In this document: positions 1 through 64,000 of the stretch, in pieces
How the letters are laid out: the number at the start of each line of letters is the position of its first letter
How positions within the stretch are numbered: position 1 is the stretch's first letter
Sequence record: OP177727.1
Origin: Escherichia phage pEC-M2929-1AR.1
Strand: one strand, 5' to 3'
DNA length: 64,000 bases
Notes under the pieces: generated by a model
What the model was told of the DNA's origin: nothing
The model's input: only the letters and a program-made list of their open reading frames with translations
The model's database searches: none
Translations under genes and position numbers: made by a program

Positions 1-169
1 AAGCTACAACACCATCTTGTCTGTCGTAACCTTCCCAATGATATTGAATAATTACTTCATCTTCTAAGCAATAAAAGAATTCTTCTTCATTTACTACGAA
101 TGGTACAGTGTTATAAATTCTTACTTCCTCTTCTTGAGGAAACTTGCGAATTACTTTTAAAGTATACAT
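1..169 (-). CDS. hypothetical protein, 5' portion only (continues beyond window start)
   Basis: Open minus-strand frame from window edge to ATG at 167-169, GGAG-type RBS just upstream (plus 175-179); absent from ORF track because no stop lies in window. Confidence 0.45.
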   Translation of the reverse strand, partial: MYTLKVIRKFPQEEEVRIYNTVPFVVNEEEFFYCLEDEVIIQYHWEGYDRQDGVVA

Positions 170-280
170 AATATCTCCTGATAAGTATTTAGTAGTAGTG
201 GTATGTGCGTTAAGGAGTCGCACCCCTCCATCTCAGAAGGAACTAGGCTTGTTCTTCGAAGACACCGCTGGCACGGAGTT

Positions 281-356
281 TGGTCGTGGTAAACGGAGTC
301 GAACCGTTGTTTCTCGATTATCGGTCGAGTGTACTAACCATCTGTACGATACCACA
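281..356 (-). tRNA. tRNA, anticodon GAU (Ile-type); CCA encoded
   Basis: Hand-folded cloverleaf: acceptor 7 bp, D stem GTAC/GTAC, anticodon stem CTCGA/TCGAG with loop CCGATAA, T arm AACGG-TTCGACT-CCGTT; position 33 is C, which is unusual. Confidence 0.55.
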
Positions 357-361
357 ATAAT

Positions 362-450
362 TGGCAGCAAGGTGAGGAATCGAACCCCTTGATCTATGGT
401 TTGGAGCCATATTGAGTACCATACTCTTTTAAATCTACCCGGCTATGAGT
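362..450 (-). tRNA. tRNA-like element, possible degenerate tRNA (anticodon-like loop CCA)
   Basis: Good anticodon arm (TATGG-CTCCAAA-CCATA) and T loop TTCGATT with CCA end, but no acceptor or D stem could be paired by hand. Confidence 0.3.
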
Positions 451-502
451 TCCTTGAAGTGTCAATGTAACTTAATCATTACACCAGAAGGGAGGTATTT
501 AT

Positions 503-581
503 TGGAGGCGGGAGTTGGATTTGAACCAACGATCTCCAGCATATGAAACTGGCGAGGACGACCAGACTCCTCTATCCCGCA
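503..581 (-). tRNA. tRNA, anticodon CAU (Met, fMet or Ile2 type)
   Basis: Acceptor TGCGGGA/TCCCGCC with 1-72 mismatch, D stem GAGG/CCTC, anticodon arm CCAGT-TTCATAT-GCTGG, T arm GTTGG-TTCAAAT-CCAAC, CCA encoded. Confidence 0.6.
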
Positions 582-596
582 CAATCTGTAATAATT

Positions 597-672
597 TGGT
601 TGATAGTAAGAGAATCGAACTCTTCTCGCAATGCCTTATGAAAGCACTCGAAACGCCAGCTTCACACTATCA
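597..672 (-). tRNA. tRNA, probable anticodon CAU
   Basis: Acceptor TGATAGT/ACTATCA, T arm AAGAG-TTCGATT-CTCTT, anticodon loop TTCATAA; D arm not cleanly resolved by hand. Confidence 0.5.
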
Positions 673-764
673 ATGGCTAACCCTTTATAACCCGTCTTGG
701 CGTGGTATCCTTGATAGGACGGTGGATATCCGTTGCAAACCCTATGATATCTCTTAGATATGGT

Positions 765-844
765 AGCTAAGGTGAGACTCGAACTCACAATCCCCTGGGG
801 CAATACGTTCTAAGCGTATCGTGTATACCATTCCACCACTTAGC
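765..844 (-). tRNA. tRNA-Leu, anticodon UAG (type II, long variable arm)
   Basis: Acceptor GCTAAGT/CCTTAGC, anticodon arm ATACG-CTTAGAA-CGTAT, variable stem CCCC/GGGG, T arm GTGAG-TTCGAGT-CTCAC; CCA not encoded. Confidence 0.6.
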
Positions 845-922
845 CATAATAAGTACACCACTGTAAGAAGCCTCAATGTGCTATTGACAGTTAACCAAGT
901 CTACTCCTTGGATGGTGTTATT

Positions 923-997
923 TGGTGCAGAGAGATGGTAACGATCCATCCTTTCTACCTTTTCAGGGTAGCACTAATCCGTCTCAGCTATCTCTGC
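923..997 (-). tRNA. tRNA-Phe, anticodon GAA
   Basis: Acceptor GCAGAGA/TCTCTGC, anticodon arm CTACC-CTGAAAA-GGTAG, T stem GATGG/CCATC with atypical T loop ATCGTTA. Confidence 0.55.
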
Positions 998-1002
998 AAA
1001 TT

Positions 1003-1078
1003 TGGTCAGTGCGGCAGGACTCGAACCTGCGACCCGAAGCATCCAAAGCTCCCACGCTACCAACTGCGCTACGCACTG
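1003..1078 (-). tRNA. tRNA-Pro, anticodon UGG
   Basis: Acceptor CAGTGCG/CGCACTG, D stem GCGC/GCGT, anticodon arm GGAGC-TTTGGAT-GCTTC, T arm GCAGG-TTCGAGT-CCTGC, CCA encoded. Confidence 0.65.
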
Positions 1079-1085
1079 TAAATAT

Positions 1086-1160
1086 TGGCTGGAGATCTAG
1101 GAATCGAACCTAGTCATCACGACTTCAAAGGCCGTTGCCTTCCCACTAGGCTAATCTCCA
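1086..1160 (-). tRNA. tRNA-Gln, anticodon UUG
   Basis: Acceptor TGGAGAT/ATCTCCA, anticodon arm ACGGC-CTTTGAA-GTCGT, T arm CTAGG-TTCGATT-CCTAG, CCA encoded. Confidence 0.65.
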
Positions 1161-1259
1161 ATAAAACTAAAAATCACTTAAAAAGAACCGCTAGAGTTTG
1201 AAGGAGAAAACCATGAGCGAAAAGAGAAATTTTCTCTAGCGATTCCATTTAAATAATCT

Positions 1260-1333
1260 TGGAGCGAGTAACAGGACTTGAACCTGCACCTGGAGGGTGG
1301 AAACCTCATATGCTACCATTAACACTATACCCG
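1260..1333 (-). tRNA. tRNA-Gly, anticodon UCC
   Basis: Acceptor GCGGGTA/TACTCGC (one G-U), anticodon stem GAGG/CCTC with loop TTTCCAC, T arm GCAGG-TTCAAGT-CCTGT. Confidence 0.6.
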
Positions 1334-1389
1334 CTTAACAATATTACTCTAACATATTATTAGCCCCTTTGTCAAGAGGCTTTTGATAT

Positions 1390-1719
1390 TTATTTTAAAA
1401 TAGTAGATGCACCACGTCTGTTTAGATATGCAATAGTAAAATCCAAATCACCTATTTCTTCAGGTTCCCACTGACCTTCTAAACCATAACAAGAACAATG
1501 ATATGCGTGTACTTCATAAAACAAAGATGTTTTCATATCATAAAAATAAACGTGAGATTCACCTTCATAATATGCACAATCATAAGTGGCAGAAAGAATT
1601 ACAATGTTATCCTTATCTAACTCTACTTCATAATATCTTTCAACATCTTCAATATCATCAAAACCATCGAAAACATTGATATTAAAATATTTCTCTAACT
1701 CTTTTTCTGTCACATACAC
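1390..1719 (-). CDS. hypothetical protein (109 aa) embedded in tRNA cluster
   Basis: ORF track; AAGGAG RBS 5 nt upstream of ATG on minus strand; flanked by tRNA genes. Confidence 0.6.
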   Translation of the reverse strand: MYVTEKELEKYFNINVFDGFDDIEDVERYYEVELDKDNIVILSATYDCAYYEGESHVYFYDMKTSLFYEVHAYHCSCYGLEGQWEPEEIGDLDFTIAYLNRRGASTILK

Positions 1720-1736
1720 TCCTTTAGAGTTAAAAT

Positions 1737-1811
1737 TGGTGCTCCCACAAGGACTCGAACCCTGATAAGTTGCTTACAAGGCAACCGTAATAGCCGTTAT
1801 ACGATAGGAGC
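1737..1811 (-). tRNA. tRNA-Thr, anticodon UGU
   Basis: Acceptor GCTCCTA/TGGGAGC, anticodon arm GTTGC-CTTGTAA-GCAAC, T arm CAGGG-TTCGAGT-CCTTG, CCA encoded. Confidence 0.65.
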
Positions 1812-1890
1812 AAAATATTTGCTTGGTAGGATTTGATACCTACAATTCTAGAAAATTCTAGAGGTTTCTATTAACTCTACAAGCACTATT

Positions 1891-1975
1891 TGGCGATGGA
1901 TCAAGGATTTGAACCTTGCTAGAACTTTCGTTCACGGATTAACAGTCCGTCGCCCAACCACTAGGCCAATCCATC
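1891..1975 (-). tRNA. type II tRNA (long variable arm) with anticodon GUU (Asn-type anticodon on Ser/Leu/Tyr-type body)
   Basis: Acceptor GATGGAT/ATCCATC, anticodon arm ACGGA-CTGTTAA-TCCGT, variable arm stem GAAC/GTTC, T arm CAAGG-TTCAAAT-CCTTG. Confidence 0.5.
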
Positions 1976-1982
1976 TTTAATT

Positions 1983-2070
1983 TGGTGCAGGTAGTTGGAC
2001 TCGAACCAACGAAGCCCCGAAGGGCAGGAGATTTACAGTCTCCAGCAATTGCCGCTATGCGATACCTACG
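1983..2070 (-). tRNA. tRNA-Tyr, anticodon GUA (type II)
   Basis: Acceptor GTAGGTA/TACCTGC, anticodon arm GGAGA-CTGTAAA-TCTCC, long variable arm, T arm GTTGG-TTCGAGT-CCAAC. Confidence 0.65.
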
Positions 2071-2074
2071 TGTT

Positions 2075-2150
2075 TGGTACATCGTGAAGGATTCGAACCT
2101 TCGACCTTGGAGTTAAAAGCCCCTTGCTCTACCAACTAAGCTAACGATGT
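2075..2150 (-). tRNA. tRNA-Lys, anticodon UUU
   Basis: Acceptor ACATCGT/ACGATGT, D stem GCTT/GAGC, anticodon loop CTTTTAA, T arm GAAGG-TTCGAAT-CCTTC. Confidence 0.65.
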
Positions 2151-2284
2151 ATAAATTATCTTTAAAATAGCCAGTGTTTGCGGCACTTGACTATGAAGTA
2201 TTAGGGTATCGGTAAGATGGTGGAGGCCATCTGCCGAAAGTTTACTCTATTAAAGTAAGATTACAAGCTACATTAAAGATAACT

Positions 2285-2370
2285 TGGCGGTAGATGTAGG
2301 ACTTGAACCTACACGCCGTTTCCGACGACAGTTTAGCAAACTGTTGTGGCTACCATTTCACCAATCTACC
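2285..2370 (-). tRNA. tRNA-Ser, anticodon GCU (type II)
   Basis: Acceptor GGTAGAT/ATCTACC, anticodon arm ACAGT-TTGCTAA-ACTGT, long variable arm, T arm GTAGG-TTCAAGT-CCTAC. Confidence 0.65.
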
Positions 2371-2378
2371 GTTCTTAA

Positions 2379-2531
2379 TTATTCAAAACAACCGGAATCT
2401 TTTTGTTCTGCTTTTACCATACGAATATTTTTACCATCTTCAGATTGTTGAAGATTAGAATACTCATAAACAACTTTATTATCTACAATCTTAACTCCGG
2501 TAACAACCTGTCCAATAGTTTTATAATTCAT
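2379..2531 (-). CDS. small hypothetical protein (50 aa)
   Basis: Track ORF 2379-2579 trimmed to internal ATG at 2531 because the upstream part overlaps a tRNA; AGGAG RBS 4 nt upstream of that ATG. Confidence 0.45.
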   Translation of the reverse strand: MNYKTIGQVVTGVKIVDNKVVYEYSNLQQSEDGKNIRMVKAEQKDSGCFE

Positions 2532-2549
2532 AAAGCTCCTAGTTGAATT

Positions 2550-2639
2550 TGGAGGAAGATAATGGAGTCGAACCATCACCGTATCGCTACAATGGGCCAG
2601 GGTTCAAACCTGGTTGCGCACCGCTGCGCCCTACCTTCC
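2550..2639 (-). tRNA. tRNA-Ser, anticodon UGA (type II)
   Basis: Acceptor GGAAGGT/ATCTTCC, anticodon arm CCAGG-TTTGAAC-CCTGG, T arm GATGG-TTCGACT-CCATT, CCA encoded. Confidence 0.55.
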
Positions 2640-2702
2640 CGTTATCATACTTTAAATCTAACATAAAACTATCTTGTTTGTCAAGTAGTTTTTAAAACTT
2701 TT

Positions 2703-2784
2703 TGGTCGGGGTGACAGGATTCGAACCTGCATACTCCAATTACTCGGTTAACGCCTGATTAGAAGTCAGGTGAGATACACCCCG
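2703..2784 (-). tRNA. tRNA, identity unresolved (candidate anticodon loop CTTCTAA = UCU, Arg-type)
   Basis: Acceptor CGGGGTG/CACCCCG and T arm GCAGG-TTCGAAT-CCTGT are clear; the 47-nt interior could not be folded into a canonical D plus anticodon arm by hand. Confidence 0.4.
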
Positions 2785-2856
2785 TTTTCACAGTAACTAT
2801 AACAAAAAACTAAGTGAATGTCAAGATATTTTTACTAAAATTATTATTTAAATTGA

Positions 2857-2962
2857 AGCCTAGTTATGGAATCGAACCATATTTCGTATTTAGTTAGACA
2901 AAGCGGTCTAACATATTTTTCAGGCTTTGATGGCCTCGGAATTACCAAATACCCTACTAGGC
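2857..2962 (-). ncRNA. oversized tRNA-like RNA (about 106 nt)
   Basis: Perfect 7-bp acceptor-like pairing (GCCTAGT/ACTAGGC) and canonical T arm (TATGG-TTCGATT-CCATA) enclose a 74-nt interior containing hairpin GTTAGAC-CGCTTTG-GTCTAAC. Confidence 0.35.
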
Positions 2963-2964
2963 GT

Positions 2965-3050
2965 TGGTGCAAGTGGAGGGATTCGAACCCTCAATCATTT
3001 AAGCGTTGCGTTTTAAGCACAATGTGTATCACCAATTCCACCACACTTGC
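2965..3050 (-). tRNA. tRNA-Leu, anticodon UAA (type II)
   Basis: Acceptor GCAAGTG/CACTTGC, anticodon arm TTGTG-CTTAAAA-CGCAA, long variable arm, T arm GAGGG-TTCGAAT-CCCTC. Confidence 0.6.
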
Positions 3051-3081
3051 ATATAGGAGATGCATAGCATCTCCTTTTAAA

Positions 3082-3157
3082 TGGTGGTTCCCCAGGGTTA
3101 CAATCCCTGCCCTCGACACTTATGAGGTGTGCGCTCTCGTCAGTGAGCTATGGAACC
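3082..3157 (-). tRNA. tRNA, anticodon CAU (Met-type)
   Basis: Acceptor GGTTCCA/GGGAACC, D arm GCTC-ACTGACGA-GAGC, anticodon loop CTCATAA, T stem CAGGG/CCCTG with atypical loop ATTGTAA. Confidence 0.5.
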
Positions 3158-3164
3158 TTGAATA

Positions 3165-3431
3165 TTAAGCATACTGGGTCATTTCACCAGCTTCGCGTTT
3201 CTCCAGAAGAACTGTAATCAAAGCAATAGCTGCTTCTTCTTCGTGCGGAAGCCCCATTTCATCCAGAAGAGCAAGGAAGTCAATTACCAAACTTTCTGTT
3301 TTAAGGCTAACGCTACCATTTTCGTTTTCAGTAAGAACTGATTCAGGTTCAAAAATAAAGATTGCTCCACCTTTATTATCAATCAATACGTGCTTCTCAA
3401 TCAATTCTTTACCATAAGTACGTTCTGTCAT
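3165..3431 (-). CDS. hypothetical protein (88 aa)
   Basis: ORF track; AAAAGGAGAAAACT directly upstream of ATG on minus strand. Confidence 0.6.
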   Translation of the reverse strand: MTERTYGKELIEKHVLIDNKGGAIFIFEPESVLTENENGSVSLKTESLVIDFLALLDEMGLPHEEEAAIALITVLLEKREAGEMTQYA

Positions 3432-3481
3432 AGTTTTCTCCTTTTTGTTTAACTTGTGCTTATCTTAGCAAATAACTAGCT

Positions 3482-3598
3482 ATGTTGTCAACTAGTTTTT
3501 ACAATATTTTTTCTTGATCTGTAACCTAGTGTATAACCGCATACAAAAGATACAATAGCAATAAAAACAGATAAGCCAAAAATAATTTCTGTAGACAT
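3482..3598 (-). CDS. small hydrophobic protein (about 38 aa, predicted membrane peptide)
   Basis: Hand-translated MSTEIIFGLSVFIAIVSFVCGYTLGYRSRKNIVKTS; AAGGAA RBS upstream; below the ORF-track size cutoff. Confidence 0.35.
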
Positions 3599-3611
3599 AC
3601 TGTTTCCTTAA

Positions 3612-3833
3612 TTATGTGAAATCTAATTCCTCCTCTGGTGTTGTGTAATTTAGAAGAAGATCAGTTACACTTTGATGTTGATAAACCCTTTCGGGACTGT
3701 CATCGAATGCCAAACTTGTACAAATCGAGCATAGATCCGACTCTTGAATATTACCATTCCTGTCTCTACGGGAATGATTAGTCAAGTGTCTGTTACAGGC
3801 TCGGCAACGAAAATAAAAATTATGTTGTTTCAT
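3612..3833 (-). CDS. small Cys-rich (zinc-ribbon-like) protein
   Basis: ORF track; CRAC and CSIC pairs; AAGGA RBS upstream of ATG. Confidence 0.5.
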   Translation of the reverse strand: MKQHNFYFRCRACNRHLTNHSRRDRNGNIQESDLCSICTSLAFDDSPERVYQHQSVTDLLLNYTTPEEELDFT

Positions 3834-3904
3834 AAATCCTTCGTGAAGCCCATCCAGGGCAGTTGTAGGCTCTCCTTACCTTAATCTTATCACGAAGTTT
3901 TTAT

Positions 3905-5638
3905 TTAGTCAACCTGGATGGTTCCCATAGTACGAAGAACCTCTACATCAACACGGTTGCGGATATCAGTGAATGTTTCATCACGTCCTTCTACTTGTGG
4001 TGTAATAACCTTACCATTCTTGAAGATAACTTGTAACTCATTGTCTTCATCCTGGATATCTTTAAAAGAAAGATTATCTACAAGAGAAAGATTACCATTG
4101 GTATCCTTAACAACCTTAATAAAACCTTTTGCAGAGCGTTTACCAGGATCAGTTTTAGGCTCCTTACTTACCAAAATTTCGTGTTCACCGATGATACTAC
4201 CTGTTGCTTTAACAGCAAAACCAAAAGTATCTCGTGTATTGAACTGATAAGTATAACTACCAACACCAAATACAATATTGGAAGCTGCAAAACCTTTCTT
4301 CTTCAGTCGGCGTAAGATCTCGTGTTCTCGTTCAACAGTAATAGAATCACCATAAATCATACCGATATGCTGATCAAGAACCTTGTAACCTTTTCGGTTG
4401 ATAGTACCACCAAACACTTCCCAAAGGATTTGAATAGAACCTACTGCTTCACAATAAGGAATCTCATAAGTTTCATCAATGCAATCAGCAACACTGCAAT
4501 CCTGAAGAACATTGTAATACTTATTAACATCAGCCAAATGAACTACTTCAGTGGCTGTCGCAATACCATTATTTAAGAGGTCTTCATAGTTATCAAAAGA
4601 TTCAACATTGTATCCTGCAACAACTTTAACCGGATCTCCTGAATCTGGACGAATAACAAGACGACCATTTCGTGACATAATGGAATCTTTCAATTCTACC
4701 AGAATGCGAGTCAATACAGCCCAATAGTCATAAGAGTCTGCTACATATGAACAAAAACCTTCTGGAACAATTTCTTCGATATAACGACGAAGAAACTCTT
4801 TTTCTGCTACATAACGAAGCCCATCTACATCATCTTTAAGATGTGGAAAATGTTTCTTCAGATCTTCAACAATAGCTCCAATGTTAGTCGTTGCTACTGA
4901 ATGTTCTGTTGCCGGAATCGAACCTGCAACAAACTGATCATAATCAATACCATAATAATCATGCACAGTTTCAATAGCCAGAATATTATCTGTTCCTGTG
5001 AACGATGCCAAGTGAGCGATACCACTCTTATAACCATCTTCGATATTACTTAAACCACGTAGGCTAAAGTCATGACACTGGAAGTTAACGTGATCAATAT
5101 TATCACACGTTGCCATCGCATATGCCATAGCGATACGCTTATACTGAAAAGCTGCTGTAGCGTTAGTCATTGTCTTCCAAGTTTCATCTGACAACAGTGT
5201 TTCCACATAGTTAGTTAACCAAAAGAATTTTTCTAAAGTATTATGCACAGTAAACACAGGAACACCAATAGGACACAAAACACCTTCTGGCAGAGATCGA
5301 ACTTCCAGCGGAAGATAACCTAAATCGTGCAATTCTCCCCAACATTCAGCAGAAGGAGCAGAAGCACCTAATGCATTTTTAGACATACGATAAAATTTAT
5401 TTACTGCTGCACTACGAGACATTTTAAAGAAGCTATCCCACATAGTTACAAGAGCATCAGTGACTGCTCGACGAATACCTAAAACAATCACACCACGTGC
5501 TTCACGATCTGCATAGTGTGCAAAGTTTTTATCATTACGAGGAGTTAAATTAGAGAAAATAAGTTTTGTATTTTGGTTGTACATCTGCTTGTGACCAGGT
5601 TTGTACCAATCAGTAGCAAAAGGTGCAAAAATATTCAT
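3905..5638 (-). CDS. nadV: nicotinamide phosphoribosyltransferase family protein (NadV/NAMPT-like; candidate Namat of a NARP1-type module)
   Basis: 577 aa; NAMPT-family blocks DWYK, LPLEVRSLPEG, FTVHNT, HDFSLRG, SFTGTDN, RPDSGDP recognised by eye against known NAMPT sequences. Confidence 0.85.
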   Translation of the reverse strand: MNIFAPFATDWYKPGHKQMYNQNTKLIFSNLTPRNDKNFAHYADREARGVIVLGIRRAVTDALVTMWDSFFKMSRSAAVNKFYRMSKNALGASAPSAECWGELHDLGYLPLEVRSLPEGVLCPIGVPVFTVHNTLEKFFWLTNYVETLLSDETWKTMTNATAAFQYKRIAMAYAMATCDNIDHVNFQCHDFSLRGLSNIEDGYKSGIAHLASFTGTDNILAIETVHDYYGIDYDQFVAGSIPATEHSVATTNIGAIVEDLKKHFPHLKDDVDGLRYVAEKEFLRRYIEEIVPEGFCSYVADSYDYWAVLTRILVELKDSIMSRNGRLVIRPDSGDPVKVVAGYNVESFDNYEDLLNNGIATATEVVHLADVNKYYNVLQDCSVADCIDETYEIPYCEAVGSIQILWEVFGGTINRKGYKVLDQHIGMIYGDSITVEREHEILRRLKKKGFAASNIVFGVGSYTYQFNTRDTFGFAVKATGSIIGEHEILVSKEPKTDPGKRSAKGFIKVVKDTNGNLSLVDNLSFKDIQDEDNELQVIFKNGKVITPQVEGRDETFTDIRNRVDVEVLRTMGTIQVD

Positions 5639-5709
5639 AGTTATGTCTCCTTGTTTGTTAATGTGGGAGTATCTTACTAAGCATACTCCCTATTGTCAAC
5701 ACTTATTAT

Positions 5710-6603
5710 TTAAAAATTCCACACATATGGAGATACAATTTGTTGTTGCAAATCTGACTGATTCTTAACAAGAACACCGGAATCTTCTTGGATGTTATCT
5801 TCCCACACATTAAGAGAGTGAATACAGTCAAAGTGCTCACTTAACTCTTTAAGACCTTTAGAAAAGATACCGTGTGTAACATATAGCTCAATCTTACCTG
5901 CGTTACGAGCACGTAGCACTTTAGCCAATTCGATAAAAGTTCTACCACCATCACAGATATCATCTACGATCATCAGGTTACGCTTATTGAAATCCTGTAC
6001 AGAAATGTCTGTACGAACAATAGCACCTGTTGCGGTATCTCTAACCTTCTCTGCACAGAACACATCTAAAGACATTTTCTTAGATAATTTAAATATTTTC
6101 TTAAGAGCACCACCATCAGGGCTAACAAGAGCAAAATTCTCCATACGTAACTTCCACTTTAAAGTTTCGTAAGCAATCTCTTCTTGAGGTATTACACAGA
6201 GTCTGTCAAACACTGCTGGAGTAACATCACTATGCGGATCAGCAACGATAACACGTGAGAAATTTAATGAATTAATTATAGAAGCAAATGCTTTAACTCC
6301 AAATGCTTCCCCAGGCTCACACACTCTGTCTTGTCGTGCATACGGCACATACAACATGAGTAAATCAACACAATATGGTTTATGATATAGCATATTGTCC
6401 AATGCATTCTTAGTCATAACCAAAGTCATCAAGTCTTTAGCAGATCTTACTTCTAAAGTGAGTAAGATTCTGTCTGTAGTATGATTGAAAACTGATAGAT
6501 TCGTATCTAACTGAACATGTTGTTCTCCACCAGAGAATGTAAACACTTTAACGTCTACATCAGTAACATAACAGTCAACACCATGCAGAATACTAACTTT
6601 CAT
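5710..6603 (-). CDS. prs: ribose-phosphate pyrophosphokinase family protein (Prs-like; candidate Adps of a NARP1-type module)
   Basis: 297 aa; PRPP-synthetase blocks VPYARQDR, LVSPDGG, PRPP-binding loop MIVDDICDGGRT, VTHGIFS. Confidence 0.8.
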   Translation of the reverse strand: MKVSILHGVDCYVTDVDVKVFTFSGGEQHVQLDTNLSVFNHTTDRILLTLEVRSAKDLMTLVMTKNALDNMLYHKPYCVDLLMLYVPYARQDRVCEPGEAFGVKAFASIINSLNFSRVIVADPHSDVTPAVFDRLCVIPQEEIAYETLKWKLRMENFALVSPDGGALKKIFKLSKKMSLDVFCAEKVRDTATGAIVRTDISVQDFNKRNLMIVDDICDGGRTFIELAKVLRARNAGKIELYVTHGIFSKGLKELSEHFDCIHSLNVWEDNIQEDSGVLVKNQSDLQQQIVSPYVWNF

Positions 6604-7012
6604 TCTTTATCTCCTTAGTTGAGTTAGGACTTTATGTTCTCTACTCTACATACAGATAGATCTAAAGTCAATAGATATTTATTATTTAATTAATAATAAA
6701 ATTAATAAATAATCTATTGTTAGTATAGAGCATGTATGTTAGTATTATATACATAACATAGTGCTATATGTAGACTACTCAGTTGTCTGTTAGATCATGT
6801 ATCACAAGATTAGATAACACCCCCTCGCTGCGCTCGGCGTTTTTCGGGGGTTAGGGTAGCATACTTTTTTGCGTTTGTCAACACCTTTTTAGATTATTTT
6901 TAAGTACAACCTGAACCTCCTAAAAACGATTGTAACGAGTTTTACTGTGAGGTAAGGTGATTGCATATCTTAGGTGCTATTAGCTCGTTACAGAGCCATA
7001 CAGGAGGGAATA

Positions 7013-7381
7013 ATGAGGGTCACACGTTACGTTAGAAGTGAAACAATAGATGGAGGCATAATGTATGCTTTCTACGATGATAAAACTTTTTGTTCTGCAT
7101 TCTATGAAGAAGACTTGTCTACTGAGTGGCAACAAATCATCTTCTTACTTGACATTTTGAAAAGAAGAGATAACCTTGAAGGTATTGAGTGGACAGTGGG
7201 AAGCAAAGTTATCGTTGCAGGTTTAAGCAAACATGAGTTGCTTGACTTAGACTGTAAACTTTGTAATTATCAATTCTCAAAACGTTTACCATTAGAAAGA
7301 CAGTTAGGAGTTGAGATTCATGTTGACTTGGGCGATGGAGTATCCTATACTCTCAACAATCATAGTGCTGACATTAATTAG
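7013..7381 (+). CDS. hypothetical protein; first gene of long plus-strand array
   Basis: Track ORF 6974-7381 trimmed to ATG at 7013 preceded by CAGGAGGGAATA. Confidence 0.5.
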   Translation: MRVTRYVRSETIDGGIMYAFYDDKTFCSAFYEEDLSTEWQQIIFLLDILKRRDNLEGIEWTVGSKVIVAGLSKHELLDLDCKLCNYQFSKRLPLERQLGVEIHVDLGDGVSYTLNNHSADIN

Positions 7382-7447
7382 TGGGATCACAAAGTGCGTC
7401 ACAAGCATTTGCGATTGTTTAACACATTTTAAACAAAGGAAAAATAA

Positions 7448-7645
7448 ATGAATCAAACTATGCAAACAATCTATAGAGTAATCCTTGGTGAGTTCCATGT
7501 TGTTAAGTCAACATTGAATTATGAAGAAGCTAAAGAGAATTTCTTGCTATGGGTTGAAGCATTTTCTGAAGTTGAAAAGGTAAGTTACAATTGTGTAACT
7601 TTAACTGCTGATCACGTACCTGTATTGGAGTTTATTAAGAAATGA
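7448..7645 (+). CDS. hypothetical protein (65 aa)
   Basis: ORF track; AAAGGAAAAATAA upstream of ATG. Confidence 0.5.
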   Translation: MNQTMQTIYRVILGEFHVVKSTLNYEEAKENFLLWVEAFSEVEKVSYNCVTLTADHVPVLEFIKK

Positions 7646-7881
7646 AAAAAGAAATTTTAACTGATGTAACATATTCTTGTATTAGCAAAGGCGGTTTATA
7701 TCGTGTAGTTGGCTTTCCTAAACCAGCGGGTGTATCTAAAGTATTTGATCCTGTTGTGATCTACGAAGATGTAAGGACTGGTCAACAGTATTGGCGATTC
7801 CAGCAAGATTTCTTACACCGCATGGAGGTTGTTGATGGCGAAAACACCGAAGAAGCGATCCGTAACAAAGCGCGCATCTAA
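7642..7881 (+). CDS. hypothetical protein (79 aa)
   Basis: ORF track; ATGA start/stop overlap with upstream gene. Confidence 0.5.
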   Translation: MKKEILTDVTYSCISKGGLYRVVGFPKPAGVSKVFDPVVIYEDVRTGQQYWRFQQDFLHRMEVVDGENTEEAIRNKARI

Positions 7882-8170
7882 AGATGGGGCGGCAAAAGCC
7901 GCTCCTAAGAAACAAAAATTTGACACAGAGGCTTTTGTCTTTGATACTCCAATAGAAAAGATAGAAGAAGCTCTTGCTAAATTTGAAGCACGTGATGCAG
8001 ATCCTATGGCAGATCCTTTCACAGAAGATGAATTGTACTGGTTTGGCTGGTGGGTTTTGAATCTACCAGAAGCTAAAAAACGAGGAATGAAGTCAGTTCC
8101 TATTTGCGCAAAAGAGTCGGCTGTGTTAGGTTTATACGAGAAGCCTAAAAGAAGGAGCAAAAAGAAATGA
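7835..8170 (+). CDS. hypothetical basic protein (Lys/Arg-rich termini)
   Basis: Track ORF trimmed to ATG at 7835 with GGAGG 6 nt upstream; overlaps previous gene in another frame. Confidence 0.45.
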   Translation: MAKTPKKRSVTKRASKDGAAKAAPKKQKFDTEAFVFDTPIEKIEEALAKFEARDADPMADPFTEDELYWFGWWVLNLPEAKKRGMKSVPICAKESAVLGLYEKPKRRSKKK

Positions 8171-8445
8171 GAAAAACTTATCTGAAGTGTTTGTCTGTTG
8201 TGCAAAATGAATGGTATTCAGGTTTGCTGACAGCAGGTAAGAAATATGAAGTGCTCAATAAACCAGGGGCAAGATTTTCATTAATTAAGAACGACAAAGG
8301 CACTGAAATGCTTATTTCAGTTGCAGATTCTATGTATGGTACTTTTGAGTTGGTCTATGAATATGTACCAATTATTCTTGAATACAGCGGTACAAACAAA
8401 CCTTACACAGCTTTAGATGTGATCAACAACAAAAGGAATAAGTAA
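8167..8445 (+). CDS. hypothetical protein (92 aa)
   Basis: ORF track; overlapping start with upstream stop. Confidence 0.5.
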   Translation: MRKTYLKCLSVVQNEWYSGLLTAGKKYEVLNKPGARFSLIKNDKGTEMLISVADSMYGTFELVYEYVPIILEYSGTNKPYTALDVINNKRNK

Positions 8446-8636
8446 TGTTCCTTATTTATTCAGGTAAAGCCAAATACATGCAAGGTGTGAAGCGTGTAGA
8501 AGTAGTAGATACTGTAACTATAGGAAAATCCTTTATTCTTTATTTGTTTTATATCAATGGAGAAAGATTTGCTGTTTCTAAGAAGTTGGTAGATAATGGT
8601 AAAACTTGGAAAGAAGAGAAACAGGAAGGGGGTTGA
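8445..8636 (+). CDS. hypothetical protein (63 aa)
   Basis: ORF track; ATG overlaps upstream stop (TAATG). Confidence 0.45.
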   Translation: MFLIYSGKAKYMQGVKRVEVVDTVTIGKSFILYLFYINGERFAVSKKLVDNGKTWKEEKQEGG

Positions 8637-8637
8637 T

Positions 8638-8980
8638 AGTGGCTAAAATTCTTTGGTTAGATGATTTAAGAGATCCTAAAGATTATGGTTATGAGGATGC
8701 TATTTGGTTAAAATCTTTTGAGGATTGGTTATCTTTTGTTTCAGATGAAGATAATTTCAATAATATCTCAGAGATACACTTCGATAATGATCTTGGAGAA
8801 GATCAGGAAGGATATCATGCATTCTTAGACGTAGAATGTATGTTGTATGCGGGTGAATGGGATGCTCTTAAGACTATCTATGTCCATACATCAAACCCTT
8901 CTGCTGCTGGTAAATATATGTTAGCTAAGGAAAATTTTATTTCATCCTATGGTGTTGAAATTAAACGTGTTAACTATTAA
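8638..8980 (+). CDS. hypothetical protein
   Basis: Track ORF 8606-8980; probable GTG start at 8638 after GGAAGGGGG. Confidence 0.45.
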
Positions 8981-8989
8981 GGAGGTGTT

Positions 8990-9136
8990 ATGCTTTATGT
9001 TATTTGGATAGATGAAGGGGATGGGTTTTATATATACAAACACACTAACCATTGGCCCGATGTAGAAAAAGCACTTGCAACTTTTGAAGATTGCTTTTAC
9101 GATATACATACAGACGAAGAGTATGAAGAAAATTGA
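8990..9136 (+). CDS. small hypothetical protein (48 aa)
   Basis: Hand-translated MLYVIWIDEGDGFYIYKHTNHWPDVEKALATFEDCFYDIHTDEEYEEN; AAGGAGGTG RBS; below ORF-track cutoff. Confidence 0.45.
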   Translation: MLYVIWIDEGDGFYIYKHTNHWPDVEKALATFEDCFYDIHTDEEYEEN

Positions 9137-9495
9137 TGTGCGCTACTAATCAACATGATATTTGTTACCAACCTCTTACTTGGATTGGTGAGGATCACTA
9201 TGCTCAACGTGTTATAGTATGCGCTGCGAATAAGTATATTCTCAACAATGGCGAAGAGTTAATTATTCCTTGTGTTAGGCATGCAAATCCTGTACTATCT
9301 GCACAACTTAATGTTTTAAAAGATGCAGGATTGATTGATAAACTGTTTTGCTTACCTGATAATCAAGGGTTTATTGATCAGTATTATAACTGGTGGAGTC
9401 GCAAAGATGCTTATATCATTGCAGATAATGCCAAACAAATTAATTATGAAAGAAATGGTCACGACAGTGAACTATTCAGCGAGGGATTATACTAA
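9133..9495 (+). CDS. hypothetical protein (120 aa)
   Basis: ORF track; overlapping stop/start with neighbours. Confidence 0.5.
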   Translation: MMCATNQHDICYQPLTWIGEDHYAQRVIVCAANKYILNNGEELIIPCVRHANPVLSAQLNVLKDAGLIDKLFCLPDNQGFIDQYYNWWSRKDAYIIADNAKQINYERNGHDSELFSEGLY

Positions 9496-10046
9496 TGTTT
9501 ATTACAAGTGATTTGCATTTTATGCACAAACGTATCCGAGAGTTTGCTCCTGAATATCGCCCGTGGGAAGATATGGAGCATATGACAGAAGCACTGATCG
9601 AAGCATGGAATAAATGTGCCACAACACCAGGAGTAAAGATGTACCATCTTGGGGACTTCTGTTTCGGGACTGAAGAAGATACCCGTAAAATTGCTTCACG
9701 TCTTCAAGGTGATATTACTTACTGTGTTGGGAACCATGATTACAGCAAACACCGAGAAGTGCTTGCAGAATATGGTGAGGTTGTGTATTATGACGAAGTG
9801 AAATATCAGAAACTGTTCTTCGTCTTAAGTCATTATCCTATGGCTTCCTGGAATAAACAAGGACATGGATCAATCATGCTACACGGGCACTCTCACGGAT
9901 CATTCCCTGATCATTTGTATGGGAAAATGTTGGATGTTGGTTGGGACGCACACGGAAAAATCTTGCATTTTGACGAAATCATCTCTATTATGGATAAACG
10001 TGATATTGTTGTTGTAGACCATCATAAGATAATCAAAGGAGATTAA
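9495..10046 (+). CDS. calcineurin-like metallophosphoesterase (candidate RNA/DNA 3'-phosphatase)
   Basis: Motifs DLHF, GDFCFG, GNHD, HGHSHG typical of the metallophosphoesterase superfamily. Confidence 0.7.
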   Translation: MFITSDLHFMHKRIREFAPEYRPWEDMEHMTEALIEAWNKCATTPGVKMYHLGDFCFGTEEDTRKIASRLQGDITYCVGNHDYSKHREVLAEYGEVVYYDEVKYQKLFFVLSHYPMASWNKQGHGSIMLHGHSHGSFPDHLYGKMLDVGWDAHGKILHFDEIISIMDKRDIVVVDHHKIIKGD

Positions 10047-10047
10047 G

Positions 10048-10980
10048 GTGGCTAAGTTCAATTGTGATGACCTGATTGCAAAAGGTTTAGTGCATAAAAA
10101 AGAAGTTAAATCTGGAGAGTATGCTGGTCTTGCTGTACTTAAATACAAAAACAATGTATTCTGGGATAACTTGTGGAACGTTGACAAACGACTTCTAGAT
10201 TGTCGTGGGTTGGTTGTTGACTCAGAAGATAATGTTGTTATTTGGCCTTTTACTAAAATCTTTAATCGTTTTGAGAATGGTACAGATCTTCCAGCAGACC
10301 AGCTTGTAGATGCTGTCCGTAAAGTAAACGGTTTTATGGCATCTGTAGGTGTGTACAAAGGGCAACTTATTGTATCAACAACAGGGAGCCTAGAGTCAGA
10401 TTTTGCAACTCTTGCCAAGAACCATATTGTTTCCGAGTGTGATGACATAGAATATTTCATTAAGTGGACAGAAAGTGCAAAAGCAACTTTCCTTTTTGAA
10501 ATCTGTGATCCTTCTGATCCACATATTGTTGAAGAAGAACCAGGTGCATACTTAATTGGAGCAAGAATTCAAAATGATGATGGGACAAGTTTCATGCTAC
10601 CTGAAGGTGTGCTCGATGGGATTGCATCTATTACAAAATTTAAACGTCCTGAAGTTTATCCGATGATTAAATTTTCAGATGTTGTTGAAATGTCTAAACA
10701 TTGTAAGCACGAAGGGTTTGTTGTTCGTGAAACAAACTATCCGTTTAACTTGCTGTTAAAGATTAAGTCACCATACTATCTTGCTAAGAAATTCCTTATG
10801 CGTGGTGGCAATAAGAAGTGGGATATGATTTGGGACAACCCAAAAAATGCTAAACAAATTGTTGACGAAGAATATTATACTTTGCTAGAATGGCTTCGAA
10901 ACAACTTTACTAAGACTCAATGGGCTGCTTTAGATCCACAAGAGCGACGTAAAGAAATAGAAAACTTCTTTGGAGGCTAA
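10048..10980 (+). CDS. ATP-dependent RNA ligase-like nucleotidyltransferase
   Basis: Covalent nucleotidyltransferase motifs: KVNG (motif I), FLFEICDP (III), EGFVVRE (IV), LLLKIKSP (V). Confidence 0.6.
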   Translation: MAKFNCDDLIAKGLVHKKEVKSGEYAGLAVLKYKNNVFWDNLWNVDKRLLDCRGLVVDSEDNVVIWPFTKIFNRFENGTDLPADQLVDAVRKVNGFMASVGVYKGQLIVSTTGSLESDFATLAKNHIVSECDDIEYFIKWTESAKATFLFEICDPSDPHIVEEEPGAYLIGARIQNDDGTSFMLPEGVLDGIASITKFKRPEVYPMIKFSDVVEMSKHCKHEGFVVRETNYPFNLLLKIKSPYYLAKKFLMRGGNKKWDMIWDNPKNAKQIVDEEYYTLLEWLRNNFTKTQWAALDPQERRKEIENFFGG

Positions 10981-11385
10981 ATGAAACAACTTATCATTTT
11001 ACGTGGTGTTTCAGGTGCAGGTAAATCTACAGTAGCAGAAATTATTTCTGAAGGTTATTGGCCTATCTGTGAGGCAGATCAATATCATTACACAGAAAGT
11101 GGTGTTTACGATTGGAAGCCAGAGAATGTAGGTAAAGCACACGCATGGTGTCAGAGTATTGTTCGTGATGCTATGGCATCTAATATTAAAAAGATTATTG
11201 TCTCTAACACTTCAACCACAGAGAAAGAACTTAAACCTTATTTTACTCTTGCTGAAGAGTTTGGTTATCAAGTTATCTCCTTAGTTGTTGAAAATAGGCA
11301 CGGTAACGACTCAATTCATGAGGTTCCACAACATACTCGTGATCAGCAAGAGAAACGTCTTCGCAGTTCACTTAAGTTACAATAA
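10981..11385 (+). CDS. P-loop kinase (polynucleotide 5'-kinase-like)
   Basis: Walker A GVSGAGKST near N-terminus, about 134 aa; directly follows the ligase with ATGA overlap. Confidence 0.55.
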   Translation: MKQLIILRGVSGAGKSTVAEIISEGYWPICEADQYHYTESGVYDWKPENVGKAHAWCQSIVRDAMASNIKKIIVSNTSTTEKELKPYFTLAEEFGYQVISLVVENRHGNDSIHEVPQHTRDQQEKRLRSSLKLQ

Positions 11386-11394
11386 GGAGAGTGT

Positions 11395-11715
11395 ATGGAA
11401 ATTTATTCTGGTGAAGGTAAGTATTTTACAGTAGTCGATAATGGTGAAATTATTATTTATCGCTACGGAAGTGAGTGGAGGAACGAGACAGGAGACGGCT
11501 ATATCTTATCTTTGCTCCGTTTGATTAATGATCTTACGGAAGAACTTGAAGAAACAAAACGTTCATATGATGATCAAGTAGATTCATTAGAAAACATTAT
11601 TTCAGATCTAAATGAAGAAGTTTGTTATTTGAGTGGACAAGTTTCAGAGTTAACACTGGAATGTGAAGATTTAGGTGATGTTATTGCAGATTTAAATGAA
11701 CGTCTTAAGGATTAA
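11395..11715 (+). CDS. hypothetical acidic protein with predicted coiled coil
   Basis: ORF track; GGAGAG RBS upstream. Confidence 0.5.
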   Translation: MEIYSGEGKYFTVVDNGEIIIYRYGSEWRNETGDGYILSLLRLINDLTEELEETKRSYDDQVDSLENIISDLNEEVCYLSGQVSELTLECEDLGDVIADLNERLKD

Positions 11716-11718
11716 TAT

Positions 11719-11943
11719 ATGAGTACAGCTATCTATGTTAAAGGTGTAAGCGAAGATCAACAAATGTTATTCTCATTTGGTGAGAATACTGAAATGGAAG
11801 ATATGTTTAATGATATCCTTGATGCTCTTTCTTCGGAAGGGTTCACAATGATTACATACTTTATGGCAACATCTTCTGAATACGTTGATACAGATCTTGA
11901 AGATTTGATGGAAGAGATTCAAACTCTTGTGTATAATTGGTAA
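11719..11943 (+). CDS. hypothetical acidic protein (74 aa)
   Basis: ORF track. Confidence 0.45.
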   Translation: MSTAIYVKGVSEDQQMLFSFGENTEMEDMFNDILDALSSEGFTMITYFMATSSEYVDTDLEDLMEEIQTLVYNW

Positions 11944-11951
11944 GGGTAACT

Positions 11952-12140
11952 ATGACATTTATTGAAGAACTAACGAGAATTGCAAACGCACCTAACAGTA
12001 GCGAAGATCCTTACTTTATGGTGGATGATTACACTGGTGGTAATATTGATGATGCCTATGAACTAGGCAGACTACACGGTGAAATTGAAATGGCTAAATG
12101 GGTTCTTTCGCAACTGGAGGTTAAAGATGAAACAAACTAA
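11952..12140 (+). CDS. hypothetical protein
   Basis: Track ORF 11937-12140; ATG at 11952 preceded by AAGGGTAACT. Confidence 0.4.
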   Translation: MTFIEELTRIANAPNSSEDPYFMVDDYTGGNIDDAYELGRLHGEIEMAKWVLSQLEVKDETN

Positions 12141-13242
12141 TCCTACATTGTATGGTAAAACTTCTACAGGTAAAATTAAACAGTGGTCAGTCTATACCGA
12201 AGGTAGTGTTGTAACTGTTGCTCATGGTCAATTAGGTGGAAAGATTACTAGCAAATCTTATACAGCAGAACCTAAAAATATTGGTCGCTCAAATGAAACA
12301 ACAGCAGAAGAACAAGCTGAAATAGAAGCTCTTGCCAAATGGACAAAGCAACTTAAGAATGGGTATTATAAAACAAAAGAGGAAGCTGAAAACCATGTTC
12401 CTTCCACACCCATGAAATGTCAGGATTATAAAGATTATGCTGATCGTGTTTTGTTCCCAGGTTATGCACAGTATAAATTGAATGGTCTACGTTCAATGAT
12501 TAACATGCAAGGTGAATGTTTATCTAAAGCTGGGGAGGTATATAAACTTCCACCTCACTGGAAAGAAATTCCAACCTTCATTAAAGAAGTAGTTGGTCAT
12601 CCTCTTGACGGTGAAGTTTTTGCTGGTTTGGGTGTCCTTAGCCTTCAACAAATTAATAGTGCGTGGAAAAAGCATAATGCTAACACTCCGCTTCTTAAAT
12701 ACTATGTATATGATGTTCCTGTACCATCTGTACCATTTGAGAAGAGGGTTGAAGTTTTGGCTGCTCTAAAAGAAGTAGTTGAAGATAAAGGTTTAGATGA
12801 ACTTATTTGTGTAGTGCATACAGAGTACATTGAAAACCAAGAGCAGTTTGATGCATTCTATGCAAAAGCTCTGCGTGAGAAAGCTGAAGGTGTTGTTTAT
12901 CGTAATGCACAAGGTGTTTACGAGTTTGATAAACGTTCTTATGATGTTATTAAACGTAAACCACGTCAGACACTTGAAGTTAAGGTGGTAAGTGCAAAAC
13001 GTGATAAAAATGGTGACGGGGTATTGACAGGCGAGATGGAAAATGGTAAAGTAGTCGAATTCCTGATGCGTAAGGATTCAGATGAAACCATTAACTATCG
13101 TAAAGAAGAAAATGCTTTGACACTTATTGGTCAATTTGTTGAAATTGAGTACGAAGAATTTTCAGACGAAGGTATTCCTACCAAGCCTGTTGGGGTACGT
13201 GTACGTAAGATGATTCCAGGTACTTGGGAACCAGCAGAGTAA
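12127..13242 (+). CDS. ATP-dependent DNA ligase-like nucleotidyltransferase
   Basis: Motif I KLNG, motif IV EGVVYR, motif V VIKRKP; N-terminal extension; ATG at 12127 preceded by GGAGG. Confidence 0.6.
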   Translation: MKQTNPTLYGKTSTGKIKQWSVYTEGSVVTVAHGQLGGKITSKSYTAEPKNIGRSNETTAEEQAEIEALAKWTKQLKNGYYKTKEEAENHVPSTPMKCQDYKDYADRVLFPGYAQYKLNGLRSMINMQGECLSKAGEVYKLPPHWKEIPTFIKEVVGHPLDGEVFAGLGVLSLQQINSAWKKHNANTPLLKYYVYDVPVPSVPFEKRVEVLAALKEVVEDKGLDELICVVHTEYIENQEQFDAFYAKALREKAEGVVYRNAQGVYEFDKRSYDVIKRKPRQTLEVKVVSAKRDKNGDGVLTGEMENGKVVEFLMRKDSDETINYRKEENALTLIGQFVEIEYEEFSDEGIPTKPVGVRVRKMIPGTWEPAE

Positions 13243-13251
13243 GAGGTAAAT

Positions 13252-13431
13252 ATGGTATTAGTAACATTTCTTATGATGTTAATTGCTATTGCAATTATAA
13301 TGTTAGCCTCGTTTCCAGTGAACAAATGGTACTGCAATTTTTGTAGATTTGTTGTTTTCCTCTGTGCTGGGGCGTATATGGGCGAATCGGTAGTTCGCAT
13401 TAGTGTTTTTTTAGAACAATATTTTAAATAA
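13252..13431 (+). CDS. small membrane protein (59 aa)
   Basis: Hand-translated hydrophobic ORF MVLVTFLMMLIAIAIIMLASF...; AAGAGG RBS; below track cutoff. Confidence 0.4.
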   Translation: MVLVTFLMMLIAIAIIMLASFPVNKWYCNFCRFVVFLCAGAYMGESVVRISVFLEQYFK

Positions 13432-13440
13432 GGAGAAACA

Positions 13441-14163
13441 ATGATCGAGAATTTTTTCAAACAAGTAAAAGTGGACAATAGCTTCTTTATCAAGGCTGCC
13501 GATCAAATTGTTGCTTGGAATGCTAAGGCACGTGGTGGCGTAACCCCAGAATTTACTCAAGAGATGTTTGAAGCTCAACTTTCTTTTGTACGAGAAGAAC
13601 TAAAAGAGTTCCAAGCAGCAGCACAGGAAAATGATCACGTTGAATTACTTGATGCAGCAGCAGATATTTTTGTGGTAGCATCCTACCTGGCATTTATGTT
13701 CTTTGGTAAAGAAGGTGTTGATAAAGCTCTGGAAATGCCGACAGGAGATGTTCTGGCAGAAAACATTTACGACGTTATCATTGAATTTGATAAAATGATA
13801 GAAAATGACTTGCAATTTGCCCTAATGTCTCTTACACTTACACGTATGGCACGAGATACTTTGGTACGTTCTGTTTATAACGAGAAGAAGGTTATGCGTG
13901 AAGTGTTGAATAGCAATGAGTCCAAGTATCCTACCAAAAAGCAACTCCTGGCTATTTGGGAAACTAAGGATATTGTTGAAGCTCTTGAAAAAGAGTGTGA
14001 TGCTATCGAGATGCGAAGCAAAGATCGTGCAGAAGGTTCTTATACTGGAGTACATGCTGTATATAACGAAGTTCAAAAGGTATACGTATTCTTTGATGAC
14101 AAAGGTAAAATTATGAAGCCATCTACCTTTGTTAAACCTAATATCGCAGCAATCATTGCTTAA
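13441..14163 (+). CDS. MazG-like all-alpha NTP pyrophosphohydrolase (tentative)
   Basis: EExxE...E..D pattern (REELKEFQAAAQENDHVELLDAAADIF) resembling MazG/dCTPase family; GGAGAAACA RBS. Confidence 0.35.
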   Translation: MIENFFKQVKVDNSFFIKAADQIVAWNAKARGGVTPEFTQEMFEAQLSFVREELKEFQAAAQENDHVELLDAAADIFVVASYLAFMFFGKEGVDKALEMPTGDVLAENIYDVIIEFDKMIENDLQFALMSLTLTRMARDTLVRSVYNEKKVMREVLNSNESKYPTKKQLLAIWETKDIVEALEKECDAIEMRSKDRAEGSYTGVHAVYNEVQKVYVFFDDKGKIMKPSTFVKPNIAAIIA

Positions 14164-14167
14164 GAAA

Positions 14168-14192
14168 TAAAGCCCCTTCGGGGGCTTATTGG
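14168..14192 (+). terminator. intrinsic terminator-like hairpin (AGCCCCTTCGGGGGCT)
   Basis: GC stem with TTCG loop after stop of upstream gene, followed by T-containing tract. Confidence 0.4.
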
Positions 14193-14199
14193 AGGTATT

Positions 14200-14478
14200 A
14201 TGTTAACAGCAGAAGATATCTTTAAACACGGTTTGCGTCAGGTAATCAAATCCTTGAAGAATGCAGGTATTGAAGATATCACACAGGAAATTGTTGGTTT
14301 AGAAAAAGAAGGTAAGAGAACAGAATTTAAGTTTTACACAGAAGAACAGTGGTTGAGTAATCCGCAAAACAAAGCTAATGAGGCTGTTAGTCTGTTTGGT
14401 AAATCTTATAAAGGATTTAAATATCCTGATCATATTGTCGAATATGATGGTGTAAAATATTTTGTAGTTGTTATTTGA
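14200..14478 (+). CDS. hypothetical protein (92 aa)
   Basis: ORF track; GGAGGT RBS. Confidence 0.5.
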   Translation: MLTAEDIFKHGLRQVIKSLKNAGIEDITQEIVGLEKEGKRTEFKFYTEEQWLSNPQNKANEAVSLFGKSYKGFKYPDHIVEYDGVKYFVVVI

Positions 14479-14488
14479 GGAGAAAACT

Positions 14489-15373
14489 ATGTTTGCTAAA
14501 AATTTCAAATCTTGCGTAACCCTGATTTCTGGTGATGGTCTGTCTATTTCAGCACTGAACACAGTAACAGACAAACCGCTTGATTTTGTTGTGGCACAGG
14601 GGCAACAAGCACATACCATTGGTCTTGTTCGTTTTGAAGATGATGGTTCCTATGTAAAAGTGTTCTCTGGTTTAGAGGTTATTAAAGTAGGGCAATCTGT
14701 TAAGAAAGTTAACAAGAAGAAAGTTAAACGCATTCTTAATGAAAAACTCCAGGAGATGGAACAAGAGTTTATTGCTGCAAATCCTACTAAAGAGTTCTTC
14801 TTGGACAAAGAAAGCAAAAAAGCAATTGAGGCTGATATTGTGTTTTCTTTGCTCCCAGAAACAGAGGCAGATGATTTCTATAACTATGTTGTTGTAGACA
14901 CTGAAAACAGTATTACCTATGTTCTTAATGGTACTAAGAAAATTAGTGAAGATATTGCTGTATTTCTTCGTGAGGTGTTGGGTACTTTCCCAGTTCTGCC
15001 GTTTAGTGTACACGAAGAAGCCATTATTAAAGGTTTTGATACCATCTTAGAAGAACATGAAGCTGAACGACTGACCCTGGGTAATTATATTAAACTTGAA
15101 GATTCGGAAGGTGTGGTTGTATGGAGTAAAGAGTCCCTTTATGAATCTCGTGCAGTAGAACTTATGGAAGATGGTAAGCACGTTGTTGCCATTGGCCTGG
15201 AATATGACGGCTTCGTTAACTTTATTGTTGATAAAGAATTTAAGTTGAGTGGTATTAAATTCCCTAAATACTTTAATGATGAAGAAGGATCTTTTGAAGC
15301 ATCTGTCCTTCTGTGCTTTAACGAAATCCGTGGTATTATGCAAGACCTTATCAAGTCAACTATTCAAAAATAA
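14489..15373 (+). CDS. rdgC: RdgC-like recombination-associated protein
   Basis: Block IVFSLLPETEADDFYNYVVVDTENSITYV...FLREVLGTFPVLPFSV closely parallels E. coli RdgC (HSLLPRAF...LGSLPVVPLS); GAGGAG RBS. Confidence 0.6.
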   Translation: MFAKNFKSCVTLISGDGLSISALNTVTDKPLDFVVAQGQQAHTIGLVRFEDDGSYVKVFSGLEVIKVGQSVKKVNKKKVKRILNEKLQEMEQEFIAANPTKEFFLDKESKKAIEADIVFSLLPETEADDFYNYVVVDTENSITYVLNGTKKISEDIAVFLREVLGTFPVLPFSVHEEAIIKGFDTILEEHEAERLTLGNYIKLEDSEGVVVWSKESLYESRAVELMEDGKHVVAIGLEYDGFVNFIVDKEFKLSGIKFPKYFNDEEGSFEASVLLCFNEIRGIMQDLIKSTIQK

Positions 15374-15447
15374 TACTTGACTTACTAATTTAATATGTGT
15401 TAATATGCCTACCTACTTAGTTAGGTGGGCTTTTAAGGAGACACACC

Positions 15448-15660
15448 ATGAAAAAACTTCTTGTCGGTTTACTTCTAGTAATCAGTTCTTATTCTTATGC
15501 TGGTCAAATAACTTTAATTAATTCTGGAGAACAAGTTTCTGGAAGTACAAAATACTGTTTTTACTCTAACGGTATGTACGACAAGGTTATAGAGGTTTCT
15601 GCAAGTCGTCAGTGTCCCTACACACGAACATTCTCAACAGAGAGTTCAGATGATGAATAG
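15448..15660 (+). CDS. small secreted protein (signal peptide, 70 aa)
   Basis: N-terminal MKKLLVGLLLVISSYSYAG signal-peptide-like; AAGGAG RBS. Confidence 0.5.
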   Translation: MKKLLVGLLLVISSYSYAGQITLINSGEQVSGSTKYCFYSNGMYDKVIEVSASRQCPYTRTFSTESSDDE

Positions 15661-15668
15661 GAGGTAAT

Positions 15669-16787
15669 ATTAGCGGTTACATTTTAATCCAACCGGAAGA
15701 CCTGCACAAATATGTTGACGAGAACACAATTCTTGCAATAGACTACGATCAAGTGGCGTTCCAAGCGTCTTCAGCTTTAGAACAAAGAAAAATCCACGCT
15801 GTACACAAGGCTTCCGGTAATGTAAAAGAGTTTGAAACAAGAACAGACTTTTGGGGTAAATCTTCAAAAAATATTGGAGGATGGTTAGGAGCACTTAACG
15901 CGCAACGCGAAGCTGCTGGTAAAAAGTTGTTCTCTAGAGAAGATTTTGAAATAAAAGACGTTCAAATAGTCCCAGATAATATTTCTTTTACGTTTCAAGC
16001 TGCAAAGACAAAAATAACCCAGATGATGGATCACCTAAAACTTCAAAAGTATTGCGGTGTCATCGGGGTAGGAAAAACCTTCCGGCATTCTTTCAAAATG
16101 CCAAAAGAATATAAATCAGAACGATCAGATTTAAGACCAATCCATTTATCAGATACTAAAGATTATCTAGTTGAAAAACATAACGGTGACGTTGTTACTG
16201 GTATTGAGGCAGATGATGCTTTAGAGATCTATGGGTATGCAGGGTATAAAGCCTATAAGGAAACTGGTAAGTTTTCTCATATTGTAGCATCTATCGACAA
16301 AGATAGCTTGCACACACCAAGTTTACTCTTTAACTTTTATAAAGAGGATGGTGTTTATAAAAATCCTTGTATTATTCTGATTGATGAATCTATCGGTGAT
16401 ATCTGGATCGTAGAAAAAGGTAAGAAAAAAGAAATTAAGGGTTGGGGTAGTTACTGGTTAGCTTATCAAATGCTAATGGGCGATAAGACAGATAGTATTC
16501 GACCTTACCAAGATTTCGATGTTAAGTTTGGAGATATTACTTGCTTTAATCTTATTTCCAAATGTAAAACACAGGCTGAACTTTTTCAGACAGTTAAAGA
16601 TCAGTATTATGAATGGTTCCCAGATGGCGTTAAATTTACTTCTTGGGATGGTGAAGAAGTAGAGATGACAACTGATGAATGGATAGAGACAATTTTTCAG
16701 TTGGTATATATGAAACGTTGGGCGAATGATGAAACAACTTTTGAAAGTATGCTACAAGCATATATTTCAGAGCAGGAGGAACATTGA
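15669..16787 (+). CDS. 5'-3' exonuclease / flap endonuclease (RNase H-like, FEN family)
   Basis: GDKTDSIRP matches the FEN GDxSDNIPG motif; conserved N-terminal block ILAIDYDQVAF lies upstream of the track start (GTG 15753), so a non-AUG start near 15669 just after AGGAGG is inferred. Confidence 0.65.
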   Translation: MSGYILIQPEDLHKYVDENTILAIDYDQVAFQASSALEQRKIHAVHKASGNVKEFETRTDFWGKSSKNIGGWLGALNAQREAAGKKLFSREDFEIKDVQIVPDNISFTFQAAKTKITQMMDHLKLQKYCGVIGVGKTFRHSFKMPKEYKSERSDLRPIHLSDTKDYLVEKHNGDVVTGIEADDALEIYGYAGYKAYKETGKFSHIVASIDKDSLHTPSLLFNFYKEDGVYKNPCIILIDESIGDIWIVEKGKKKEIKGWGSYWLAYQMLMGDKTDSIRPYQDFDVKFGDITCFNLISKCKTQAELFQTVKDQYYEWFPDGVKFTSWDGEEVEMTTDEWIETIFQLVYMKRWANDETTFESMLQAYISEQEEH

Positions 16788-17746
16788 GTAAATTAACAGA
16801 CGAACAGAAAGCCTTGATTGTATCTATGAAAGCACAAGGTTATTCTTCGCGTAAGATTGCACAAGAGGTGTTGGGAAGTTCTACTAAGAAGAGCACAGTA
16901 AATGATTACTTAGCTCGTGTAAATTCACCACATCGCGGTGCTCCGCAAGATAAAGGTGGGCCAGTAATTAAAATTATTGACGTAGAGACAGCACCGGAGA
17001 TTGTGTATAGCTTCTCACGTTTCAAAGCCTTTATTGCACCTGAACAAGTTATTCGTCGAGGTTACTTGCTTTCCTATTCATCTGCTGATTTAGAAACAGG
17101 AGAAGTAGAAGGTAAGAACCTTAGCAATTACTCTCTGTTTGACATAGATCATACAGATGATTGGGAATTATGTCAAGATCTGTGGCACTTGCTTGACGAT
17201 GCAGATATTGTGATCGCGCACAACGGTATTAAGTTTGATAAGGCTTATATTAACCAACGTTTTGCTTTTCACGGTATGGAGCCACCATCGCACTATGTTG
17301 TAATTGATACACTCAAGGCAGCTAAGAAGCAGTTTGCACTACCTTCTAATGCGCTTAAAGAAATGTGTTTGTATTTTGATACAGAAAACTTTAAACTTGA
17401 TAATGAAGGTTTTCCTTTGTGGAAAGCATGTTGTGAAGGAGACAGACACGCCTTCTTCCGTATGCAAACATACAATGATGGTGATGTTGTTTCTCTTAGA
17501 GATCTTTACATCAAACTTCGTGCGTGGATTCCACAACATCCTAACGTATCTGCATTCTATGACGATGAAAAACTTCGTTGTCCTCGTTGCGGTAAAGAGC
17601 ACCTTGAAGTTGTTCCTGGTAAGGTTTACACAACAGCGGTTAGTACATTCCAAGTGCTAAGATGCACATCATGTAATAGCCTGTCTCGTGGACGTGTTAA
17701 TTTGCGTAGCAAAGAGAAGCGTGTAAACACTGTTATTGGAATTTAA
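16784..17746 (+). CDS. DEDD-type 3'-5' exonuclease with C-terminal zinc ribbon
   Basis: IIDVETAPE (exo I), HNGIKFDKAY (exo II), YNDGDVVSL (exo III); C-terminal CPRC...CTSC. Confidence 0.6.
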   Translation: MSKLTDEQKALIVSMKAQGYSSRKIAQEVLGSSTKKSTVNDYLARVNSPHRGAPQDKGGPVIKIIDVETAPEIVYSFSRFKAFIAPEQVIRRGYLLSYSSADLETGEVEGKNLSNYSLFDIDHTDDWELCQDLWHLLDDADIVIAHNGIKFDKAYINQRFAFHGMEPPSHYVVIDTLKAAKKQFALPSNALKEMCLYFDTENFKLDNEGFPLWKACCEGDRHAFFRMQTYNDGDVVSLRDLYIKLRAWIPQHPNVSAFYDDEKLRCPRCGKEHLEVVPGKVYTTAVSTFQVLRCTSCNSLSRGRVNLRSKEKRVNTVIGI

Positions 17747-17776
17747 TAAAAAGGGGCGAAAGCCCCTTTATTTTTG
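17747..17776 (+). terminator. intrinsic terminator (AAAAAGGGGCGAAAGCCCCTTTATTTTT)
   Basis: GC stem with GAAA loop followed by T-run immediately after stop codon. Confidence 0.7.
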
Positions 17777-17784
17777 GAGGATTT

Positions 17785-18186
17785 ATGACTACAGCCCTGG
17801 ATATTCAAATTGATGGTGATCACTACAAACGTATGCGTATGCAACCTTTGGAACTTGCATATCTAATTGGTGCAACTCCTTGTTTCACTAAGTTAGCTAA
17901 GTATGCTTGTCGAAACAAAGGTGATCGTGTGATCAACCTAAACAAAGCGATTCACGTTATTCATATTGAAAAAGAATTGAGTGATAAATATTACAATATG
18001 TTGTATGAAGCCTACCCTAACTTAAAAAATCCTGTAAAAATTGAGTTAGCTAATCAGCTAATTGATTTATACACAGACGATGATCTTGTTCGTAAGGCTT
18101 TAAAAGCAATGTATAAAGGTAAGTATATTGAAGCAGCAGATGCTATTGAACAATTGAAGGAGAGTGTAGATGGCTTCTCACGGTAA
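17785..18186 (+). CDS. hypothetical protein (133 aa)
   Basis: ORF track; GGAGG RBS after terminator. Confidence 0.55.
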   Translation: MTTALDIQIDGDHYKRMRMQPLELAYLIGATPCFTKLAKYACRNKGDRVINLNKAIHVIHIEKELSDKYYNMLYEAYPNLKNPVKIELANQLIDLYTDDDLVRKALKAMYKGKYIEAADAIEQLKESVDGFSR

Positions 18187-18364
18187 ACAATACGGAGAGG
18201 GTGAAGTGTATAAAATATACAATAAACGTGGAGATAAACTCCTATATACAATCACAATCCCAGAAAACATGTGTAAGGCTGGTTTAGACCGTATGCTTTT
18301 CTTTAAATATAACATTCCACCTGGAGATTATGTAGCTAAAAAGGTGAGCACTATTGGAAAATAA
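18170..18364 (+). CDS. hypothetical protein (64 aa)
   Basis: ORF track; GAAGGAG RBS. Confidence 0.5.
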   Translation: MASHGKQYGEGEVYKIYNKRGDKLLYTITIPENMCKAGLDRMLFFKYNIPPGDYVAKKVSTIGK

Positions 18365-18929
18365 AGAACCTAAAGTTATTTGGGGAGATGGAACACCTTG
18401 GAAAACTCAAGCAGCCTTTTATACATATTTAAGGGGTTGCTTAAGGAAAGCATGGGTGAGACACCCGAATAAGATAAAAAAGATCCAATCTGTACGATTT
18501 AAAGCCGATAGGTTGGATAAAGATGGCAATGTAGTTTTAGATAAGAAAACAGGCAAACCGAAACAGGTTTGGAATTGTCAATGTGAATTGTGTGGACATA
18601 CAGGAGGTATGAAAGACTTTCAAGTAGACCATATTAATGCAGCAGGTACATTAACCTGTTATGAAGATATCCCAAGTTTTGTTTTACGCCTATTGTATGT
18701 AACAGAAGACGACCTGCGTGTAGTTTGTAAGCAGTGTAACGCTATCCTAGCTTATGCTGACAAGCACGATATGACATTCAGGGAAGCAAAAGCGGAGAAG
18801 GAAGCGATAGCTTTATGCCAGTCTAAAAAGGATAAAAATTGGCTAACGAAGCGCGGAATTTCACCAGAAAGTACAGTAAGTAAGCGAAGAAAACAAATAG
18901 TAAAAATTCTTCTTGACGAAGAGAAATAA
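18354..18929 (+). CDS. HNH endonuclease (possible homing endonuclease)
   Basis: CQCELCGHTGG...QVDHINAAG...CKQCN matches HNH zinc-finger nuclease signature. Confidence 0.7.
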   Translation: MENKEPKVIWGDGTPWKTQAAFYTYLRGCLRKAWVRHPNKIKKIQSVRFKADRLDKDGNVVLDKKTGKPKQVWNCQCELCGHTGGMKDFQVDHINAAGTLTCYEDIPSFVLRLLYVTEDDLRVVCKQCNAILAYADKHDMTFREAKAEKEAIALCQSKKDKNWLTKRGISPESTVSKRRKQIVKILLDEEK

Positions 18930-18974
18930 TAAAGTATTATCGCTCCCACAAATGGGAGCGTTAGAGGAGAAAAT

Positions 18975-19538
18975 ATGGCTAAACTTTATTTCCGATATAG
19001 TCCGATGAACAGTGGTAAAAGCACACATCTTCTACAAACAGCTTGGAACTATAAAGAAAGAAATATGAAAGTTCTTCTTTTAACTTCAGCTTTAGATACC
19101 AGATCTGGTGGTGCTATTGCTTCTAGGATAGGTATTAAAGAGGAAGCAAAACCAGTTAAAACAAAAGAAGATATGCTGGAAATTTATACACAACTTAAAG
19201 AGAATCCAGTAGATGCAGTATTTGTGGACGAATCACAATTCCTAACTAAAGATATGGTTGACATTCTTGGAGATGTGGTAGATAATTACGATATTCCTGT
19301 ATTCTGCTATGGACTTAAAACAGATTTTGCTACAGAATTGTTTGAAGGTTCTGAACGGTTATTAGCCATAGCAGATTCCATTACAGAATTGAAAAGCATT
19401 TGTAAATGTGGAAGAAAAGCTATTTTCAATGCTAGACTTATCGACTCTAAAGAACAGATTGTTATTGGAGGAGAAGACATTTACGAAACAATGTGTAGAA
19501 AATGTTATAACAGGAGAAATAATGCGTCTAGTATGTGA
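18975..19538 (+). CDS. tdk: thymidine kinase
   Basis: P-loop YSPMNSGKST, FVDESQF, C-terminal CKCG...CRKC zinc motif typical of type II thymidine kinases. Confidence 0.85.
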   Translation: MAKLYFRYSPMNSGKSTHLLQTAWNYKERNMKVLLLTSALDTRSGGAIASRIGIKEEAKPVKTKEDMLEIYTQLKENPVDAVFVDESQFLTKDMVDILGDVVDNYDIPVFCYGLKTDFATELFEGSERLLAIADSITELKSICKCGRKAIFNARLIDSKEQIVIGGEDIYETMCRKCYNRRNNASSM

Positions 19539-20112
19539 TTGGGATTTAGTAATAGCTCCAGCGGATATAGAATGGTTAAATTGGTTAAATGCGGTAAGTA
19601 GATCTAATATCAAATTTGATAAGACACATAAAACTGTGCACTATGATATTACGAAATATTTCCCTGATTTTAAAAAGCAATTTGGTGTAGATCCTTATTC
19701 TTTTTGGGATAACCAACATCTATATGATACTATGGGAGTAGTACCTAATAGTACAGATGTTGTTCATCGTATAATTGCAAATGGAGCTAATATATCTATA
19801 GCGAGCCACACTAAGGGTGGACACCTTAGTTCTAAATATAGACACGTAACACGATCTTTAGATAAAGTGGATTTTAGTAGAACATCTGGTAATGGTTTTT
19901 TCGCAACAAAAGAAAAATACTTATTACCTTGCGATGTAACTATTGACGATAGGGCTGAAAATCTTGTCCTGTTTCCAGATGAAACGTTGAAAATATATTT
20001 CAACACTATTTACGAAGATCCATATTTGGAAGAGTTAAAGAAACTTCCTAATGTAATTATCACTGGTTTAGATAATCAGTGGGAAGAAATTGAAAGTATT
20101 TTACTACCTTAA
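19522..20112 (+). CDS. HAD-family 5'(3')-deoxyribonucleotidase-like protein
   Basis: N-terminal CDWDLV (DxD motif) and TIDDRAEN (IDD motif); ATG at 19522 after CAGGAGAAAT; overlaps tdk 3' end. Confidence 0.5.
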   Translation: MRLVCDWDLVIAPADIEWLNWLNAVSRSNIKFDKTHKTVHYDITKYFPDFKKQFGVDPYSFWDNQHLYDTMGVVPNSTDVVHRIIANGANISIASHTKGGHLSSKYRHVTRSLDKVDFSRTSGNGFFATKEKYLLPCDVTIDDRAENLVLFPDETLKIYFNTIYEDPYLEELKKLPNVIITGLDNQWEEIESILLP

Positions 20113-20121
20113 GGAGAAATA

Positions 20122-21093
20122 ATGACAAATTCTATTTCAGCAAAAATTATTGCACACTCTCAAACATCCGAAGGTAAGGATATTGTTACCTTTGAACTTG
20201 AATATCCTCGAATCATTCACTCTGAATTGATGACGCATCGTTTGTTTTCTCGTAATGCCGCATCAAGTCGAGCTATCCCTGTTAAAACCCTGATTGAAAT
20301 GGTACGGCAATCTCCAGCACGTCCTTATCGTTTTGGTGCTAACCAACCAGGTATGCAAGATAAAGGCACAGATCACGATGCCCTGATTGATGCAGGTTAC
20401 ACTGCAAAAGAATGGTGGGACTTGGCTGCGCTAAGTGCTGCACGTTTTGCAGAAGAGTTTGCCCTTGCTGGTTATCATAAACAGGTTGCAAACCGCCTAC
20501 TAGAACCATTTCAGCGTATGAAGACTGTAGTAACCACTACAGAGCTAGAAAACTTCTTGTGGTTGCGCGTAGATGCTGATGCAGATCCTACTATTGAGGC
20601 TCTTGCTAAAGAAATTAAAAAACTGTATGAATCTTCTGAACCATATCTTCTTTTCCCAGGAGAATGGCATACACCTTACGTTAATCGTGATCGAGATCCA
20701 GAAACTGGTATGATCCGTTATTTCTTGGGTGAAACCTTCTCCAACGAGAAAATGTTGACAGAAGATGAAGCAAAAGCTATTTCAGCTTCTTGTTGCGCTC
20801 AGGTAAGTTATCGTAAGTTGAATGATACTAAAGATAAAGCATTGGATATCTATTCTCGTTTGCTGTCTGGACAAAAGGTACATGCATCTCCGTTTGAACA
20901 CCAGGCAACGCCAATGAAAGAAATGGATTTGTCAGGATTAAAACAACAGAAAGGTGGTATTAATATTCCTCCGTTCCCTTCCTCTTGGGAAGAAGGTATT
21001 ACACATATGGATCGTAAACATCGTTTGTGGAGTGGAAACTTCTGTGGTTGGATTCAACATCGTCAACTTTTGACGAACCATACAAAATGGTGA
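20122..21093 (+). CDS. thyX: flavin-dependent thymidylate synthase (ThyX-like)
   Basis: THRLFSRNAASSRA resembles the ThyX RHR-x7-S signature (first Arg replaced); located between tdk and nrdAB. Confidence 0.6.
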   Translation: MTNSISAKIIAHSQTSEGKDIVTFELEYPRIIHSELMTHRLFSRNAASSRAIPVKTLIEMVRQSPARPYRFGANQPGMQDKGTDHDALIDAGYTAKEWWDLAALSAARFAEEFALAGYHKQVANRLLEPFQRMKTVVTTTELENFLWLRVDADADPTIEALAKEIKKLYESSEPYLLFPGEWHTPYVNRDRDPETGMIRYFLGETFSNEKMLTEDEAKAISASCCAQVSYRKLNDTKDKALDIYSRLLSGQKVHASPFEHQATPMKEMDLSGLKQQKGGINIPPFPSSWEEGITHMDRKHRLWSGNFCGWIQHRQLLTNHTKW

Positions 21094-21190
21094 TCAACTT
21101 AAAATTATAGTTGACTTTTAATTGAGATTCGTGTAGTATAGGCTAACGTTAGGAGAGCTATGCTCTCCTTAAAAGAGAGAAGGAGAATTT

Positions 21191-21601
21191 ATGTCACTAA
21201 TTAATACAACCATTTGGGCGACCGTAAGTATGTCTACCATTAAGGCTACACCGATCTGGAAAGAAATGGCTAAAAAACACGGAGGAAAAATTCCTCACGA
21301 GTATCATAACACTACATTGCGAGCAGCATTAGTAATGCTTGGTATGTCTACCGATGGACATTATACAGTAGAACGTGGTGTTAATATTCGTAGTAACAAC
21401 AATCGACGTGTGGTGTTTGCAAATACTACATTGTATACTTTCCCAGTTCGACAAGACTATAAATATAAGCGAATCTATCAAGGTGTAGATATTTTGCACT
21501 TTGGAGAAGAAGATTTTACAGGTTGGGGTAGCTCTCATATCAAAATGGAAGACTTCGGAAATGAACATGATCCATCACGAGATGATGATTCTGAATTCTA
21601 A
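21191..21601 (+). CDS. hypothetical protein (136 aa)
   Basis: ORF track; AGAGAAGGAG RBS. Confidence 0.5.
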   Translation: MSLINTTIWATVSMSTIKATPIWKEMAKKHGGKIPHEYHNTTLRAALVMLGMSTDGHYTVERGVNIRSNNNRRVVFANTTLYTFPVRQDYKYKRIYQGVDILHFGEEDFTGWGSSHIKMEDFGNEHDPSRDDDSEF

Positions 21602-21862
21602 TTGAGAGGCCAAATGACAGAAAGTAATAAATATGAAGGCTGTGAAATTGAAGTCTATTTTGATGAAACATTAGGTTGCAATGTAACAGTTATCCTTGAT
21701 ACATCTAAAAGATTATCCCCAAAAAGACAAGAAGCAGACCGCAAAGCAAAGGCAAAAGGTTTTGAAGGTATAGATCATTTTGAAGGTTTTCTATACGCAA
21801 ATGGCTTATATAATGAGATGCGTGGCGGTTATGATGTAGATGTTCTAAACATGCACAATTAA
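21602..21862 (+). CDS. hypothetical protein
   Basis: ORF track; true start may be ATG at 21614. Confidence 0.45.
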   Translation: MRGQMTESNKYEGCEIEVYFDETLGCNVTVILDTSKRLSPKRQEADRKAKAKGFEGIDHFEGFLYANGLYNEMRGGYDVDVLNMHN

Positions 21863-21873
21863 TAGGAGAGGAA

Positions 21874-24135
21874 GTGACTCAGTATCTAAGCAAATCTATC
21901 CGTTATGTAACAAAAACAAACGGCAAGAAAGAAGAATTTAATCCAGAAAAACTTCGTAAATGGTCAGAGTTTGCTGCTGGTAAATTAAATTGGTCTGAAA
22001 TTGAACTTGAAGCTGTTAAACGTTGTTACGACGGTGTGCCTACTCGTGATTTACATAAAGCTATGATAGCAGCATGTATTGATAAGAAAGATCAGGCATA
22101 TAGTGATATGGCAGGTCGGTTACTTCTTGGTATGATTTATAAACAGGCTCATGGGGGATATCACAATATCCCCTCCCTCCTGGATTTCTACAATATGTCT
22201 GTAAGTAAAGGCTATTGGGGAAAAATGGATTATACAGAAGAAGAAATTATTGAGATTGGTAAAATTGTCAATCACGATAAAAACCTAACTTATGGTTATT
22301 CCGTACTGCGCCAGATGGTTGATAAGTATCTTGTGAAAGATGCGATCAATGATGTTGTTTTTGAATCACCACAGTTTTTATTCATTGGTGTAGCAATGAA
22401 GGTAATGGAAATCCAACCAAAAGATCGCAGAGTAGAAGACATTAAACGTCTATATACCTACGTAAGTGATCTTAAGATTAATTTACCATCGCCTTATTTA
22501 ACAACTTTGCGTACTAAGATTAAAGGTAGTGCTTCTTGTTGTCTGTTTAGAGCAGATGATACAGCAGAATCTTTAGCAATTGCTAACTATCTTGCGCATG
22601 AGTATACATTGAATAATGCAGGTATTGGTGTTAACCTTCAAACCCGTGCCACAGGACAAGGTGTTAAGAACAACCGTATCGTTCACGGTGGTCTTTTACC
22701 ATATCTGAAATGGATGGAGACAAGTGTTGGAGCATCAAAACAAGCAAGTCGTGGTGGAAGTGCAACAGTAACGTTTACAATATTAGAACCTGATTTTGAA
22801 GATCTGGTACGTTTGAAAAACCCAACTACTGTTAGTGAAAAACGAGTAGATAAACTTGATTACTCTATCGTAGTAAACAATGCTTTCCTGCGCCGTGCAG
22901 CAAAAGGTAAAGATTGGATGCTAGTTAGTTATGACGAAGCACCAGAACTCTATGAGGCACTTTATAAAAGTGAGGAAGAGTTTGAAGAAGTATATGAAAA
23001 AGTTAGTCGCAAACGTATTAAGAAGAAGTTTGTAAAAGCACGAGATCTTCTGGCAGAAATTATTACACAAAGAGCAGAGACAGGACGTATTTATATGTTC
23101 TTTGCGGATAATGCTAATAGGCATACTCCGTTTAAGGATGTTATTTATCAGTCAAACTTGTGCCAAGAAATTTTCTTACCTACGAAAGCATTTCACAATA
23201 TGACTGATCTTTTCACAGGTGAGAATACAGAAGATCAAGAATTGGCATTATGCTTCCTGTCTTCTATTGTAGCTGGTCGTGTTACACCAGAAGAATATGA
23301 AGATGTTGCATATTATACAGTTCTAACTATTGATAATGTTATTGAAACAATGCAGTATCCGTTTAAACATAACGAAATCACTGCTAAAGCACGTAGGTCT
23401 ATCGGTGTAGGTATTACAAACCTTGCACATTATCTGGCAAGTAATTTTGTTACTTATTCAGATCCTTACGGCAAAAAACTAATTCACGAATTAGCAGAAA
23501 GGCATTATTACTGGTTAGCAAGAGCTTCTCTTCGTTTGGCAAAAGAGAAGGGTAATGCAGAATGGATGCATAAAACCAAATGGCCTGAAGGATGGTTGCC
23601 TATTGACACCTACGCTAAAGCTGTAGACGATATTGGCAATTTTAAACTTAAAATGGATTGGGAAGGTTTACGACAAGATATCATTGCACAAGGCGGTATC
23701 CGAAATAGTGTATTAGCAGCTATTGCTCCGAATGAGTCCAGTAGTCTTGTAAGTAATACGACTAACTCTGTGTATCCTGTACGTGATACTATAGTTTATA
23801 AACAAAGCCAAAAAGGTAATGTCCTGTTTATTGTGCCAGACTATGATAAACTAAAAGATATTTACCAATCGGCTTGGGATACGCCAGATAAAGATATGGC
23901 TGAAGCATATGGATTATTGACTAAATTCTTAGATCAAGGTGCATCATGTGATAAGTGGATTGACTATTCTAAGATGGAAGGTGGTCGTTTATCCATTAAA
24001 TCAGAAATGCAATATATTCTTCAGTTTGCAAAACTTGGTGGTAAATCTTTGTACTATCTAAATAGCAGAACAAAATCGGCAACCTCACTCGCTCAAGAGG
24101 ATGAAGAATCCGGTTGTGAGGCTTGTAAGATGTAA
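21874..24135 (+). CDS. nrdA: ribonucleoside-diphosphate reductase large subunit (class I)
   Basis: 753 aa; N-terminal ATP-cone-like region, SNLCQEI active-site block, C-terminal GCEACKM redox tail; AGGAGAGG RBS, GTG start. Confidence 0.9.
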   Translation: MTQYLSKSIRYVTKTNGKKEEFNPEKLRKWSEFAAGKLNWSEIELEAVKRCYDGVPTRDLHKAMIAACIDKKDQAYSDMAGRLLLGMIYKQAHGGYHNIPSLLDFYNMSVSKGYWGKMDYTEEEIIEIGKIVNHDKNLTYGYSVLRQMVDKYLVKDAINDVVFESPQFLFIGVAMKVMEIQPKDRRVEDIKRLYTYVSDLKINLPSPYLTTLRTKIKGSASCCLFRADDTAESLAIANYLAHEYTLNNAGIGVNLQTRATGQGVKNNRIVHGGLLPYLKWMETSVGASKQASRGGSATVTFTILEPDFEDLVRLKNPTTVSEKRVDKLDYSIVVNNAFLRRAAKGKDWMLVSYDEAPELYEALYKSEEEFEEVYEKVSRKRIKKKFVKARDLLAEIITQRAETGRIYMFFADNANRHTPFKDVIYQSNLCQEIFLPTKAFHNMTDLFTGENTEDQELALCFLSSIVAGRVTPEEYEDVAYYTVLTIDNVIETMQYPFKHNEITAKARRSIGVGITNLAHYLASNFVTYSDPYGKKLIHELAERHYYWLARASLRLAKEKGNAEWMHKTKWPEGWLPIDTYAKAVDDIGNFKLKMDWEGLRQDIIAQGGIRNSVLAAIAPNESSSLVSNTTNSVYPVRDTIVYKQSQKGNVLFIVPDYDKLKDIYQSAWDTPDKDMAEAYGLLTKFLDQGASCDKWIDYSKMEGGRLSIKSEMQYILQFAKLGGKSLYYLNSRTKSATSLAQEDEESGCEACKM

Positions 24136-24141
24136 TGAAAC

Positions 24142-24165
24142 TAGGGGGCTTTGTCCCCCTTTCTT
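24142..24165 (+). terminator. terminator-like hairpin (AGGGGGCTTTGTCCCCCT)
   Basis: GC-rich stem-loop followed by TTTCTT directly after nrdA stop. Confidence 0.4.
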
Positions 24166-24175
24166 AAGGAGGAAT

Positions 24176-24511
24176 ATGCCTACATTAGTTGTATTACCTG
24201 GAGCAACACCACAAAGACGTTGGGGAAATTATACACTGGTAGATAGTAAAGATTTTACATTCGATTGGTGTTGCCATTATATTGCAGGTTTTCAATTTTC
24301 CAGTGTTGAAATATGGGCTTCCAATGATCCAGAAGCTACCTGGTATGCTTTAACCAGGGCAAGATATGATGGAGAGGTTACTATACTACTCACAAAGAGT
24401 GTATGGAACGCATTAGAGAAGGCTTACATAGAGAATGGTATGGAGAGAAAACACATTGATACAATAAAAGCAATGTGTGATATTGTGGAGGATTTAAATG
24501 GCAGCGATTAA
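24176..24511 (+). CDS. hypothetical protein
   Basis: Track ORF 24101-24511 trimmed to ATG at 24176 after AAGGAGGAAT. Confidence 0.45.
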   Translation: MPTLVVLPGATPQRRWGNYTLVDSKDFTFDWCCHYIAGFQFSSVEIWASNDPEATWYALTRARYDGEVTILLTKSVWNALEKAYIENGMERKHIDTIKAMCDIVEDLNGSD

Positions 24512-25583
24512 TTTATACAACGACACTTACAAAGAAGGTTTCTATCCTGTATTTTTGGGAGAACAGTTAGGTATTTTTGATTCTATTAATGTAACATACC
24601 CAGAAATGCATCGTCTGTACAAACTACAAAAACAGCAAGATTGGGATGAAAACGAGGTAGACTTAGATCAGACACGAAAAGATTTCGTAGCTTGTTCTAA
24701 AAGCAACTATGATGTTATGATCAAAAACCTATCTTTCCAATGGGAAAATGATTCACTTGCTAAATCAATTATCACTTTGTTTGCACCATTTTTAAGCAAC
24801 AACGAAGCATGTGCAATGATGATGAAGCAATCGGAAATGGAAGTTTTACACGCTTTGACATATTCTGAAATTATTCGTCAGTGTATCCCTAATCCAAATG
24901 AAGTTATCGATCAGATTATGGAGAATGAAAGAATCTTCCAGAGGATGGGTATAGTTGAAGAGGTAATGAGTGATCTGGCAGAAGCAGGACATAAATATGC
25001 TCTAGGTCTGATTGAGAAGGATGATAACCTTCGTCTACTGATCCTGAAAGGAATGATTGCACTTATCGGTCTGGAAGGCATTCAATTCATATCCTCTTTT
25101 GCTGCAACATTTGCTTTAGCAGAGCAGCAACTGTTTGTAGGTGCAGCTAAACTCATTCAAAAAATTATGTTGGATGAACTATTGCACGTTAAAATGGATT
25201 ATGCTATTATTGATGCACTGCTGAAAGATCCTGTTTGGAGAAAAGTATACGAAGATAATATCGACGTTCTGACAGAAATTCTTGACACGGTAGTTGGACA
25301 AGAGGAAGATTGGTGTGACTATCTGTTTAGTGAAGGAAGGGTTATCGTTGGTGGTAACGCAGAGTTGTTCAAACTTTGGGTTTACTTCAATGCTGCACCT
25401 ATCTATCGCAGACTGAAAATGAAACATAAATTCCGTGCACCGAAGAAAAGTCCACTGCCTTGGATGGATGTTTGGTTAAATCCAGATCAAATTCAAGCAG
25501 CAGCACAGGAGATCCAAATTACAGCTTACAAACTGAATTCAGCAAATAAAGATGTAAGTGATGACGAGGAGTTAGACTTCTAA
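24498..25583 (+). CDS. nrdB: ribonucleoside-diphosphate reductase small subunit (class I)
   Basis: 361 aa; ferritin-like helices with E..H diiron ligands (EVLHALTYSE, ELLHV); immediately downstream of nrdA. Confidence 0.8.
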   Translation: MAAINLYNDTYKEGFYPVFLGEQLGIFDSINVTYPEMHRLYKLQKQQDWDENEVDLDQTRKDFVACSKSNYDVMIKNLSFQWENDSLAKSIITLFAPFLSNNEACAMMMKQSEMEVLHALTYSEIIRQCIPNPNEVIDQIMENERIFQRMGIVEEVMSDLAEAGHKYALGLIEKDDNLRLLILKGMIALIGLEGIQFISSFAATFALAEQQLFVGAAKLIQKIMLDELLHVKMDYAIIDALLKDPVWRKVYEDNIDVLTEILDTVVGQEEDWCDYLFSEGRVIVGGNAELFKLWVYFNAAPIYRRLKMKHKFRAPKKSPLPWMDVWLNPDQIQAAAQEIQITAYKLNSANKDVSDDEELDF

Positions 25584-25801
25584 TGAAACTACTTTGTGTT
25601 GGATTAATTTCTGACTTCAAAGACGTTTTCGAAAAGGGAGCCTCTTATGAGGCTTCCGAATTACAGAATGGTTTCTGTGATGTTTACGGTAAACGTTTAA
25701 AAAAGAATGGTGATCATTGGCTAGGAGTTATGTCTTGCGGTCACATTATAGTTAATGGTGTAGCCAAGTTTGAAATTATCAAAGGAGAAAAAGATGATTG
25801 A
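25583..25801 (+). CDS. hypothetical protein (72 aa)
   Basis: ORF track; ATG overlaps nrdB stop. Confidence 0.45.
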   Translation: MKLLCVGLISDFKDVFEKGASYEASELQNGFCDVYGKRLKKNGDHWLGVMSCGHIIVNGVAKFEIIKGEKDD

Positions 25802-25976
25802 TTTTGTTGATGTGGATATTAATTCTGACTTAACAGAAGATGAAGGTGGTGCTTTTGTGTGTTCAGATGGAGAAAAATGTTTTACTCTGATGGTAGAAAC
25901 TTATGATGGTATCACAGAAATTCTGTTAACAGAGAATGAGTTAAAACAGATGTTAGAAAAGATTGAGGAGCTTTAA
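25794..25976 (+). CDS. hypothetical acidic protein
   Basis: Track ORF 25770-25976 trimmed to ATG at 25794 after AAAGGAGAAAAAG. Confidence 0.45.
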   Translation: MIDFVDVDINSDLTEDEGGAFVCSDGEKCFTLMVETYDGITEILLTENELKQMLEKIEEL

Positions 25977-25978
25977 TA

Positions 25979-26125
25979 ATGGATGATGTAAGTATTTGTC
26001 CTATCTGCGGCGGCACTGGGAATTTTATTGTTAGTATGGAACAATTTATTCCTTGTTGGAATTGTAACGGCTTAGGTTTCGTTCATACAGAAGAAAAAGA
26101 AGAGGAGGAAGATAGTGGGAGTTGA
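25979..26125 (+). CDS. small zinc-finger protein (48 aa)
   Basis: Hand-translated MDDVSICPICGGTGNF...CWNCNG with two CxxC pairs; below track cutoff. Confidence 0.4.
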   Translation: MDDVSICPICGGTGNFIVSMEQFIPCWNCNGLGFVHTEEKEEEEDSGS

Positions 26126-26441
26126 TATTGCATGGCGTATGTTACAGGGTGCACCTTTTAATAAATGGGAAGAGGCTGTAGGAGAAGATCCTAAAATTGA
26201 AGAAGAATTTGATGGAGATTTGAACTGGTTCTTACAAGAAGGTCTTGATTTAAGTCGTATCTCTCCTTTCTATGATGCTGATGAATCTTATTGCATATAT
26301 GGCACTTATTTAGAAGGTGGCGAAGGAAGTATAGCTGTAGATCTTGAGCAACTAAATAAGAATGCAAAAGAAGCCTACGTACAACTTCTTGAAAAATATA
26401 ACATTGAAACGGAAACTATTATTTCTCAACACGTTTGGTAA
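26115..26441 (+). CDS. hypothetical acidic protein
   Basis: ORF track; GAGGAGGAAGATA upstream of GTG start. Confidence 0.45.
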   Translation: MGVDIAWRMLQGAPFNKWEEAVGEDPKIEEEFDGDLNWFLQEGLDLSRISPFYDADESYCIYGTYLEGGEGSIAVDLEQLNKNAKEAYVQLLEKYNIETETIISQHVW

Positions 26442-26454
26442 GGAGGATAGTAGA

Positions 26455-26652
26455 ATGATGCTAGATCGACTGATCAATGCTCCTCGCGTAACAGTAAGTC
26501 CAAAAACATTTGCATCACTTTTAGAAGATGCTAGAGAGGTTTATAACTTTACTGAAGAAGAGATTCCTGTTCCTGTTGAAAAAGGTTCCAGATGGTTGTT
26601 TTATGAAGGTATTATTTTTACTGAAGGAAATAATTGGAAGGAGACTAAATGA
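26455..26652 (+). CDS. hypothetical protein
   Basis: Track ORF 26362-26652 trimmed to ATG at 26455 after AAGGAGGATAG. Confidence 0.45.
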   Translation: MMLDRLINAPRVTVSPKTFASLLEDAREVYNFTEEEIPVPVEKGSRWLFYEGIIFTEGNNWKETK

Positions 26653-27638
26653 AATACTTAGTAACAGGTGGTTTAGGCTTTATTGGAAGTGCAGTAGTTC
26701 GTTTCCTGGCTAAAAATACTAAGAATGATATTTACGTTATAGATAAATGGGGTTACGCTTCAGACCCTAGAAATTTATCAGAAACACCTAATGTAAAGTT
26801 TTGTCGTGTTGACTTGACAAATGCTCAGTTAACTGCTAAGATTGTGGCAGATGTTAATCCAGATTATATAATGCATCTTGCAGCAGAAAGTCACGTAGAT
26901 AATTCAATAGCATCACCGAGTGTTTTTATAAATTCAAATATTGTTGGAACATTTAATCTTCTAGAAGCTGTTCGTTTAATGGGAGATAAATCAAATCTTA
27001 AAATGTTTCATCATATTTCAACAGATGAAGTGTATGGTGATATGGAAGAAGGGGATTATCCGTTTACAGAACAGAATCCTTATAAACCAAGTAGTCCATA
27101 TGCTGCATCTAAAGCTGCAAGCGATCATTTGGTAAGAGCGTGGCATCGTACTTATGGTATTCCGACAGTTATAACAAATTGTTCAAATAATTTTGGAGCA
27201 TATCATCATCCAGAAAAACTAATACCTAAAACGATAACAAATATCTTGATGCATAAACCAATCCCTGTTTATGGTAATGGTCTTCAAGTAAGAGACTGGT
27301 TATACGTTGACGATCACGCAGAAGCATTACACCTAGTAGTAACTAAAGGCAAATCTGGAGAAACATATAATATTGGGAGCAGAAACCCTAGAACTAATAT
27401 TGATGTAATCTATATGATTTGTGATTATATGGATGCGGTGTATCCATCTGAAACAGATGCTTGTAGCCTCATTGAGATGGTTACAGATAGACCTGGGCAT
27501 GATTTAAGATACGAAGTGAATCCTTATAAGATTGAAAAGGAATTAGGGTGGAAAGCTAAAGGCACATTTGAAGAAAAACTTTATTCAACCATTGATTGGT
27601 ATGTAGATAACAAAGAGTGGTGGGAAAATAAAGTTTAA
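26649..27638 (+). CDS. rmlB: dTDP-glucose 4,6-dehydratase
   Basis: N-terminal [14 protein letters not shown]-binding motif, catalytic YAASKAASD (YxxxK), about 329 aa. Confidence 0.85.
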
Positions 27639-27646
27639 GGAGGAGT

Positions 27647-28516
27647 ATGAAAGGTATTATCTTAGCAGGTGGTAGTGGAACAAGACTTTACCCAGTTACT
27701 AAAGGGGTTAGTAAACAACTATTACCAATTTACGATAAGCCTATGATTTATTATCCACTCTCTGTCCTAATGCTTTCTGGAATTAGGGAAATACTAATAA
27801 TTACAACACCAGAAGATCAAATTAATTTTGTAAATCTTCTAGGTGATGGTTCTTCTTTTGGTATTTCCCTACAGTATGCAATACAAGAAAGCCCGAAAGG
27901 TTTAGCAGAAGCGTTTATTATTGGTGAGAGCTTTATTGGCGAAGATTCTGTAGCACTTGTGCTAGGTGATAATTTATTCTTTGGTCAGAGTTTTGGTAGC
28001 ATTTTAGATTCTGCTAAAGAATATATTGAAAAGAATGGTGGAGCTAATATTTTTGGGTATCACGTAAATGATCCTGAAAGATTTGGTGTTGTTGAGTTTG
28101 ATTCTGAAGGTACAGTGGTGAGTATTGAAGAAAAACCAAAAGCACCAAAAAGCAACTACGCAATCACAGGCTTGTACTTTTACGATAATTCTGTTATACA
28201 GAAAGCTAAGAGCGTTAAACCTTCTGCTAGAGGGGAGTTAGAGATTACAGATATAAATGAGATGTACTGGAAAGAAAAGACTTTACGTGTCTGTAAACTA
28301 GGAAGAGGTTTCACTTGGCTGGATACAGGAACACATGAAAGTCTTATGGAAGCATCTCAATTTGTTCATGCAATAGAAAAGCAACAAGGTATGAAGGTTG
28401 CATGCCTAGAAGAGATTGCTTTTAAAAATGAATGGATTACTTTAGACTCTGTAAAAAGTTCTGGAGAGGTTTTAAGTAAAACAGACTACGGTAAGTATTT
28501 ACTTAAATTAAAATAA
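27647..28516 (+). CDS. rmlA: glucose-1-phosphate thymidylyltransferase
   Basis: [18 protein letters not shown] nucleotidyltransferase signature, 289 aa. Confidence 0.9.
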
Positions 28517-28528
28517 AGGGGGAATTAA

Positions 28529-29083
28529 ATGATTCAAGCAACAAAAATCGAAGATTTGTTGATCATTCAACCTGACGTTTACGGAGATGAACGTGGCTTT
28601 TTCTTAGAAAGTTTTAATCAGGCTTTATATGATCAATACATAGGTAAACAAAACTTTGTCCAGGATAACCACTCACGTTCTATTCGAGGAGTTCTACGTG
28701 GGCTTCATTTTCAAAAGAAAAACCCACAAGGGAAGTTAGTACGTTGTGTTCGTGGTGAAGTTTATGATGTTGCTGTAGATATTAGGGTTGGTAGTCCGAC
28801 ATTTGGAGAATGGGTAGGTGTTCTTTTATCTGAAAAGAATAAAACACAATTTTGGATTCCTCCTGGTTTCGCTCATGGCTTTGTTGTGATTAGCGACATT
28901 GCTGATTTTGAATATAAATGTACAGAATATTACGATCCGACTTCAGAGTGTAGTCTTGCGTGGAATGATCCAGATATCAATATAGATTGGGGTTTTGATT
29001 TAATCTTTAATGATATTAATTTTAAACCTATCTTGTCACAAAAAGATCAGCAAGCCAAAACACTAAAGGAGATCATATTTTGA
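28529..29083 (+). CDS. rmlC: dTDP-4-dehydrorhamnose 3,5-epimerase
   Basis: Cupin-fold epimerase with RGLHFQ signature, 184 aa. Confidence 0.85.
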   Translation: MIQATKIEDLLIIQPDVYGDERGFFLESFNQALYDQYIGKQNFVQDNHSRSIRGVLRGLHFQKKNPQGKLVRCVRGEVYDVAVDIRVGSPTFGEWVGVLLSEKNKTQFWIPPGFAHGFVVISDIADFEYKCTEYYDPTSECSLAWNDPDINIDWGFDLIFNDINFKPILSQKDQQAKTLKEIIF

Positions 29084-29910
29084 CAAAATTTTTAATCTTT
29101 GGTTCAAAAGGTCAATTAGGACAGTCTTTGGCAAAAGTTGCGCCCGAAGATGTTATTTTGATTGAAGCAAGTGATATAGACATTACCAACTTTAAAGATG
29201 TTATGAATAGTCTTGTACAGCACGTGCCTGATGTTGTTGTGAATTGTGCAGCTTACACGGCAGTAGATAAAGCTGAAGAAGATGTTAACACTTGTATAAA
29301 TGTTAATGCATACGGCGCAACAAACATTGCCAAAGCATGTAATGATTTACTGATACAGTTTGTACATATTTCAACAGACTATGTTTTTGATGGGCATGTT
29401 GCTGGCACAGAAGAGAGTAAAACAAACCCCTTGAACACCTACGGTTACAGTAAACAATTAGGTGAAACTTTAGTACAAGCAGTTTGTCCTACAGCACTTA
29501 TTATCAGAACAGCTTCTGTTTATAGTGAATTTGGACATAACTTTTTGAAAACTATGTTGGAACGCTACAACGGTGGTCAAAAAGAATTTAATGTAGTATG
29601 TGATCATTTGTCATGTCCTACTTATGCACCTGATCTTGCAGAAACAATTTTTAAACTTGTAAAAGATGGTGTAAATAGTAAAATTGTACACTATGCAGGT
29701 GCAGATTATATTTCTTGGTATGATTTTGCACGTAAGATATTTCTTGTTATAGATTTATCTGTTACAGTTAATCCTGTATCTGCTTCAACCTATAATTCTA
29801 AAGCAGTCAGACCAGCAACATCTTATTTAAAAACAGATCCTACTTTAAATCCGCGAAGTGTTGATAGCGGTATTGTAAGAACTTTAACTATACTTTTAAA
29901 CAAGGAGTGA
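29080..29910 (+). CDS. rmlD: dTDP-4-dehydrorhamnose reductase
   Basis: Short-chain reductase fold, FGSKGQLG N-terminus and YGYSK (YxxxK) catalytic motif; completes rmlBACD. Confidence 0.75.
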   Translation: MTKFLIFGSKGQLGQSLAKVAPEDVILIEASDIDITNFKDVMNSLVQHVPDVVVNCAAYTAVDKAEEDVNTCINVNAYGATNIAKACNDLLIQFVHISTDYVFDGHVAGTEESKTNPLNTYGYSKQLGETLVQAVCPTALIIRTASVYSEFGHNFLKTMLERYNGGQKEFNVVCDHLSCPTYAPDLAETIFKLVKDGVNSKIVHYAGADYISWYDFARKIFLVIDLSVTVNPVSASTYNSKAVRPATSYLKTDPTLNPRSVDSGIVRTLTILLNKE

Positions 29911-30173
29911 AAATGAATTTTATTATCTACGGTAAACCAAATTGTCCTTTCTGCACTAACGCTAAGATTCTACTAGAACAGCGTGAACAGGATTTTAAAT
30001 ATCTTACCTTAGATGAAGACTATTCTTTAGATCAGATTCAGAATCTGGTTTTAGAGAAAACAGGTGTTCTACCACGCACATTCCCTCAGATTTTTGTGGA
30101 AGATGGTGAACAGCTAACCCACGTAGGAGGTTTTTCTGAACTACGTGAATTCATGGCTCAGATTGCGGAGTAA
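29907..30173 (+). CDS. glutaredoxin (NrdH-like redoxin)
   Basis: 88 aa with CPFC active site near N-terminus. Confidence 0.75.
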   Translation: MKMNFIIYGKPNCPFCTNAKILLEQREQDFKYLTLDEDYSLDQIQNLVLEKTGVLPRTFPQIFVEDGEQLTHVGGFSELREFMAQIAE

Positions 30174-30176
30174 CAA

Positions 30177-30320
30177 TATGAAAGGTAAACAGAAACGTAA
30201 GATCTTTTCTCGTGCTTTGGCAACAGAGCTTAAGTCCCAAACTAAAAAGACGAAGCCTAAACGTGAAATGTCTCCTGAACACCTACTGTTTCAAGAGCTA
30301 GATCATGGGGAGGGCGACTA
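30177..30320 (+). CDS. small basic protein (about 47 aa)
   Basis: Hand-translated MKGKQKRKIFSRALATELKSQTKKTKPKREMSPEH...; GGAG upstream; below track cutoff. Confidence 0.35.
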
Positions 30321-30333
30321 ATATAAGGAAAAC

Positions 30334-30834
30334 ATGGCTAAAGTAGTTGATGTGTTTGATATGTTACGTTTTGATGAAGGACTAAAGCTAACTGTATATC
30401 CTGATACCGAAGGATATTGGACAGTTGGTATTGGACACCTTCTGACAAAACTCAAAGATAAAGCAGAAGCTATACGCATTCTTGATAACTTAGTAGGTAG
30501 AAAAACCAATGGAGTTATTACCGAAGCGGAAGCTAGAAGAATCTTTGAGAGTGACGTAAAGAAAGCGATACAACAAATCCATTCAAGTACCATACTATCT
30601 CCTATTTACGATAAAGTAAGTCCTAATCGTAAAATGGCTATTATTAATATGGTATTTCAAATGGGCTTGAAAGGTGCAGAATCTTTCAAAAATAGCTTGA
30701 CTTTAGTGAGTAATTCATATTATACTCAAGCCTCTATAAATTTACGTAAAAGTAAATGGTATCGCCAAACGCCTAATCGCGCAGAGCGTGTAATTCAGGT
30801 GCTTAAAACTGGAACATTAGACGCTTATAACTAA
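30334..30834 (+). CDS. e: T4-type lysozyme (endolysin, glycoside hydrolase family 24)
   Basis: N-terminus FDMLRFDEGLKLTVYPDTEGYWTVGIGH closely parallels T4 lysozyme ([28 protein letters not shown]). Confidence 0.9.
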   Translation: MAKVVDVFDMLRFDEGLKLTVYPDTEGYWTVGIGHLLTKLKDKAEAIRILDNLVGRKTNGVITEAEARRIFESDVKKAIQQIHSSTILSPIYDKVSPNRKMAIINMVFQMGLKGAESFKNSLTLVSNSYYTQASINLRKSKWYRQTPNRAERVIQVLKTGTLDAYN

Positions 30835-30835
30835 A

Positions 30836-30860
30836 CAAAGGGGCGAAAGCCCCTTTTATA
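30836..30860 (+). terminator. intrinsic terminator (AAAGGGGCGAAAGCCCCTTTT)
   Basis: GC stem, GAAA loop, T-run directly after lysozyme stop. Confidence 0.65.
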
Positions 30861-30872
30861 AGGAGTGCAAAC

Positions 30873-31625
30873 ATGGGAAATAAAACCGCAAAGGCTCGTC
30901 GTCAATCAGCAGCCAATGATGACAAACGTGCCAGTCGTTATGCGGCTAAAGCAGTAGGAAATGATGATTACCGTCTTGATGAATTTACCCCTGTTGGGAA
31001 TCAAGAAGCTATTGTAAGAAGCATGGTTTGGAATGATTTAACCATTGTTAATGCCCCAGCAGGAACAGGAAAAACGACAACAGCACTATGGAAAGCATTG
31101 CAAATGCTTAAAGCTGGTGACTTCAGAAAGTTGATTTTCCTTAAAAACCCGACAGAAGTAGGTGATGACCAAATTGGTTTCTTATCTGGAGATAAGACTG
31201 ATAAACTAGCAGCACACTACGAGTCAACTAAAAGAATTTTCCAACAGTTTATGACTGCAAATAAATTGGAAAACGATATTGCAAGTGGCAAAATTGAACT
31301 TAATATTCCGAACTATGCACTAGGTGCTACGTGGGATAACAGCATTATTCTTATTGATGAAGTTCAACTTATGTCACCAAACACAGTAAAACTTCTCCTT
31401 GAGCGAGCAGGTCTTAATACACGTATTGTCATTATGGGCGATGTTAATCAAACATATGCAATTAAACGAAGAGCTAACGGGTTAGGTGATTTGTTAGATC
31501 GTGTTGTTCCTATTAACGAAGAAGGAGAAAGGGAAGCTATTGTAGATTTTATTGGTTATGTTGAAATGACAACTGCTGATAACCAACGTTCCCGTTTGTC
31601 TCAGTTCATCACGGAAGTATATTAA
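30873..31625 (+). CDS. phoH: PhoH-like ATPase
   Basis: Walker A VNAPAGTGKTT and PhoH-like length (250 aa). Confidence 0.8.
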   Translation: MGNKTAKARRQSAANDDKRASRYAAKAVGNDDYRLDEFTPVGNQEAIVRSMVWNDLTIVNAPAGTGKTTTALWKALQMLKAGDFRKLIFLKNPTEVGDDQIGFLSGDKTDKLAAHYESTKRIFQQFMTANKLENDIASGKIELNIPNYALGATWDNSIILIDEVQLMSPNTVKLLLERAGLNTRIVIMGDVNQTYAIKRRANGLGDLLDRVVPINEEGEREAIVDFIGYVEMTTADNQRSRLSQFITEVY

Positions 31626-31661
31626 TAATTACAAGGCAAGGATGCCTGTTATGGAGGTTAA

Positions 31662-32156
31662 ATGACGCTAATTGAGATTGATCGCAATGGTATTGATGAA
31701 TGCTATCAAGCTGGCTTAGTTAAGCCGAATGAGTTTAGACAGATTTATATTGACAAGATTGAAAAAGAAATATCTCTTCGTTTAGAGAACATGACAACTT
31801 TGCAAAAAGTTCAGATGTTTTTTAGTTGGTTAAAAGGAGAGGATTGGCTAACTAAATATTACCAGGAATTATCTGATAGTCAAGAAGGCTTGTTTGAGTG
31901 TATAATAAATGTAGCTGGGTCTAATTCAGAATTACTCCTGATTGATGAAGAAGATTCTAAACTTCTTTTTCTTAGCAGTATCTTTCACAAGAAATCTATG
32001 TTAGTAAGAAATTGCAGTGATTTACTAAATCATCCACTAACAAGAACCAATAAAATTCTTGTGGATAAAGAAACACTAAGAGCTATTGATTACCTACGTA
32101 AGTATGTAAGCGGTGGTAAAGCAGTCCTTAAAACACTACAGGAGGAAGTACAATGA
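31662..32156 (+). CDS. hypothetical protein (164 aa)
   Basis: ORF track; GGAGG RBS. Confidence 0.5.
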   Translation: MTLIEIDRNGIDECYQAGLVKPNEFRQIYIDKIEKEISLRLENMTTLQKVQMFFSWLKGEDWLTKYYQELSDSQEGLFECIINVAGSNSELLLIDEEDSKLLFLSSIFHKKSMLVRNCSDLLNHPLTRTNKILVDKETLRAIDYLRKYVSGGKAVLKTLQEEVQ

Positions 32157-32806
32157 CAACAATTATTGCAACACATAACAAAATTCTATCTGACGGTAAA
32201 GTAACAGTAGGTAATCGAGTAGACACTTTAAATTTCAAGAAAGTGCGTAAAATTGGGGATTACCTTGTTGGTGGTGCAGGACGTCTGTCTTCTATCCTGA
32301 CTTTCTTTTCTTGGTTCGAACAAAACTTACAGTGCCAGGCAGCACAAGAGACAATCCCAGGTTTGGTGATCCAGTCAGATCCTGATAAAGAAGATGAAGA
32401 GTTTGTGGCATTGGTTGTTCACCCAGACGGTAAAATTTATATGCACGAGGGTAATAATCCAACGCGAGCATATCCTTTAACTGAAGATTACTATGCTGTT
32501 GGTAGTGGGGCAGATTTTGCTTTAGCAGCTTTAGACGCTGGGGCAACCCCAGAAGAAGCGATGGAAGTTGCAAAACTACGAGATGCTTTTTCAGGCGGTG
32601 AAACTTTTGTCGAAGAGATCGAAGAACAACTGGAGCTAACAGCGGAAGATATTCTGAACTTCAGCAAGGAGCAACTAATTAGTATGCTGTTGACTGGTGA
32701 TCCTGATAGTGATGAAGCTGAAAGTATTTTAGCAGAGATGAAAGAATCACAAGAAAAAGTATTGACAGTCTCTGAAAAACTTGATAAAGTATCCTCTGAT
32801 AATTAA
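32153..32806 (+). CDS. HslV-like Ntn-hydrolase peptidase with acidic C-terminal extension
   Basis: MTTIIA (Thr right after Met), GGAGRLSSILTFFSWFE and AVGSGADFALAAL blocks parallel E. coli HslV (TTIVSV..., AGFAGGTADAFTLFELFE, AIGSGGPYAQAAA). Confidence 0.55.
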   Translation: MTTIIATHNKILSDGKVTVGNRVDTLNFKKVRKIGDYLVGGAGRLSSILTFFSWFEQNLQCQAAQETIPGLVIQSDPDKEDEEFVALVVHPDGKIYMHEGNNPTRAYPLTEDYYAVGSGADFALAALDAGATPEEAMEVAKLRDAFSGGETFVEEIEEQLELTAEDILNFSKEQLISMLLTGDPDSDEAESILAEMKESQEKVLTVSEKLDKVSSDN

Positions 32807-32814
32807 TCTAACAT

Positions 32815-32838
32815 AAACCCCCTCACGGGGGTTATTAG
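32815..32838 (+). terminator. terminator-like hairpin (ACCCCCTCACGGGGGTT)
   Basis: GC stem-loop after stop of upstream gene followed by T-containing tract and RBS of next gene. Confidence 0.4.
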
Positions 32839-32846
32839 GAGGAGAT

Positions 32847-33275
32847 ATGTTACCAGTACCTGTAATCTTTGTAGAAAAAGCCTACTACTCTTTAGAACAA
32901 AACTGTAAAAGGGCTAAAAATTTTATTGAAAGTTTAGCAGAACAGCGTTACACTGTATCTAAAAAGAGATGGTTCAGAACTTCACAATATTTAGTCAACC
33001 CTTTCGGAGAAGTTCGTGTGTTGTACGGCAACACAGAAAATATCTTAGAAAGAATGTTAGAACTAGATAGGATCTCCTCCTGTGATTATCAACTGTTGAA
33101 ATTTTACGATGTGTCAGAAAACGTTAAAAACTTTCTTGACGACTTATGTAAACGAAAAACAGAAGAAGATACAATACCAGTATCTATGGAAGAATTAACG
33201 TTCTTAAGAGATATTATGGTTTTTGAAGAAAACCCTGAAATCACAAAAGAGGAGATTTTAAGTAGTGGCAAATAA
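32847..33275 (+). CDS. hypothetical protein (142 aa)
   Basis: ORF track; AGGAGGAG RBS. Confidence 0.5.
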   Translation: MLPVPVIFVEKAYYSLEQNCKRAKNFIESLAEQRYTVSKKRWFRTSQYLVNPFGEVRVLYGNTENILERMLELDRISSCDYQLLKFYDVSENVKNFLDDLCKRKTEEDTIPVSMEELTFLRDIMVFEENPEITKEEILSSGK

Positions 33276-33774
33276 GTATGATCGTCCACCAACTGATTAC
33301 TATCCTACTCCACAAAAATGTATAAATGCATTATTTAGTGTAATAGATTTTAATAACCTTAAAGAAGAAGGTTTTATTTTTGCAGAACCGTGTAAAGGTG
33401 CTGCTGCTGCAATTTATCAACATTTTCCAGAAGGATCAGAATATTGTGAGTTAGAAGAAGGGAAGGATTATTTTAACCACGAATGGCATACTAAGCCGGA
33501 TATTATAATCACAAATCCACCATTCAGACTTGCACTTGAGTTCTTGCAAAAGAGCTTAAAAGAAGCAGACGTTTGCATATACTTGTTGCGTCTTGGGTTC
33601 CTAGAGTCTATTAAACGAAGGGAATTCCATAAACAGAACCCACCAACAAATTTGATTGTTCTTTCTGAACGACCATCTTTTGTTGCAGGTGGTACTGACA
33701 AGACAGCATATGCTTGGTACGTCTACGACCCAAAAAACAGGCTGGGTTTAACTCAACCTTTCTATTTTGTTTAA
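33265..33774 (+). CDS. small DNA N6-adenine methyltransferase-like protein
   Basis: FAEPCKGAAAA (SAM-binding motif I-like) followed by IIITNPPF (motif IV NPPF). Confidence 0.5.
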   Translation: MANKYDRPPTDYYPTPQKCINALFSVIDFNNLKEEGFIFAEPCKGAAAAIYQHFPEGSEYCELEEGKDYFNHEWHTKPDIIITNPPFRLALEFLQKSLKEADVCIYLLRLGFLESIKRREFHKQNPPTNLIVLSERPSFVAGGTDKTAYAWYVYDPKNRLGLTQPFYFV

Positions 33775-33787
33775 GAGGAGCATTTTT

Positions 33788-34018
33788 ATGACCGAGAAAT
33801 TTATTGTTACTATGGAACTCACCTTTGATGAAGAAGATTTTGATCTTCATGTATCAACTAAAGCAGATAACATTCACACAACACAGAGTGTTGCAATCGC
33901 TATGTTCTTTAAGCAAGCAATTGCAAAACAAGCTGAAGTGTGTGCTGGTTTAGCTGTAGAGTACGCAGAAGTTGTCAAGGTTCTTGAAAGTGCTCGAAAC
34001 AACGATTGGGATGAATAA
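33788..34018 (+). CDS. hypothetical protein
   Basis: Track ORF 33767-34018 trimmed to ATG at 33788 after AAGAGGAG. Confidence 0.45.
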   Translation: MTEKFIVTMELTFDEEDFDLHVSTKADNIHTTQSVAIAMFFKQAIAKQAEVCAGLAVEYAEVVKVLESARNNDWDE

Positions 34019-34221
34019 TGGCATACAATTACTATCTGGTATATTTTAACGAAACTAAGAAAAAAGACACAGGAACTAATGTTTATGCGGAATCCGAAGA
34101 ACACGCAAAAGCTATTGGTTCAGTGCTTCTTTCTAGAATAGCAGGTGAAGAAATTCCTGTAGAGGCTATCTTTGCAGAAGTTGACCCTGATATTCAAGAA
34201 GATGATATTACCACTACTTAA
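34018..34221 (+). CDS. hypothetical protein (67 aa)
   Basis: ORF track; ATG overlaps upstream stop. Confidence 0.45.
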   Translation: MAYNYYLVYFNETKKKDTGTNVYAESEEHAKAIGSVLLSRIAGEEIPVEAIFAEVDPDIQEDDITTT

Positions 34222-34278
34222 CTGTTGACTTTAACATTGAGGTAGTGCATACTTCCTGCAACAGAACAGGAGGGTATT

Positions 34279-34941
34279 ATGAAGTTTGTACTGTATCATC
34301 GACTTTCTAAGAAGAAACAACAAGGCAACCAGTATGGTATAGAGTCACAGGAAGCAGATATCCAACGCTTCCTGGATTCACAAGAAAATTATACTATTGT
34401 AGGTAGCTTTGCAGAGTTTTATTCTGGTAAAGGCGATTGGAAGCAACGTAGAGAGCTTGTAAAAGCTGTTAATCTTTGCAAAGAAACAGGTGCTACACTT
34501 GTTGTTGCTAAGGTTGACCGTCTGGGACGTAACACAGCTTCTGTTGCAACCTTGTTAGAGATGATTAATGTACGGATAGCCACTATGCCCTCCGCTGAAA
34601 ATATGATAATAAATATTTTAGCAGTTCTGGCAGAAGAAGAGGCTCGTGCAATATCTGATCGTGTTAAGAAGAGCCTTAAGGTAGCAAAAGCGAAGGGAAC
34701 GCTTCTTGGTGCAGCAAACCCTAAATACAAAAGAACAGATTATACGAAAACGGAAGAAGCAAAACGCTCAAAAGAGTTTGCACTTTCTTTAAAAGATTCT
34801 TTAGTTGCATACAGAGCTTGTAAAACGCCATATATGACGATTGCAAAGCATCTGAATGAATCAGGAAAGAGAACTATTCGTGGGAGTTTGTTCGATGCCA
34901 AAGCGGTACAACGTCTTTGTGCAAAATTGAATATTAAATAA
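34279..34941 (+). CDS. small serine recombinase (resolvase/invertase family)
   Basis: N-terminal catalytic domain YHRLSKKKQQ (Ser near position 10) and VVAKVDRLGRN; 220 aa. Confidence 0.65.
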   Translation: MKFVLYHRLSKKKQQGNQYGIESQEADIQRFLDSQENYTIVGSFAEFYSGKGDWKQRRELVKAVNLCKETGATLVVAKVDRLGRNTASVATLLEMINVRIATMPSAENMIINILAVLAEEEARAISDRVKKSLKVAKAKGTLLGAANPKYKRTDYTKTEEAKRSKEFALSLKDSLVAYRACKTPYMTIAKHLNESGKRTIRGSLFDAKAVQRLCAKLNIK

Positions 34942-34950
34942 GGAGGAAAC

Positions 34951-35154
34951 ATGGCAGTTCAATCTTTTGAGGAGACTGTTAAAAAACAATTCCTATCGAA
35001 GCGAGCGATGGTTGAATTTTTGCATTTTCTCGAAGTAGATAGGGTACTTATTGAGACTACACCAGATGGTAACTGGCAAGTCTCGTATATTGCCACCAGG
35101 CATATCGTAGACAGTACGAAAGAAGAAAGTTCGGAAGTTACGGTTGCTAGTTAA
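34951..35154 (+). CDS. hypothetical protein (67 aa)
   Basis: ORF track; AAGGAGGAAAC RBS. Confidence 0.5.
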   Translation: MAVQSFEETVKKQFLSKRAMVEFLHFLEVDRVLIETTPDGNWQVSYIATRHIVDSTKEESSEVTVAS

Positions 35155-35165
35155 AGGAGTTAAAT

Positions 35166-35738
35166 ATGCGTTTAGCTTTTAACGGGAAGATAAGCACAGC
35201 AAACATATTGTCAGCAGTAGGATTATTAGGTAAAAAATTCACACCTTTCAGTTTACCAGTTTGTGTAGATTTTGATCATGTGTTTGATATTAATAATCCT
35301 TCACGTTGTATCGCCAGAAGTAATATTGATAACCCAAGTGAAAATCTGTTTTATATTACTAAACCATCCCAAGCAATTTTGAATCAATGGGAAGCAGGTC
35401 TGATTAAACCAGGTAAATATTTTGCATTACTACCTTGTAAATCATTGGCTATAGAGGACAGTCTAAACTATGCAAACAATCTTGTTGTTACAGCATTCAT
35501 TGTCTCAGAAAAAGAAGAAACTGCGGCACTTGCAAATACTGTTAAATCTTTGTATGATGCTTTGGGTGTTACTTACACTACATTCGTTTGTGAAGATATT
35601 CCACATTGCGTTGAATTTGTAGTAAATGGTGTAACTGTATGTCGTGTAGAAACAACGCAAGATGAGGACGTTTTTATTACTGTAGCCGATGTAATATCTG
35701 AACCTGTGTTTAGTTACGCAGTTTCATTAACACATTAA
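35166..35738 (+). CDS. hypothetical protein (190 aa)
   Basis: ORF track; AAAGGAG RBS. Confidence 0.5.
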   Translation: MRLAFNGKISTANILSAVGLLGKKFTPFSLPVCVDFDHVFDINNPSRCIARSNIDNPSENLFYITKPSQAILNQWEAGLIKPGKYFALLPCKSLAIEDSLNYANNLVVTAFIVSEKEETAALANTVKSLYDALGVTYTTFVCEDIPHCVEFVVNGVTVCRVETTQDEDVFITVADVISEPVFSYAVSLTH

Positions 35739-35748
35739 GGAGAAGGGG

Positions 35749-36075
35749 ATGAAAATAACGACAGAACAGGCTTTAATAGACAAAGGAAGGGAAATCTTAG
35801 AAAGTCATTTGGAGGATATTCAAAGGACTCCAGGGTATCTCGGCTGGCGTATACAAGAAGCCGTCGATTTTCTACCCCGCAAAAATAAAGAGATTGAGGT
35901 AAGATCTCTATTCCTCCTTGTTAAAGTAGATGGTGACGCTATATACAAAGATGTAGCGTCTCACATTGAACAAATAGAAGAAAAAGCCTACAAAGAATTT
36001 GCAGATCTTGTTGTAGAACATAATATAGAAGGTAAAGTTAATATCTTTATACTTATGGATTTTGAGGAGAGTTGA
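35749..36075 (+). CDS. hypothetical protein (108 aa)
   Basis: ORF track; AAGGAGAAGGGG RBS. Confidence 0.5.
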   Translation: MKITTEQALIDKGREILESHLEDIQRTPGYLGWRIQEAVDFLPRKNKEIEVRSLFLLVKVDGDAIYKDVASHIEQIEEKAYKEFADLVVEHNIEGKVNIFILMDFEES

Positions 36076-36818
36076 TGCTAGTATATCAAGAAATTAGTGT
36101 AAAAGATGATCAAGACCTGTTTATTATTGGTGATTTACATGGTTGCTTTGATTTATACCAGAAAGGTGTTAATACTTTAGGTATCCGAGATCAAGATGTT
36201 GTTGTATCTTTAGGAGATCTTACAGATCGCGGCAAGCAGAATTTTCGTTGTACCGTTGAATTCACCAGAAAGCTAAATCGCTATGCTATTCGTGGAAATC
36301 ACGAAGATATGATGATTAAAGGGTTGCTAGAAGGTGATAGGCGATATTACGAATGTTGGTTTCAGAACGGAGGCCATACAGTTCTAAATGAGTGTGGAGA
36401 AGAAGGTGCAACTGCTCTTGCTTTGATGCTAGAAGACTTACCTGTTGTACTTGTTGTCAATTATCGTAATATGAAACTAGGCTTTATTCACGGAGGGTAT
36501 CCTTCAGTTTTGGAACATTTACCAGTGACAGAAGTTTTGCCATTTTGTTTGAATATGGATAAAGAGCAAGTTTCTCGATTCACAGAATCTTTAATGTGGG
36601 ATCGTGATATGATAGATTGCGCACTTGAAGGGATTCTTCTTCCTAGAGTTTCAGGAGTAGATTATGTATTTCACGGGCATTCTTATGTTCCTAAACCTGT
36701 AATTAGCAGTAATAGGGTATATATGGATACAGGATCTTGCTTCAATGGTAATTTAACCTTTGCATATTTTGATGATTCAAATACGTTACAATTTTATTCT
36801 ACTCTAGAGGAGGACTAA
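36072..36818 (+). CDS. Ser/Thr protein phosphatase (PPP-family metallophosphatase, lambda-PPase-like)
   Basis: GDLHG, GDLTDRG and RGNHE metallophosphatase signature motifs in canonical order. Confidence 0.75.
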   Translation: MMLVYQEISVKDDQDLFIIGDLHGCFDLYQKGVNTLGIRDQDVVVSLGDLTDRGKQNFRCTVEFTRKLNRYAIRGNHEDMMIKGLLEGDRRYYECWFQNGGHTVLNECGEEGATALALMLEDLPVVLVVNYRNMKLGFIHGGYPSVLEHLPVTEVLPFCLNMDKEQVSRFTESLMWDRDMIDCALEGILLPRVSGVDYVFHGHSYVPKPVISSNRVYMDTGSCFNGNLTFAYFDDSNTLQFYSTLEED

Positions 36819-37138
36819 TGTATAAAGTCACAATTAAAGAGACGGTAGGGAATATTACGAAAGAAACTACTATTGAAACGGAAGACGTTGAGTTAGTCAA
36901 AGAGCTTTTATTTCCAAAGTCAGAAATAAAAGATAATGACGAACAGTTGGATGAAGATAACGATACAGCAAGGGATAAATGGAAAAAACAACTAGCGGAG
37001 ATTTGGAAAAAGCCTCAAGTAACGCCTCCATTTGATCCTCGTACACCTTATAGTCCTTGGGAAATTGGAAGCCCTTGGTTTACGTACCCTATTACTCCAA
37101 TTGTTACTCCCAGTATTATTCCCAATATTACTTGTTAA
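36818..37138 (+). CDS. hypothetical protein (106 aa)
   Basis: ORF track; ATG overlaps upstream stop. Confidence 0.45.
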   Translation: MYKVTIKETVGNITKETTIETEDVELVKELLFPKSEIKDNDEQLDEDNDTARDKWKKQLAEIWKKPQVTPPFDPRTPYSPWEIGSPWFTYPITPIVTPSIIPNITC

Positions 37139-37148
37139 GGAGAAAACC

Positions 37149-37727
37149 ATGAGCGATTTATTCTACACAGGTGTTGGTAGCAGAGATATTACAGACGAAG
37201 AATGGGACACTATGGTAGCTGTTGCAAAATGGTTATCTACATGGTTCATTTTGCGATCTGGTAAAGCAGAAGGTGCAGATTCCGCATTTGAATGCGGGGT
37301 ATATGATAGTGGAAACAACACAAAGAAAGAAATATACATTCCTTGGCCTTCGTTTAAAGGTAATGAGATAGAGGGAGAGGTTATTGTTCTTGACAGACCA
37401 GATAGTGTAAACTATGCTCTGACCTTGCAATATGCAAAAGAATTGCATCCGGCTTGGGACAGATTATCTCAAGGTGCTAAAAAATTGCATCAAAGGAATA
37501 TCCACCAAGTTCTTGGCAAAGATCTTGAGAATCCAAAACCGTCTTGTTTTCTTTTAGCTTGTGCAAATACAGATAAAAATGGAGATCCTTTGGGTGGTAC
37601 AAGAACAGCTTGGATGTTGGCTAAAAAGTTTAATGTTCCTTGTTTTAATATTCGAGGTAAAAGTAAAAAACAAATCTTCGAATTTATTAAACCTATTTTA
37701 GAGGAGAATGGTCTTGTCCAGAAATAA
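37149..37727 (+). CDS. DprA/SLOG-like Rossmann-fold protein (tentative)
   Basis: GVGSRDIT, SGKAEGADSAFE and QRNIHQVLG blocks resemble DprA/Smf-type Rossmann domain; ATG at 37149 after AAGGAGAAAACC. Confidence 0.35.
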   Translation: MSDLFYTGVGSRDITDEEWDTMVAVAKWLSTWFILRSGKAEGADSAFECGVYDSGNNTKKEIYIPWPSFKGNEIEGEVIVLDRPDSVNYALTLQYAKELHPAWDRLSQGAKKLHQRNIHQVLGKDLENPKPSCFLLACANTDKNGDPLGGTRTAWMLAKKFNVPCFNIRGKSKKQIFEFIKPILEENGLVQK

Positions 37728-38232
37728 TATAAGCGTCATTAAAGATAGCTTTATTGATGTAACAAACGATATTGTACCTACAATACAATATATAGTTGAG
37801 GCACAAGGTTTAAACTTCATACGTGATAAAGTTAAGATCGTTTTTCATAATACTCCAGGTTTTGTAACAGTGGGTTCAACAAAAACACCGTGCACTACAG
37901 ATCTGATTACTTTAGACAAAAACTTAACACAAGAAGAAGTAGAAATTCTTAACCTCTATTGGTTAGGTTTTAAAAGATACGAGGATACAGCTTTATCCCG
38001 AATGTCAACTATTTTAGCTAATATTCTGGTTCGGAAAATTTCTAAAATATGGGATGAAGAAAATCCAGATGAAATAGTTTTACACTTTGCTAAACCGGAA
38101 GATGGGGCATACGATATAGACACATCTGAAATGGCTTATGGGTTTATTATTTCTGGTAATGTCTTACAGATGGAATCTTTATTGTATGTTGAGACAGTAA
38201 AACACAATAACAATTACGAGGAGGTTGTATGA
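37708..38232 (+). CDS. hypothetical protein (174 aa)
   Basis: ORF track. Confidence 0.45.
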   Translation: MVLSRNNISVIKDSFIDVTNDIVPTIQYIVEAQGLNFIRDKVKIVFHNTPGFVTVGSTKTPCTTDLITLDKNLTQEEVEILNLYWLGFKRYEDTALSRMSTILANILVRKISKIWDEENPDEIVLHFAKPEDGAYDIDTSEMAYGFIISGNVLQMESLLYVETVKHNNNYEEVV

Positions 38233-38486
38233 AAGGTTTAGAGTTTAACTTTGTAGATGCGTGGGAAGGATGGGATGAACTAGGAGTAGGGGATTTATGT
38301 TTTTATGATGTTACCTTGAAGGAAGAATACAAACATCTAGCTCCTAGTGAAGATTGCGATGTGATTCTATCTATTCTATTAAGTCAGTCTATAGTGCAAT
38401 TCGATTTCTTAAAAGGTAGTGAATGTATTGAAAGTAAAGCATTCCGTTTGGAAGTTTCTCTTGGTGAAGAAATTCCTGTAGAATAA
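38229..38486 (+). CDS. hypothetical acidic protein (85 aa)
   Basis: ORF track; ATGA overlap with upstream gene. Confidence 0.45.
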   Translation: MKGLEFNFVDAWEGWDELGVGDLCFYDVTLKEEYKHLAPSEDCDVILSILLSQSIVQFDFLKGSECIESKAFRLEVSLGEEIPVE

Positions 38487-38489
38487 TAT

Positions 38490-38515
38490 AAACCCGCTTC
38501 GGCGGGTTTTTTTTG
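38490..38515 (+). terminator. strong intrinsic terminator (AAACCCGCTTCGGCGGGTTTTTTTT)
   Basis: GC stem with TTCG loop and 8-T run immediately after stop codon. Confidence 0.8.
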
Positions 38516-38544
38516 TTGACAACACCAGTTTTTTCGAATAAACT
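38516..38544 (+). promoter_or_regulatory. sigma70-like promoter (TTGACA-N17-TAAACT)
   Basis: Consensus -35 hexamer directly after terminator, 17-nt spacer, -10-like TAAACT, then AAAGGAG RBS of 38571 gene. Confidence 0.5.
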
Positions 38545-38570
38545 ACACAAAAACAGAAAAGGAGATTAGC

Positions 38571-38984
38571 ATGTATTATAGTGACTATTTTGTAAACCCA
38601 ACAAAAGAACAACTTCAATCAGCAGTGGATAAGATGCAGATTGTAGTTAAAGAATGTGAGAAAATAAGAAAACAACTACAAGAAGAGACTGTTGTTGTTA
38701 GTAAATGGTTTGGTCTTAGAAAGAAGGTTGTTAGTAAACACAATATCATCCTTGAAAAAGCAAAAACGACAGGAACTAGTTACGCCTTACAAGGCTTGTT
38801 GCTAAATTACATTGATATAGAACAACATTCTCTTCTGCACTGTTGGCTCCACAGTCCTAGTATTGAGGATCTCTTGTTCTGGTTATCGTGTGAATCTGTA
38901 CTTTTAAATGAAAATGAGGCTTACCGTTTAAACTTCTGCTTGAAGGCAGAATTACCAGCTAGTGTTAAGGAGAAGAAGCAATAA
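38571..38984 (+). CDS. hypothetical protein (137 aa)
   Basis: ORF track; AAAGGAG RBS. Confidence 0.55.
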   Translation: MYYSDYFVNPTKEQLQSAVDKMQIVVKECEKIRKQLQEETVVVSKWFGLRKKVVSKHNIILEKAKTTGTSYALQGLLLNYIDIEQHSLLHCWLHSPSIEDLLFWLSCESVLLNENEAYRLNFCLKAELPASVKEKKQ

Positions 38985-39973
38985 TGAAAGTTTTAAGTCT
39001 TTTTGATGGTATGTCAGGAGGAATGCTTGCACTAAAAAGTGCAGGTATTGAAGTAGATAAGTATTATGCCTCAGAATTGGACAAATTTGCCATAGCTGAA
39101 AGCCAAGCCAATTTTCCAGATATTATTCAATTAGGTGATGTTACAAAATGGAGAGAATGGGATATCCCGTGGGGAGAAATTGACCTTTTGTTAGGTGGTA
39201 GCCCGTGCCAAGGCTTCTCTTCTTCTGGTAAGGGTTTGAACTTTCAAGATCCGCGATCTAAACTGTTCTTTGAATATGTTGAAATTCTTGAACATATTAA
39301 AAAGTTTAACCCTAATGTTAAGTTCATGCTTGAAAACGTTAAGATGAAGGTGGAGTGGGAAAACGTGATCACAAGTTACTTAGGTGTTGATCCCGTATTC
39401 ATTAACTCCGCAGATTTCACTGCACAGAATAGACAACGTTTATACTGGTGCAATTGGGAAATAAAACCTTGGGATATTACCAATGAAGTGTTGCAAGATA
39501 TCATTGAAGATGATAGTATCGTAGACAGAGATAAGGCTTATTGCATAGATGCAAATTATGCCAAAGGTGGTAATATAGAACAGTATTTTGAAAAGAGTCG
39601 CAGACAACTGGTTTTTTATCCAGCAGCAATATATGGGCGTAGAATTAATGAAAATGGCAAACGTAGTACATCTAAAACTGATCGTTTGGTACATTGCTTG
39701 GAAGTTCAGGACAGTGAAAAAACTCGTTGCCTCACGACTGTGCCGAAAGACGTACTATTAGCCTACATTCCACCTGGAAGATATCTGGATGCCTTTGAAA
39801 AATTGAGTGAAGGTGTGCATTATAGAAAGTTAACGGTTAAAGAGTGTTGCCGCTTACAAGGTGTTCCAGATGATTACTTTAAAGTGAGTAGTAACACACA
39901 AGCATATAAGATGTTAGGTAATGGTTGGACTATACCTGTCATTGCACATATTCTTAAGTGTATGGAGGAATGA
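38984..39973 (+). CDS. DNA (cytosine-5)-methyltransferase
   Basis: FDGMSGG (motif I), GGSPCQGFS (motif IV with catalytic Cys), ENV (motif VI). Confidence 0.85.
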   Translation: MKVLSLFDGMSGGMLALKSAGIEVDKYYASELDKFAIAESQANFPDIIQLGDVTKWREWDIPWGEIDLLLGGSPCQGFSSSGKGLNFQDPRSKLFFEYVEILEHIKKFNPNVKFMLENVKMKVEWENVITSYLGVDPVFINSADFTAQNRQRLYWCNWEIKPWDITNEVLQDIIEDDSIVDRDKAYCIDANYAKGGNIEQYFEKSRRQLVFYPAAIYGRRINENGKRSTSKTDRLVHCLEVQDSEKTRCLTTVPKDVLLAYIPPGRYLDAFEKLSEGVHYRKLTVKECCRLQGVPDDYFKVSSNTQAYKMLGNGWTIPVIAHILKCMEE

Positions 39974-40088
39974 TGGAAACATTGTGGAAAGGCTGGAAGA
40001 CTGCTCTGATAGCTTTTATAATTCCATTAACTTTTCTTGGTTGGTGTTTTTGGGAATTTATCTTTTGGTTAATTTCCCATATACATTG
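39963..40088 (+). CDS. small membrane protein (about 41 aa)
   Basis: Hand-translated MMETLWKGWKTALIAFIIPLTFLGWCFWEFIFWLISHIHWG; GGAGGA RBS; below track cutoff. Confidence 0.35.
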
Positions 40089-40096
40089 GGGGTAAT

Positions 40097-40708
40097 ATGA
40101 CTCAAAAAGTTGCATATCAAGTAGATCGTGAAGATGGTGAAGGTAGTGTTGTAGTTTTTGATACACATGGTCTTGCAGCAAGACGCAAAGGCGCTTGTAT
40201 GCTGGATATTGGTGGTGAAGATGAATACTGCACTGTACGTAGAGTAAAAGAATTTGATCAATACGCTGAAAAAGGTTTTGTACCTGCGAAAGCACTATTA
40301 GAAGCTGGATGGTGGATACCTAGCGCACATGATTATGATATTTTGGAGTCAGATACAGACGATTTTAACAGTGAGAATTTTGTTTTTTCTCTGGATGAAA
40401 AATGCGTTTGGAAAGATTGGGATGAAATGGAACGCCATGCTTATTTTATAAACGAAGCATTAGATCGTAAAACTTGGTTTGAAAATACAGTTAAAGCAGC
40501 GTATCCTCAATTTACTTTTACAGAGTTTTGGGGTGGCCCACACCATATTACCCACGTAGCATACTTCGAGTTCCCAGGCTCACGCTATAAAGGTACTGTC
40601 TATTGGGATTGGGAAGAGGACAAAGAACCTTCTGCTCAAGACTTCCGTTGCTATGTTTGTCAAGGTGATCAAGAAGCACTTGACAACTACCTTAAAAGTC
40701 TGGTATAA
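40097..40708 (+). CDS. hypothetical protein (203 aa)
   Basis: ORF track; GGGGG RBS. Confidence 0.5.
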   Translation: MTQKVAYQVDREDGEGSVVVFDTHGLAARRKGACMLDIGGEDEYCTVRRVKEFDQYAEKGFVPAKALLEAGWWIPSAHDYDILESDTDDFNSENFVFSLDEKCVWKDWDEMERHAYFINEALDRKTWFENTVKAAYPQFTFTEFWGGPHHITHVAYFEFPGSRYKGTVYWDWEEDKEPSAQDFRCYVCQGDQEALDNYLKSLV

Positions 40709-40724
40709 TCCGTAAAACTTAACC

Positions 40725-40750
40725 AAAGCCCCAACTAGGGGCTTTATTTG
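40725..40750 (+). terminator. terminator-like hairpin (AAAGCCCCAACTAGGGGCTTTATTTG)
   Basis: GC stem-loop with short T tract between 40097 gene and next gene. Confidence 0.45.
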
Positions 40751-40762
40751 TCTGGAGGATAT

Positions 40763-41317
40763 ATGGGTTTTGATGATATGTTATTATATGAGGAGGCTTG
40801 TGTGAAAGAAGCTATGGCTTTACCAGTTTTATCTATTGATATTACAACAGTAGACACTTTTTCAGATTGTGAAACGTGTGGATCGTATTCATCTATTGTA
40901 CATGAAGTCAGTGGGGATTTAGGCACTTACGAAGATGGAGATTATGCAAGTTGTTTAGGTGATAATCGAGATGGTGAAGTGGCGAATGTTGCAAACTGGA
41001 TTGCTTCTAAGTTAAAAGAAAGAAATCGTCCGTTCCCTAATCTTCTTACACCAGAAGCTATGCTTAAAGCTGAAGAAGAGATGTATGATTATGGTGATAA
41101 AGTAGCTCATGATTACAATGATCCTAATTATAAAAAATTGAGTGATAAGTATTGGGAACTAGCTAATGCTTATGATAAATACTACTCTACAGAAAACATT
41201 GTTAAATTGTTTTTAGATTTTGGAGTAGAAATTAATTGGGATTTCGAAGAGGAAGAGCGTTACGACGCATCTTCTTGGGATGATGATTACGAAGAGGATA
41301 TTGAATGCGAAGAGTAA
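40763..41317 (+). CDS. hypothetical acidic protein (Asp/Glu-rich C-terminus)
   Basis: Track ORF 40748-41317 trimmed to ATG at 40763 after GGAGGATAT; C-terminus EEEERYDASSWDDDYEEDIECEE. Confidence 0.5.
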   Translation: MGFDDMLLYEEACVKEAMALPVLSIDITTVDTFSDCETCGSYSSIVHEVSGDLGTYEDGDYASCLGDNRDGEVANVANWIASKLKERNRPFPNLLTPEAMLKAEEEMYDYGDKVAHDYNDPNYKKLSDKYWELANAYDKYYSTENIVKLFLDFGVEINWDFEEEERYDASSWDDDYEEDIECEE

Positions 41318-42117
41318 TTTTTGTCAGTGGTGCAGGTTTAAGTGCAGACAGTGGGATTCGAACATTCCGAACAGACACAGACAGTGGTCGTGCTTTATGG
41401 GAAGAATATGATTTAGAAGAGGTCTGCGATATTGGAGCTTTCCAAGCAGGTTATCGTGTGAGAACATCTCCAGATCTTCCAGTGGTTGGTGGTGTAGACG
41501 AAAATGGTATGGATTTGTATGCCAAAACACACGAATTTTATAACAAAAGACGTGTTGAGCTTAAAGATGTACAACCTAATGCTGCACATATTCAAATAGC
41601 AAAGTGGTTTAAGGAATATCCTAACCAAGTAATAAACTTGACAACAAACGTTGATGATCTACTAGAGCGAGCAGGTGTAGACAGAGATTCGGTTATTCAC
41701 GTGCACGGATATCTTCCTGAAGTAGTTTACCGTATGCATCCTGGAGATTACAAAACACTGGTAGATATTGGTTACAACAGCATAAACATAGATGATTATA
41801 ACTGGGTGAAGCCTAATGTTGTATTTTTTGGTGAGGCTGCACCTTTGTATGCAGATATGGCTCACTTGTTCGATACTTTGACCATGCAAGATTTGGTTGT
41901 TGTAGTAGGATGTTCAAACCAAGTTATCAATTTTAATTGGGAATTATTCCCTGCACTTAATATGGGTACAAAAATGATTGTTGTTAACCCAGGAATTAAT
42001 TACGAAGAAACTCTTCTTTACGAAGATAGAGGAGTCTTTGTTTATCGAGAAAAAGCCGCAGATGCTTTTAGCAATCCTGCTTTCATAAAAATGATAGAAG
42101 ATCATTTGACTAAATAA
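41305..42117 (+). CDS. Sir2-family (sirtuin-like) NAD-binding protein lacking zinc-ribbon cysteines
   Basis: GAGLSADSGIRTFR, TTNVDDLLERAG, HVHG, VVFFGE and VVVVGCSNQV blocks in sirtuin order; no CxxC pairs between the His and FGE blocks. Confidence 0.7.
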   Translation: MRRVIFVSGAGLSADSGIRTFRTDTDSGRALWEEYDLEEVCDIGAFQAGYRVRTSPDLPVVGGVDENGMDLYAKTHEFYNKRRVELKDVQPNAAHIQIAKWFKEYPNQVINLTTNVDDLLERAGVDRDSVIHVHGYLPEVVYRMHPGDYKTLVDIGYNSINIDDYNWVKPNVVFFGEAAPLYADMAHLFDTLTMQDLVVVVGCSNQVINFNWELFPALNMGTKMIVVNPGINYEETLLYEDRGVFVYREKAADAFSNPAFIKMIEDHLTK

Positions 42118-42123
42118 CTTAAC

Positions 42124-42148
42124 CAAGGGGGCGAAAGCCCCTTTTCTT
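42124..42148 (+). terminator. intrinsic terminator (AAGGGGGCGAAAGCCCCTTTTCTT)
   Basis: GC stem, GAAA loop, T tract directly after Sir2 stop. Confidence 0.6.
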
Positions 42149-42161
42149 ATAGGAGAATATT

Positions 42162-42419
42162 ATGACCACAGAACAAATCGTTAAAGACCATTTTATGATG
42201 CACTACGTTTATTACTTCAATAACAATCAACAGAAAGGTGAGGGATTTTGTTATCTATCCGCACAACAAGGTTTTGGTATCCGTCAAGCAGATATTAACG
42301 GGGCAGTGGCTGGGATTACAAAAGGCTTGGTTGAAAACCTTAAAGACAATGTTGTTGTTGTCCCAACGTGCATCTCTTATCTCTCAACCTGCCCTGAAGA
42401 AGATTTTATGCATTCCTAA
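42162..42419 (+). CDS. hypothetical protein (85 aa); last gene of plus-strand array
   Basis: ORF track; AGGAGAAT RBS. Confidence 0.5.
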   Translation: MTTEQIVKDHFMMHYVYYFNNNQQKGEGFCYLSAQQGFGIRQADINGAVAGITKGLVENLKDNVVVVPTCISYLSTCPEEDFMHS

Positions 42420-42484
42420 AACCTCCTGTAACGCATTCTAACGCACTTTTTATTTTAGTAATACGTTTCCCTACCTAATGCAAA

Positions 42485-42521
42485 CAAAAGCCCCTAGAAG
42501 CGATTCTAGGGGCTTTATTTT
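42485..42521. terminator. bidirectional intrinsic terminator at convergence of plus and minus gene blocks
   Basis: AAAAGCCCCTAGAAGCGATTCTAGGGGCTTTATTTT: 8-bp GC stem flanked by A-run and T-run. Confidence 0.7.
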
Positions 42522-42594
42522 AGTCTTCTGTAAAATATCCTATGACAATAATGATAAAGATGATTAACACTACAATACTCTCTAGTAAATTCAT

Positions 42595-42816
42595 CTATAG
42601 ATCTCGTTCATATAGTTCAATTATCAATTCATCCTCTGCTGTTATTGTACCAATTTGCCAAGTGTGAAGATAAACCTCAGTATAAGAGTGTATCTTACTA
42701 TCTAACAAGCACAACCACGTATTGTTGCTTACCTTTTCTTGAATATGAACCTTAACCACGAAAGGGTGAGGGTTATCTACTAAGAAACCAATACTACCTT
42801 CTACAACTACAGACAT
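42595..42816 (-). CDS. hypothetical protein (73 aa)
   Basis: ORF track. Confidence 0.45.
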   Translation of the reverse strand: MSVVVEGSIGFLVDNPHPFVVKVHIQEKVSNNTWLCLLDSKIHSYTEVYLHTWQIGTITAEDELIIELYERDL

Positions 42817-42873
42817 AATACCTCCTATTGTTTATGTTAGAAGTGTTTATAACAGATAAAGAGCATATATACA

Positions 42874-42898
42874 AGAAAACCCGCCGAAGCGGGTTTAG
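42874..42898 (-). terminator. intrinsic terminator (minus strand: AAACCCGCTTCGGCGGGTTTTCTTG)
   Basis: GC stem with TTCG loop and T-run downstream of 42901 gene stop on minus strand. Confidence 0.6.
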
Positions 42899-42900
42899 TG

Positions 42901-43224
42901 TTATACAATGTGTTTTGTTTTAACGTGCGAAGATTTAAAAATCTTATTATGTGATGAAATACAACTATCACGGAACACATAATAATTAACAACATCTGGC
43001 TTATCAACACAGAGTGTAACCACAACTTTCATAGGTATAGATACATTTTCACGAAGAGTAACACTACCTTTCAAACGTTCAGATGAAATGTGAATCAAAC
43101 CTTCTTTTTCGTCAATGATAACTTCTTTAACATTTTTGAAATTATAACAAGAGTTATCAACATAAGATACTCTTGCTTTTGTTTGCTTCTGTTTAGGACG
43201 AGAACCAGTGTTTATTTTTTGCAT
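42901..43224 (-). CDS. hypothetical protein (107 aa)
   Basis: ORF track. Confidence 0.5.
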   Translation of the reverse strand: MQKINTGSRPKQKQTKARVSYVDNSCYNFKNVKEVIIDEKEGLIHISSERLKGSVTLRENVSIPMKVVVTLCVDKPDVVNYYVFRDSCISSHNKIFKSSHVKTKHIV

Positions 43225-43232
43225 AGTTTTCC

Positions 43233-43520
43233 TTATTTGCTTTCACGAGCAAAATAATAATTTTCATATTCATTACGTGTAACGATTTCTGGATGATCAG
43301 GTTCACCGTAACTAAGTTTAACTTCAGGATACACTTTGGTGTTGAATAGACACGTAACGCCTCTCATATAATATCCTGTAGGACTTAAAACAACATCATC
43401 TTCACTTACACTTGAGAATTTTATTTCACCATTAGTATCTTTGACGACAATAAGAGCATGTTCAGGCCAATCAAGATTCTCTTCTTTTAGTTTTTCATAA
43501 ACTTCTTGTACTAGTTCCAT
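43233..43520 (-). CDS. hypothetical protein (95 aa)
   Basis: ORF track; GGAGG RBS on minus strand. Confidence 0.5.
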   Translation of the reverse strand: MELVQEVYEKLKEENLDWPEHALIVVKDTNGEIKFSSVSEDDVVLSPTGYYMRGVTCLFNTKVYPEVKLSYGEPDHPEIVTRNEYENYYFARESK

Positions 43521-43526
43521 ATTGCC

Positions 43527-43703
43527 TCCTCAGATTACAAATTTTTCTTCTTCTGGTTTCTCGTAGTTGGGAGAATAAACGTGGGATGGATTAAAACCTT
43601 TAAAGCTACCTCGCCCTTTTCGTGGACAATTGAACGTCTTAGCTTGGTGATCACCAAAAGATTTACCACAATGTACACATTTATAATTGGTATCTTTGAA
43701 CAT
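43527..43703 (-). CDS. small zinc-ribbon protein (58 aa)
   Basis: Hand-translated MFKDTNYKCVHCGKSFGDHQAKTFNCPRKGRG...; AAAGGAGAG RBS; preferred over overlapping track ORF 43535-43732 which lacks an RBS. Confidence 0.5.
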
Positions 43704-43859
43704 TTTACTCTCCTTTGAAAGATAGGCTGCACAATAGTACAGCCTTTTAAAAAATTAGTGTTTAAATTTTTCGATTACTTCGTCAACTTTAGCGATGATA
43801 ACATCCTGATACTTGTGACCAAAATAACCAACAACAACACCAACAATAAACGTCATCAT

Positions 43860-44459
43860 TTACTTCTCCTTTTTAACTATAATGGCTTCTTCATTCAGAG
43901 TAAACAGCAAGGAAGATGTATCACCAACACACCTTGCACCGGGAATGAGTTCTAAAATTTTAGAGGATATAGCAATAGTAGTGTCATCCAGTACGTATTC
44001 CCCAGGTAACAATCTTAATGTTATTGGAAAATCTACAGATGCCAGACCAGAGAACATCCCATCATTCAGAAGAATAACTTCTAAACCGCTATCTTCTTGT
44101 TGTGCATTATGCACTTTTTCAGGTAAGAAGTCAATACATTGATTTAAAATTTCTACATCTAATTCTACACCAGTCCTAGCCTTATAAACTCTAGCCAAAT
44201 CTATGATCCGAGAATCAATGTTGGCGTAAGGAGATTCCAAGTGTTTTGGGTCAATAGGAGCAACGCGCAATTTACTATCGAGAGATATCCACGTTACAAT
44301 CCACATTTCACCAACCCCAGGTTGATCTCGCGCAGTAAGGAATTCTACTAATGCTCCAGGATTAGGCATTATGTAATCTTGTGTGATCAACATGTTCTTT
44401 ACTCGCAAAAGCATCCCTGGCTTTAGCAAGCCCTTCTCACCACTCCAATATTCTTTCAT
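43860..44459 (-). CDS. hypothetical protein (199 aa)
   Basis: ORF track; AGGAG RBS. Confidence 0.55.
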   Translation of the reverse strand: MKEYWSGEKGLLKPGMLLRVKNMLITQDYIMPNPGALVEFLTARDQPGVGEMWIVTWISLDSKLRVAPIDPKHLESPYANIDSRIIDLARVYKARTGVELDVEILNQCIDFLPEKVHNAQQEDSGLEVILLNDGMFSGLASVDFPITLRLLPGEYVLDDTTIAISSKILELIPGARCVGDTSSLLFTLNEEAIIVKKEK

Positions 44460-44473
44460 TTTTACTCCTGCTT

Positions 44474-44746
44474 TTAATGTCGTAGTTCACTAAACTTACA
44501 AACAAAGTGAACGTTAAGAAAAGTTAGTTTTCGATCTGGTGTAAACTCTGTTACTGTTTTATACACCTGGGCAATACCGAACCTGTTGACAGCAGGTACT
44601 GACAATTGGCTTATACATTTCATAGCTGATAGTTTTGCCTCTTCTTCAGAAGCAAAATAAGTAAACATACCTTCTTCGTCAACTATAATTTCTTGTGTAA
44701 CACAATCTACAAAACAAAAGAAAACATTAGGTAAGTTTTCCGACAT
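44474..44746 (-). CDS. hypothetical protein (90 aa)
   Basis: ORF track. Confidence 0.45.
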   Translation of the reverse strand: MSENLPNVFFCFVDCVTQEIIVDEEGMFTYFASEEEAKLSAMKCISQLSVPAVNRFGIAQVYKTVTEFTPDRKLTFLNVHFVCKFSELRH

Positions 44747-44747
44747 A

Positions 44748-44960
44748 TTAGTTGTTCCTGTACTTAGAGAACAAAGTATTGATTAACCAATCAGCAAACA
44801 GTAGTCCAAGTGTACCAATACCGTAACCGATAAGCATAATGTAAGGCACTGCCTTATTTTCATTACCTGTCATCACTTCAGGAAAAATCAAAAATACAAT
44901 ACCGTTACCAACGATAATCCAGAACATAAGAAACACAAAAACACGAAGCAACATTCCCAT
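44748..44960 (-). CDS. small membrane protein (70 aa, two predicted TM helices)
   Basis: ORF track; hydrophobic segments FVFLMFWIIVGNGIVFLIF and IMLIGYGIGTLGLLF. Confidence 0.5.
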   Translation of the reverse strand: MGMLLRVFVFLMFWIIVGNGIVFLIFPEVMTGNENKAVPYIMLIGYGIGTLGLLFADWLINTLFSKYRNN

Positions 44961-44961
44961 A

Positions 44962-45144
44962 TTATTCTTCCTCCTTCACTTCTTCAACTTTACGAAGCAT
45001 ACGTTTATCAAATGTAGCTTTCTGTAGTTGCTCATTAACATCAAACCACACCACTTCGCAAGTATCGTAAGTAGATACCATTACAGTCATTAACATTTCT
45101 TCGCTGGCAAGACGTACAATATCACCTGTTTTAATATTTACCAT
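44962..45144 (-). CDS. hypothetical protein (60 aa)
   Basis: ORF track; GGAGG RBS. Confidence 0.45.
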   Translation of the reverse strand: MVNIKTGDIVRLASEEMLMTVMVSTYDTCEVVWFDVNEQLQKATFDKRMLRKVEEVKEEE

Positions 45145-45548
45145 AACTCCTCCAGAAGTTTACCAAGTTTAGTTTTAAATTCATTATCCCACGCTATGCT
45201 AACTATGTCAAGATCACCTTGTGAATTACGTTTTGTCTCTAAATAGTAACCACCACGCTCATAGCGGTGTTTTATATGCTCGATCAGACGTTCTTTATCA
45301 CTCTTAGATAAATAATCATCAAACTCCCCATTGAAAAGATCTAAGATTGTTTGTCTATTATCTCCTAATTGAGTGATTCTAAAGCTAATCAGACACCCCT
45401 GTAAACCTATATCTGTTTGTTTAAGAGAAAACCCATGACCAAAGCCGCCTGTAACTATAACAAGCGGTTTTCCTGTGATAGAGCTTTTAATAACATCTTG
45501 CTTAGGTTCTGCCAAAGATGTTAGAAACCCTTTTAACCATTTGAACAT
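45138..45548 (-). CDS. hypothetical protein (136 aa)
   Basis: ORF track; AGGAGG RBS. Confidence 0.5.
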   Translation of the reverse strand: MFKWLKGFLTSLAEPKQDVIKSSITGKPLVIVTGGFGHGFSLKQTDIGLQGCLISFRITQLGDNRQTILDLFNGEFDDYLSKSDKERLIEHIKHRYERGGYYLETKRNSQGDLDIVSIAWDNEFKTKLGKLLEELW

Positions 45549-45653
45549 AAACCCTCCTGTGTGGCGTGGCTTTGCCTAAGCGCCGAAGGCGCGGATCAAA
45601 TATAAGCTGAATTTATTACGCCCAGGTAGCCAGGGCGCATAAATATCAGAAAT

Positions 45654-45902
45654 TTACCATCGAATAACTATTCGAGTAAAGTTTTCGTCGTAATGAGATG
45701 TTTCTGTATCAATAAAAGTTGAAAAACCTTCAGCATCCAAGTTAACTTTTACAAAAGTTGGATAAAGCGTGTATATAGCAACTTCTCTGTCTCCATCTTT
45801 AGCTGCTCTCTCAATATACGAGTAGATATTTTGTAGACTATCCTTTGCTTTGTTAAGTTCTGCGTTTTCTGCCAGTTCTCTCATTTTATCTGCTACAGTC
45901 AT
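45654..45902 (-). CDS. hypothetical protein (82 aa)
   Basis: ORF track. Confidence 0.45.
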   Translation of the reverse strand: MTVADKMRELAENAELNKAKDSLQNIYSYIERAAKDGDREVAIYTLYPTFVKVNLDAEGFSTFIDTETSHYDENFTRIVIRW

Positions 45903-46171
45903 TTGTCAGTATCCTTTTCAATAAATCCTGTGGTTTTACAAGGCACACATTCGTACATTTGTCCAACATCTGCAACCACCCAACCCATTCCACTGCAATA
46001 AGGGCAGATTGTTTTGTTCTCTTTAGCATACACAGCCAGAAGTCTTTCTTCTAGCTTATTGTAATCAGCAAGAAGAACATAATCCCCTTCTGGATCTGGT
46101 ACAATATCACATTGACCAGCAGCACCTTGACTGTACACCTCTAAGCCATATCGTGTAACCATTATTCCCAC
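45899..46171 (-). CDS. Cys-containing small protein; shares CDIV-DP-G-DY block with 50666-50890
   Basis: ORF track; CPYC...CVPC cysteine pairs; shared N-terminal block with a second gene. Confidence 0.5.
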   Translation of the reverse strand: MGIMVTRYGLEVYSQGAAGQCDIVPDPEGDYVLLADYNKLEERLLAVYAKENKTICPYCSGMGWVVADVGQMYECVPCKTTGFIEKDTDK

Positions 46172-46380
46172 TCCGCAATTAGTTTTGGATTTTCTGCACG
46201 AGAATAGAATGTTGTAATGTCACCGTAAGTGTACTCTTGTTCCGACAGTTTTACAAGAGAGATCATTTCACGATCTGGAGTACCAGAGATCCAATCGAAC
46301 ACAGCAACACCACGAGGTGTTACATAGAAACCAGATGTATTACCCGTAAACTTATCTTTTGCTTTATATAATTTGTACAA
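46162..46380 (-). CDS. hypothetical protein (72 aa)
   Basis: ORF track; GAGGAG RBS. Confidence 0.5.
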   Translation of the reverse strand: MYKLYKAKDKFTGNTSGFYVTPRGVAVFDWISGTPDREMISLVKLSEQEYTYGDITTFYSRAENPKLIAEWE

Positions 46381-46587
46381 TTTCTACTCCTCATAGATAA
46401 AATCTATTAAAAACCTGCTATCAATCGGTACAAACAGTTTTACTTTTCGTAAAAAACATGCTACCCTAATCTTATATACCGAGCGATAGCGAGGTAGAGA
46501 ATATTCCATGTTATACATGGAAAGAGTATATGTAATGTTACTAACTCTATAACTAACTATATACTCTTTATATCTTACTTACTACTC

Positions 46588-46851
46588 CTATTGAAGTTCA
46601 AAGATATCCCCATCTCCATCATATCCATACTCTAACTCTCCTGTATCATATAATACAATAAAGTCTGTATCATCTTCAATAAAAGATTTAGCATAATCTA
46701 CTAACTCTTCATTATCTTCATAACCTTCCAGGTACTCAATACGACCATTGATACATTTAGCTGCAACAACTCCTGGGCCATTGCTTGGAGTCCACTCACT
46801 GTATACTCGCATGCCTAATTCTTTAATCATTGTTTGTCTCCTCATAATCAA
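46588..46851 (-). CDS. hypothetical acidic protein (87 aa)
   Basis: ORF track. Confidence 0.45.
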   Translation of the reverse strand: MIMRRQTMIKELGMRVYSEWTPSNGPGVVAAKCINGRIEYLEGYEDNEELVDYAKSFIEDDTDFIVLYDTGELEYGYDGDGDIFELQ

Positions 46852-47047
46852 CGTAATTGTAACACTTATTCTTTAAGAAATCTTCTGCTTGTTTATTATG
46901 TTTTAGAATGGTGCACTTCTCTATGTTATGTTCTACATTGTTGTGTAGATTGTATAAGTTAGCTGCACCATACAGAATACCAATTAACAAAAGCAAAAAG
47001 ATTGCTGTTGATAACAAAAATTGTTGCAACTTGTTTACAGACTTCAT
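46823..47047 (-). CDS. small membrane-anchored protein; shares C-terminal block with 50900-51148
   Basis: ORF track; N-terminal TM helix; shared C-x-KH...AE-FL...C-YV-Y block; AGGAGGA RBS. Confidence 0.5.
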   Translation of the reverse strand: MKSVNKLQQFLLSTAIFLLLLIGILYGAANLYNLHNNVEHNIEKCTILKHNKQAEDFLKNKCYNYVDYEETNND

Positions 47048-47270
47048 GAATCCTCCTTATCGTTAGTACACATTGATACTAACAAGAAGTTAAGATCGTG
47101 TCAACATCTTTGTGTTAATTTTATCCACTGTTCACATTCTTCTTTTGTGTCATACTCTACAGGCTTTCCTGTATCATTTCCACAACCATCTCCGAATGTA
47201 GCCCACCAGGAGAATAGAAAACAAGTTTCTCTTACTCTCCACTTATTGGCATAAGGTACAACATAATAAC

Positions 47271-47522
47271 TCATAGGATTGTGATCCTTAGTTCATTTTC
47301 TAAAGTATGTCTCACACATTCTTTGAAATTGTTATCAATATAAACCACACGTACTCCATGAGGTGTTTCTTTGCATTCAAACACATTGTATACAGTGTCA
47401 GATAAGACATGTTGTACGTTTACTTGTCCAACACCATTTTTAACCACAACCATTACTTTCAGTAAACTTGTATGGTTTTTAACTTCATCTTCTACGTATG
47501 CGACAACATCTTTGATATTCAT
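47271..47522 (-). CDS. hypothetical protein (83 aa)
   Basis: ORF track. Confidence 0.45.
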   Translation of the reverse strand: MNIKDVVAYVEDEVKNHTSLLKVMVVVKNGVGQVNVQHVLSDTVYNVFECKETPHGVRVVYIDNNFKECVRHTLENELRITIL

Positions 47523-47818
47523 CGTTCCCCCTGTTTAAGTACGATATAGGATTGACGAGATTTCCATCGCCCTATCTTAACAAGGCAAATAATGCCTCTC
47601 TTTAACAAATATTTCATATCTTCGTCATAAGCTGTTTGCAATTGCCACTTACTGTTAACAGGAAGCGAACCATGTACCCTCAAATGAGCTAACAAATACT
47701 TTCTTCGCTCCTTCCCATAAGGCAGATATTGCCATTCTTTCTTTGATACAGGTTCATGTACTTTACGATGCCAGTAAGTAAGGTGTCTTCTTTTATGTAA
47801 ACCCCTGTTCCTTACCAT
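47519..47818 (-). CDS. hypothetical basic protein (99 aa)
   Basis: ORF track; Arg/Lys/His-rich. Confidence 0.45.
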   Translation of the reverse strand: MVRNRGLHKRRHLTYWHRKVHEPVSKKEWQYLPYGKERRKYLLAHLRVHGSLPVNSKWQLQTAYDEDMKYLLKRGIICLVKIGRWKSRQSYIVLKQGER

Positions 47819-48057
47819 TATACCTCTACCTCCGTTACCCCAGGATCTCTAGTCCAGGTGTAGTAGAGCATACCATCTTCTTTCAGTGCAATGCGATCAC
47901 TTTCGTCTCGAAGATATAGGTCACAAACTACGCGCAGTTGCGGATCTGATCCGAGTAGTTCTGAAACAATAAGGTCATCACCGCTCATACGAGCAACAAT
48001 CACTGCATATTGACCAGTATCTGCATCAAAAATTGGTTGTCCGATGTTTAATTGCAT
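47818..48057 (-). CDS. hypothetical protein (79 aa)
   Basis: ORF track. Confidence 0.45.
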   Translation of the reverse strand: MQLNIGQPIFDADTGQYAVIVARMSGDDLIVSELLGSDPQLRVVCDLYLRDESDRIALKEDGMLYYTWTRDPGVTEVEV

Positions 48058-48308
48058 TGTGTTGTCTCCTTATTCAGTACGTTGTTTTGTGCTGCGCACC
48101 AGCACTCATAAAAACCTTGGGTTAATGGCATAGTGTAGTTTCCAGAAGGATCTCTTTCGAGATCCCCATCTGCATAACAACCACTACCTAAGAACCATTT
48201 TTCAAAATCGGATAAATCATCCCAGTCTACGCTATTTTTCATATTATACCGTCTTATACCCGACAATAGCAACCTGATTCGTAGGCTTCCAACGACCAAT
48301 AATCTCAC
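48048..48308 (-). CDS. hypothetical protein (86 aa)
   Basis: ORF track. Confidence 0.4.
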   Translation of the reverse strand: MRLLVVGSLRIRLLLSGIRRYNMKNSVDWDDLSDFEKWFLGSGCYADGDLERDPSGNYTMPLTQGFYECWCAAQNNVLNKETTQCN

Positions 48309-48702
48309 CAGAAATCTCTGTGCTACTGTTTATGTATTGGTAATGGGTATCATCATGATTAACCCACGCCATAACGTCAAGGGTAGGGGTTTTGACGTGT
48401 ACCAGCAGTGTAGCCCATTCTGGGGCTTCTTTAATATCCACAGACTCTTGCCAATCTTCTTCGATGTGCCAAGTAGGTTCACCATCAACATCTGTAACGA
48501 AGAAACGAGCTTTCATACGTTTAAAGAACATTGGTGTATACCCATGATCGCACTCTGGGATAAAATCATCCATCGTTTCGTCATAGGTGAAATATTGTCC
48601 ATCTTTATAATGAAAAGATGCGCAAAACAGTTCATTACGAGCAGGAACATGCCATACAGCTACAAAACTACGACCATGTGGATAATGTTTAACCTCTTGC
48701 AT
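48244..48702 (-). CDS. hypothetical protein
   Basis: Track ORF 48244-48735 trimmed to ATG at 48702 after AAGGAGAAAACT. Confidence 0.5.
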   Translation of the reverse strand: MQEVKHYPHGRSFVAVWHVPARNELFCASFHYKDGQYFTYDETMDDFIPECDHGYTPMFFKRMKARFFVTDVDGEPTWHIEEDWQESVDIKEAPEWATLLVHVKTPTLDVMAWVNHDDTHYQYINSSTEISGEIIGRWKPTNQVAIVGYKTV

Positions 48703-48712
48703 AGTTTTCTCC

Positions 48713-49063
48713 TTATTTTTCTTCAAAAGAATCAATTCGATTTTGTTCTATGTCAATTGCAGCATCTAAGATAAGTTTTAATGCTTCAAATTGCAAGTCT
48801 TCTTCTAAAGAGAAGACATATAAAACAACGGACTCCAAGTAAGACAGCACCCCAAGACTAAGAGTTGCAATCTCTACTCCTGCATCGGAGAAGCCTGTTT
48901 GCAAAACTTCTTTGAAGAAACGTTGTTTATCAACAATAGCAGATAAAATAAGCGTTTTACGCTCCTCTGCTGATCGCACTGTGCAGTATATGTTGCTAAA
49001 AGAATCCAGCCACATTTTGATCATACCTTGTCGGTACATAAGGATTTCAATATCAGCCAACAT
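48713..49063 (-). CDS. hypothetical protein
   Basis: Track ORF 48713-49162 trimmed to internal ATG that abuts the stop of the upstream gene. Confidence 0.4.
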   Translation of the reverse strand: MLADIEILMYRQGMIKMWLDSFSNIYCTVRSAEERKTLILSAIVDKQRFFKEVLQTGFSDAGVEIATLSLGVLSYLESVVLYVFSLEEDLQFEALKLILDAAIDIEQNRIDSFEEK

Positions 49064-49064
49064 A

Positions 49065-49232
49065 TTATTTATCCCCTGGAGAAAGATTTGTATTAATTTG
49101 ATAGTAAAAATCAAAATCCTTGTGTTGATCGCACCATTCTTGAGCCTCTTTAAATGACGCAAATTGCATAGTGAATGTTGCCATCCACGTGTTCATATTT
49201 TTGTTGAACTTGTCGATAAAAAATGTTTGCAT
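49065..49232 (-). CDS. hypothetical protein
   Basis: Track ORF 49065-49253 trimmed to ATG at 49232 (TAATG overlap with upstream stop, GGGAGGAATA RBS). Confidence 0.4.
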   Translation of the reverse strand: MQTFFIDKFNKNMNTWMATFTMQFASFKEAQEWCDQHKDFDFYYQINTNLSPGDK

Positions 49233-49465
49233 TATTCCTCCCATTTTATCCAAAGGCAGTATTCTGGAACATAAACCTCCTTCCCTTTGTTATTCACAAA
49301 GGTGTACTCCACAAATTCTGCTTTATATGTTTTGTTATACTCCTGTGCTGCTGGCACAGGACATTTTGTAATGCGCGTTTCAGTCCAACGGCGGTGTATA
49401 ACCGCCTTGTTCTTTGGATCAAACGGATGTATAAAGTGCGTTTTACTCATGTGCCATTTCCACAA
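49232..49465 (-). CDS. hypothetical protein (77 aa)
   Basis: ORF track. Confidence 0.45.
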   Translation of the reverse strand: MWKWHMSKTHFIHPFDPKNKAVIHRRWTETRITKCPVPAAQEYNKTYKAEFVEYTFVNNKGKEVYVPEYCLWIKWEE

Positions 49466-49847
49466 GATTTTTAATCATAGTTTCTCGACAGAGATTCCAC
49501 ATATCTGAAGCAACCATAGAAGCATATTCATCGGGGTTGGATTCTGGTAAAATCTCTTTAACTGCTTCTGGTGTCGGGTTGCACATAGCAGGTAGTGCTT
49601 TAAGTGCATCTTCAATAGAGAGCTTCTTACCTTCACTGTAAATAACTTCGTAACCATAGTCATTTACATCTTCTGGAATATCCCGATCCAGGAAACGTAC
49701 AGTAGAGTTATGCATTTTGTTCATAGCTTCACTAACACCAGCGCCACAAAGCTGTGCAACTTCTTCAGAGATACAATCACAAATAACAACTTCGTAAGGT
49801 TTTCCACCATAATACTGCGCATTATATTTGATTTTAACAGACCACAT
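49443..49847 (-). CDS. hypothetical protein (134 aa)
   Basis: ORF track; AAGGAGAG RBS. Confidence 0.5.
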   Translation of the reverse strand: MWSVKIKYNAQYYGGKPYEVVICDCISEEVAQLCGAGVSEAMNKMHNSTVRFLDRDIPEDVNDYGYEVIYSEGKKLSIEDALKALPAMCNPTPEAVKEILPESNPDEYASMVASDMWNLCRETMIKNLVEMAHE

Positions 49848-49902
49848 ATCACTCTCCTTATTTAACGTGTTTTAGCAATTCAATAAAACATAATCTCTTT
49901 CA

Positions 49903-50487
49903 TTACACATCCTCCATTTGGAACATCTCTTTGTGGTTAGAATAGATCTGTTTGAAAATCTTGTCAAGACGTTCATATGATTCTTTGTGCTCTTGTTTCC
50001 ATCCTTGATTTCGGATTTTATCTGCCAGATCATAAGCCTCGCATAAAACTTTGGCAAAATTGGTATTATCTATAGCACAAGCCTCAAAACCCTGAACTAA
50101 ACCCTCTACATCGTACCACGTGTAATCAGAGTTACTAGGAGGCTTTCCTGCGTCGGCTAAACGTTGCCTTACCCATTCAATACGTTTTTCATTCAAATGG
50201 CACTTACCTTCCCTACACTCTTGTTCTAATTCTTCTTTAGATTCGTTGAATGGGTGAAGGACAGGAAGTTCTGCTTTTTGCAATTGCTCCAGGTATTCAC
50301 CTACAATGCGCATAGCTTCACTGTGTGTACACTTTCTGCCTGTGTGCCAATAACGGAAGATACTTTCCGTTAAACAGATACTTTTACTAAACATCGCATT
50401 GTCTTTAACATTCGATCTAGTAACCCAGTCTATATAATATACGTAAAACTGCAATAATTCATAACTGCTTGGTATAATTTTACTCAT
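49903..50487 (-). CDS. member 4 of paralogous early-protein family (194 aa)
   Basis: Shares LLQFY, GLC/ICL and HPFN blocks with 51111-51479, 53260-53634 and 53775-54191. Confidence 0.55.
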   Translation of the reverse strand: MSKIIPSSYELLQFYVYYIDWVTRSNVKDNAMFSKSICLTESIFRYWHTGRKCTHSEAMRIVGEYLEQLQKAELPVLHPFNESKEELEQECREGKCHLNEKRIEWVRQRLADAGKPPSNSDYTWYDVEGLVQGFEACAIDNTNFAKVLCEAYDLADKIRNQGWKQEHKESYERLDKIFKQIYSNHKEMFQMEDV

Positions 50488-50494
50488 GACCTCT

Positions 50495-50665
50495 CCTTAA
50501 TTGTGAAAAATGTTATCGATCAGTATGACTAGTAGTACGAGGATAGAAGGGAGCAGGAATAGAAATCTTAACATTATGTGACGCGTGTGAGAAGCGGCTT
50601 TAGCTCCAGCCGCCAATAAGCCTACTAGTCCTACAATAAAGAGCAGTTGTTCAGGGACACCCATA
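50495..50665 (-). CDS. small membrane protein (about 56 aa)
   Basis: Hand-translated MGVPEQLLFIVGLVGLLAAGAKAAS...; start overlaps upstream stop; below track cutoff. Confidence 0.35.
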
Positions 50666-50890
50666 TTATGGAACACTTGGATACTCCGTAAGTTTGGCTA
50701 ACAGTTGAATATGTGGACACGTGAATTGTTGTCCTGGGTAGCGTGAGCTAATATCATCCAGCAAGGCAATCACAGCATTGTGCAATGCTTCGTAATCTTC
50801 ATAATACACCATTTCTCCATTAGGATCTTCCACAATATCGCAGTGACAAGCGTGAGCAGTACACGCATCCCATTCCAGACGTTTTACCAT
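50666..50890 (-). CDS. small protein sharing CDIV-DP-G-DY block with 45899-46171
   Basis: ORF track; AAGGAGGATTT RBS. Confidence 0.5.
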   Translation of the reverse strand: MVKRLEWDACTAHACHCDIVEDPNGEMVYYEDYEALHNAVIALLDDISSRYPGQQFTCPHIQLLAKLTEYPSVP

Positions 50891-50899
50891 AAATCCTCC

Positions 50900-51148
50900 T
50901 TACTCATACATTTGATATGATACATAACGATTGCAATCAAGTGCGAGAAACTTTTCAGCATTTCTTTGATGCTTGAACACAATACACTGTTCTTTTTTAG
51001 CTTCACTTTCACGAGCTTCTCTTGCCATATGATCACCTAAACGAATGATACCAGAGAATAACACGTATGCAAGAATAAGACAAACAGAGATTGCACAGAA
51101 AGTTTTAAACTTAACCATTATATTCCTCCATATCACGAATACGATCAA
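50900..51148 (-). CDS. small membrane-anchored protein; paralog of 46823-47047
   Basis: ORF track; N-terminal TM helix and shared C-terminal block. Confidence 0.5.
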   Translation of the reverse strand: MIVFVIWRNIMVKFKTFCAISVCLILAYVLFSGIIRLGDHMAREARESEAKKEQCIVFKHQRNAEKFLALDCNRYVSYQMYE

Positions 51149-51479
51149 TCACCCATTGTACACGTTCTTTGTTAAGGTGTGCAATGCCTAACTCTGTTTC
51201 TGTAAAGTAATGTGAGAAATCTGTATTAAATGGGTGTAAATGGTTCAAACCCGCTTTCTTAAACTGTTCCTTCATTTCCTCTCGTACAGAGGCTTGGAGG
51301 TTTGCTACATTCTCAACGTCTTTTATCCAAGCAATATTGTATAAGAAGTCTACGAGACACGTGCAAAGACCATAATGCTTTTTGCTAAAGTTTGTATCTT
51401 CTTGTTCTAACCACCACTCATAAAATTGTAGCAAATAGGGGCTGCTTTTCATGTTACACACTTTATTATTCTCTTGCAT
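51111..51479 (-). CDS. member 3 of paralogous early-protein family (122 aa)
   Basis: Blocks LLQFYEWW, GLCTCLVDF, HPFNTDF, VQWVIDRI; AAGGAGAG RBS. Confidence 0.55.
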   Translation of the reverse strand: MQENNKVCNMKSSPYLLQFYEWWLEQEDTNFSKKHYGLCTCLVDFLYNIAWIKDVENVANLQASVREEMKEQFKKAGLNHLHPFNTDFSHYFTETELGIAHLNKERVQWVIDRIRDMEEYNG

Positions 51480-51488
51480 GATCTCTCC

Positions 51489-51788
51489 TTAATGCCAGTC
51501 TACGATCACTGAATCTACAAAACCCTCTTTGGTGTTTAAAGCATACACCTTACTAAGTCCACGCTCTCGTAGTGCTTCCATAGCAAGATCAATCAAATCC
51601 ACTTGGCGTTTCTTTGCTTGTTCATTTGTCGGATAGTCATCCAAACCGAAAACAGATGGTTTAAATGCCTTGGAGTATTTGCCAGTTTTTGCCTGATCAT
51701 AACAATCCTGAATAACTTCATCAATAGGAAACCACAAGCCTTCCCCGCTTTGCTTTGCAATACAGCGCAGTTTTTCTGTAACAGTCAT
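51489..51788 (-). CDS. hypothetical protein (99 aa)
   Basis: ORF track; GGAGAGGAAG RBS. Confidence 0.5.
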   Translation of the reverse strand: MTVTEKLRCIAKQSGEGLWFPIDEVIQDCYDQAKTGKYSKAFKPSVFGLDDYPTNEQAKKRQVDLIDLAMEALRERGLSKVYALNTKEGFVDSVIVDWH

Positions 51789-52006
51789 TCTTCCTCTCCT
51801 TTCAATTTACACTCAAAGATACCATTCTTAATGTTATCTGTCAAATAAAGGCTATCTTCTATCTCTTCTTTTGTATACACATAAGCCTCCTTTTCCACGT
51901 CTGTCAGACCTTGCATCGGAGCTAGTAGCCACCAGCCCCGCCAGTCAAACATTGGAGACTTATCAGATACACGAAGAATGTATCTATCATTACACATATT
52001 ATACAA
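51785..52006 (-). CDS. hypothetical protein (73 aa)
   Basis: ORF track. Confidence 0.45.
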   Translation of the reverse strand: MYNMCNDRYILRVSDKSPMFDWRGWWLLAPMQGLTDVEKEAYVYTKEEIEDSLYLTDNIKNGIFECKLKGEEE

Positions 52007-52451
52007 TGTTCACATGAATATCCGCAACACCAATAAGAGAATATACTTCAACTACACTCTGTGTACGATCCAGTTTGTAACGTTTTGCCTCTTTTTCAAC
52101 TTCCTCACGGTAGATGGTTTCCATGATTGGAACTCCGTCCACTACGAGCAGGTATTTCTCTTCATGTTTACTTTTTGGTGCTTCCTCTAATACTTCTACA
52201 AAGTATTCAAACTCAGCTTCTGCAAGTAAGGTGTAACACAGAACAAAGTCTCCTTCATTTTGAGTGATAATTTCTTGTTCTCCTGCTAAGGATTGTAAAG
52301 AAGTTACACCATACCAGGCATCCACATCTAATACACGAAAACAGGAATCACCTAAGAAAGAAGCAATCCTGCTATTGCACTCAGACACATTACCAAACTT
52401 ACGGATATAAGATGCGTTTTTAAAACGATACACTTTACCAATTTCAAACAT
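51999..52451 (-). CDS. hypothetical protein (150 aa)
   Basis: ORF track. Confidence 0.5.
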   Translation of the reverse strand: MFEIGKVYRFKNASYIRKFGNVSECNSRIASFLGDSCFRVLDVDAWYGVTSLQSLAGEQEIITQNEGDFVLCYTLLAEAEFEYFVEVLEEAPKSKHEEKYLLVVDGVPIMETIYREEVEKEAKRYKLDRTQSVVEVYSLIGVADIHVNIV

Positions 52452-52459
52452 TACACAAA

Positions 52460-52639
52460 TCCTTATTGTTCAAGAATAAAAGGAATGATTTCACCATAGC
52501 TGTATTGCATGGCATTCACTTCTGCTTCTGCACGTTGTGCTAGTTCTAATGTTGCACAGATCTTGTAAGGAACAGTGCTGCATTGGCTCCAGCCTGGGGT
52601 ATTCTTTGTTACTAAGTACACAGTAGTTTGTTTATCCAT
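52460..52639 (-). CDS. hypothetical protein (about 59 aa)
   Basis: Hand-translated MDKQTTVYLVTKNTPGWSQCSTVPYKICATLELAQRAEAEVNAMQYSYGEIIPFILEQ; AGAGGAAAAGAAG RBS; below track cutoff. Confidence 0.4.
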
Positions 52640-52654
52640 CTTCTTTTCCTCTCT

Positions 52655-52912
52655 TTAAACAGTATATTCGTGTGGAAGGAAAACATAGTCTTCTCCTTCA
52701 ACAACATCAACCACTTCCCAATTCCAGCCAGGTACTTGGCTCATTGTCTTGAATGACACATAAGCAACTCCGCTGTAAGCTATATCGGCATCCAATATAA
52801 GAGGGAAAGCAACGTGTGTCAACCCCAGATAACCACAATTATTTTCAATACACACCTTAATGCTTTTCATGTTATGCTCCATTAAAGACGGGGCGTGTAG
52901 CATTACGTTCAT
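52655..52912 (-). CDS. hypothetical protein (85 aa)
   Basis: ORF track. Confidence 0.45.
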   Translation of the reverse strand: MNVMLHAPSLMEHNMKSIKVCIENNCGYLGLTHVAFPLILDADIAYSGVAYVSFKTMSQVPGWNWEVVDVVEGEDYVFLPHEYTV

Positions 52913-53189
52913 CGTTCACTGTAATAAGGTTTTTCATAACCATAACACCCTGAATATAGCCTAGCCAGCGATGGCGTTTGGTTTCAGACATACCATTACA
53001 CCCATCCTGAATTTCACTCAACATCCACAGTAAGTGGGAAGCACCTGTTTCACTAGTATCTGGATCTTCTACAGAGCTAAGAATTGTTTCATAGCGTTCA
53101 CAAATTTCTGGGTAGAATTCATAATCCTGTTCTACATCTCGCATTTCTCGAATGGAGTGACGATCAATATACAAAGCTAAGGTTTTCAT
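52872..53189 (-). CDS. hypothetical protein (105 aa)
   Basis: ORF track. Confidence 0.45.
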   Translation of the reverse strand: MKTLALYIDRHSIREMRDVEQDYEFYPEICERYETILSSVEDPDTSETGASHLLWMLSEIQDGCNGMSETKRHRWLGYIQGVMVMKNLITVNDERNATRPVFNGA

Positions 53190-53259
53190 TTACACCTCTC
53201 ATTAGTAGTTTGTTATGCGCGGTATTGCATATCTTATGGAACACAGTGTACAGACATTT

Positions 53260-53634
53260 CTACTCAATGCAAGCATTATTTGCATCTTCGATTCTGTCTT
53301 TCACCCATTGAAGACGTAATGTGTTGGTATGACATGCCAAGTCTATACACTCTGAAAGGTAATCCATGTAATCTGTATTGAACGGAAGATAGTAGTCCAG
53401 CCCTGCACATTCAAACTGTTTCCTCATTTCGTATTTCAAACTATCCAACAAACGATCACGCCATCTTCTATCTTCTTCTCTAGTTATCTCACCAACAAAA
53501 TCATCTACATAATCTACCAGACAAACACATAAGCCACTCGTTGTGCGATTCATTGCAGGATGGTTGGCAATCCATGCTTTATAGAATCGTATTAAAGCTG
53601 CACTACTCAACGGAATATTACTTTTCATTATCAC
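53260..53634 (-). CDS. member 2 of paralogous early-protein family (124 aa)
   Basis: Blocks LIRFYKAW, GLCVCLVDY, LPFNTDY, LQWVKDRI. Confidence 0.55.
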   Translation of the reverse strand: MIMKSNIPLSSAALIRFYKAWIANHPAMNRTTSGLCVCLVDYVDDFVGEITREEDRRWRDRLLDSLKYEMRKQFECAGLDYYLPFNTDYMDYLSECIDLACHTNTLRLQWVKDRIEDANNACIE

Positions 53635-53800
53635 CTCCCAACTTAAGTATTCTACCTAACAGATAAAATAATGCCTGTATTGCACTAAGGAACATACACA
53701 AAATTATAAGAAGTCCGAAACCAACAAAACCTGCTTTTATCATTAACCAAACTATCCCAATCAATTCCAACATTCTACACATCCTTACATGCATCGGCAA
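53618..53800 (-). CDS. small membrane protein (about 60 aa)
   Basis: ORF track; hydrophobic helices IGIVWLMIKAGFVGFGLLIILCMFL. Confidence 0.4.
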   Translation of the reverse strand: MPMHVRMCRMLELIGIVWLMIKAGFVGFGLLIILCMFLSAIQALFYLLGRILKLGGDNEK

Positions 53801-54191
53801 TACGATCTTTCACCCACTGCAATCTCTTTGGGTTGGTATGGCAAGAATGTGTCTTACCTTCATCTTCATAACACAGAAGATCATAATTAAAGGGTAGGAA
53901 GGAGGATAACCCAGCACACGTGAATTGCAATTTCATCTCTTCCAGCGTTTTGCTACGAACCATTTTGAAATGTTCTATATCTTCTTGCGTAGGTTTTTTC
54001 TTTGACATAGTGGTTGCCAGGTAATCCATAAGGCAATTACACAAACCAACATTCTCACGATGCATTGAGGAATGATCTTCCATCCATGCTTTGTAAAATT
54101 CTAACAGCAGTGGACTGCTAAGAGGAACACACATATCAGACTCCTTTATAAATTTACGTTTCATGCCACACATCATATAGCATCTTTTCAT
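53775..54191 (-). CDS. member 1 of paralogous early-protein family
   Basis: Blocks LLEFYKAW, GLCNCLMDY, LPFNYDL, LQWVKDRI; exact start uncertain (several in-frame Met). Confidence 0.5.
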   Translation of the reverse strand: MKRCYMMCGMKRKFIKESDMCVPLSSPLLLEFYKAWMEDHSSMHRENVGLCNCLMDYLATTMSKKKPTQEDIEHFKMVRSKTLEEMKLQFTCAGLSSFLPFNYDLLCYEDEGKTHSCHTNPKRLQWVKDRIADACKDV

Positions 54192-54496
54192 CTATTACAA
54201 GAACAGCAACATAGGAACATCATTAATGAAGGATTTAGTATAGGATTTCCCTATCAATTATTCTATATATACCTATTATTTTTAACACACCCCTTTGTAC
54301 ATAATATAGACAAATAAATATCTATGCCACAAAAATTTTCCGGTATACCCGATTTATTTCGACACACCCCCTTTTCATAAGCGTAAAGTCAATAATATCA
54401 ATAACTTGCCGCAAAATACTGCTCGCTTGCGAGAGGTGCTTAACGCGATTTTCAGCACCCCCCGATTTCTGCCGACCGTCTCCCTCAAATATCAAT

Positions 54497-54526
54497 GAGA
54501 ATTATTATCATTTGCATTATCATTCA
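54497..54526. promoter_or_regulatory. Fur-box-like AT-rich palindrome
   Basis: GAGAATTATTATCATTTGCATTATCATT resembles the enterobacterial Fur box GATAATGATAATCATTATC. Confidence 0.35.
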
Positions 54527-54691
54527 ATGACTTATAAGACTTTTGATTATTTTCTGAACAATAAAGGCACTATTTCACGCAGGATCATTTCATTTGGCAA
54601 GGTGTAGATAGATGTTTAGACTTGCCAAGTCATTGATTTACTTAGAATTTATCTGTTTTGTTGGGAATAGTGCCACCCGTGGAAGATAGCT

Positions 54692-54710
54692 GATAATGAT
54701 TATCATTTGC
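54692..54710. promoter_or_regulatory. Fur-box-like palindrome (GATAATGATTATCATTTGC)
   Basis: Matches 16 of 19 positions of the consensus Fur box GATAATGATAATCATTATC by eye. Confidence 0.45.
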
Positions 54711-54783
54711 ATACTTTCTATACTATAAAACGCCCTAAAAATCAAGATAATTCTAATTTATTGCGCTTTTAAAAAAGTAGGCT

Positions 54784-54871
54784 CAACAAATAGCAATAGT
54801 TAGGGCAACAAATAACAACAAATAGGCTATAACTATACTCAACAAATAGGGAGGTACATTGCAACAAATAG
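54784..54871 (+). repeat. iteron-like direct repeats, five copies of CAACAAATAG/A
   Basis: Copies at 54784, 54807, 54817, 54840, 54862; spacings 23, 10, 23, 22 bp. Confidence 0.7.
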
Positions 54872-54942
54872 GGATAGTATTGTGGCAATAGTATGAAAAA
54901 CCATCTATTCATATATAAATAATTTTGCGCAATAATGGTAAT

Positions 54943-55000
54943 ATTTTTCTTGACAAGAAAGATTTCTTTGTGTTCACATAGCGCCCCCTGGAAGGTGGCG
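54943..55000 (+). promoter_or_regulatory. plus-strand promoter-like element (TTGACA) followed by GC hairpin, pointing into the non-coding region
   Basis: TTGACA at 54943-54948, then TCACATAG and hairpin GCGCC-N11-GGCGC; same architecture as the minus-strand early modules but opposite orientation and no obvious downstream gene. Confidence 0.3.
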
Positions 55001-55299
55001 CATTATGATCATCAGGGTCATTATTCACTATGTTTATTATTGGATAGCTTATATTATAGCCAATGTTCCAAACATTAGCTAATAATAACGCACCGCAACA
55101 ATGTAAGGGAATACAATATACCATGTATATTGTTGCGCTTGCAGTTGTTGCAAGCTACATAAGCACAAATAATAACTATCGGTGATGGTTATTATGTGAG
55201 GTGTGTAGTTGCGTTATTATTAGCCGCCTATGTGTCCGGCATAGGCTGCTAATGATACGTTTGCGAATTATATTTCTTGTTATAGTTATTGTATGAAAT

Positions 55300-55620
55300 G
55301 ATTACGGTATGAAATGATTATTTAGGTAATAGATAGTAAGGTAAAGATTAGATCATAAATAGATAGGATATTAATTATTTAGTAATGTTACTAACGATTT
55401 AATAGTTACTTTGTGCAATAATTTAATAGATTATAGTTATAGTTTTAAAGGTTAGATAGATTATATTTAGCTTAGTAATGATTTATATTAGTTATTGTTG
55501 TTTAATATAAGGTTATCAATGAGATAGTAACAGTAAGTTATAAATAAAAGTAAGATAATTAGTTTTAATTTAGTTAGATAACTTATTATTTTATAGGTTA
55601 GATGGTCTTAAGTTAAGAAT
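55300..55620 (+). repeat. cytosine-depleted, AT-rich low-complexity tract (TAGATA/TTAGTA-rich)
   Basis: Plus strand almost devoid of C over about 320 bp; strong strand asymmetry. Confidence 0.6.
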
Positions 55621-55643
55621 GATTATCATTATTGCATTATTCA
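55618..55643. promoter_or_regulatory. Fur-box-like palindrome (GAATGATTATCATTATTGCATTATTC)
   Basis: Core AATGATTATCATTATT close to the Fur consensus core; a weaker copy lies at about 55675-55692. Confidence 0.4.
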
Positions 55644-55893
55644 GTTTATTGCATAAATAATCAGCTATAAATGAGAATGATTATTATTTAAGAGGAAAGA
55701 TAAGAAAAAGGCTGTTTTTGCCAGATAGTTACATGGAGAAATTAAAAATAAGCGGTCTAAAACACGTTGTAAGCGCCTTATGATCTTCATGGTATGGTTA
55801 TTCATCTGCTCCTTGATTAGCTCGATACCGCGATCTATTCACTTTTTTCGGTGAACGTTTTTGATAGGTAAAAGCTATCATCTTTATTGAGGT

Positions 55894-55923
55894 AAAAAGA
55901 AAGGGCGCTTATTGCGCCCTTGT
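55894..55923 (-). terminator. intrinsic terminator for minus-strand gene 55936-56319
   Basis: Minus strand GGGCGCAATAAGCGCCC followed by TTTCTTTTT. Confidence 0.65.
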
Positions 55924-55935
55924 ATGGAATGTTAT

Positions 55936-56319
55936 TTACTGATAAGCTGGATCGTTTGTTATATCAATCCAATGAGTTAAATTAATTTTATTTTTTGCTT
56001 TCATTTTCTCGATCAACCGTTCGGCTAATGTTTCGGAACGAATATAAACATAATCGCTAAAATCTTGCCCCGTTTCTTCGTCGATCATTTCGCGATATTC
56101 AATTTTCCCGATAAACGCGTGATTCAGCGCATAAGTTTTACCCGTGTACCAGTTATGTAAATGGATCTCGCATTTATAATCGTCGCTATAACCTTCGGTT
56201 GTTCTAACTTCAACCAGATCGCCTTTAAACACTGATAAGCACCACATAGGATCACGATCTACAGCGCCGTTAAAGTCTTTACCGTTTACAGTAGCCGCCA
56301 GGTTGATGATATTGCTCAT
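55936..56319 (-). CDS. hypothetical protein
   Basis: Track ORF 55936-56394 trimmed to ATG at 56319 after AAACGAGGAATCACC; the upstream track portion overlaps the promoter. Confidence 0.5.
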   Translation of the reverse strand: MSNIINLAATVNGKDFNGAVDRDPMWCLSVFKGDLVEVRTTEGYSDDYKCEIHLHNWYTGKTYALNHAFIGKIEYREMIDEETGQDFSDYVYIRSETLAERLIEKMKAKNKINLTHWIDITNDPAYQ

Positions 56320-56342
56320 GGTGATTCCTCGTTTACCGTTTA

Positions 56343-56410
56343 AAATGATTTGCCCTACGTGATACATCTTATTATAAGGGCGATCCGGTGTCAATAGGTA
56401 GAATTGTAAA
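56343..56410 (-). promoter_or_regulatory. early promoter module, hairpin-less variant (TTGACA-N17-TAAGAT, then GTATCACGTAGGGC)
   Basis: Minus-strand TTGACA at 56404-56409, conserved initial transcribed motif TATCACGTAGGGC. Confidence 0.5.
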
Positions 56411-56740
56411 GATTTGATAGTTTATTCCTTTGATGTTTTGTTGTTTGATAGTTATTAGCTATCAATATATAGCGGGGTCGTCCGGTGATTATCTTCCCCT
56501 GTCCCCCAGGTGCCGCCCGTTCCATAATAATAATCAAAAGCAGAATAAAAGGCAAGATAAAAAGCAAATTATTTCCTATGTGCTTTAAACGCTCTAAACA
56601 GCTTTATAACAGCTTTTTCATCCTGGCAAGGTGATTAGTCATTATTACCTTGTTTAAGCGGTTATAATCGGTTTTAGGCTGTTTTACGCCACCTTTACGC
56701 CTATTCTTTACGTGTTGTTTCCATCGTGAAAAAAGAATAC

Positions 56741-56772
56741 AAAAAAGGGCGCTTAGTGCGCCCCTTTCTTTT
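56741..56772. terminator. bidirectional intrinsic terminator (AAAAAAGGGCGCTTAGTGCGCCCCTTTCTTTT)
   Basis: GC stem flanked by A-run and T-run, downstream of 56781 gene on minus strand. Confidence 0.7.
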
Positions 56773-56780
56773 ACCGTGTA

Positions 56781-57170
56781 TTAATATTCGTTATAATACA
56801 TCGCTAACTTTTCATCAAAAGCCGATTGACGATCAGCATACTCCCAAAACATTTCCTGATCCTGTTGTTCGTCATCGTCCATCATATTAAATTGCGCAAC
56901 CTCCTGGTAAGTGATCGCCATATTATAACGATAGGTGATCTCTTCTGCGATGTTTTCCGGTAAAAATGATTCTACACTGTCTAACAGCATATGTAACATC
57001 ATTTCAGCCGCTTTTTCATCATTGTCAAAGCAGTAAGCAGACCATGCCGCATGATGTTTATTTTTCATCTTTGCAATCAAGCCATTGACTAAAAAAGGCG
57101 CTACGTTGTTAACGATACCCTGTAAAGATTGGAATTTTTCAACGTTAGAAACAGAAACCAGGTTGCGCAT
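56781..57170 (-). CDS. hypothetical acidic protein
   Basis: Track ORF 56781-57206 trimmed to ATG at 57170 (AAAGGTAAATACT upstream); the track start lies inside the promoter hairpin. Confidence 0.5.
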   Translation of the reverse strand: MRNLVSVSNVEKFQSLQGIVNNVAPFLVNGLIAKMKNKHHAAWSAYCFDNDEKAAEMMLHMLLDSVESFLPENIAEEITYRYNMAITYQEVAQFNMMDDDEQQDQEMFWEYADRQSAFDEKLAMYYNEY

Positions 57171-57193
57171 AGTATTTACCTTTTTGATTACCT

Positions 57194-57251
57194 GGCGGGA
57201 AACCATTTCCCGCCTACGTGGTAAATAATACCATATTGGGGATCGGTGTCA
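57194..57251 (-). promoter_or_regulatory. early promoter plus hairpin module (TTGACA-N16-TATTAT, hairpin GGCGGGAAATGGTTTCCCGCC)
   Basis: Minus-strand -35 TTGACA (57246-57251), -10 TATTAT, conserved TTACCACGTAG, perfect 9-bp-stem palindrome 57194-57214 just before the RBS. Confidence 0.6.
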
Positions 57252-57258
57252 ATACTTT

Positions 57259-57645
57259 TTATTCAATATAAATCAAATTATCTTCACCAATGTAAGCCGA
57301 CACGTCCGGCATGACCTCGGCGGCACTGGTTAGGCGGTTCGCCGTGTTAGGGGTATATATTTCAGGGCGATCCCAAAAACCAACGCCGTGACCGTTACGG
57401 GTAAAATGTAAATCATTCCCGATCTGGTTTGCTGTTGCGCCGTCGCTCATTGCCTCAGAGATAGCCGCATCATTGGCATCACAATAAGCCGCTACGTCAT
57501 GAATGATCCGCTGATGGGCTTGATCTGAAAAATCATAATCGCCTAGATTCTCAATATATTCCCCATTGTGATCCGTCGCTGGTTCGGCAAAAATAAAGGC
57601 TTCTTTATAGCCGTTGATGATTTCAATAATGATTTCTGTTTTCAT
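57259..57645 (-). CDS. hypothetical protein (128 aa)
   Basis: ORF track; noticeably GC-richer coding sequence than most of window. Confidence 0.5.
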   Translation of the reverse strand: MKTEIIIEIINGYKEAFIFAEPATDHNGEYIENLGDYDFSDQAHQRIIHDVAAYCDANDAAISEAMSDGATANQIGNDLHFTRNGHGVGFWDRPEIYTPNTANRLTSAAEVMPDVSAYIGEDNLIYIE

Positions 57646-57875
57646 GCTGTACGCTCAACAATGATAATGGTTTGCGGGATCTCGTTTTCTGCAACTATCA
57701 AGGCTTTTTTCTGTGTGATAGATATTTTAACACGTTGTAAAGTAGCGGTGAAATCTTTCATTTCGTCACGTGGTGTTTTAGTGCAATACCAGATCTCAGG
57801 CTTGCCGATCTGCAAGTTACGTAAAAATTCCGTTTTACCTGTTTTGTTCGTGATCATTTGTTTCACCTTATCCAA
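57642..57875 (-). CDS. hypothetical protein (77 aa)
   Basis: ORF track; ATGA overlap with downstream gene. Confidence 0.45.
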   Translation of the reverse strand: MDKVKQMITNKTGKTEFLRNLQIGKPEIWYCTKTPRDEMKDFTATLQRVKISITQKKALIVAENEIPQTIIIVERTA

Positions 57876-57989
57876 TACCGTGGGAAGATAGAATCATGTT
57901 AGCCATAGTTGCAATCACTCCAACCGATAACGCCAGGCCCACTATTACAACCGTGAAAATTTTCTCTAACATGATGCTACCCTCATTAG

Positions 57990-58052
57990 TGGGCGTTGCC
58001 TTATTGCCCCCGCCCTATGTGATACATATTATCAGCTTATTAGCCGTTGTCA
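57990..58052 (-). promoter_or_regulatory. early promoter plus hairpin module (variant hairpin GGGCGGGGGCAATAAGGCAACGCCC)
   Basis: Minus-strand TTGACA (58047-58052), -10 TAATAT, GTATCACATAG, GC hairpin, then a short hydrophobic ORF. Confidence 0.5.
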
Positions 58053-58177
58053 ATTACTTTTTTAAACTTCTTTCAAAGAGAAGATCATCGATCTCAGAAA
58101 CAATAAGCGTTATCAAAGGAATAATAACCGCCGCGCACATCATGGTAAGAATAATCATTTTAGTTCTCTCTATTCTG

Positions 58178-58236
58178 GCGGGAAACCATTTCCCGCCCTA
58201 CGTGGTACACTTTACCAGATAACCGCATATTGTCAA
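58178..58236 (-). promoter_or_regulatory. early promoter plus hairpin module (TTGACA-N16-TAAAGT, hairpin GGCGGGAAATGGTTTCCCGCC)
   Basis: Minus-strand TTGACA (58231-58236), TAAAGT, GTACCACGTAG, identical hairpin to other modules. Confidence 0.6.
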
Positions 58237-58237
58237 A

Positions 58238-58432
58238 CTATTTTTTACAAGGGATCAGTAAACTTCTCGCTACTGCTTCACGAAAACCTTTACTTTTTAT
58301 TAGATCTATTGTTGCAGGGTGACAAGTAAAAGCCTTTGACCATTTTTGATCACCTGGTTTACGGGCGAAAATGTATACTTCCCCGTCAATTTCATCCCAA
58401 CGAGTATTGCTTGTTAGTTTTTTAAGCGCCAT
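58238..58432 (-). CDS. hypothetical protein
   Basis: Track ORF 58238-58480 trimmed to ATG at 58432 after AAAAGAGAAATCATC; the track N-terminus overlaps the promoter hairpin. Confidence 0.5.
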   Translation of the reverse strand: MALKKLTSNTRWDEIDGEVYIFARKPGDQKWSKAFTCHPATIDLIKSKGFREAVARSLLIPCKK

Positions 58433-58453
58433 GATGATTTCTCTTTTAGTTGT

Positions 58454-58511
58454 GAGCGGCACTATTGCCGCCCTACGCAATACATTCTACCCTATTTATA
58501 ATTATTGTCAA
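58454..58511 (-). promoter_or_regulatory. early promoter plus hairpin module (TTGACA-N17-TAGAAT, hairpin GCGGCAATAGTGCCGC)
   Basis: Minus-strand TTGACA (58506-58511), TAGAAT, GTATTGCGTAG, hairpin variant shared with the 62262 module. Confidence 0.55.
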
Positions 58512-58512
58512 A

Positions 58513-58782
58513 CTATTTTTTCAAGCTCGACCAGTCAAAACACGGCGGGATCTCGTTAAAACTTGTGCCCTGTAAAGCACATAATTTTTTAGCAATAGCC
58601 GCCGTGACCTGGCGCTGTACGCGCGGATCTGCTACTGATTGGAGAAAGTAGGCGGCTTTATATGTGATCATGCTTTCGCCTGTTTCCTTGCTAACATGAT
58701 GCACTATTTTAGCCTTATCATCTTTTACCAGGGTGTAACCGGATTCGATGGCCTTGATTGCAACGTCCAATGATATTTTCAT
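58513..58782 (-). CDS. hypothetical protein (89 aa)
   Basis: ORF track. Confidence 0.5.
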   Translation of the reverse strand: MKISLDVAIKAIESGYTLVKDDKAKIVHHVSKETGESMITYKAAYFLQSVADPRVQRQVTAAIAKKLCALQGTSFNEIPPCFDWSSLKK

Positions 58783-58801
58783 GATTTATCTCTTTATTGA
58801 T

Positions 58802-58822
58802 GGCGGGGAATACTCCCCCGCC
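58802..58822 (-). promoter_or_regulatory. stand-alone intergenic hairpin (GGCGGGGGAGTATTCCCCGCC) without an adjacent promoter
   Basis: Perfect palindrome between the stop of the 58829-58999 gene and the RBS of 58513-58782; upstream sequence is coding, no TTGACA. Confidence 0.5.
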
Positions 58823-58828
58823 TTATTA

Positions 58829-58999
58829 ATTACTCTTCATCGTCGCCGTTGTAGTATTCAATGCCGTTTTCATCGGTTACGGTAATATTAACGCCACCGA
58901 TAGCAACACGATCACGGGCAAATGTCATGGCTTCATTTAAATCTTCAGACCAAAAAATATTGTGACCTTTGCGCGATACGTAAAACATAGTTGGGATCA
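58829..58999 (-). CDS. small hypothetical protein (about 56 aa)
   Basis: Hand-translated MIPTMFYVSRKGHNIFWSEDLNEAMTFARDRVAIGGVNITVTDENGIEYYNGDDEE; below track cutoff. Confidence 0.4.
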
Positions 59000-59021
59000 T
59001 GATTTGTTTCTCTTCTGCTGT

Positions 59022-59083
59022 GAGCGGGAAACCATTTCCCGCCCTATGTGATAAACTTTACTACGTTGTTTGCCTACTGTCAA
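59022..59083 (-). promoter_or_regulatory. early promoter plus hairpin module (TTGACA-N17-TAAAGT, hairpin GGGCGGGAAATGGTTTCCCGC)
   Basis: Minus-strand TTGACA (59078-59083), TAAAGT, TTATCACATAG, hairpin. Confidence 0.6.
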
Positions 59084-59084
59084 A

Positions 59085-59369
59085 TTATTTTTTAATGTTT
59101 TGCCCTACAAAATTGATCACTTCCTTAAGCTGTTTCTCAGTCATGATCGTGCCTGGTAATTCTTGTTTTATTTCTTCCGGCAAATAGATATTACCGCGCC
59201 AGGTTAATAAACAACCGTTTTGATCTTCGCAGATAGAATAAGAGAAGATCCACTCATTATCATTCTCAAGCTCCCAAAAGCACAAAAAATCTTCTTTCCC
59301 TAAGTTTTCAACGGTTAAGCATAAGCCGCGACGTGCTGCATAGTTGGAAAGTGCTTTTGTGATCTTCAT
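59085..59369 (-). CDS. hypothetical protein (94 aa)
   Basis: ORF track. Confidence 0.5.
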   Translation of the reverse strand: MKITKALSNYAARRGLCLTVENLGKEDFLCFWELENDNEWIFSYSICEDQNGCLLTWRGNIYLPEEIKQELPGTIMTEKQLKEVINFVGQNIKK

Positions 59370-59388
59370 ATCTTATCTCTTCTGTTAA

Positions 59389-59451
59389 GGCGGGGAAACC
59401 ATTTCCCCGCTCTATGAGATACAATATATTACTTATCAGGTGTGCTGTCAA
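59389..59451 (-). promoter_or_regulatory. early promoter plus hairpin module (hairpin GCGGGGAAATGGTTTCCCCGCC)
   Basis: Minus-strand TTGACA (59446-59451), conserved CATAGAG motif, hairpin variant with one extra G-C pair. Confidence 0.55.
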
Positions 59452-59775
59452 TCAATAATCTTTAATATTTTCTACATTTACAAAAGTGAGTTTATTTTCT
59501 AAGTTTTCGCCGTACCATTGCCCCATGTTGATTTCTGCGGTGCGCAACCAGGACATGCCGCGTTCTATCTTTTTGCTTGCAATGTCGATCCGGCTTTTAC
59601 ATAGTGCTTTAGCTTGCAATGTAAAAACACTATTGCCCTGTAATGCTTCCAGGTCATCATGTGCAAGGCGATACTCTTTAAAGCCTGATTCTATCATTTC
59701 AATCGCATCAAGTAAACGCGCACGATGATAGAAAAAATCAGAGTTATCCAAATAAACACCGATCACAGATTTCAT
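59452..59775 (-). CDS. hypothetical protein
   Basis: Track ORF 59452-59835 trimmed to ATG at 59775 after AAAAGGGTAAAATT; promoter TTGACA-N16-TAAAAT at about 59825-59857. Confidence 0.5.
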   Translation of the reverse strand: MKSVIGVYLDNSDFFYHRARLLDAIEMIESGFKEYRLAHDDLEALQGNSVFTLQAKALCKSRIDIASKKIERGMSWLRTAEINMGQWYGENLENKLTFVNVENIKDY

Positions 59776-60104
59776 AATTTTACCCTTTTGTTTGCGGCCT
59801 TTGCCGTTTTCAAGATATATTTTAAAGCATAACAAAAAATTGTCAAGCCTTTAAAGCGTACAACTATAAAACCTATTAAAACACAGTGTATAATAACATG
59901 GCTATAGTGGCAATACAACATAAAGCCATGCTTGTTTTCCTTCCTTCCTCATATGCTGGATTTATTACGCTATACTGTACGGGAATAATTTTCATGCTGT
60001 TTCCTTAATGTTTTAAAACGTGGTTTACAATAGAAACAAGCATACAGAAGAAAAAAGATCCTGTCAATAAGATCCCGAAAAATAAATGTAAATAGGGCAT
60101 GGTT

Positions 60105-60407
60105 TTACTCCTTAAAAAAATCATTGACAATTAAACTGATAACGCCCAGCACCAGATCACCAGGTAGCGCCGCGCTTTCGTTGTTGCTTGTTTGCACTTC
60201 CTCACTAGTATCAGCATTATAGATCGCATGGTAAGCAATAGTATAATAACCTTTTGTTATTTCTTTAAGATTAATGATTAGCACGTTATTTGTTTCATCT
60301 TGAAATAATTTAGCGGTGATAGTATTGTTTTCTTTTACACTATCGACTTTTATTGATGGATCATTTACACCAGAAAAAAGAAAAAACGTTTTAGCTATGC
60401 CGTTCAT
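60105..60407 (-). CDS. hypothetical protein (100 aa)
   Basis: ORF track; AAAGGAGAACCAC RBS; own TTGACA-N17-TAAGAT promoter at about 60425-60458. Confidence 0.55.
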   Translation of the reverse strand: MNGIAKTFFLFSGVNDPSIKVDSVKENNTITAKLFQDETNNVLIINLKEITKGYYTIAYHAIYNADTSEEVQTSNNESAALPGDLVLGVISLIVNDFFKE

Positions 60408-60454
60408 GTGGTTCTCCTTTGTTGTGTGTATCTTATAACGTGCTTTCTATATTG

Positions 60455-60856
60455 TCAATCTTTTATCTCGGTACATTTTGCTAGGGTATACGTTGCAAGT
60501 GCTGACACTAGTTTTTCATTGCTACGATCTGCGGCGGTGCTGTGTACCTTTTGAATACTTTTTAACCACGGTGTAAAATTTTGAGTCGTTAGCACACTGG
60601 TAATAATTTCACATGGTACATCTTCATTTAAGCCATTAACAATAGATTTATCTATTTTTGCCGTTAATTGTGTAACAGCACCATAAGCGATCATGTGTGA
60701 ATCCTCCATGATTTCATCGGGGATCGCGTTATTAATGATCATGACGTTTTCCATTGCATCAACGGCGCTTAATTCTGCTACTGTGGAGGATATCGCCGCG
60801 CTAGATGTTCCAACCATGCCAAAAGAGATTAAACCAGCGATCAATAATTTTTTCAT
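60455..60856 (-). CDS. secreted or periplasmic protein with N-terminal signal peptide
   Basis: Track ORF trimmed to MKKLLIAGLISFGMVGTSSAA start at 60856; signal-peptide-like N-terminus. Confidence 0.5.
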   Translation of the reverse strand: MKKLLIAGLISFGMVGTSSAAISSTVAELSAVDAMENVMIINNAIPDEIMEDSHMIAYGAVTQLTAKIDKSIVNGLNEDVPCEIITSVLTTQNFTPWLKSIQKVHSTAADRSNEKLVSALATYTLAKCTEIKD

Positions 60857-60864
60857 TTCTTGCC

Positions 60865-61107
60865 TCATATATGTTTTATTGAGATTATATTGTCACTATA
60901 TACAACGTTTTTCAACGTGTCAATAAAAATTTTATTGCCTTCAATCCCCAGGATCACGCCGCTAGTTATAAAGCCATATTGATCACGATATCGGGCGCAT
61001 AACCTTTGCCCCTGGGCTAGTGCCTTGCTTATTTCGTCTAATTTCATTTTTAAAGCTCCTGTAAAGCTGTCTAACGTTGATTTATAGGCTTGCCCTGGCG
61101 TTACCAT
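60865..61107 (-). CDS. hypothetical protein (80 aa)
   Basis: ORF track. Confidence 0.45.
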   Translation of the reverse strand: MVTPGQAYKSTLDSFTGALKMKLDEISKALAQGQRLCARYRDQYGFITSGVILGIEGNKIFIDTLKNVVYSDNIISIKHI

Positions 61108-61137
61108 TGCCTATGGGTAACAAGCCTCTATATAAGC

Positions 61138-61166
61138 TAAAAGGGCGCTTATTGCGCCCTTTTTGT
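61138..61166. terminator. bidirectional intrinsic terminator (AAAAGGGCGCTTATTGCGCCCTTTTTG)
   Basis: GC stem flanked by A-run and T-run, immediately after stop of small basic gene. Confidence 0.7.
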
Positions 61167-61303
61167 TATTCGTTCCAGTGTCTTTTTGTGCTGCGATCTC
61201 TCTTTGTTTTGTTCCGCTTGTCGCCTTTCTTGGTGATCTCTTCGTTCCAATCTTTACGCGCTTTGTTGCGGTTGAATTTTTCGATCTGCTGTGATGCGTT
61301 CAT
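61166..61303 (-). CDS. small highly basic protein (45 aa)
   Basis: Hand-translated MNASQQIEKFNRNKARKDWNEEITKKGDKRNKTKRDRSTKRHWNE; AAGAGGAAAAAC RBS; terminator directly downstream; below track cutoff. Confidence 0.5.
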   Translation of the reverse strand: MNASQQIEKFNRNKARKDWNEEITKKGDKRNKTKRDRSTKRHWNE

Positions 61304-61317
61304 GTTTTTCCTCTTAA

Positions 61318-61677
61318 TTACGCTACGTTATGATATTTTGCCAAAGTTACGATCATGCTTGCAATATATAACCAATAATTTTCCCGCTCACGGGTAACGG
61401 TTGTTTCTTTGCTTGTTTCTTTTATGTACTTCCATTCAATTAATAATTGATCGATCTCGTTATAATTAAAAGCGATATTGATATCTGACGGTAAACCTTG
61501 TAACCAGCTTTTGACACCTTGTACCATGTTGTTATTATAACGATCACGATTAGATTGATACCAGTATTCAGAATTAAAACGGCGCATCAGTTCGGTGATT
61601 TTTTCTTTTTCGGTTGTAGTACCATCAAAAGAAATAGCCGACAAAATGTAAGTTTTAATTGCTTTTGCTGATTTCAT
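61318..61677 (-). CDS. hypothetical protein (119 aa)
   Basis: ORF track; AAAGAGATAAGATT upstream of ATG. Confidence 0.55.
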   Translation of the reverse strand: MKSAKAIKTYILSAISFDGTTTEKEKITELMRRFNSEYWYQSNRDRYNNNMVQGVKSWLQGLPSDINIAFNYNEIDQLLIEWKYIKETSKETTVTRERENYWLYIASMIVTLAKYHNVA

Positions 61678-61697
61678 AATCTTATCTCTTTATTGAT

Positions 61698-61756
61698 GGC
61701 GGGAAACCATTTCCCGCCGTTGTTGTTACTTTACTTATAAATGATGCTACTGTCAA
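61698..61756 (-). promoter_or_regulatory. early promoter plus hairpin module (TTGACA-N17-TAAAGT, hairpin GGCGGGAAATGGTTTCCCGCC)
   Basis: Minus-strand TTGACA (61751-61756), TAAAGT, hairpin 61698-61718 directly upstream of the RBS of 61318-61677. Confidence 0.6.
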
Positions 61757-61770
61757 GCGAATATTATTTA

Positions 61771-61935
61771 TTTTTTAACGTTAATGTTCCCAGCTTATCA
61801 GCGTGACGCAGACCAGGAAAGATCCATTTTCCTGATTCATCTTTCACCGGGGCTTTAAGCGTAGCGCCCAGGTTGGCGGCGTTAACTTTACGTGCAACGT
61901 TGCGAGCGGCTTCACGGGTGGCGAAAGTGATCATG
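61771..61935 (-). CDS. small GC-rich hypothetical protein (about 54 aa)
   Basis: Hand-translated MITFATREAARNVARKVNAANLGATLKAPVKDESGKWIFPGLRHADKLGTLTLKNK; AGAGGAAACATC RBS; below track cutoff. Confidence 0.4.
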
Positions 61936-62024
61936 ATGTTTCCTCTTCTCTTTGTTAGGCGGTGGGCTATTCCACCGCCTTAATGAATATAGTTTACTTT
62001 ATTTTACCAGGTTTGCAAGTAGTT

Positions 62025-62240
62025 TTATGAAATAATTGTCAAAGTAAAATCATAATCTTTTGACAATTTATATTGCACCTTGTTACCGTATATGTCACCT
62101 TTACGTAAAGATCCACGGATACCGATAACATCCTTCACGTCTTTTAAATTTTTCACGCCTGTAATGTCTTTGTTGAAATACTCGTCATCTGAAAATAAAA
62201 CTTGACTTGCATTTTTTAACAGTGTGCGGATATTAGCCAT
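62025..62240 (-). CDS. hypothetical protein
   Basis: Track ORF 62025-62288 trimmed to ATG at 62240; the track N-terminus overlaps the promoter hairpin. Confidence 0.5.
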   Translation of the reverse strand: MANIRTLLKNASQVLFSDDEYFNKDITGVKNLKDVKDVIGIRGSLRKGDIYGNKVQYKLSKDYDFTLTIIS

Positions 62241-62261
62241 TTTGATAATCTCTCTCACTAG

Positions 62262-62319
62262 GGGCGGCACTATTGCCGCCCTATGCATTACATTTTACTG
62301 ATTTTAGTTATCTTGTCAA
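62262..62319 (-). promoter_or_regulatory. early promoter plus hairpin module (TTGACA-N17-TAAAAT, hairpin GGCGGCAATAGTGCCGCC)
   Basis: Minus-strand TTGACA (62314-62319), TAAAAT, GTAATGCATAG, hairpin variant. Confidence 0.6.
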
Positions 62320-62327
62320 TATTATTT

Positions 62328-62555
62328 TTAGTTTAATTGATCCAGGCACAACAAGCGATCAACATTTAGATCGGTTAGGCTAATCGTTGGCACCTGGTAG
62401 GATTCGATGTACTCAACGCTCGACCATTGCCCAAAGTTAGCGACCGCCCAGCTATTCAAGGAGGAGTGAAGATCATCCCCTTTCTTCTCGGTGATAACTG
62501 CTACTACCTGGGAGATCCCAACCGTACCGGATACGCGAACAATAACGATAGCCAT
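62328..62555 (-). CDS. hypothetical protein (75 aa)
   Basis: ORF track. Confidence 0.5.
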   Translation of the reverse strand: MAIVIVRVSGTVGISQVVAVITEKKGDDLHSSLNSWAVANFGQWSSVEYIESYQVPTISLTDLNVDRLLCLDQLN

Positions 62556-62578
62556 AATGTTAACCTTTCTTTGATTTG

Positions 62579-62637
62579 GCGGGAAACCATTTCCCGCCCT
62601 ATGTGATACACTTTACCAGATTAAAAAACGTTGTCAA
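62579..62637 (-). promoter_or_regulatory. early promoter plus hairpin module (TTGACA-N16-TAAAGT, hairpin GGCGGGAAATGGTTTCCCGCC)
   Basis: Minus-strand TTGACA (62632-62637), TAAAGT, GTATCACATAG, hairpin 62579-62599. Confidence 0.6.
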
Positions 62638-62646
62638 CTGCTTTTA

Positions 62647-62886
62647 TTACATTCCTACCATAGCGGCGCGGATACTGGTTTTGCTGAATTTATAGCCATC
62701 TGGCGTAGTATTTTGGCCCATTTCGTTAAGTAGTGACATCATTTCACGCGCGGCGTTATCTTTATTGTTGTTCACGGCTATAAATTCTTTTGCCATATTA
62801 TAAAAACCTGGATCGTTATTAATCCAAAGGCTTACATTCCAATGAGTTTTATTTTTGTGACCGTTGTACATTTTAGATTTAGCCAT
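62647..62886 (-). CDS. hypothetical protein (79 aa)
   Basis: ORF track. Confidence 0.5.
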   Translation of the reverse strand: MAKSKMYNGHKNKTHWNVSLWINNDPGFYNMAKEFIAVNNNKDNAAREMMSLLNEMGQNTTPDGYKFSKTSIRAAMVGM

Positions 62887-62908
62887 GATTTTTCTCTCTT
62901 TTTCAGTG

Positions 62909-62969
62909 AGGCGGGAAGTGTTCCCGCTCTCTATGTAATATAGTTTACTCTTTTTATTCGTGCTGTCAA
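62909..62969 (-). promoter_or_regulatory. early promoter plus hairpin module (hairpin GCGGGAACACTTCCCGC)
   Basis: Minus-strand TTGACA (62964-62969), TTACATAGAG, hairpin variant. Confidence 0.55.
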
Positions 62970-62975
62970 TGCTTT

Positions 62976-63341
62976 TTATAAATCTTTTTTACGTTTTACA
63001 TCGCTCGCATGACTGTATACAGCGATCCCATTATCACGGCAAAAACGGGAAAGGTAGGCATAATTTGAAAATTCTTTACCTTCCAGGTTGATAACCTTGC
63101 TAAATTCTTCCAGGGCGACGGTATCAAAATGATCACCATAGCCATATTGAAACGGAACGTTAACCACTTCGATCAGTTTACCGCCGATCTCAACGTCAAC
63201 CATCAAAGAGAAATAAGTATTACCATAAGACTTTTGAAACCAGCGACGGGCGCTAATATGTACCGCTTCAATGCTGGATAGTTCAATTTTAGCAGTGTTA
63301 GCTAGGGTAGCATAAGCAGAAACATTGATATTTTTAGCCAT
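62976..63341 (-). CDS. hypothetical protein (121 aa)
   Basis: ORF track. Confidence 0.5.
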   Translation of the reverse strand: MAKNINVSAYATLANTAKIELSSIEAVHISARRWFQKSYGNTYFSLMVDVEIGGKLIEVVNVPFQYGYGDHFDTVALEEFSKVINLEGKEFSNYAYLSRFCRDNGIAVYSHASDVKRKKDL

Positions 63342-63428
63342 GATTTTATTCCTTAGTAACGCTTTAATTTATATAAGCATTATAGCTTACTGATTTCAGG
63401 TGTCAAGTGATTTTTTATTTCACTTTAT

Positions 63429-63484
63429 GGGGCGTTGCCCCGTTCTATGTGGTATATATTACGGTGCTTGTTTGCATATGTCAA
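63429..63484 (-). promoter_or_regulatory. early promoter plus hairpin module (short hairpin GGGGCAACGCCCC)
   Basis: Minus-strand TTGACA (63479-63484), ACCACATAGAACGGGGCAACGCCCC. Confidence 0.5.
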
Positions 63485-63487
63485 ACC

Positions 63488-63970
63488 TTACACAATGCAA
63501 TTTTCATAATTTTTTAAGGCTTGTCTTTTTTCCTCTTCCGTCGGCATGTATGGCTGGATCTCTTCCTCTTCCAGGGTAGGCATGATTTCTTCCTCTTCCT
63601 CCTGGTCGCCCTGGTCTTCCTCTTGCGCTATGGTAACAAGTTTATTGATCTTCTCCTGGGCTTTAATTAGTTTTGCATCTAGCACCATTTTAGCGGTGTT
63701 GTATACAGTCCATGCCATGCGCTTTTCTGCGTATGCCTTATCTAGTGCGGCTAATTTAGCGGGATACTCTTCCAACACCTTAAAAGCCGGATCAATGCTG
63801 TACAAGGGATTATTTTTAGCGTCATCGCTTGGATCTGCGGCGCTTGCAATGTCAGCGTTACCATTCGCCAGCCATCCAGGGCGAACGGATCTCGTCCTGG
63901 TGTTGCCGTTGCTCTTTGCCGCTCGATTTCCTATCTGCTCCCCGCTATACCCTACCATGTGATCGATCAT
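63488..63970 (-). CDS. hypothetical protein with acidic EEEE-rich N-terminal region and basic C-terminus
   Basis: ORF track; start may be internal. Confidence 0.45.
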   Translation of the reverse strand: MIDHMVGYSGEQIGNRAAKSNGNTRTRSVRPGWLANGNADIASAADPSDDAKNNPLYSIDPAFKVLEEYPAKLAALDKAYAEKRMAWTVYNTAKMVLDAKLIKAQEKINKLVTIAQEEDQGDQEEEEEIMPTLEEEEIQPYMPTEEEKRQALKNYENCIV

Positions 63971-64000
63971 GTCATCTGGTATTATGCGCGGATCATTTGC

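Follow-up and report, generated by a model that had tools for sequence, protein, structure and literature searches.

The proteins pA, pB, pC, and pD, encoded in a window of 64,000 nucleotides from the Justusliebigvirus (phi92-like) genome of Escherichia phage pEC-M2929-1AR.1 (GenBank accession number OP177727.1), are paralogues that diverged long ago and share a single autonomous domain; this domain comprises about 110 amino acids, is all-helical, and is confined to phages and prophages of Proteobacteria. An earlier note on this DNA had described them as a four-member family of early proteins, and pairwise blastp comparisons bore out the paralogy with E values from 1e-33 to 6e-9. pA and pB are 45% identical (1e-33), pC shares 39% of its residues with both pA (3e-25) and pB (1e-21), and pD is 30% identical to pC over 114 amino acids (4e-11) and also matches pA (6e-9) and pB (1e-8). 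An alignment of the four proteins extends over about 115 residues and contains 23 invariant columns. The blocks by which the family had been recognized (LLxFY..W, GLCxCL.DY, LPFN.D, and QWV.DRI) are all present in pA, pB, and pC but only partly in pD, which retains LLQFY, HPFN, and EWVRQRL and has SICLTES in place of GLCxCL. The motif set of the wider family, i.e., SS..L..FY, GLC, E...QF..AGL, PFN, Y..E, and (C)H.N..R..WV, is likewise complete in pA, pB, and pC, and pD has all of it except GLC, F73, and Y91. A phmmer search against all 1046 ORFs of the 64 kb matched only pA to pD, so that there is no fifth copy, and all-against-all blastp revealed no other comparable paralogous family in the window. 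Chance or low-complexity similarity, or ORFs that are not genes, would have undone the family; both are ruled out for practical purposes by E values down to 1e-33, 878 homologous cluster representatives, dN/dS ratios well below 1, and the strong Shine-Dalgarno (SD) sequences preceding all four genes.

All four ORFs are located on the minus strand, where they are interleaved with other small genes as originally reported; two of the starts had to be moved. The gene for pA (53775..54134; 119 amino acids) is the first of the left-end operon and most likely begins with the ATG at 54134, which has AAGGAG 6 nt upstream and agrees with the 360-bp gene annotated in GenBank for a 98%-identical phage (PQ226818), whereas the start at 54191 given before lacks an SD sequence and is probably too far upstream. 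It is followed by a hydrophobic 51-amino-acid membrane ORF outside the family (53618..53773, minus strand; maximum Kyte-Doolittle value of 2.5 in a 19-residue window; dN/dS, 0.15), which overlaps both the stop of pA and the start of pB. For pB (53260..53628; 122 amino acids), the most likely start is the ATG at 53628, with GGGAGG upstream, and not the GTG at 53634. Six small ORFs later comes pC (51111..51479; 122 amino acids), the orthologue of phi92 gp006, and then a 72-amino-acid membrane ORF, a 74-amino-acid ORF, and a 55-amino-acid membrane ORF, in this order, lead to pD (49903-50487), the orthologue of phi92 gp010. The latter protein consists of the N-terminal family domain (residues 1 to 118; 50134..50487) and a C-terminal extension (residues 119 to 194; 49903..50133) that is attached via a Pro-rich linker. 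The sequence upstream of the pC and pD starts is TAAGGAGA.

The region is almost certainly an early region, as had been claimed, because the left terminal repeat of phi92 has its counterpart upstream of pA and because homologues are found in the early region of N4 and in the lambdoid early-left operon. The physical left end is marked by an AT-rich non-coding stretch upstream of pA (54221..54783, minus strand; GC content of 0.32), which is homologous to phi92 positions 1 to 565 (blastn, 88% identity over 570 nt), i.e., the left direct terminal repeat (positions 1 to 343) and the leader; the DTR-L of the phi92 annotation aligns to 54783-54441. pA is the first gene past this homologue and has the strand of the entire 42- to 54-kb block, a co-directional operon. 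From this position, early timing of pA to pD would be expected. Just upstream of pA, two 25-nt direct repeats, 77 bp apart (54272..54373, minus strand; reverse complement, AAAGGGGTGTGTTAAAAATAATAGG), represent candidate early promoters or operators (two matches versus 0.18 expected). A scan for sigma-70-like sites was not enriched overall (42 sites versus 37 expected).

The note had been unable to assign the proteins to a known domain, which holds for Pfam, NCBIfam, and PDB, but they are not orphans. They match the PHROG families 2510, 27059, and 6418 and fall into one family with N4 gp3 and phi92 gp006 and gp010. E values against phrog_2510 were 5.5e-22 for pA, 1.2e-24 for pB, 1.6e-25 for pC, and 2e-17 for pD; the last protein also matches phrog_27059 from end to end (7e-140), and its extension gave only weak matches to phrog_25020 and phrog_24126. 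With our own family HMM, the values were 6e-31, 7e-30, 6e-33, and 2e-28 (pD residues 8 to 116), respectively. Since PHROGs divides the family among several groups without functional annotation, membership names the genes and explains nothing. A literature search on the PHROG identifiers, the functions of phi92 gp006/gp010 and N4 gp3, and a Stephanstirmvirinae transcriptome retrieved nothing relevant.

The 878 cluster representatives of the profile search also include genes of T1-like, T7-like, Rhizobium, and jumbo phages, and the family is present in the BASEL collection, e.g., in EmilieFrey and JohannJBalmer. A single match was obtained among 72,556 plasmids, in a record that resembles a phage-plasmid by its gene content, and a blastn search of E. 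coli genomes with the prophage domain gave no match. phi92 gp006 and gp010, both annotated as "conserved hypothetical protein," are direct orthologues of pC and pD in the same order, with about 95% nucleotide identity (95% for pC versus gp006). Because phi92 lacks pA and largely pB, and because copy numbers range from one to nine per phage record, with two copies in phi92, four in the window, and eight genes with nine domains within 12 kb in Citrobacter phage Tr1, the family is accessory. Taken together, the early, accessory, and phage-specific status of pA to pD is well supported.

In the podovirus N4, which employs a virion RNA polymerase, gp3 is third in the gene order from the left end and lies between gp1/gp2 and RNAPII in the early region. 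Its product carries the same domain as the window proteins (64.6 bits to the family profile), including GLC, LPFN, Y..EC, and CHLNxxRxxW, but is encoded by a single-copy gene, comprises 104 amino acids, and is about 30% identical to other members. N4 gp1, gp2, gp15, and gp16 are early (PMC4496689). Two copies of the domain in tandem separate Gp1/Gp2 from the RNA polymerase in a metagenomic phage of the N4-like type; in Erwinia phage Kuerle, which is also N4-like, the distance of the family gene from the left end is 1.9 kb, and in T7-like JG068 the gene is located at 2.2 kb. The transcription cofactors Gp1 and Gp2 and RNAPII as neighbors would suit proteins that serve the phage's own program, acting in replication or early-to-middle transcription as cofactors or regulators that bind, e.g., RNA polymerase or a sigma factor. 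The phi92 annotators labeled neighboring genes putative regulators, and pC resembles sigma-binding Crl in two libraries (E values of 0.04 to 0.08). The Crl matches concern pC only and remain below the thresholds (PF07417, 13.1 bits versus a cutoff of 27; NCBIfam, 13.9 versus 117), and such an internal role is considered unlikely.

Each paralogue is maintained by purifying selection. For orthologues from six to seven Justusliebigvirus genomes, dN/dS was 0.24 for pA, 0.27 for pB, 0.13 for pC, and 0.08 for pD (whole gene), a range that lies within that of neighboring genes (0.04 to 0.32), and replacements spare the conserved motifs and are confined to family-variable positions. The earlier description of these genes as diversifying is therefore not supported: the copies are old (25 to 46% mutual identity), individually conserved, and not currently diversifying. 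A raised dN/dS between orthologues, the signature of an arms race, is absent from the same genomes.

The domain is also modular. Proteins with two or three tandem copies exist, as does a DUF551 fusion. In prophages, its gene is found in the early-left operon, with recombination genes (erf, Anti-RecBCD_p2) on one side and int on the other, and has Ead/Ea22 and DUF551 genes as neighbors. In the mosaic EaA/Eaa-like proteins (250 to 400 amino acids) of P22-like and lambdoid prophages, the domain forms the central cassette, with Pro-rich linkers on both sides (e.g., P0160, residues 89 to 191), whereas the window proteins are single-domain except for the pD tail. The slot of this cassette is occupied in SEN22 EaA by a dATP/dGTP pyrophosphohydrolase domain (PF04447); this protein has only the N-terminal module in common with the mosaics and carries PF04447 and DUF551 instead. 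Since SEN22 EaA gave no match to the family profile, the equation of "EaA protein" with this family was rejected; the name "EaA" refers to position.

Inter-phage competition is the role of many accessory genes in the early-left region of temperate phages, and the prophage members of the family, between recombination genes and int, occupy a region that commonly harbors morons and exclusion genes. Superinfection exclusion or defense against co-infecting phages would also fit the small membrane ORFs directly after pA and pC. However, most members occur in strictly virulent phages and are soluble and mildly acidic, no PADLOC defense model was matched, and the pairing with a membrane ORF was not seen in Tr1, N4-like phages, or prophages, so that we regard a competitive function as quite improbable. 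A conserved cassette of family gene and membrane ORF was rejected, because the pairing is limited to pA and pC in Justusliebigvirus.

Structure prediction, one of the checks suggested in the note, yielded a confident AF2 model for pC with six helices (pLDDT, 85.9) but no match to a solved fold. The fold search was based on pC; the full-length pD model is too poor in the C-terminal extension for such a search. A BFVD search returned only uncharacterized proteins. The N-terminal domain of pD shows the helix order of pC, and three helices are predicted with low confidence (pLDDT of about 45 to 65) for its extension, which has no Pfam match. Among members of about 30% identity, conservation exceeds 90% at seven polar residues: Y20 and R106 are invariant among 109 members, C39 is found in 108 of them, and S13, E68, Q72, and N103 are conserved in at least 91%. 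A hypervariable, indel-rich stretch (pC residues 43 to 66) covers the end of helix 3, a loop, and the start of helix 4. The three to four conserved Cys/His ligands expected of a zinc-binding small phage protein are not present across the family, in which only C39 is near-invariant (C41, 16%; C100, 53%; H101, 72%).

The seven residues could form a catalytic or ligand site common to all copies, and the main rival to the interpretation that we prefer below is a small thiol-dependent enzyme or a ligand or metal pocket, with paralogues that differ in substrate. C39, which is located at the N terminus of helix 3 in the pC model, would serve as nucleophile or ligand, aided by His101, Asn103, Arg106, Glu68, and Gln72. 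Besides this conservation pattern, the real enzyme domain in the corresponding slot of SEN22 EaA speaks for such an activity, for which we see a limited but real chance. Its target may be a host protein, a nucleic acid, or a signaling molecule, and a counter-defense role would therefore still be possible.

Most counter-defense and host-takeover functions have been found among early accessory genes of virulent phages, the majority of which are still unannotated. For pA to pD, an anti-defense or host-takeover role may be proposed, as in the earlier note, and their position, accessory status, and phage-only distribution are compatible with it. Scans of the four proteins, the 109 members, and the fusion proteins with Pfam, NCBIfam, and PADLOC assigned no family; the only matches were subthreshold noise (Crl, ATG11, and Cas12d), with no Pfam match at an E value of 0.01 or better among the 109 members. 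When the PDB was searched by sequence with profiles of 4 and 109 sequences, only chance matches were obtained, e.g., parathyroid hormone (E value of 0.17). No sequence or fold similarity to characterized anti-defense or host-takeover proteins was detected in Pfam, NCBIfam, PADLOC, PDB, or BFVD. Ocr, Ral/Lar, and Atd1, small anti-defense proteins that have been characterized, are without sequence or fold similarity to the window proteins, which they resemble only in genomic logic, i.e., as small early genes of variable presence near the entering end. Atd1 has been reported in Justusliebigvirus (PMC11724313) and is a MazG-like pyrophosphatase (bioRxiv 10.1101/2022.06.09.495361); a relation to it or to MazG-like PF04447 was rejected (hhalign probability of 0.1% for PF04447 versus the family). 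DNA mimicry was rejected because the charge is only mildly acidic (pI of 5 to 6.2).

Our preferred interpretation, held tentatively and at somewhat less than an even chance, is that pA to pD are host-directed accessory effectors from the onset of infection, namely, a panel of stoichiometric binders, each against a different host protein. Each paralogue would neutralize its own target, whether this is a defense effector or a different host factor. About 20 conserved residues (SSxxLxxFY, GLC, ExxxQF..AGL, PFN, Y..E, and CHxNxxRxxWV) would form a common scaffold or docking site, and target specificity may reside in the variable stretch (pC residues 43 to 66) and in helix 5 (residues 86 to 99). 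The domain recurs in arrays, in proteins with two or three tandem copies, and as a swappable EaA-like cassette, which fits a modular binding unit. Counting against a binder panel are the missing arms-race signature and the lack of similarity to any characterized anti-defense or host-takeover protein, as well as the seven conserved polar residues, which exceed the usual need of a pure scaffold.

The locus itself offers nothing beyond the expectation for a phage early region. On a broader scale, it is conceivable, although doubtful, that the N4-gp3/phi92-gp006 domain represents a structurally new and very widely distributed superfamily of effectors that phages direct at host immunity or physiology, and that its arrays are target panels; in N4-like, phi92-like, T1-like, T7-like, Rhizobium, and P22-like phages, two to nine diverged copies would combine targeting via helices 3 and 4 with a Cys core. 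The family is unusually tractable, given its hundreds of cluster representatives, its presence in the model phage N4 and in BASEL phages, its repeated copy number expansion, and a confident model without a solved structural relative. A function established for one member would provide annotation in hundreds of phage genomes and explain one EaA-like cassette.

The four minus-strand genes pA (53775-54134), pB (53260-53628), pC (51111-51479) and pD (49903-50487) are paralogues. The ORFs that the earlier note had picked out from the sequence alone are all present as described, with coordinates that are right except for two starts: pA begins at 54134 (AAGGAG-N6-ATG; 119 aa), in agreement with the annotation of the closely related phage vB_EcoM_AMO3598 (PQ226818; AMO3598), and pB at 53628 (GGGAGG-N5-ATG; 122 aa). 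The starts of pC and pD as first given are preceded by TAAGGAGA. The alignment of the four proteins has 23 invariant columns, and blastp E values between the copies range from 1e-33 for the strongest pair, pA-pB (45% identity), to 6e-9 for the weakest, pA-pD; pC and pD share 30% identity over 114 residues. Together with the left-end position of the genes, these matches uphold the proposal of a paralogous early family. The motif blocks quoted for it are correct in pA, pB and pC but not throughout in pD, the outlier of the four, in which SICLTES replaces GLCxCL and an additional 76-residue tail is present. A profile of the four sequences matched only pA-pD among the 1046 six-frame ORFs of the window, and an all-against-all search of the 64 kb detected no second set of paralogues comparable to it. 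All four proteins are soluble and only mildly acidic (pI 5.0-6.2), and a reading as DNA mimics was therefore rejected.

The region 49500-54500 is 98.3% identical to AMO3598 and 95-96% identical to many Justusliebigvirus genomes (phi92-like, Stephanstirmvirinae), and the matching genes in these records are all labelled "hypothetical protein" or similar. By GC skew, the stretch between about 42 kb and 54.2 kb forms a minus-strand block, beyond which the sequence is AT-rich (GC 0.32) up to about 55.9 kb, with only short and doubtful ORFs. Positions 1-565 of phi92, i.e., the annotated left direct terminal repeat (1-343) plus leader, align with the window from 54783 down to 54221, and similarity to phi92 picks up again at 53310. 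By this alignment, pA is the first gene past the physical left end, in a minus-strand operon running leftwards. Among the clear members of the family is gp3 of phage N4 (64.6 bits), with GLC, LPFN, Y..EC and CHLNxxRxxW all there, and a metagenomic N4-like phage has the gene in tandem duplicate, with Gp1/Gp2 on one side and the RNA polymerase gene on the other. Since gp1, gp2, gp15 and gp16 are N4 early products (PMC4496689), a gene located between them is, judged by position, very likely early.

Two features were observed upstream of the operon. Direct repeats of 25 nt at 54272-54296 and 54349-54373 (reverse complements AAAGGGGTGTGTTAAAAATAATAGG and AAGGGGGTGTGTCGAAATAAATCGG), 77 bp apart and directly upstream of pA, have no further occurrence in the window and could be candidate tandem early promoters or operator sites. 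Within the sequence homologous to the phi92 left terminal repeat, a 109-bp segment (54566-54674) is bounded by inverted repeats some 11 bp long (GGCACTATTyC... / ...GrAATAGTGCC). It has one orientation in the window and AMO3598 and is reversed, at 92-93% identity, in phi92, EC_OE_11, ESCO8, VivaForever and EmilieFrey; it is a small inversion or else an invertible element.

All four proteins match phrog_2510, and pD matches phrog_27059 end to end; both are without assigned function. The earlier statement that no known domain could be assigned holds for Pfam and NCBIfam, whose models did not match pA-pD, and Pfam did not match any of 109 diverse relatives either. By their profile matches, the genes belong to a catalogued but uncharacterised family, which was already known; new are the links to N4 gp3 and to the EaA-like mosaic proteins of prophages, the expansions in copy number and the finding that structural relatives are lacking. 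When 1.84 billion cluster representatives were searched exhaustively with a profile, 878 matched at E <= 1e-3, of which 205 reached E <= 1e-10; most of the matches are proteins of 100-130 aa. In tblastn searches against 50,697 phage records the family was found in 177-223 records, at 1-9 places per genome, among them Stephanstirmvirinae, N4-like Schitoviridae of Erwinia, Achromobacter, Klebsiella and Pectobacterium, T1-like and Skatevirus siphophages, the T7-like Burkholderia phage JG068, Rhizobium phages and the jumbo phage BcepSaruman. Citrobacter phage Tr1 harbours nine domains in eight genes within 12 kb, for which no clear one-to-one orthology with pA-pD was found. Plasmids are virtually free of the family (1 of 72,556 records), and the sole matching record, with its phd/doc, DUF2829 and dut genes, looks like a phage-plasmid.

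Tandem two- or three-domain members exist (the family proteins P0025, P0027 and P0127, and Tr1 19913-20605), and in one cluster, e.g., in phage Av-05, DUF551 is fused N-terminally to the domain. Mosaic proteins of 250-400 aa in P22-like prophages have the domain as their central cassette, with Pro-rich linkers on either side (APPAPAV ... KPAPVVP). Their genes belong to the early-left operon, where they lie with erf / Anti-RecBCD_p2 on one side and int on the other, adjoining Ead/Ea22-like and DUF551 genes; in a Citrobacter prophage, the corresponding region holds a copy consisting of the domain alone. The EaA protein of Salmonella phage SEN22 (L022 3501-4436) has the N-terminal module of about 45-85 residues in common with these mosaic proteins, but carries a dATP/dGTP pyrophosphohydrolase (PF04447) and DUF551 in place of the N4-gp3-like domain. 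"EaA protein" is accordingly a positional label. The other P22-like "EaA" version (L002 6001-7209) combines the N4-gp3-like domain with a different tail ending WNACRAAMLNGGKS; the P22-like variants are a case of domain shuffling within one accessory gene slot. From the tandem and fusion forms and the cassette swap with PF04447, the domain behaves as an autonomous, exchangeable unit. Kinship of the family to PF04447 itself was rejected (hhalign probability 0.1%).

Among 109 members sharing 25-48% identity with pC (pC numbering), Y20, P83, F84 and R106 are invariant, and C39 is present in 108. Conservation is at least 97% for L16, F19, G37, L38, W109 and V110, at least 95% for Q72, F73 and L78, at least 91% for E68, S13 and N103, and 72-85% for Y91, E94, N85 and H101. 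The stretch that leads from the end of helix 3 through the loop into the start of helix 4 (residues 43-66) is hypervariable, with many indels, and residues 86-99 are likewise variable. The helix order of the predicted six-helix fold of pC recurs in the model of pD across residues 1-112, followed by a low-confidence three-helix segment in the tail. Sequence searches of the PDB returned no relative, and the BFVD matches were uncharacterised phage homologues only. The unusually high conservation of polar residues and the near-invariant Cys at a helix start speak for the main rival to the host-protein binding favoured below, namely a thiol enzyme or a pocket for a ligand; we consider it rather doubtful, and it would not conflict with a role in counter-defence. 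A family-wide metal site involving additional cysteines was rejected, C41, C75 and C100 of pA and pB being a sub-branch feature.

Pooled Nei-Gojobori dN/dS values from ungapped orthologue alignments of 6-7 genomes were 0.24 for pA, 0.27 for pB, 0.13 for pC and 0.08 for pD, and 0.04-0.32 in 11 of 12 neighbouring genes tested. Amino acid replacements between the orthologues in these genomes occur at the termini and at family-variable positions and never at conserved motif residues; pA-pD are therefore real, constrained genes. These ratios do not support the earlier description of the family as diversifying; at the depth of 6-7 genomes, signs of continuing diversifying selection are absent. The paralogues are 25-46% identical to one another, and their divergence is old. 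All four copies are present in five other Justusliebigvirus genomes with differing intervening genes; phi92 lacks pA, a 51-aa ORF and nearly all of pB, and keeps only gp006 (pC) and gp010 (pD). Each paralogue is thus conserved as an orthologue, yet the set is not fixed. Such an accessory distribution and the absence of matches to defence models make phage-internal regulation improbable as the role of these proteins, and exclusion of other phages even more so.

A phage-specific, early-positioned, accessory and modular domain family with an unmatched fold and lineage-specific expansions is firmly supported. Because the domain comes in arrays, in tandem-domain proteins and as a cassette, occurs only in phages and is placed among the genes presumably expressed first, we tentatively favour a panel of host-protein binders, in which a common scaffold would present a variable specificity region. 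An anti-defence role of pA-pD, as envisaged in the earlier note, is plausible. Kinship to Crl was dismissed, the weak matches being noise, as was kinship to Atd1, an anti-defence gene reported for Justusliebigvirus that is a MazG-like enzyme and unrelated. The family is a good candidate for functional screening, although in itself no surprise.

The paralogues are indeed interleaved with other small genes, including three minus-strand hydrophobic, membrane-type ORFs (53618-53773, 50900-51121 and 50497-50664). Two of these begin a few bases from the stops of pA and pC, respectively; the pairing is kept within Justusliebigvirus and absent in Tr1, N4-like phages and prophages. The 72-aa ORF at 50900-51121, which has an N-terminal hydrophobic helix and overlaps the end of pC, showed a pooled dN/dS of 2.3 (6 synonymous versus 54 nonsynonymous differences in 10 pairs; neighbours all <0.33), and its 3' end is divergent in two relatives. 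Positive selection is a possible explanation, as are an exchange of alleles and a wrongly called frame. Weak matches lacking Pfam confirmation were obtained for a 74-aa ORF (50666-50890, minus strand; "Lar-like restriction alleviation protein", phrog_3592, E 9e-4) and a 150-aa ORF (51999-52451, minus strand; "goF mRNA metabolism modulator", phrog_2980, E 1e-4). Downstream of pB, the window and AMO3598 have a 105-aa ORF (52872-53189), EC_OE_11, ESCO8, VivaForever and EmilieFrey a different 152-aa ORF, and phi92 gp001 (153 aa). The window also lacks a homologue of phi92 gp011 (687 bp, "Eaa-like") between pD and a 134-aa ORF. The early operon is mosaic at the scale of single genes.

Follow-up and report, generated by a model that had tools for sequence, protein, structure and literature searches.

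What does a large virulent phage keep in 1,744 bp of DNA that carry no protein gene? The gap in question occupies positions 54192–55935 of the window, that is, of the whole 64,000-nt stretch analysed here (Escherichia phage pEC-M2929-1AR.1, record OP177727.1), and lies between two minus-strand genes, a gp001-like gene starting at 54191 and a gp248-like gene with its stop at 55936. A sequence-only reading had described it as a gene-free hub of Fur-box-like palindromes, iterons and C-depleted DNA, possibly a replication origin or a protein-binding array. Every feature listed there is found at the given positions and exceeds chance. All 1,744 bp are indeed free of protein genes, one 46-aa ORF of uncertain coding status apart. 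The only longer protein-free stretch in the window, a tRNA block at 281–3157, is packed with 16 tRNAs. What that reading missed is that the locus is a genome terminus.

The window is a 100% match to the last 64 kb of PQ226818, Escherichia phage vB_EcoM_AMO3598 (Justusliebigvirus, phi92-like), and the gap is flanked by homologues of phi92 gp248 and gp001/002. We read the gap as the region where a phi92-like myovirus genome physically ends, seen as a concatemer junction, and give this explanation as a whole a probability of roughly 0.85. The end region would appear as a single internal stretch because the assembly is permuted and two 343-bp copies of the direct terminal repeat (DTR) have been collapsed to one. 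The gap then divides into an early-operon leader (54192–54440), the DTR (54441–54783) and 1.15 kb of right-end non-coding DNA. Outside the extra copies of CAACAAATAG described below, it is 94–100% conserved among nine Justusliebigvirus genomes. The features of the repeat and its edges are as follows.

54441–54783, unstranded: direct terminal repeat, one collapsed copy, assigned by homology to annotated DTRs.
54435–54447, unstranded: right-end cut-site motif GGTGCT|TAACGCG, with the putative cut at 54440/54441, ± 1 nt.
54778–54793, unstranded: left-end cut-site motif TAGGCT|CAACAAATAG, with the putative cut at 54783/54784.
54566–54674, unstranded: 109-bp segment inside the DTR, bounded by GGCACTATT/AATAGTGCC and inverted in this phage only.

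The 343-bp DTRs annotated at both ends of UAB_1 align exactly to 54441–54783, as do those of phi92 (NC_023693; 343 bp, DTR-L 1–343 and DTR-R 148270–148612), so that the terminus itself is already known, having been annotated for phi92. The BME3 record begins at window position 54442 and has a 342-bp DTR by PhageTerm, and the ends of the Mt1B1_P17 record have an exact 328-bp repeat in common, with the same edge motifs. End positions agree within 1 nt among phi92, UAB_1, BME3, Mt1B1_P17 and WPEC4, and the genomes of the subfamily have been reported as DTR-ended (PMC12695924). Within the genus (nine Justusliebigvirus) the DTR is 94% identical and both of its edges are invariant. Judging from these relatives, this phage's own DTR should be present at both ends of its virion DNA.

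The right-end cut-site motif is likewise invariant in the nine Justusliebigvirus genomes, and is also found in phAPEC8, ZCKP1, KP13-26, Tr1 and AV126 as well as at the edge of the Mt1B1_P17 328-bp repeat. The left-end edge reads GGTGCT/GATGCT|CAACATAT in phAPEC8, Tr1, WPEC4 and Mt1B1_P17. Common to both repeat edges, and conserved across two genera, is GCT|YAAC. Terminase would recognise the concatemer at these two GCT|YAAC sites and presumably cut it there, and the DTR between the cuts would be duplicated during packaging in the T7-type style. A correctly placed terminus matters mainly where these genomes have to be oriented, and where these therapeutic phages of broad host range are to be engineered or rebooted.

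The 109-bp segment inside the DTR shows 90% identity to UAB_1 once it is reverse-complemented. As 54 of 55 records carry the other orientation, a phase-variable switch was ruled out. The heptamer ATCTGTT at 54651–54657, the sequence of the T7 class II pause signal, was also dropped as a candidate, since chance alone would give such a 7-mer about 0.2 times and this phage lacks a T7-type polymerase.

Directly outside the left-end cut lies the array that had been taken for iterons.

54784–54872, plus strand: five copies of the CAACAAATAG repeat, a variable-number repeat of the cut-site flank.

The five direct repeats themselves are real: CAACAAATA occurs at 54784, 54806, 54816, 54840 and 54862 (spacing 22, 10, 24 and 22), and these are its only copies in the 64 kb. 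The first copy is the flank of the terminal-repeat cut site. Relatives of 92–98% identity carry 0–3 copies, compared with 5 here, and the repeats beyond the first are about 21% conserved, against 94–100% for the rest of the gap. Being extra copies of the outer flank of a cut site, in numbers that run from 0 to 5 among near-identical relatives, the repeats are not a conserved initiator array, and the interpretation as origin iterons is not supported. Slippage or recombination may instead have multiplied the outer half of a single cut site. In the comparison with relatives that had been proposed as a check, the Fur-like boxes are conserved and the CAACAAATAG repeats variable.

The palindromes were scored against the 19-bp Fur consensus GATAATGATAATCATTATC or the 7-1-7 motif TGATAATNATTATCA, and for clusters of overlapping sites phased by 3 or 6 bp, a criterion taken from PMC2189734. 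The following sites were found.

54491–54521, unstranded: Fur-like cluster A, core TGAGAATTATTATCA at 54496–54510, with overlapping 19-mers at 54491, 54497 and 54503.
54691–54705, unstranded: Fur-like box B, TGATAATGATTATCA, a perfect 7-1-7 motif.
55614–55628, unstranded: Fur-like box C, TAAGAATGATTATCA, 3 mismatches (19-mer at 55615), invariant in the genus.
55672–55686, unstranded: Fur-like box D, TGAGAATGATTATTA, 5 mismatches (19-mer at 55673).

The three or four Fur-box-like palindromes claimed earlier are borne out as four sites, at 54692, 55615, 54497 and 55673, with 2, 3, 4 and 5 mismatches, respectively. The best of these is the box B 19-mer at 54692–54710, GATAATGATTATCATTTGC; box B is 99% conserved in the genus and has a homologous box in Phapecoctavirus. 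Boxes B to D are single sites, and only A is an overlapping cluster, its 19-mers phased by the 6 bp that is a hallmark of footprinted Fur clusters (PMC2189734). Boxes C and D stand 58 bp apart and flank TTGCATAAA; the same two-box module, with a distance of 60 bp, adjoins a homologous terminator in Av-05 (Vequintavirinae). Five more boxes lie in a second hub 10 kb away, at 2.1–2.5 kb of the record. Each box cluster adjoins the most AT-rich DNA of the genome, that of the second hub being the second most AT-rich. Boxes occupy homologous positions in Phapecoctavirus and Vequintavirinae, and similar arrays are present in unrelated T5-like phages.

Two sites with ≤3 mismatches were observed in the gap, compared with 0.007 expected from 300 dinucleotide shuffles, and there are none elsewhere in the 64 kb; genome-wide, 5 were observed and 0.15 expected. 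A PWM built from the 9 phage boxes only ranks three Fur-regulated ent-fep regions as hits 1–4 in 49 kb of E. coli K-12, namely fepB/entC (twice), fepD/entS and fepA/fes. Chance in AT-rich DNA was ruled out as an explanation of the locus by the Fur-site shuffles, the uniqueness of CAACAAATA and the 94–100% conservation of the gap.

Because the palindromes are operator-grade and conserved, the earlier suggestion that host Fur binds them stands as a reasonable and testable idea; we consider it probable that they are operators for host Fur and are occupied in vivo. A sigma70 scan around the boxes gave weak matches, no more than in shuffles, and no promoter is therefore assigned to the boxes or to the folded element described below. 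The boxes most likely overlap weak sigma70 promoters, and would then tie non-coding or early transcription in the end region to iron status. An action on the easily melted tract next to them is another possibility. The literature searched contains no report of such boxes in phi92-, rV5- or T5-like phages, and the arrays are apparently undescribed. To our knowledge, host iron regulation has so far been tied to cargo genes of temperate phages, not to the control DNA of lytic phages. Much of the interest of the locus lies in the finding that virulent phages keep operator-grade Fur boxes in constant places, both within the terminal repeat and in non-coding hubs.

The boxes may, with less probability, bind a phage-encoded protein (a regulator, an initiator or the small terminase subunit), their likeness to Fur sites being incidental or a form of mimicry. 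Half of them have a TGAGAAT half-site instead of TGATAAT, a consistent preference, and some are symmetric TGAGAAT-N-ATTCTCA forms, which makes a different protein possible. In phage lambda, the O-protein sites are tandem dyads beside AT-rich DNA, and the tandem dyads spaced 23–29 bp beside AT-rich DNA recall them. The same boxes are nonetheless found in three unrelated groups (Stephanstirmvirinae, Vequintavirinae and T5-like phages), whose common factor is the host, and since the phage-box PWM specifically picks host Fur promoters, Fur would compete for the sites anyway. A phage-encoded Fur was sought by tblastn with a query sequence entered by hand, and no match was better than E = 6. Host Fur could also be the target in another sense: every genome copy brings nine strong boxes, and as replication adds copies these would titrate the repressor and derepress iron uptake to feed iron-dependent phage enzymes, the principle of the Fur titration assay. 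The operator-grade boxes in two clusters, the annotated genes for an iron-dependent anaerobic ribonucleotide reductase and the similar arrays of the T5-like phages would suit such a sponge. We think it improbable, however. Fur is abundant in E. coli, and titration would need a high copy number late in infection; in addition, the boxes of different subfamilies keep the same places with respect to the terminator, the DTR and the AT-rich tracts, and this suggests a local role in cis more than bulk titration.

Next to boxes C and D lies the tract in which the plus strand had been said almost to lack cytosine.

55290–55610, plus strand: C-depleted tract, 80% A+T, 3.4% C and 17% G by composition count.

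That description is accurate: the tract has 11 C in 321 nt, and the minimum per 320 nt is 10 here compared with 25 elsewhere in the window, the rest of which averages 57 ± 12. No other 300 bp of the 145-kb genome are as rich in A+T. The tract starts about 420 bp from the CAACAAATAG repeats, and the elements that it adjoins are Fur boxes C and D. At the corresponding place other genera show a T-rich tract with G>C, less extreme in composition.

Could the tract be the site of a replication origin, where DNA synthesis begins from a protein-binding array beside a meltable tract, whether an initiator melts the DNA or a transcript primes within the AT-rich tract (T7 or T4 oriF/oriG style)? Its extreme AT content next to boxes C and D, the recurrence of the pattern in the second hub and the excess of G over C on the plus strand, which would favour a stable RNA–DNA hybrid for a plus-strand transcript, would fit such a role. 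We regard it as unlikely at this locus, as the proposed iterons are unconserved and lie at a distance from the tract, and inspection of the region by eye gave no close match to a DnaA box. Cumulative GC skew over the whole genome, another of the checks that had been suggested, also fails to mark the locus; it tracks gene-strand blocks, with turns at about 7, 47, 88 and 123 kb and none at 136 kb, where the gap lies. The second hub, with five tandem dyad boxes and three AT-rich repeats of about 70 bp, looks more origin-like than the gap. An origin in the AT-rich tract would rest on elements other than the repeats first proposed, and is compatible with the terminus assignment, not an alternative to it.

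The composition of the tract also bears on transcription. The predicted minus-strand RNA is G-poor, with 54 C, 11 G and 27 YC dimers in 321 nt, and Rho might load on this unstructured C>G read-through RNA, making the tract an insulator that ends right-end transcription short of the junction and so keeps it out of the DTR and the early genes. Such a role agrees with the position of the tract, which follows the last gene's intrinsic terminator at a distance of 290 nt, and with the C>G bias kept on the minus strand in other genera. Typical Rho-loading sites are richer in C, however, than the 17% of this RNA; the extreme AT-richness also fits an unwinding or bending role, and we hold the insulator to be doubtful.

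Between the repeats and the AT-rich tract lies a folded element.

55073–55259, plus strand: conserved structured element of 187 nt, defined by covariation and a covariance model.
55078–55091/55211–55224: helix P1.
55095–55109/55136–55151: helix P2.
55153–55160/55203–55210: helix P3.
55172–55180/55184–55192: helix P3a.
55226–55233/55239–55246: helix P4.

RNAalifold gives 53 pairs, 13 of them doubly compensated; 99.7% of cells are paired compared with 93.4% in shuffles (0/500), and slid controls collapse. The covariance model finds one copy per genome and has no match in rV5-like Av-05; further variants come from metagenomes. In an IMG/VR 16-mer scan, two of ten loci were true relatives and the other eight were chance matches. 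No family of Rfam 15 reaches threshold, the only match being BsrG at 18 bits against a gathering value of 55 (E = 0.49); known RNA families and tRNAs are absent from the gap region as a whole. The element is apparently undescribed, and a strongly covarying structure of no known family that lies within some hundreds of bases of a cut site for packaging is of interest in its own right.

Most likely, at somewhat better than even odds, the element is an RNA made from the plus strand of the window. This strand preference comes from G.U pairs and folding energy only (z = −7.6 on the plus strand, −6.1 on the minus strand). There is no conserved promoter upstream, the sigma70 scan being no better than shuffles, and no plus-strand intrinsic terminator downstream. 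The want of a convincing promoter or terminator in the flanks would suit a role as single-stranded DNA, either as a snap-back or priming structure in terminal-repeat duplication or as a recognition structure for packaging. The perfect outer stem of 14–15 bp points the same way. So does the location: the element lies 290–475 bp beyond the left-end cut, and extension from a nick at 54783|54784 would displace the strand that carries it. A hairpin intermediate proposed for T7 concatemer processing provides a model. Yet three invariant and seven variable G.U pairs occur on one strand only and several internal helices co-vary, a pattern typical of RNA, and the element is missing from the Vequintavirinae, which themselves bear DTRs. 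The odds on single-stranded DNA are rather long.

The remaining parts of the gap lie at its two ends.

54192–54440, minus strand: leader and candidate promoter region of the first left-end early operon (the gp001 homologue starts at 54191).
54272–54296 and 54349–54373: two copies of a 25-nt module with ACACCCC, in the leader.
55665–55805, minus strand: 46-aa ORF with an AAGGAG Shine-Dalgarno, its last codons being box D.
55811–55900, unstranded: conserved non-coding block TAGCTCGATACCGCG..., 99% in the genus and recognisable in Vequintavirinae.
55901–55921, minus strand: intrinsic terminator of the last right-end gene (gp248 homologue, 55936–56394).

The repeated ACACCCC motifs that had been pointed out fall at 54287 and 54364, within the repeated 25-nt module. 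The core CCCTATCAATTAT...ACACCCC is kept in Phapecoctavirus, and the leader is 96% identical within the genus. Sigma70-like sites on its minus strand (−35 at 54285 with −10 at 54257; −35 at 54330 with −10 at 54303) could drive transcription of the early operon. The terminator has an 8-bp stem with 6 GC pairs and a TCTTTTT tail, 14 nt past the stop of the gp248 homologue, and the same terminator is annotated in PATM and phAPEC8. The 46-aa ORF is intact in nine Justusliebigvirus and broken in Phapecoctavirus, and its coding status is uncertain. Other hidden protein genes were considered and rejected, ORFs of 71, 57, 47, 47 and 40 aa being stop-broken or missing in relatives; the eight "hypothetical proteins" annotated in PQ226818 are likely overcalls.

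Read in the phi92 orientation, which is the minus strand of the window, the right end would begin with the last gene and its terminator, followed by Fur boxes D and C, the AT-rich strand-asymmetric tract, the folded 187-nt element and the cut-site flank CAACAAATAG, here amplified. The DTR with Fur boxes B and A would come next, and then three tandem promoter-like modules and the first early gene. A wider and decidedly tentative proposal is that three unrelated groups of large virulent coliphages (phi92/phAPEC8-like, rV5-like and T5-like) deliberately keep host Fur operators, as arrays, both within the terminal repeat and beside the DNA that melts most readily. Fur would then be a host factor recruited to make early or non-coding transcription, or the start of replication, depend on iron supply (or would be titrated to unlock iron uptake). 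The 187-nt element, for its part, would represent a new family of phage RNAs with a function at the genome end.

Several known systems offer points of comparison. The phage boxes resemble the E. coli Fur operators of fepA-fes, fepD-entS and fepB-entC (PMC2189734) in their 0–3 mismatches, the 6-bp phased overlap and mutual recognition by PWM. They differ in lying in a terminal repeat and non-coding hubs rather than before iron genes, in their bias to the TGAGAAT half-site and in being recognised so far from sequence. The left terminal repeat of T5 has a non-coding "injection stop signal" region (bioRxiv 10.1101/866236), and in T5-like Gostya9 tandem arrays of the same boxes occur in that region beside DnaA boxes; Fur is not mentioned in the T5 study (bioRxiv 10.1101/866236). 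Both loci are large, conserved, untranslated, repeat-rich stretches inside or beside a terminal repeat, although T5 belongs to an unrelated family with a 10-kb repeat and two-step injection, and the present region has no DnaA boxes by eye.

The dyad-symmetric boxes beside very AT-rich DNA, clearest in the second hub, are reminiscent of the lambda-type iteron origin. In lambda an AT-rich region is adjoined by four initiator sites of 19 bp, each with dyad symmetry, whereas the CAACAAATAG repeats are not dyad-symmetric, are unconserved and do not adjoin the AT tract, and the present phage has no identified initiator gene and no skew signal. The pRNA of phi29, a structured RNA of about 170 nt, is encoded at the genome end and used in packaging. 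The folded element is a structure of similar size beside a genome terminus but has no sequence or Rfam similarity to it, belongs to a phage with a different packaging system and is inferred from alignment and covariation.

The T7/T3 junction is said, after Dunn and Studier (1983), to consist of a 160-bp terminal repeat flanked by the short repeat arrays SRL and SRR and followed by the tandem early promoters A1–A3. Like it, the present locus has a short terminal repeat that is not permuted, with short direct repeats lying immediately beyond a repeat edge, and a series of tandem promoter-like modules that leads from the repeat to the first early gene. It differs in having no sequence homology and in belonging to a myovirus without its own RNA polymerase; its repeats are one-sided and variable in number, and its Fur boxes and folded element have no T7 counterpart. 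With the termini of phi92 and other Stephanstirmvirinae the sequence is homologous, with the same 343-bp repeat, the same edges and the same flanking genes. The record of the window differs in being permuted with a single repeat copy, and it has five flank-repeat copies rather than one and a private 109-bp inversion inside the repeat.

Records with phi92-based annotation place the gap between the homologue of the last gene, gp248, and those of the first genes, gp001/002. Its limits and three further features are as follows.

54191 to 55936: the gap, from the gp001-like start codon (54191, minus) to the gp248-like stop codon (55936, minus)
55073–55259: folded 187-nt element, between the direct repeats and the AT-rich tract
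55665–55805, minus: 46-aa ORF; its ribosome-binding site, AAGGAG, is strong
55811–55900: conserved non-coding block of 90 bp, core TAGCTCGATACCGCG, 99% conserved in the genus

The palindromes, direct repeats and C-depleted tract described by the sequence-only reading are all present in this gene-free hub. In base composition the C-poor tract, with 11 C in 321 nt, is the most extreme part of the window, and no other 300 bp of the genome is as rich in A+T. The region is 100% identical to that of Escherichia phage vB_EcoM_AMO3598 (PQ226818.1, in which record position 81426 corresponds to window position 1), and approximately 55 Justusliebigvirus genomes (phi92-like, Stephanstirmvirinae) match it at 88–98%. 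The hub is real and under strong constraint. GenBank records MG065639, MG065645, MG065656 and MG065689, labeled “Campylobacter phage” with C. jejuni as host, are ~92% identical across the region; probably the host label is wrong or the phages are contaminants.

As judged from alignment with relatives, the core identity of the hub is that of a terminal repeat and concatemer junction, an identity already known for phi92. Left and right direct terminal repeats of 343 bp are annotated in Salmonella phage UAB_1 and in the phi92 reference, and the annotated repeat aligns exactly to window positions 54441–54783. Independently of these annotations, PhageTerm gave a 342-bp repeat for BME3 (PMC12210895), whose record starts at window position 54442, and direct terminal repeats are given as the genome ends of the Stephanstirmvirinae in a 2025 paper (PMC12695924). 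The repeat edges are the start or end point of many related records and do not vary within Justusliebigvirus. The record of Mt1B1_P17, of the sister genus Phapecoctavirus, begins and ends with the same 328 bp, an exact repeat. One short motif is common to both repeat edges in both genera (the caret marks the edge).

Window: GGTGCT^TAACGCG and TAGGCT^CAACAAAT
Phapecoctavirus: AGTGCT^TAACGCG and G(G/A)TGCT^CAACATAT

The terminal repeat of T7-type phages is duplicated during packaging, and the repeat described here would be duplicated in the same manner, with GCT^YAAC as the putative terminase cut motif. The locus reads as a concatemer junction because the window assembly is permuted and contains the repeat only once. 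Within the repeat, a 109-bp segment (54566–54674) bounded by GGCACTATT/AATAGTGCC has the orientation opposite to that in 54 of 55 related records and is inverted in this phage only; flipping it brings the closest relative, EC.P2, to 99% identity. Either the inversion is recent and private to this phage or, with lower likelihood, the assembly is wrong here. The inverted segment also contains ATCTGTT (54651–54657), the class II pause/termination signal for T7 RNA polymerase at the T7 concatemer junction. In a phage without a T7-type polymerase, and with ~0.2 occurrences expected, this is probably chance.

The five CAACAAATA copies (54784–54870), which had been read as iterons of a possible replication origin, have no other copy in the window. 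The first CAACAAATAG copy lies directly outside the left-end cut, and copy number falls from five in the window's phage to three in J-01, two in outra and muut, and one in phi92, UAB_1 and PATM, with no exact copies in arall and alia. After the first copy the array is ~21% conserved, versus 94–100% for the remaining gap. Given this variation (0–5 copies) and low conservation, the array is a variable-number repeat of the cut-site flank rather than a conserved initiator array. Short repeat arrays also adjoin the T7 terminal repeat, and the CAACAAATAG array resembles them. Cumulative GC skew across the whole genome shows no turn at the hub; its turns at ~7, 47, 88 and 123 kb are gene-strand changes only. 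The iteron-origin reading fails. An origin may instead lie in the AT-rich tract, a proposal relying on that tract and the Fur-like boxes and not on the repeats.

The proposed Fur-like palindromes lie at 54497, 54692, 55615 and 55673 (boxes A–D). Two sites in the region have three or fewer mismatches to the 19-bp consensus, versus 0.007 in shuffles, and no further such site occurs outside the region in the 64 kb. Box B contains a perfect 7-1-7 motif, TGATAATGATTATCA. In box A, three sites overlap with 6-bp phasing, the signature of footprinted Fur clusters (PMC2189734). The positions of boxes A–C are fixed in all Justusliebigvirus examined, boxes B and C being 99–100% conserved within the genus, and Phapecoctavirus has boxes at homologous positions despite flanks that are only ~60–65% identical. 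Av-05 (subfamily Vequintavirinae) keeps a two-box module, 60 bp apart, around TTGCATAAA and beside the homologous terminator. In a reverse test, a weight matrix built from nine phage boxes alone was scanned against positions 600000–649000 of E. coli K-12. The best four matches fell at fepB/entC (twice), fepD/entS and fepA/fes, the Fur-regulated promoters of that stretch. The phage encodes no Fur homologue; from this, together with the box matches, their conservation and the reverse test, host Fur should bind the predicted sites. As caveats to this prediction, half of all half-sites read TGAGAAT, not TGATAAT, and the promoter scans gave nothing convincing at the boxes. At the sequence level the Fur reading passes every test, and it applies to other phage groups as well. 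The literature searched yielded no description of such boxes in virulent coliphages. Together with the folded element, the Fur reading is the part of the hub that merits experiments.

The folded element is 97–98% identical within the genus, versus ~92% for the whole region, and is the hub piece best conserved in other genera. A consensus fold from 12 sequences of at least five lineages has 53 pairs, 13 of which show changes on both sides. Paired cells amount to 99.7%, a value that none of 500 shuffles attains (93.4% for the shuffles), sliding of the pairing partners abolishes the covariation signal, and metagenomic copies supply further compensated variants. Folding energy is −78.4 kcal/mol (z = −7.6) on the plus strand versus −63.2 (z = −6.1) on the other, and three G·U pairs are invariant on the plus strand; these folding data make the plus strand of the window, which is antisense to the flanking genes, the probable functional strand. 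By covariance model each genome has a single copy, with no hit in Av-05, and nothing in Rfam matches. The element may work as an RNA or, during end processing, as single-stranded DNA.

Upstream of the first early gene a 25-nt module is repeated, and the ACACCCC motifs are part of it. The modules, which have minus-strand sigma70-like sites, are putative tandem early promoters. The last gene is closed by a minus-strand intrinsic terminator, and the 90-bp block just upstream of this shared terminator is recognizable in Av-05. The terminator hairpin AAAGGGCGCTTATTGCGCCCTT (55900–55921) has an exact second copy at 61140–61161 and a 91% identical one at 56741–56763. It looks like a terminator cassette reused between early genes, and its recurrence explains why most BLAST hits have a “second place”. 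Fur box D supplies the final seven codons of the 46-aa ORF. All nine Justusliebigvirus compared keep this ORF intact, and it is disrupted in Phapecoctavirus; it may encode a small hydrophobic peptide specific to the genus. Elsewhere in the window, 16 tRNA genes, three of them tRNA-Met, form one minus-strand block (281–3157), and the early-gene block has a local GC spike at 57300–57500 (53% versus a genome mean of ~37%).

Genome-wide, all five sites with three or fewer mismatches sit in two non-coding hubs (0.15 expected).

PQ226818.1 record 1845–2520, outside the window: second hub

Here, at record 2100–2520, five tandem Fur-like boxes, several of them symmetric (TGAGAAT-N-ATTCTCA), precede three AT-rich direct repeats of ~70 bp, the second most AT-rich DNA genome-wide. 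With an AT-rich extreme beside the boxes in each, both hubs combine highly meltable DNA with an array of boxes. The architecture of the second hub is more origin-like than that of the studied locus. At record 1845–2001, a near-consensus sigma70 promoter (TTGACA-17-TATACT) precedes ~125 nt of GC-rich sequence, 80–85% conserved in ~250 phage records (rV5-, PVP-SE1- and CR9-like, several host genera). Rfam has no match to this sequence, a candidate for a small RNA widespread among phages.

The second-hub box array also matches T5-like phages, in Gostya9 (NC_047979, locus 1350–1600) and PECP14 (243–870), where the arrays adjoin two TGTGGATAA DnaA boxes. In these phages the same Fur-like boxes form tandem arrays in the injection-stop region, an untranslated part of the long terminal repeat. 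Fur is unmentioned in a published detailed analysis of that region in T5.

Follow-up and report, generated by a model that had tools for sequence, protein, structure and literature searches.

Promoter and stem-loop cassettes repeated in the early region of a Justusliebigvirus and their relation to the PeSL elements of T4-type phages

Introduction

Small cassettes termed PeSLs (promoter-early stem-loop) have been described in the T4-type phages RB49/phi1, PST/T4 and nt-1/KVP40 (Arbiol et al. 2010, PMC2839356; Comeau et al. 2014, PMC4122927). In PST and nt-1 the PeSL stem-loop precedes the promoter, and in RB49 it is found between the -35 and -10 elements or overlaps them, so that it acts only on incoming transcripts. 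A second point of comparison is given by the 5'-terminal stem-loops that reportedly stabilise the E. coli ompA and papA mRNAs and the T7 gene 10 leader, a stem-loop at most 2-4 nt from the 5' end being said to stabilise E. coli mRNA whatever its sequence. E. coli RppH is said to require unpaired 5' nucleotides. Such a requirement has been stated for B. subtilis RppH (review PMC3997798).

Here we analysed a 64,000-nucleotide stretch of DNA (the window) from Escherichia phage pEC-M2929-1AR.1 (OP177727.1), which is a Justusliebigvirus (phi92-like), a myovirus of the Stephanstirmvirinae and thus not a T4-like phage. An earlier note had proposed from the letters alone that small minus-strand genes of its early region follow a family of promoter and hairpin modules.

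Results and discussion

Organization of the cassettes

Strand reading together with promoter and hairpin scans identified 12 minus-strand units between 57168 and 63484 (Table 1), all of which share the order TTGACA, 16-17 nt, TAnnnT, YCAYRTAG, GC-rich hairpin, purine-rich ribosome-binding site (RBS) and ATG; the -35 is perfect or nearly so in each, and the -10 has the form TAnnnT. The units are about 85 bp long and sit ahead of about a dozen tiny early genes. The composite pattern TTGACA-N16/17-TANNNT-N7-14-GCGG has 10 matches, all on the minus strand (57210-62969), where 0.02 were expected, and the exact 21-mer GGCGGGAAATGGTTTCCCGCC is present in four copies plus one with a single mismatch, while shuffled sequences predict none. 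The family proposed in the earlier note is thus real, although to call its members near-identical was an overstatement, as there are at least five stem variants in the window (GGCGGGAAA, GGGCGGCA, AGGCGGTGG, GCGGGAA and ACGGGGC) and the promoter spacers are unrelated between units. Nor is the unit uniform throughout: the layout is common to the 12 units, but the 58053 unit has a degenerate hairpin of 5 bp around a 15-nt loop, a second promoter instead of a gene follows the 63484 unit, an orphan at a position where phage Paula has an additional gene, and the promoter at 56394 has no hairpin. In record PQ226818, which is 97.5% identical, three further copies lie just across the record junction, so that the family extends past the end of the window. 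Of the 10 cargo proteins tested, nine have matches only to PHROGs of unknown function and one has no match.

Table 1. Coordinates of the cassettes and associated features in the window; energies are folding energies in kcal/mol.
Feature	Span	Strand	-35 start	Promoter	Leader motif	Hairpin	ATG	Remarks
Cassette 1	63427..63484	-	63484	-35 63484-63479, -10 63461-63456	CACATAG	63443-63427, short		orphan without gene
Second consensus promoter	63406-63379	-				none		follows cassette 1; drives gene starting 63341
Cassette 2	62884..62969	-	62969	TTGACA-16-TAAACT	TACATAG	62931-62908 (core GCGGGAAcacTTCCCGC)	62886
Cassette 3	62553..62637	-	62637	TTGACA-16-TAAAGT	CACATAG	62598-62578 (GGCGGGAAAtggTTTCCCGCC, -15.4)	62555
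Cassette 4	62238..62319	-	62319	TTGACA-16-TAAAAT	TGCATA	62281-62262 (GGGCGGCAatagTGCCGCCC)	62240
Cassette 5	61932..62018	-	62018	TTGCAA-16-TAAACT		61980-61957 (AGGCGGTGGaatagcCCACCGCCT, -18.7)	61934
Cassette 6	61675..61756	-	61756	TTGACA-17-TAAAGT	AACAACAAC in place of CAYRTAG	61718-61698	61677
Cassette 7	59367..59451	-	59451	TTGACA-17-TATATT	CTCATAG	59410-59390 (GCGGGGAAAtggTTTCCCCGC)	59369
Cassette 8	58998..59083	-	59083	TTGACA-17-TAAAGT	CACATA	59044-59022 (GGGCGGGAAAtggTTTCCCGCTC, one G.U pair)	59000
Half cassette	58780..58822	-		none		58822-58802 (GGCGGGGGAgtaTTCCCCGCC, one G.U pair, -17.4)	58782	RBS after hairpin
Cassette 9	58430..58511	-	58511	TTGACA-16-TAGAAT	TGCGTA	58473-58454 (GGGCGGCAatagTGCCGCTC, G.U pair)	58432
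Cassette 10	58156..58236	-	58236	TTGACA-16-TAAAGT	CACGTAG	58197-58177	58158	34-aa gene
Cassette 11	57970..58053	-	58053	TTGACA-16-TAATAT	CACATAG	58015-57991 (GGGCG...CGCCC), degenerate	57972
Cassette 12	57168..57252	-	57252	TTGACA-16-TATTAT	CACGTA	57214-57194	57170
Intrinsic terminator closing the block	56741..56769	-				12-bp stem, then T-run		contrast to cassette hairpins
Hairpin-less promoter unit	56317..56394	-		TTGACA-17-TAAGAT	CACGTAG	none	56319	beyond the terminator
Degraded cassette copy	54950..55001	+	54950	TTGACA 54950-54955	CACATAG 54975-54981	54981-55001, imperfect (-12.9)

The hairpin scan also recovered the hairpin without a promoter that the earlier note had placed at 58802-58822; it starts 7 nt past the upstream stop codon. 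The reported plus-strand copy holds up in part, since TTGACA, CACATAG and an imperfect hairpin are present, but there is no usable -10 (TTCACA stands in its place) and the distance from the -35 to the motif is about 7 nt too short, as in a degraded cassette. Its degraded state, the match to the PeSL class and the cassettes as crossover points of gene gain and loss had not been part of the earlier note. On the same strand, positions 55078-55250 hold a structured element of about 175 nt that covaries strongly and has no match in Rfam.

The unit matches the described PeSL class. As in PeSLs, a small composite combines a near-consensus sigma-70 early promoter with a GC stem-loop, has an AT-rich lead-in and closes at its 3' end with a Shine-Dalgarno sequence and ATG. 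It recurs in a hypervariable region, ahead of small genes whose function is unknown; degraded half units are present, and the indel and replacement junctions of close relatives fall inside the units. The unit is a variant in that its stem-loop, unlike that of most described PeSLs, is placed to be transcribed, 10-11 nt past the -10 and within the predicted mRNA of the cassette itself, and it differs from PeSLs also in its stem sequence family, in the conserved YCAYRTAG start region and in the lack of a T-run, which makes a terminator role doubtful.

The layout recurs in Phapecoctavirus, Citrobacter phage Tr1 and two rV5-like Vequintavirinae, where the stem sequences differ but are complementary in every case.

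Position of the stem-loops and the terminator question

Among 77 distinct cassettes from about 12 phages, 53 have 10-11 nt between the -10 and the hairpin, so the hairpin should sit at about +4 of its own transcript. The predicted leader ahead of it is 3-6 nt, with +1 placed from the -10 alone, the folding energies range from -15 to -19 kcal/mol, and 18-22 nt, including an unpaired ribosome site, separate the 3' end of the hairpin from the ATG.

In GenBank records these hairpins already carry the label "PHIRE promoters" or "terminators". The first label, in the phAPEC8 RefSeq record NC_020079, covers annotated 20-mers (e.g. GTAGGGCGGCAATGGTGCCG) that are homologues of the cassette hairpins; we rejected them as promoters in their own right, since they are repeated hairpins downstream of sigma-70 promoters and the annotation comes from a repeat-finding program and not from experiment. 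The second label is found in three records, WebGeSTer, TransTermHP and ARNold having called homologous hairpins terminators in ASO2A, Paula and Alma. Under such a role, which has been proposed for PeSLs, the stem-loops would be terminators or attenuators that halt read-through from the upstream cassette and leave each small gene to its own promoter only, and a GC-rich stem of 7-10 bp, a loop of 3-6 nt and an intergenic position do resemble intrinsic (rho-independent) terminators. One RB49 PeSL stem-loop was reported to lower lacZ expression to the same degree as the rrnB T1 terminator does (Arbiol et al., PMC2839356), and elsewhere in the window plus-strand promoters overlap terminator-like hairpins with only 0-1 nt between -10 and hairpin (e.g. 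15407, 18941). However, in agreement with the earlier note, no sense-strand T-run follows any of the cassette hairpins, which are followed by A- and G-rich sequence, and several of the terminators called in Paula are on the other strand from the genes. Genuine terminators with T-runs stand at the ends of the cassette block. Moreover, a hairpin inside the 5' UTR of the downstream gene, 10-11 nt past the -10, would stop transcripts from its own promoter as efficiently as read-through, which defeats the purpose, and we consider the terminator explanation unlikely.

Covariation and sequence freedom of the stems

Aligning the copies for covariation, a check proposed in the earlier note, showed that pairing is maintained: the common alignment contains 44 double-change cells against 21.9 +/- 3.5 in shuffles (none of 500 shuffles reached 44), individual stem pairs run through GC/CG, AU/GC and GC/GU/AU series, and register-free counts found the pairing to be nearly all Watson-Crick. 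Folding is slightly more favourable for the sense than for the antisense strand, with 43 of 65 hairpins in that direction (Wilcoxon p = 0.011), although the sequences are not independent and one hairpin lineage dominates; with roughly seven G.U against three A.C events, strand asymmetry is weak evidence for RNA over DNA folding.

These patterns bear on the possibility that the palindrome is a double-stranded DNA operator, on which a dimeric regulator covering +1 to +25 would shut off the early promoters. An inverted repeat does lie just past +1, with a GCGG...CCGC core common to most Stephanstirmvirinae copies, but both the sequence and the spacing of the half-sites vary: they differ inside one genome (GGCGGGAAA, GGGCGGCA, GGCGGTGG, GCGGGAA and ACGGGGC), and the 8-12 nt between the core halves would put them on different faces of the helix. 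The rV5-like stems (GGGGAGAA or GGGGGAA) lack the core altogether, and the changes are compensatory and not conservative. A DNA operator is therefore highly improbable. Among the three roles offered in the earlier note, a sequence-specific dimeric operator is thus disfavoured and a transcribed structure is favoured, of which a stabiliser fits best given the variable but complementary stems, the fixed position 10-11 nt past the -10 and the sense-strand folding.

The loops are non-random, AATGG and AATAG being recurrent, which hints at recent common descent or at recognition by a factor. The hairpin and its CAYRTAG leader could form an RNA recognition element through which a phage or host protein (e.g. 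a translational repressor, a shut-off nuclease or an antitermination factor) controls the immediate-early set post-transcriptionally. Across genera and stem variants, the loop and the top of the stem (GAA-ATGG/ATAG/TAG-TTC) are semi-conserved, the single-stranded leader motif is kept even where the promoter spacers are unrelated, and hairpin and ribosome site survive without a promoter at 58822-58782. Yet the loops vary inside one genome in length (3-7 nt) and sequence (TGG, ATAG, CAC, GTA, AATAGC, CAA), the exact reverse complement of the cassette 5 hairpin occurs in one relative, and in Klebsiella phage FKP3 the cassettes keep their hairpins while the leader motif is poorly conserved. The ten early proteins tested yielded no candidate for the binding protein, and this explanation seems improbable to us.

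Probable role of the leader hairpin

We would give about an even chance to the reading that the units are PeSL-type modular, mobile early-expression cassettes whose stem-loop acts as a 5'-terminal mRNA hairpin. From the sequence, the hairpin is probably a stabiliser or insulator rather than a terminator or a DNA operator. The AT-rich lead-in of each cassette, which holds the upstream stop codon, is followed by a near-consensus sigma-70 promoter that unmodified host RNA polymerase would use directly on infection, by the conserved start region YCAYRTAG and by the GC-rich stem-loop, which starts about 4 nt past the predicted start and ends at the 5' edge of the RBS; about 20 nt of unpaired purine-rich RBS then lead to the start codon of a small gene whose function is unknown. 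As the stem-loop is placed within the predicted transcript, each early mRNA is predicted to open with a hairpin of -15 to -19 kcal/mol. Such a hairpin would make the 5' end less accessible to RppH and RNase E and prevent upstream sequence from pairing with the ribosome site, and it could block 3' exonucleases on read-through transcripts and at the promoter-less copy.

The resemblance to ompA, papA and T7 gene 10 lies in a stable hairpin a few nucleotides from the (predicted) 5' end, an unstructured ribosome site after it and a stem sequence that is free to vary if pairing holds. In T7, too, the hairpin is integral to an initial transcribed sequence that is conserved within one class of phage promoters. 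Unlike those systems, the element here is in a repeated, recombining cassette transcribed by host RNA polymerase, and its predicted 3-6 nt leader is at or beyond the protective limit. Several points count against a stabiliser: protection is reported to reach its limit with a leader of about the predicted 3-4 nt, RNase E can scan past an internal stem-loop once loaded on a single-stranded 5' end (PMC9943677), and the 5'-terminal position is not obligatory, since the hairpin at 58822-58802 has no promoter. By analogy with the activity of the RB49 PeSL stem-loop (PMC2839356), the cassette hairpins may also cause some attenuation.

Cassettes as crossover points

Comparison with relatives shows that the cassettes are crossover points of gene gain and loss among related phages. 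Paula lacks the 34-aa gene of cassette 10 and has, at the exact position of this extra gene in the window, a hybrid cassette whose promoter half is that of the 58236 unit and whose hairpin half is that of the 58053 unit. In L006 the same event is seen in a form that involves two genes. The cassette 11 site (58035) is a recurrent junction in four relatives, and the other homology breaks are mostly at cassette edges.

It could be argued that the hairpin is without a role in expression and that the cassettes persist through selfish or neutral concerted evolution, in which recombination or gene conversion spreads and homogenises the repeated palindromic units, or because the DNA palindrome itself promotes recombination. 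The crossovers fall within the CAYRTAG-GGCGG segment, promoter and hairpin halves are re-assorted, and the loop flip seen is typical of DNA-level hairpin dynamics. However, the stems of Stephanstirmvirinae and Vequintavirinae are fully diverged and have kept their stability and their placement relative to the -10 and the ATG, which points to selection on structure and placement over sequence identity, and the compensatory series pass through G.U intermediates. A hairpin with no role in expression therefore appears quite unlikely. One promoter half is joined to different hairpins and genes across genomes. The cassettes repeat head to tail, and homologous recombination from one to another thereby adds and deletes genes among related phages and brings genes and promoter halves into new pairings.

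A family of promoter and hairpin cassettes in the early region

Small genes follow one another along the minus strand of 56300-64000, and most of them are preceded by a cassette of common layout, in which a sigma-70 promoter is followed by YCAYRTAG, a GC-rich hairpin, a ribosome site and the ATG of the gene. A promoter-and-hairpin scan together with a dissection of each unit gave twelve such units, named here by the first base of the -35 hexamer. Eleven combine a perfect TTGACA, a 16-17 nt spacer and TAnnnT, matching 10-11 of the 12 consensus positions, and the remaining one has TTGCAA instead of TTGACA. From the -35 to the ATG the units measure 81-87 bp, and an AT-rich lead-in is visible upstream. 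An independent consensus scan found 19 minus-strand sites scoring 10/12 or better (18 with a perfect TTGACA), compared with only two plus-strand sites at this level, one with TTGACA. The composite TTGACA-N16/17-TANNNT-N7-14-GCGG has ten matches where 0.02 are expected, every one of them on the minus strand, and the exact palindrome given in an earlier note on this DNA occurs in four copies plus one with a single mismatch, and never in shuffled sequences. The cassette family is real and highly non-random.

The earlier note had described at least twelve near-identical modules between 56343 and 63484. Twelve units do exist, but the hairpin of the 58053 unit is degenerate and the 63484 unit is an orphan with a second promoter after it; nor are the units near-identical, their promoter spacers being unrelated and their stems falling into at least five variants. 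The promoter-free hairpin that it reported was recovered, together with its ribosome site. A plus-strand copy is likewise present, but it carries TTCACA in the place of the -10 and is about 7 nt too short between the -35 and the motif; it resembles the degraded "half PeSLs" of Comeau et al.

The early cassettes are confined to a single block of about 8-10 kb, which adjoins a large AT-rich non-coding region. Of ten cargo proteins tested, nine matched only PHROGs of unknown function, and the PHROGs search returned no match for the tenth. A sub-block within the cassette block, bounded by a terminator-like hairpin, has consensus promoters without the family hairpin and encodes proteins with hydrophobic N-termini; from these features it looks like a separately acquired insert. 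A second small-gene block, across the non-coding region, has TTGACA-17 promoters and family hairpins in none, so that the hairpin cassettes mark only one of the two small-gene blocks.

Table. Positions of cassettes and other features in the window
Feature	Position	Strand	Remarks
Promoter-plus-hairpin units	63484, 62969, 62637, 62319, 62018, 61756, 59451, 59083, 58511, 58236, 58053, 57252	minus	start of -35 hexamer
Hairpin with ribosome site	58822-58782	minus	promoter-less
Promoter with CACGTAG	56394	minus	hairpin-less
Degraded cassette copy	54950-55001	plus
Sub-block in cassette block	59846-61163	minus	promoters 60923, 60458, 60067, 59846; terminator-like hairpin 61163-61139
Second small-gene block	42595-54191	minus	TTGACA-17 promoters 52822, 51844, 49967, 47104
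Promoter, hairpin, then Shine-Dalgarno	15377-15430, 18912-18960, 40680-40745, 32762-32833, 21111-21169	plus	outside early block
CAACAAATAG-type iterons	54773-54878	plus	five copies, spacing 22-34 nt; just upstream of degraded cassette copy
Further junctions between relatives	62645, 61768/61718, 58503, 58192, 58035, 57202
tRNA gene cluster	281-3157	minus	16 genes, three of them tRNA-Met

Position of the hairpin and the terminator question

The hairpins have stems of 7-10 bp and energies of -15 to -19 kcal/mol, end 18-22 nt before the ATG and are predicted to leave the purine-rich ribosome site (AAGAGA type) unpaired. Among 77 distinct cassettes, the distance from the -10 to the hairpin is 10 nt in 35, 11 nt in 18, 9 nt in eight and 12 nt in six, which means that in 67 of the 77 the hairpin begins 9-12 nt past the -10, downstream of the predicted start. 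With +1 placed at the 6th to 8th nucleotide past the -10, the predicted leader before the hairpin would be 3-6 nt long, and the conserved TCACATAG has an A with a C before it at the 6th and 8th positions. Literature searches found no start-site or transcriptome data for Justusliebigvirus, Phapecoctavirus or rV5-like phages.

A terminator scan of the sense strand lists true terminators at 56769-56741 and 55921-55901, and no cassette hairpin qualifies, none being followed by a U-tract. This agrees with the earlier note, which held that the palindromes are not classic terminators, in which a GC-rich hairpin leads directly into a U-run. Two other kinds of signal were considered and rejected. RNase III sites of phage early transcripts contain at least some 20 bp of duplex, which may be interrupted, and the short stems found here therefore do not suit processing sites of the T7 type. 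Lambda-type nut sites combine a conserved linear boxA with a boxB hairpin whose loop is conserved, and an operon has one or two of them; in the cassettes neither the length nor the sequence of the loop is constant within the genome, and each of the copies, at least twelve in all, goes with a single gene.

Public annotation treats these hairpins in contradictory ways. Homologous hairpins are labelled "putative promoter determined with PHIRE" in phAPEC8 (NC_020079) and rho-independent terminators in the records of ASO2A, Paula and Alma, some of the labels in Paula being on the strand that does not carry the genes. Our literature searches found no paper discussing the hairpins, and the present analysis corrects an annotation in which a single RefSeq record has "phage promoters" where others have "terminators".

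Conservation of pairing rather than sequence

Many unrelated stems occur in the cassettes, all of them complementary, so that structure rather than sequence is conserved. In register-free counts the pairs are almost exclusively Watson-Crick, with several pair types at most positions. When a ten-pair helix, specified by hand, was evaluated on the common alignment, cells with double-sided changes numbered 44, compared with 21.9 +/- 3.5 in shuffles (0 of 500 reaching the observed value), and the signal was lost once the partners were slid; individual pairs in this alignment are, for example, GC 34 times and CG 15 times, AU 35 times and GC 12 times, or GC 33, GU 20 and AU seven times. RNAalifold predicted no structure from a MAFFT alignment of 74 cassettes, because stems of unequal length are out of register in it. 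The covariation and the mixed pair types argue for selection on pairing within a single strand.

The same data bear on the suggestion in the earlier note that the palindrome could be an operator for a dimeric regulator. A dimeric, sequence-specific DNA operator is rejected, since the half-sites vary, the spacing from the GCGG to the CCGC core ranges over 8-12 nt instead of being constant, and changes in the arms are compensatory. That the paired strand is RNA is less certain than the pairing itself: G.U exceeds A.C on the sense strand by about seven to three independent events, and the sense strand folds better than the antisense strand in 43 of 65 hairpins (p = 0.011, the sequences being related), counts which are suggestive, not decisive. 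One further observation concerns the hairpin AGGCGGTGGaatagcCCACCGCCT (61957-61980), whose exact reverse complement AGGCGGTGGGctatTCCACCGCCT is found at 664-687 of an IMG/VR relative (L006); here the loop and upper stem are flipped at the DNA level, as intrastrand template switching can do.

Distribution among relatives and recombination at the cassettes

A megablast search with 56300-63500 matched 275 phage records, belonging to Justusliebigvirus (phi92-like) and Phapecoctavirus (phAPEC8-like), both of the subfamily Stephanstirmvirinae; the top match was Escherichia phage vB_EcoM_AMO3598 (PQ226818), with 97.5% identity over the full length. Window position 64000 corresponds to the end of record PQ226818, which has three further copies just past the record junction and no further family members in its parts 1-50000 and 100000-145425, suggesting a family of about 16 members in one block. 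In a comparison covering about a dozen of the 275 related genomes, the layout was also found in Phapecoctavirus (phAPEC8, Klebsiella phage ZCKP1 and ASO2A), in Justusliebigvirus (Paula and three IMG/VR contigs), in Citrobacter phage Tr1 and Klebsiella phage FKP3, and in A73 and Alma, two rV5-like members of the Vequintavirinae. The stems of these relatives differ (GGGGAGAA/TTCTCCCC, GGGGGAA/TTCCCCC, GGGGCAAG/TTTGCCCC, CGGGGGAA/TTCCCCCG) and their placement is the same. Scanning IMG/VR for the exact hairpin gave three loci only, the GenBank phage set being far more useful, and no Rfam family matched the cassettes.

The cassettes are sites of recombination. The megablast alignments with relatives split into 2-9 pieces, and when the block was compared by BLAST with eight relatives, the homology breaks clustered at cassettes. 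The clearest case is a 34-aa gene at 58158-58054, between the 58236 and 58053 units, which is absent from Paula: in its place Paula has a single hybrid cassette, the promoter half of which is like the 58236 unit and the hairpin half like the 58053 unit, with the crossover within CAYRTAGGGCGG. L006 has a hybrid cassette from an equivalent event, with two genes absent, and in other genomes the same promoter halves are joined to other hairpins and genes.

Comparison with PeSL cassettes

Indel and replacement junctions inside the units are the signature reported for the promoter-early stem-loop cassettes (PeSLs) of T4-type phages (PMC2839356; PMC4122927), and such junctions between close relatives lie inside the cassettes of the window. 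PeSLs are composite motifs of a sigma-70 promoter and a stem-loop, with a Shine-Dalgarno sequence and ATG (Arbiol et al. 2010; Comeau et al. 2014). The units of the window share with them a near-consensus sigma-70 early promoter, a stem-loop joined to it in a short motif with an AT-rich 5' side and the Shine-Dalgarno sequence and start codon 3', and clustering in a hypervariable region before small genes of unknown function. They differ in two respects. The phage is of the Stephanstirmvirinae type and not a T4-like myovirus, and the hairpin lies downstream of the predicted start, hence in the cassette's own mRNA, whereas the PeSL stem-loop is upstream of or overlapping the promoter hexamers, or just before +1 (PMC2839356; PMC4122927), and so is formed only by transcripts arriving from upstream. 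The PeSL stem-loop has been assigned a terminator function, and PeSL units are reported as excised mini-circles. A terminator function of that type appears to fit the cassette hairpins poorly, because they are in their own mRNA and the U-tract is missing.

Beyond the early block, the order promoter, hairpin, Shine-Dalgarno sequence is also seen in front of plus-strand genes. At 15407 and 18941 the hairpin directly follows the -10, with T-runs at 15407, so that a transcript started at that promoter would not include the 5' arm; judged by this layout, it is the classical PeSL overlap of promoter and terminator. At 21151 the hairpin is 11 nt past the -10, as in the early cassettes, and its stem is unrelated. 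The contrast with 15407 and 18941 lends support to the idea that in the early cassettes the hairpin is put within the transcript on purpose. The early cassettes are best filed as mobile early-expression cassettes of the PeSL kind, with the stem-loop shifted into the 5' end of the mRNA.

A structured element in the neighbouring non-coding region

Downstream of the degraded plus-strand cassette, 54972-55262 (plus strand) folds at -105.6 kcal/mol, compared with -74.4 +/- 5 in shuffles (z = -6.25). The core of this region is shared by 132 phage records from across the subfamily, and the element at 55078-55250 within it was aligned in nine sequences (Justusliebigvirus, Phapecoctavirus, Tr1, FKP3 and two IMG/VR contigs). 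The consensus has five helices and 54 pairs; compensatory double changes occur at 14 of these, and 99.6% of cells are paired, values reached by none of 500 shuffles. In seven-sequence alignments its plus strand folds 18 kcal/mol better than the minus strand, by way of invariant G.U pairs. It has no Rfam match, and there is no convincing promoter upstream in either genus. The element may be a novel non-coding RNA or a structure of the origin type. That it acts as an antisense of the cassette leader (CCUAUGUG versus CACAUAGG) is unsupported: the duplexes always anchor there, with energies mostly within 1-3 SD of shuffles, and in FKP3 the element reads CCUACGUUU, which the cassette leaders of that phage do not match. 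The element adjoins the iterons, which have counterparts in the equivalent place of related phages (GTGCTCAACA, with a small GC hairpin after each copy), and a stretch of extreme AT-richness at 55300-55900; iterons and AT-rich stretch together look like an origin or regulatory region.

Proposed function of the hairpins

The leaders of ompA, papA and T7 gene 10 have 5'-terminal stabilising stem-loops that prolong mRNA half-life in a manner dependent on RNase E or RppH (references in PMC3997798). The cassettes are like the ompA and T7 gene 10 type in that pairing is kept over sequence, with covariation above shuffled controls. The hairpin of that type is at most about 2-4 nt from the 5' end of the primary transcript; the leader predicted for the cassettes is 3-6 nt. 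A transcribed 5'-terminal hairpin is the best-supported reading of the cassettes, and from the likeness we infer that it is a stabiliser. It would hinder 5'-end-dependent decay of the early mRNA as in those leaders and insulate the ribosome site, and it may also block 3' exonucleases, both on read-through RNAs and at the copy that has no promoter. Once loaded, RNase E scans past internal stem-loops (PMC9943677), and the protection would thus depend on the exact start site, which is here only predicted. A Srd-like gene was noted in rV5 in the rV5 paper. T4 Srd, for its part, is reported to stimulate RNase E, and stimulation of this type would give a phage reason to shield its own early mRNAs.

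Since the loop AATGG/AATAG recurs and the leader is conserved, the hairpin may also serve in recognition. It is possible, though unlikely, that the single-stranded, conserved YCAYRTAG leader and a hairpin with a recurring GAA-AT(A/G)G-TTC top form a common RNA tag by which a phage-encoded factor protects or silences all immediate-early mRNAs, with protection while the phage accelerates host mRNA decay or silencing at the early-to-middle switch; this would be a post-transcriptional regulon of a kind undescribed in Stephanstirmvirinae and Vequintavirinae.

Promoter-plus-stem-loop cassettes, described in T4-type phages, are hereby extended to the phi92/phAPEC8 and rV5 groups, whose members are often isolated for use in phage therapy, in a version with the stem-loop in the 5' end of the mRNA and not acting on incoming transcripts. 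The cassettes provide a simple rule for spotting immediate-early genes in such genomes, explain where genes are gained and lost in their most variable region, and could serve in E. coli as compact and strong expression units with insulation of their own. Should the transcribed hairpins turn out to protect early mRNAs, these phages would be a genome-wide example of phage mRNA stability hard-wired into promoters.
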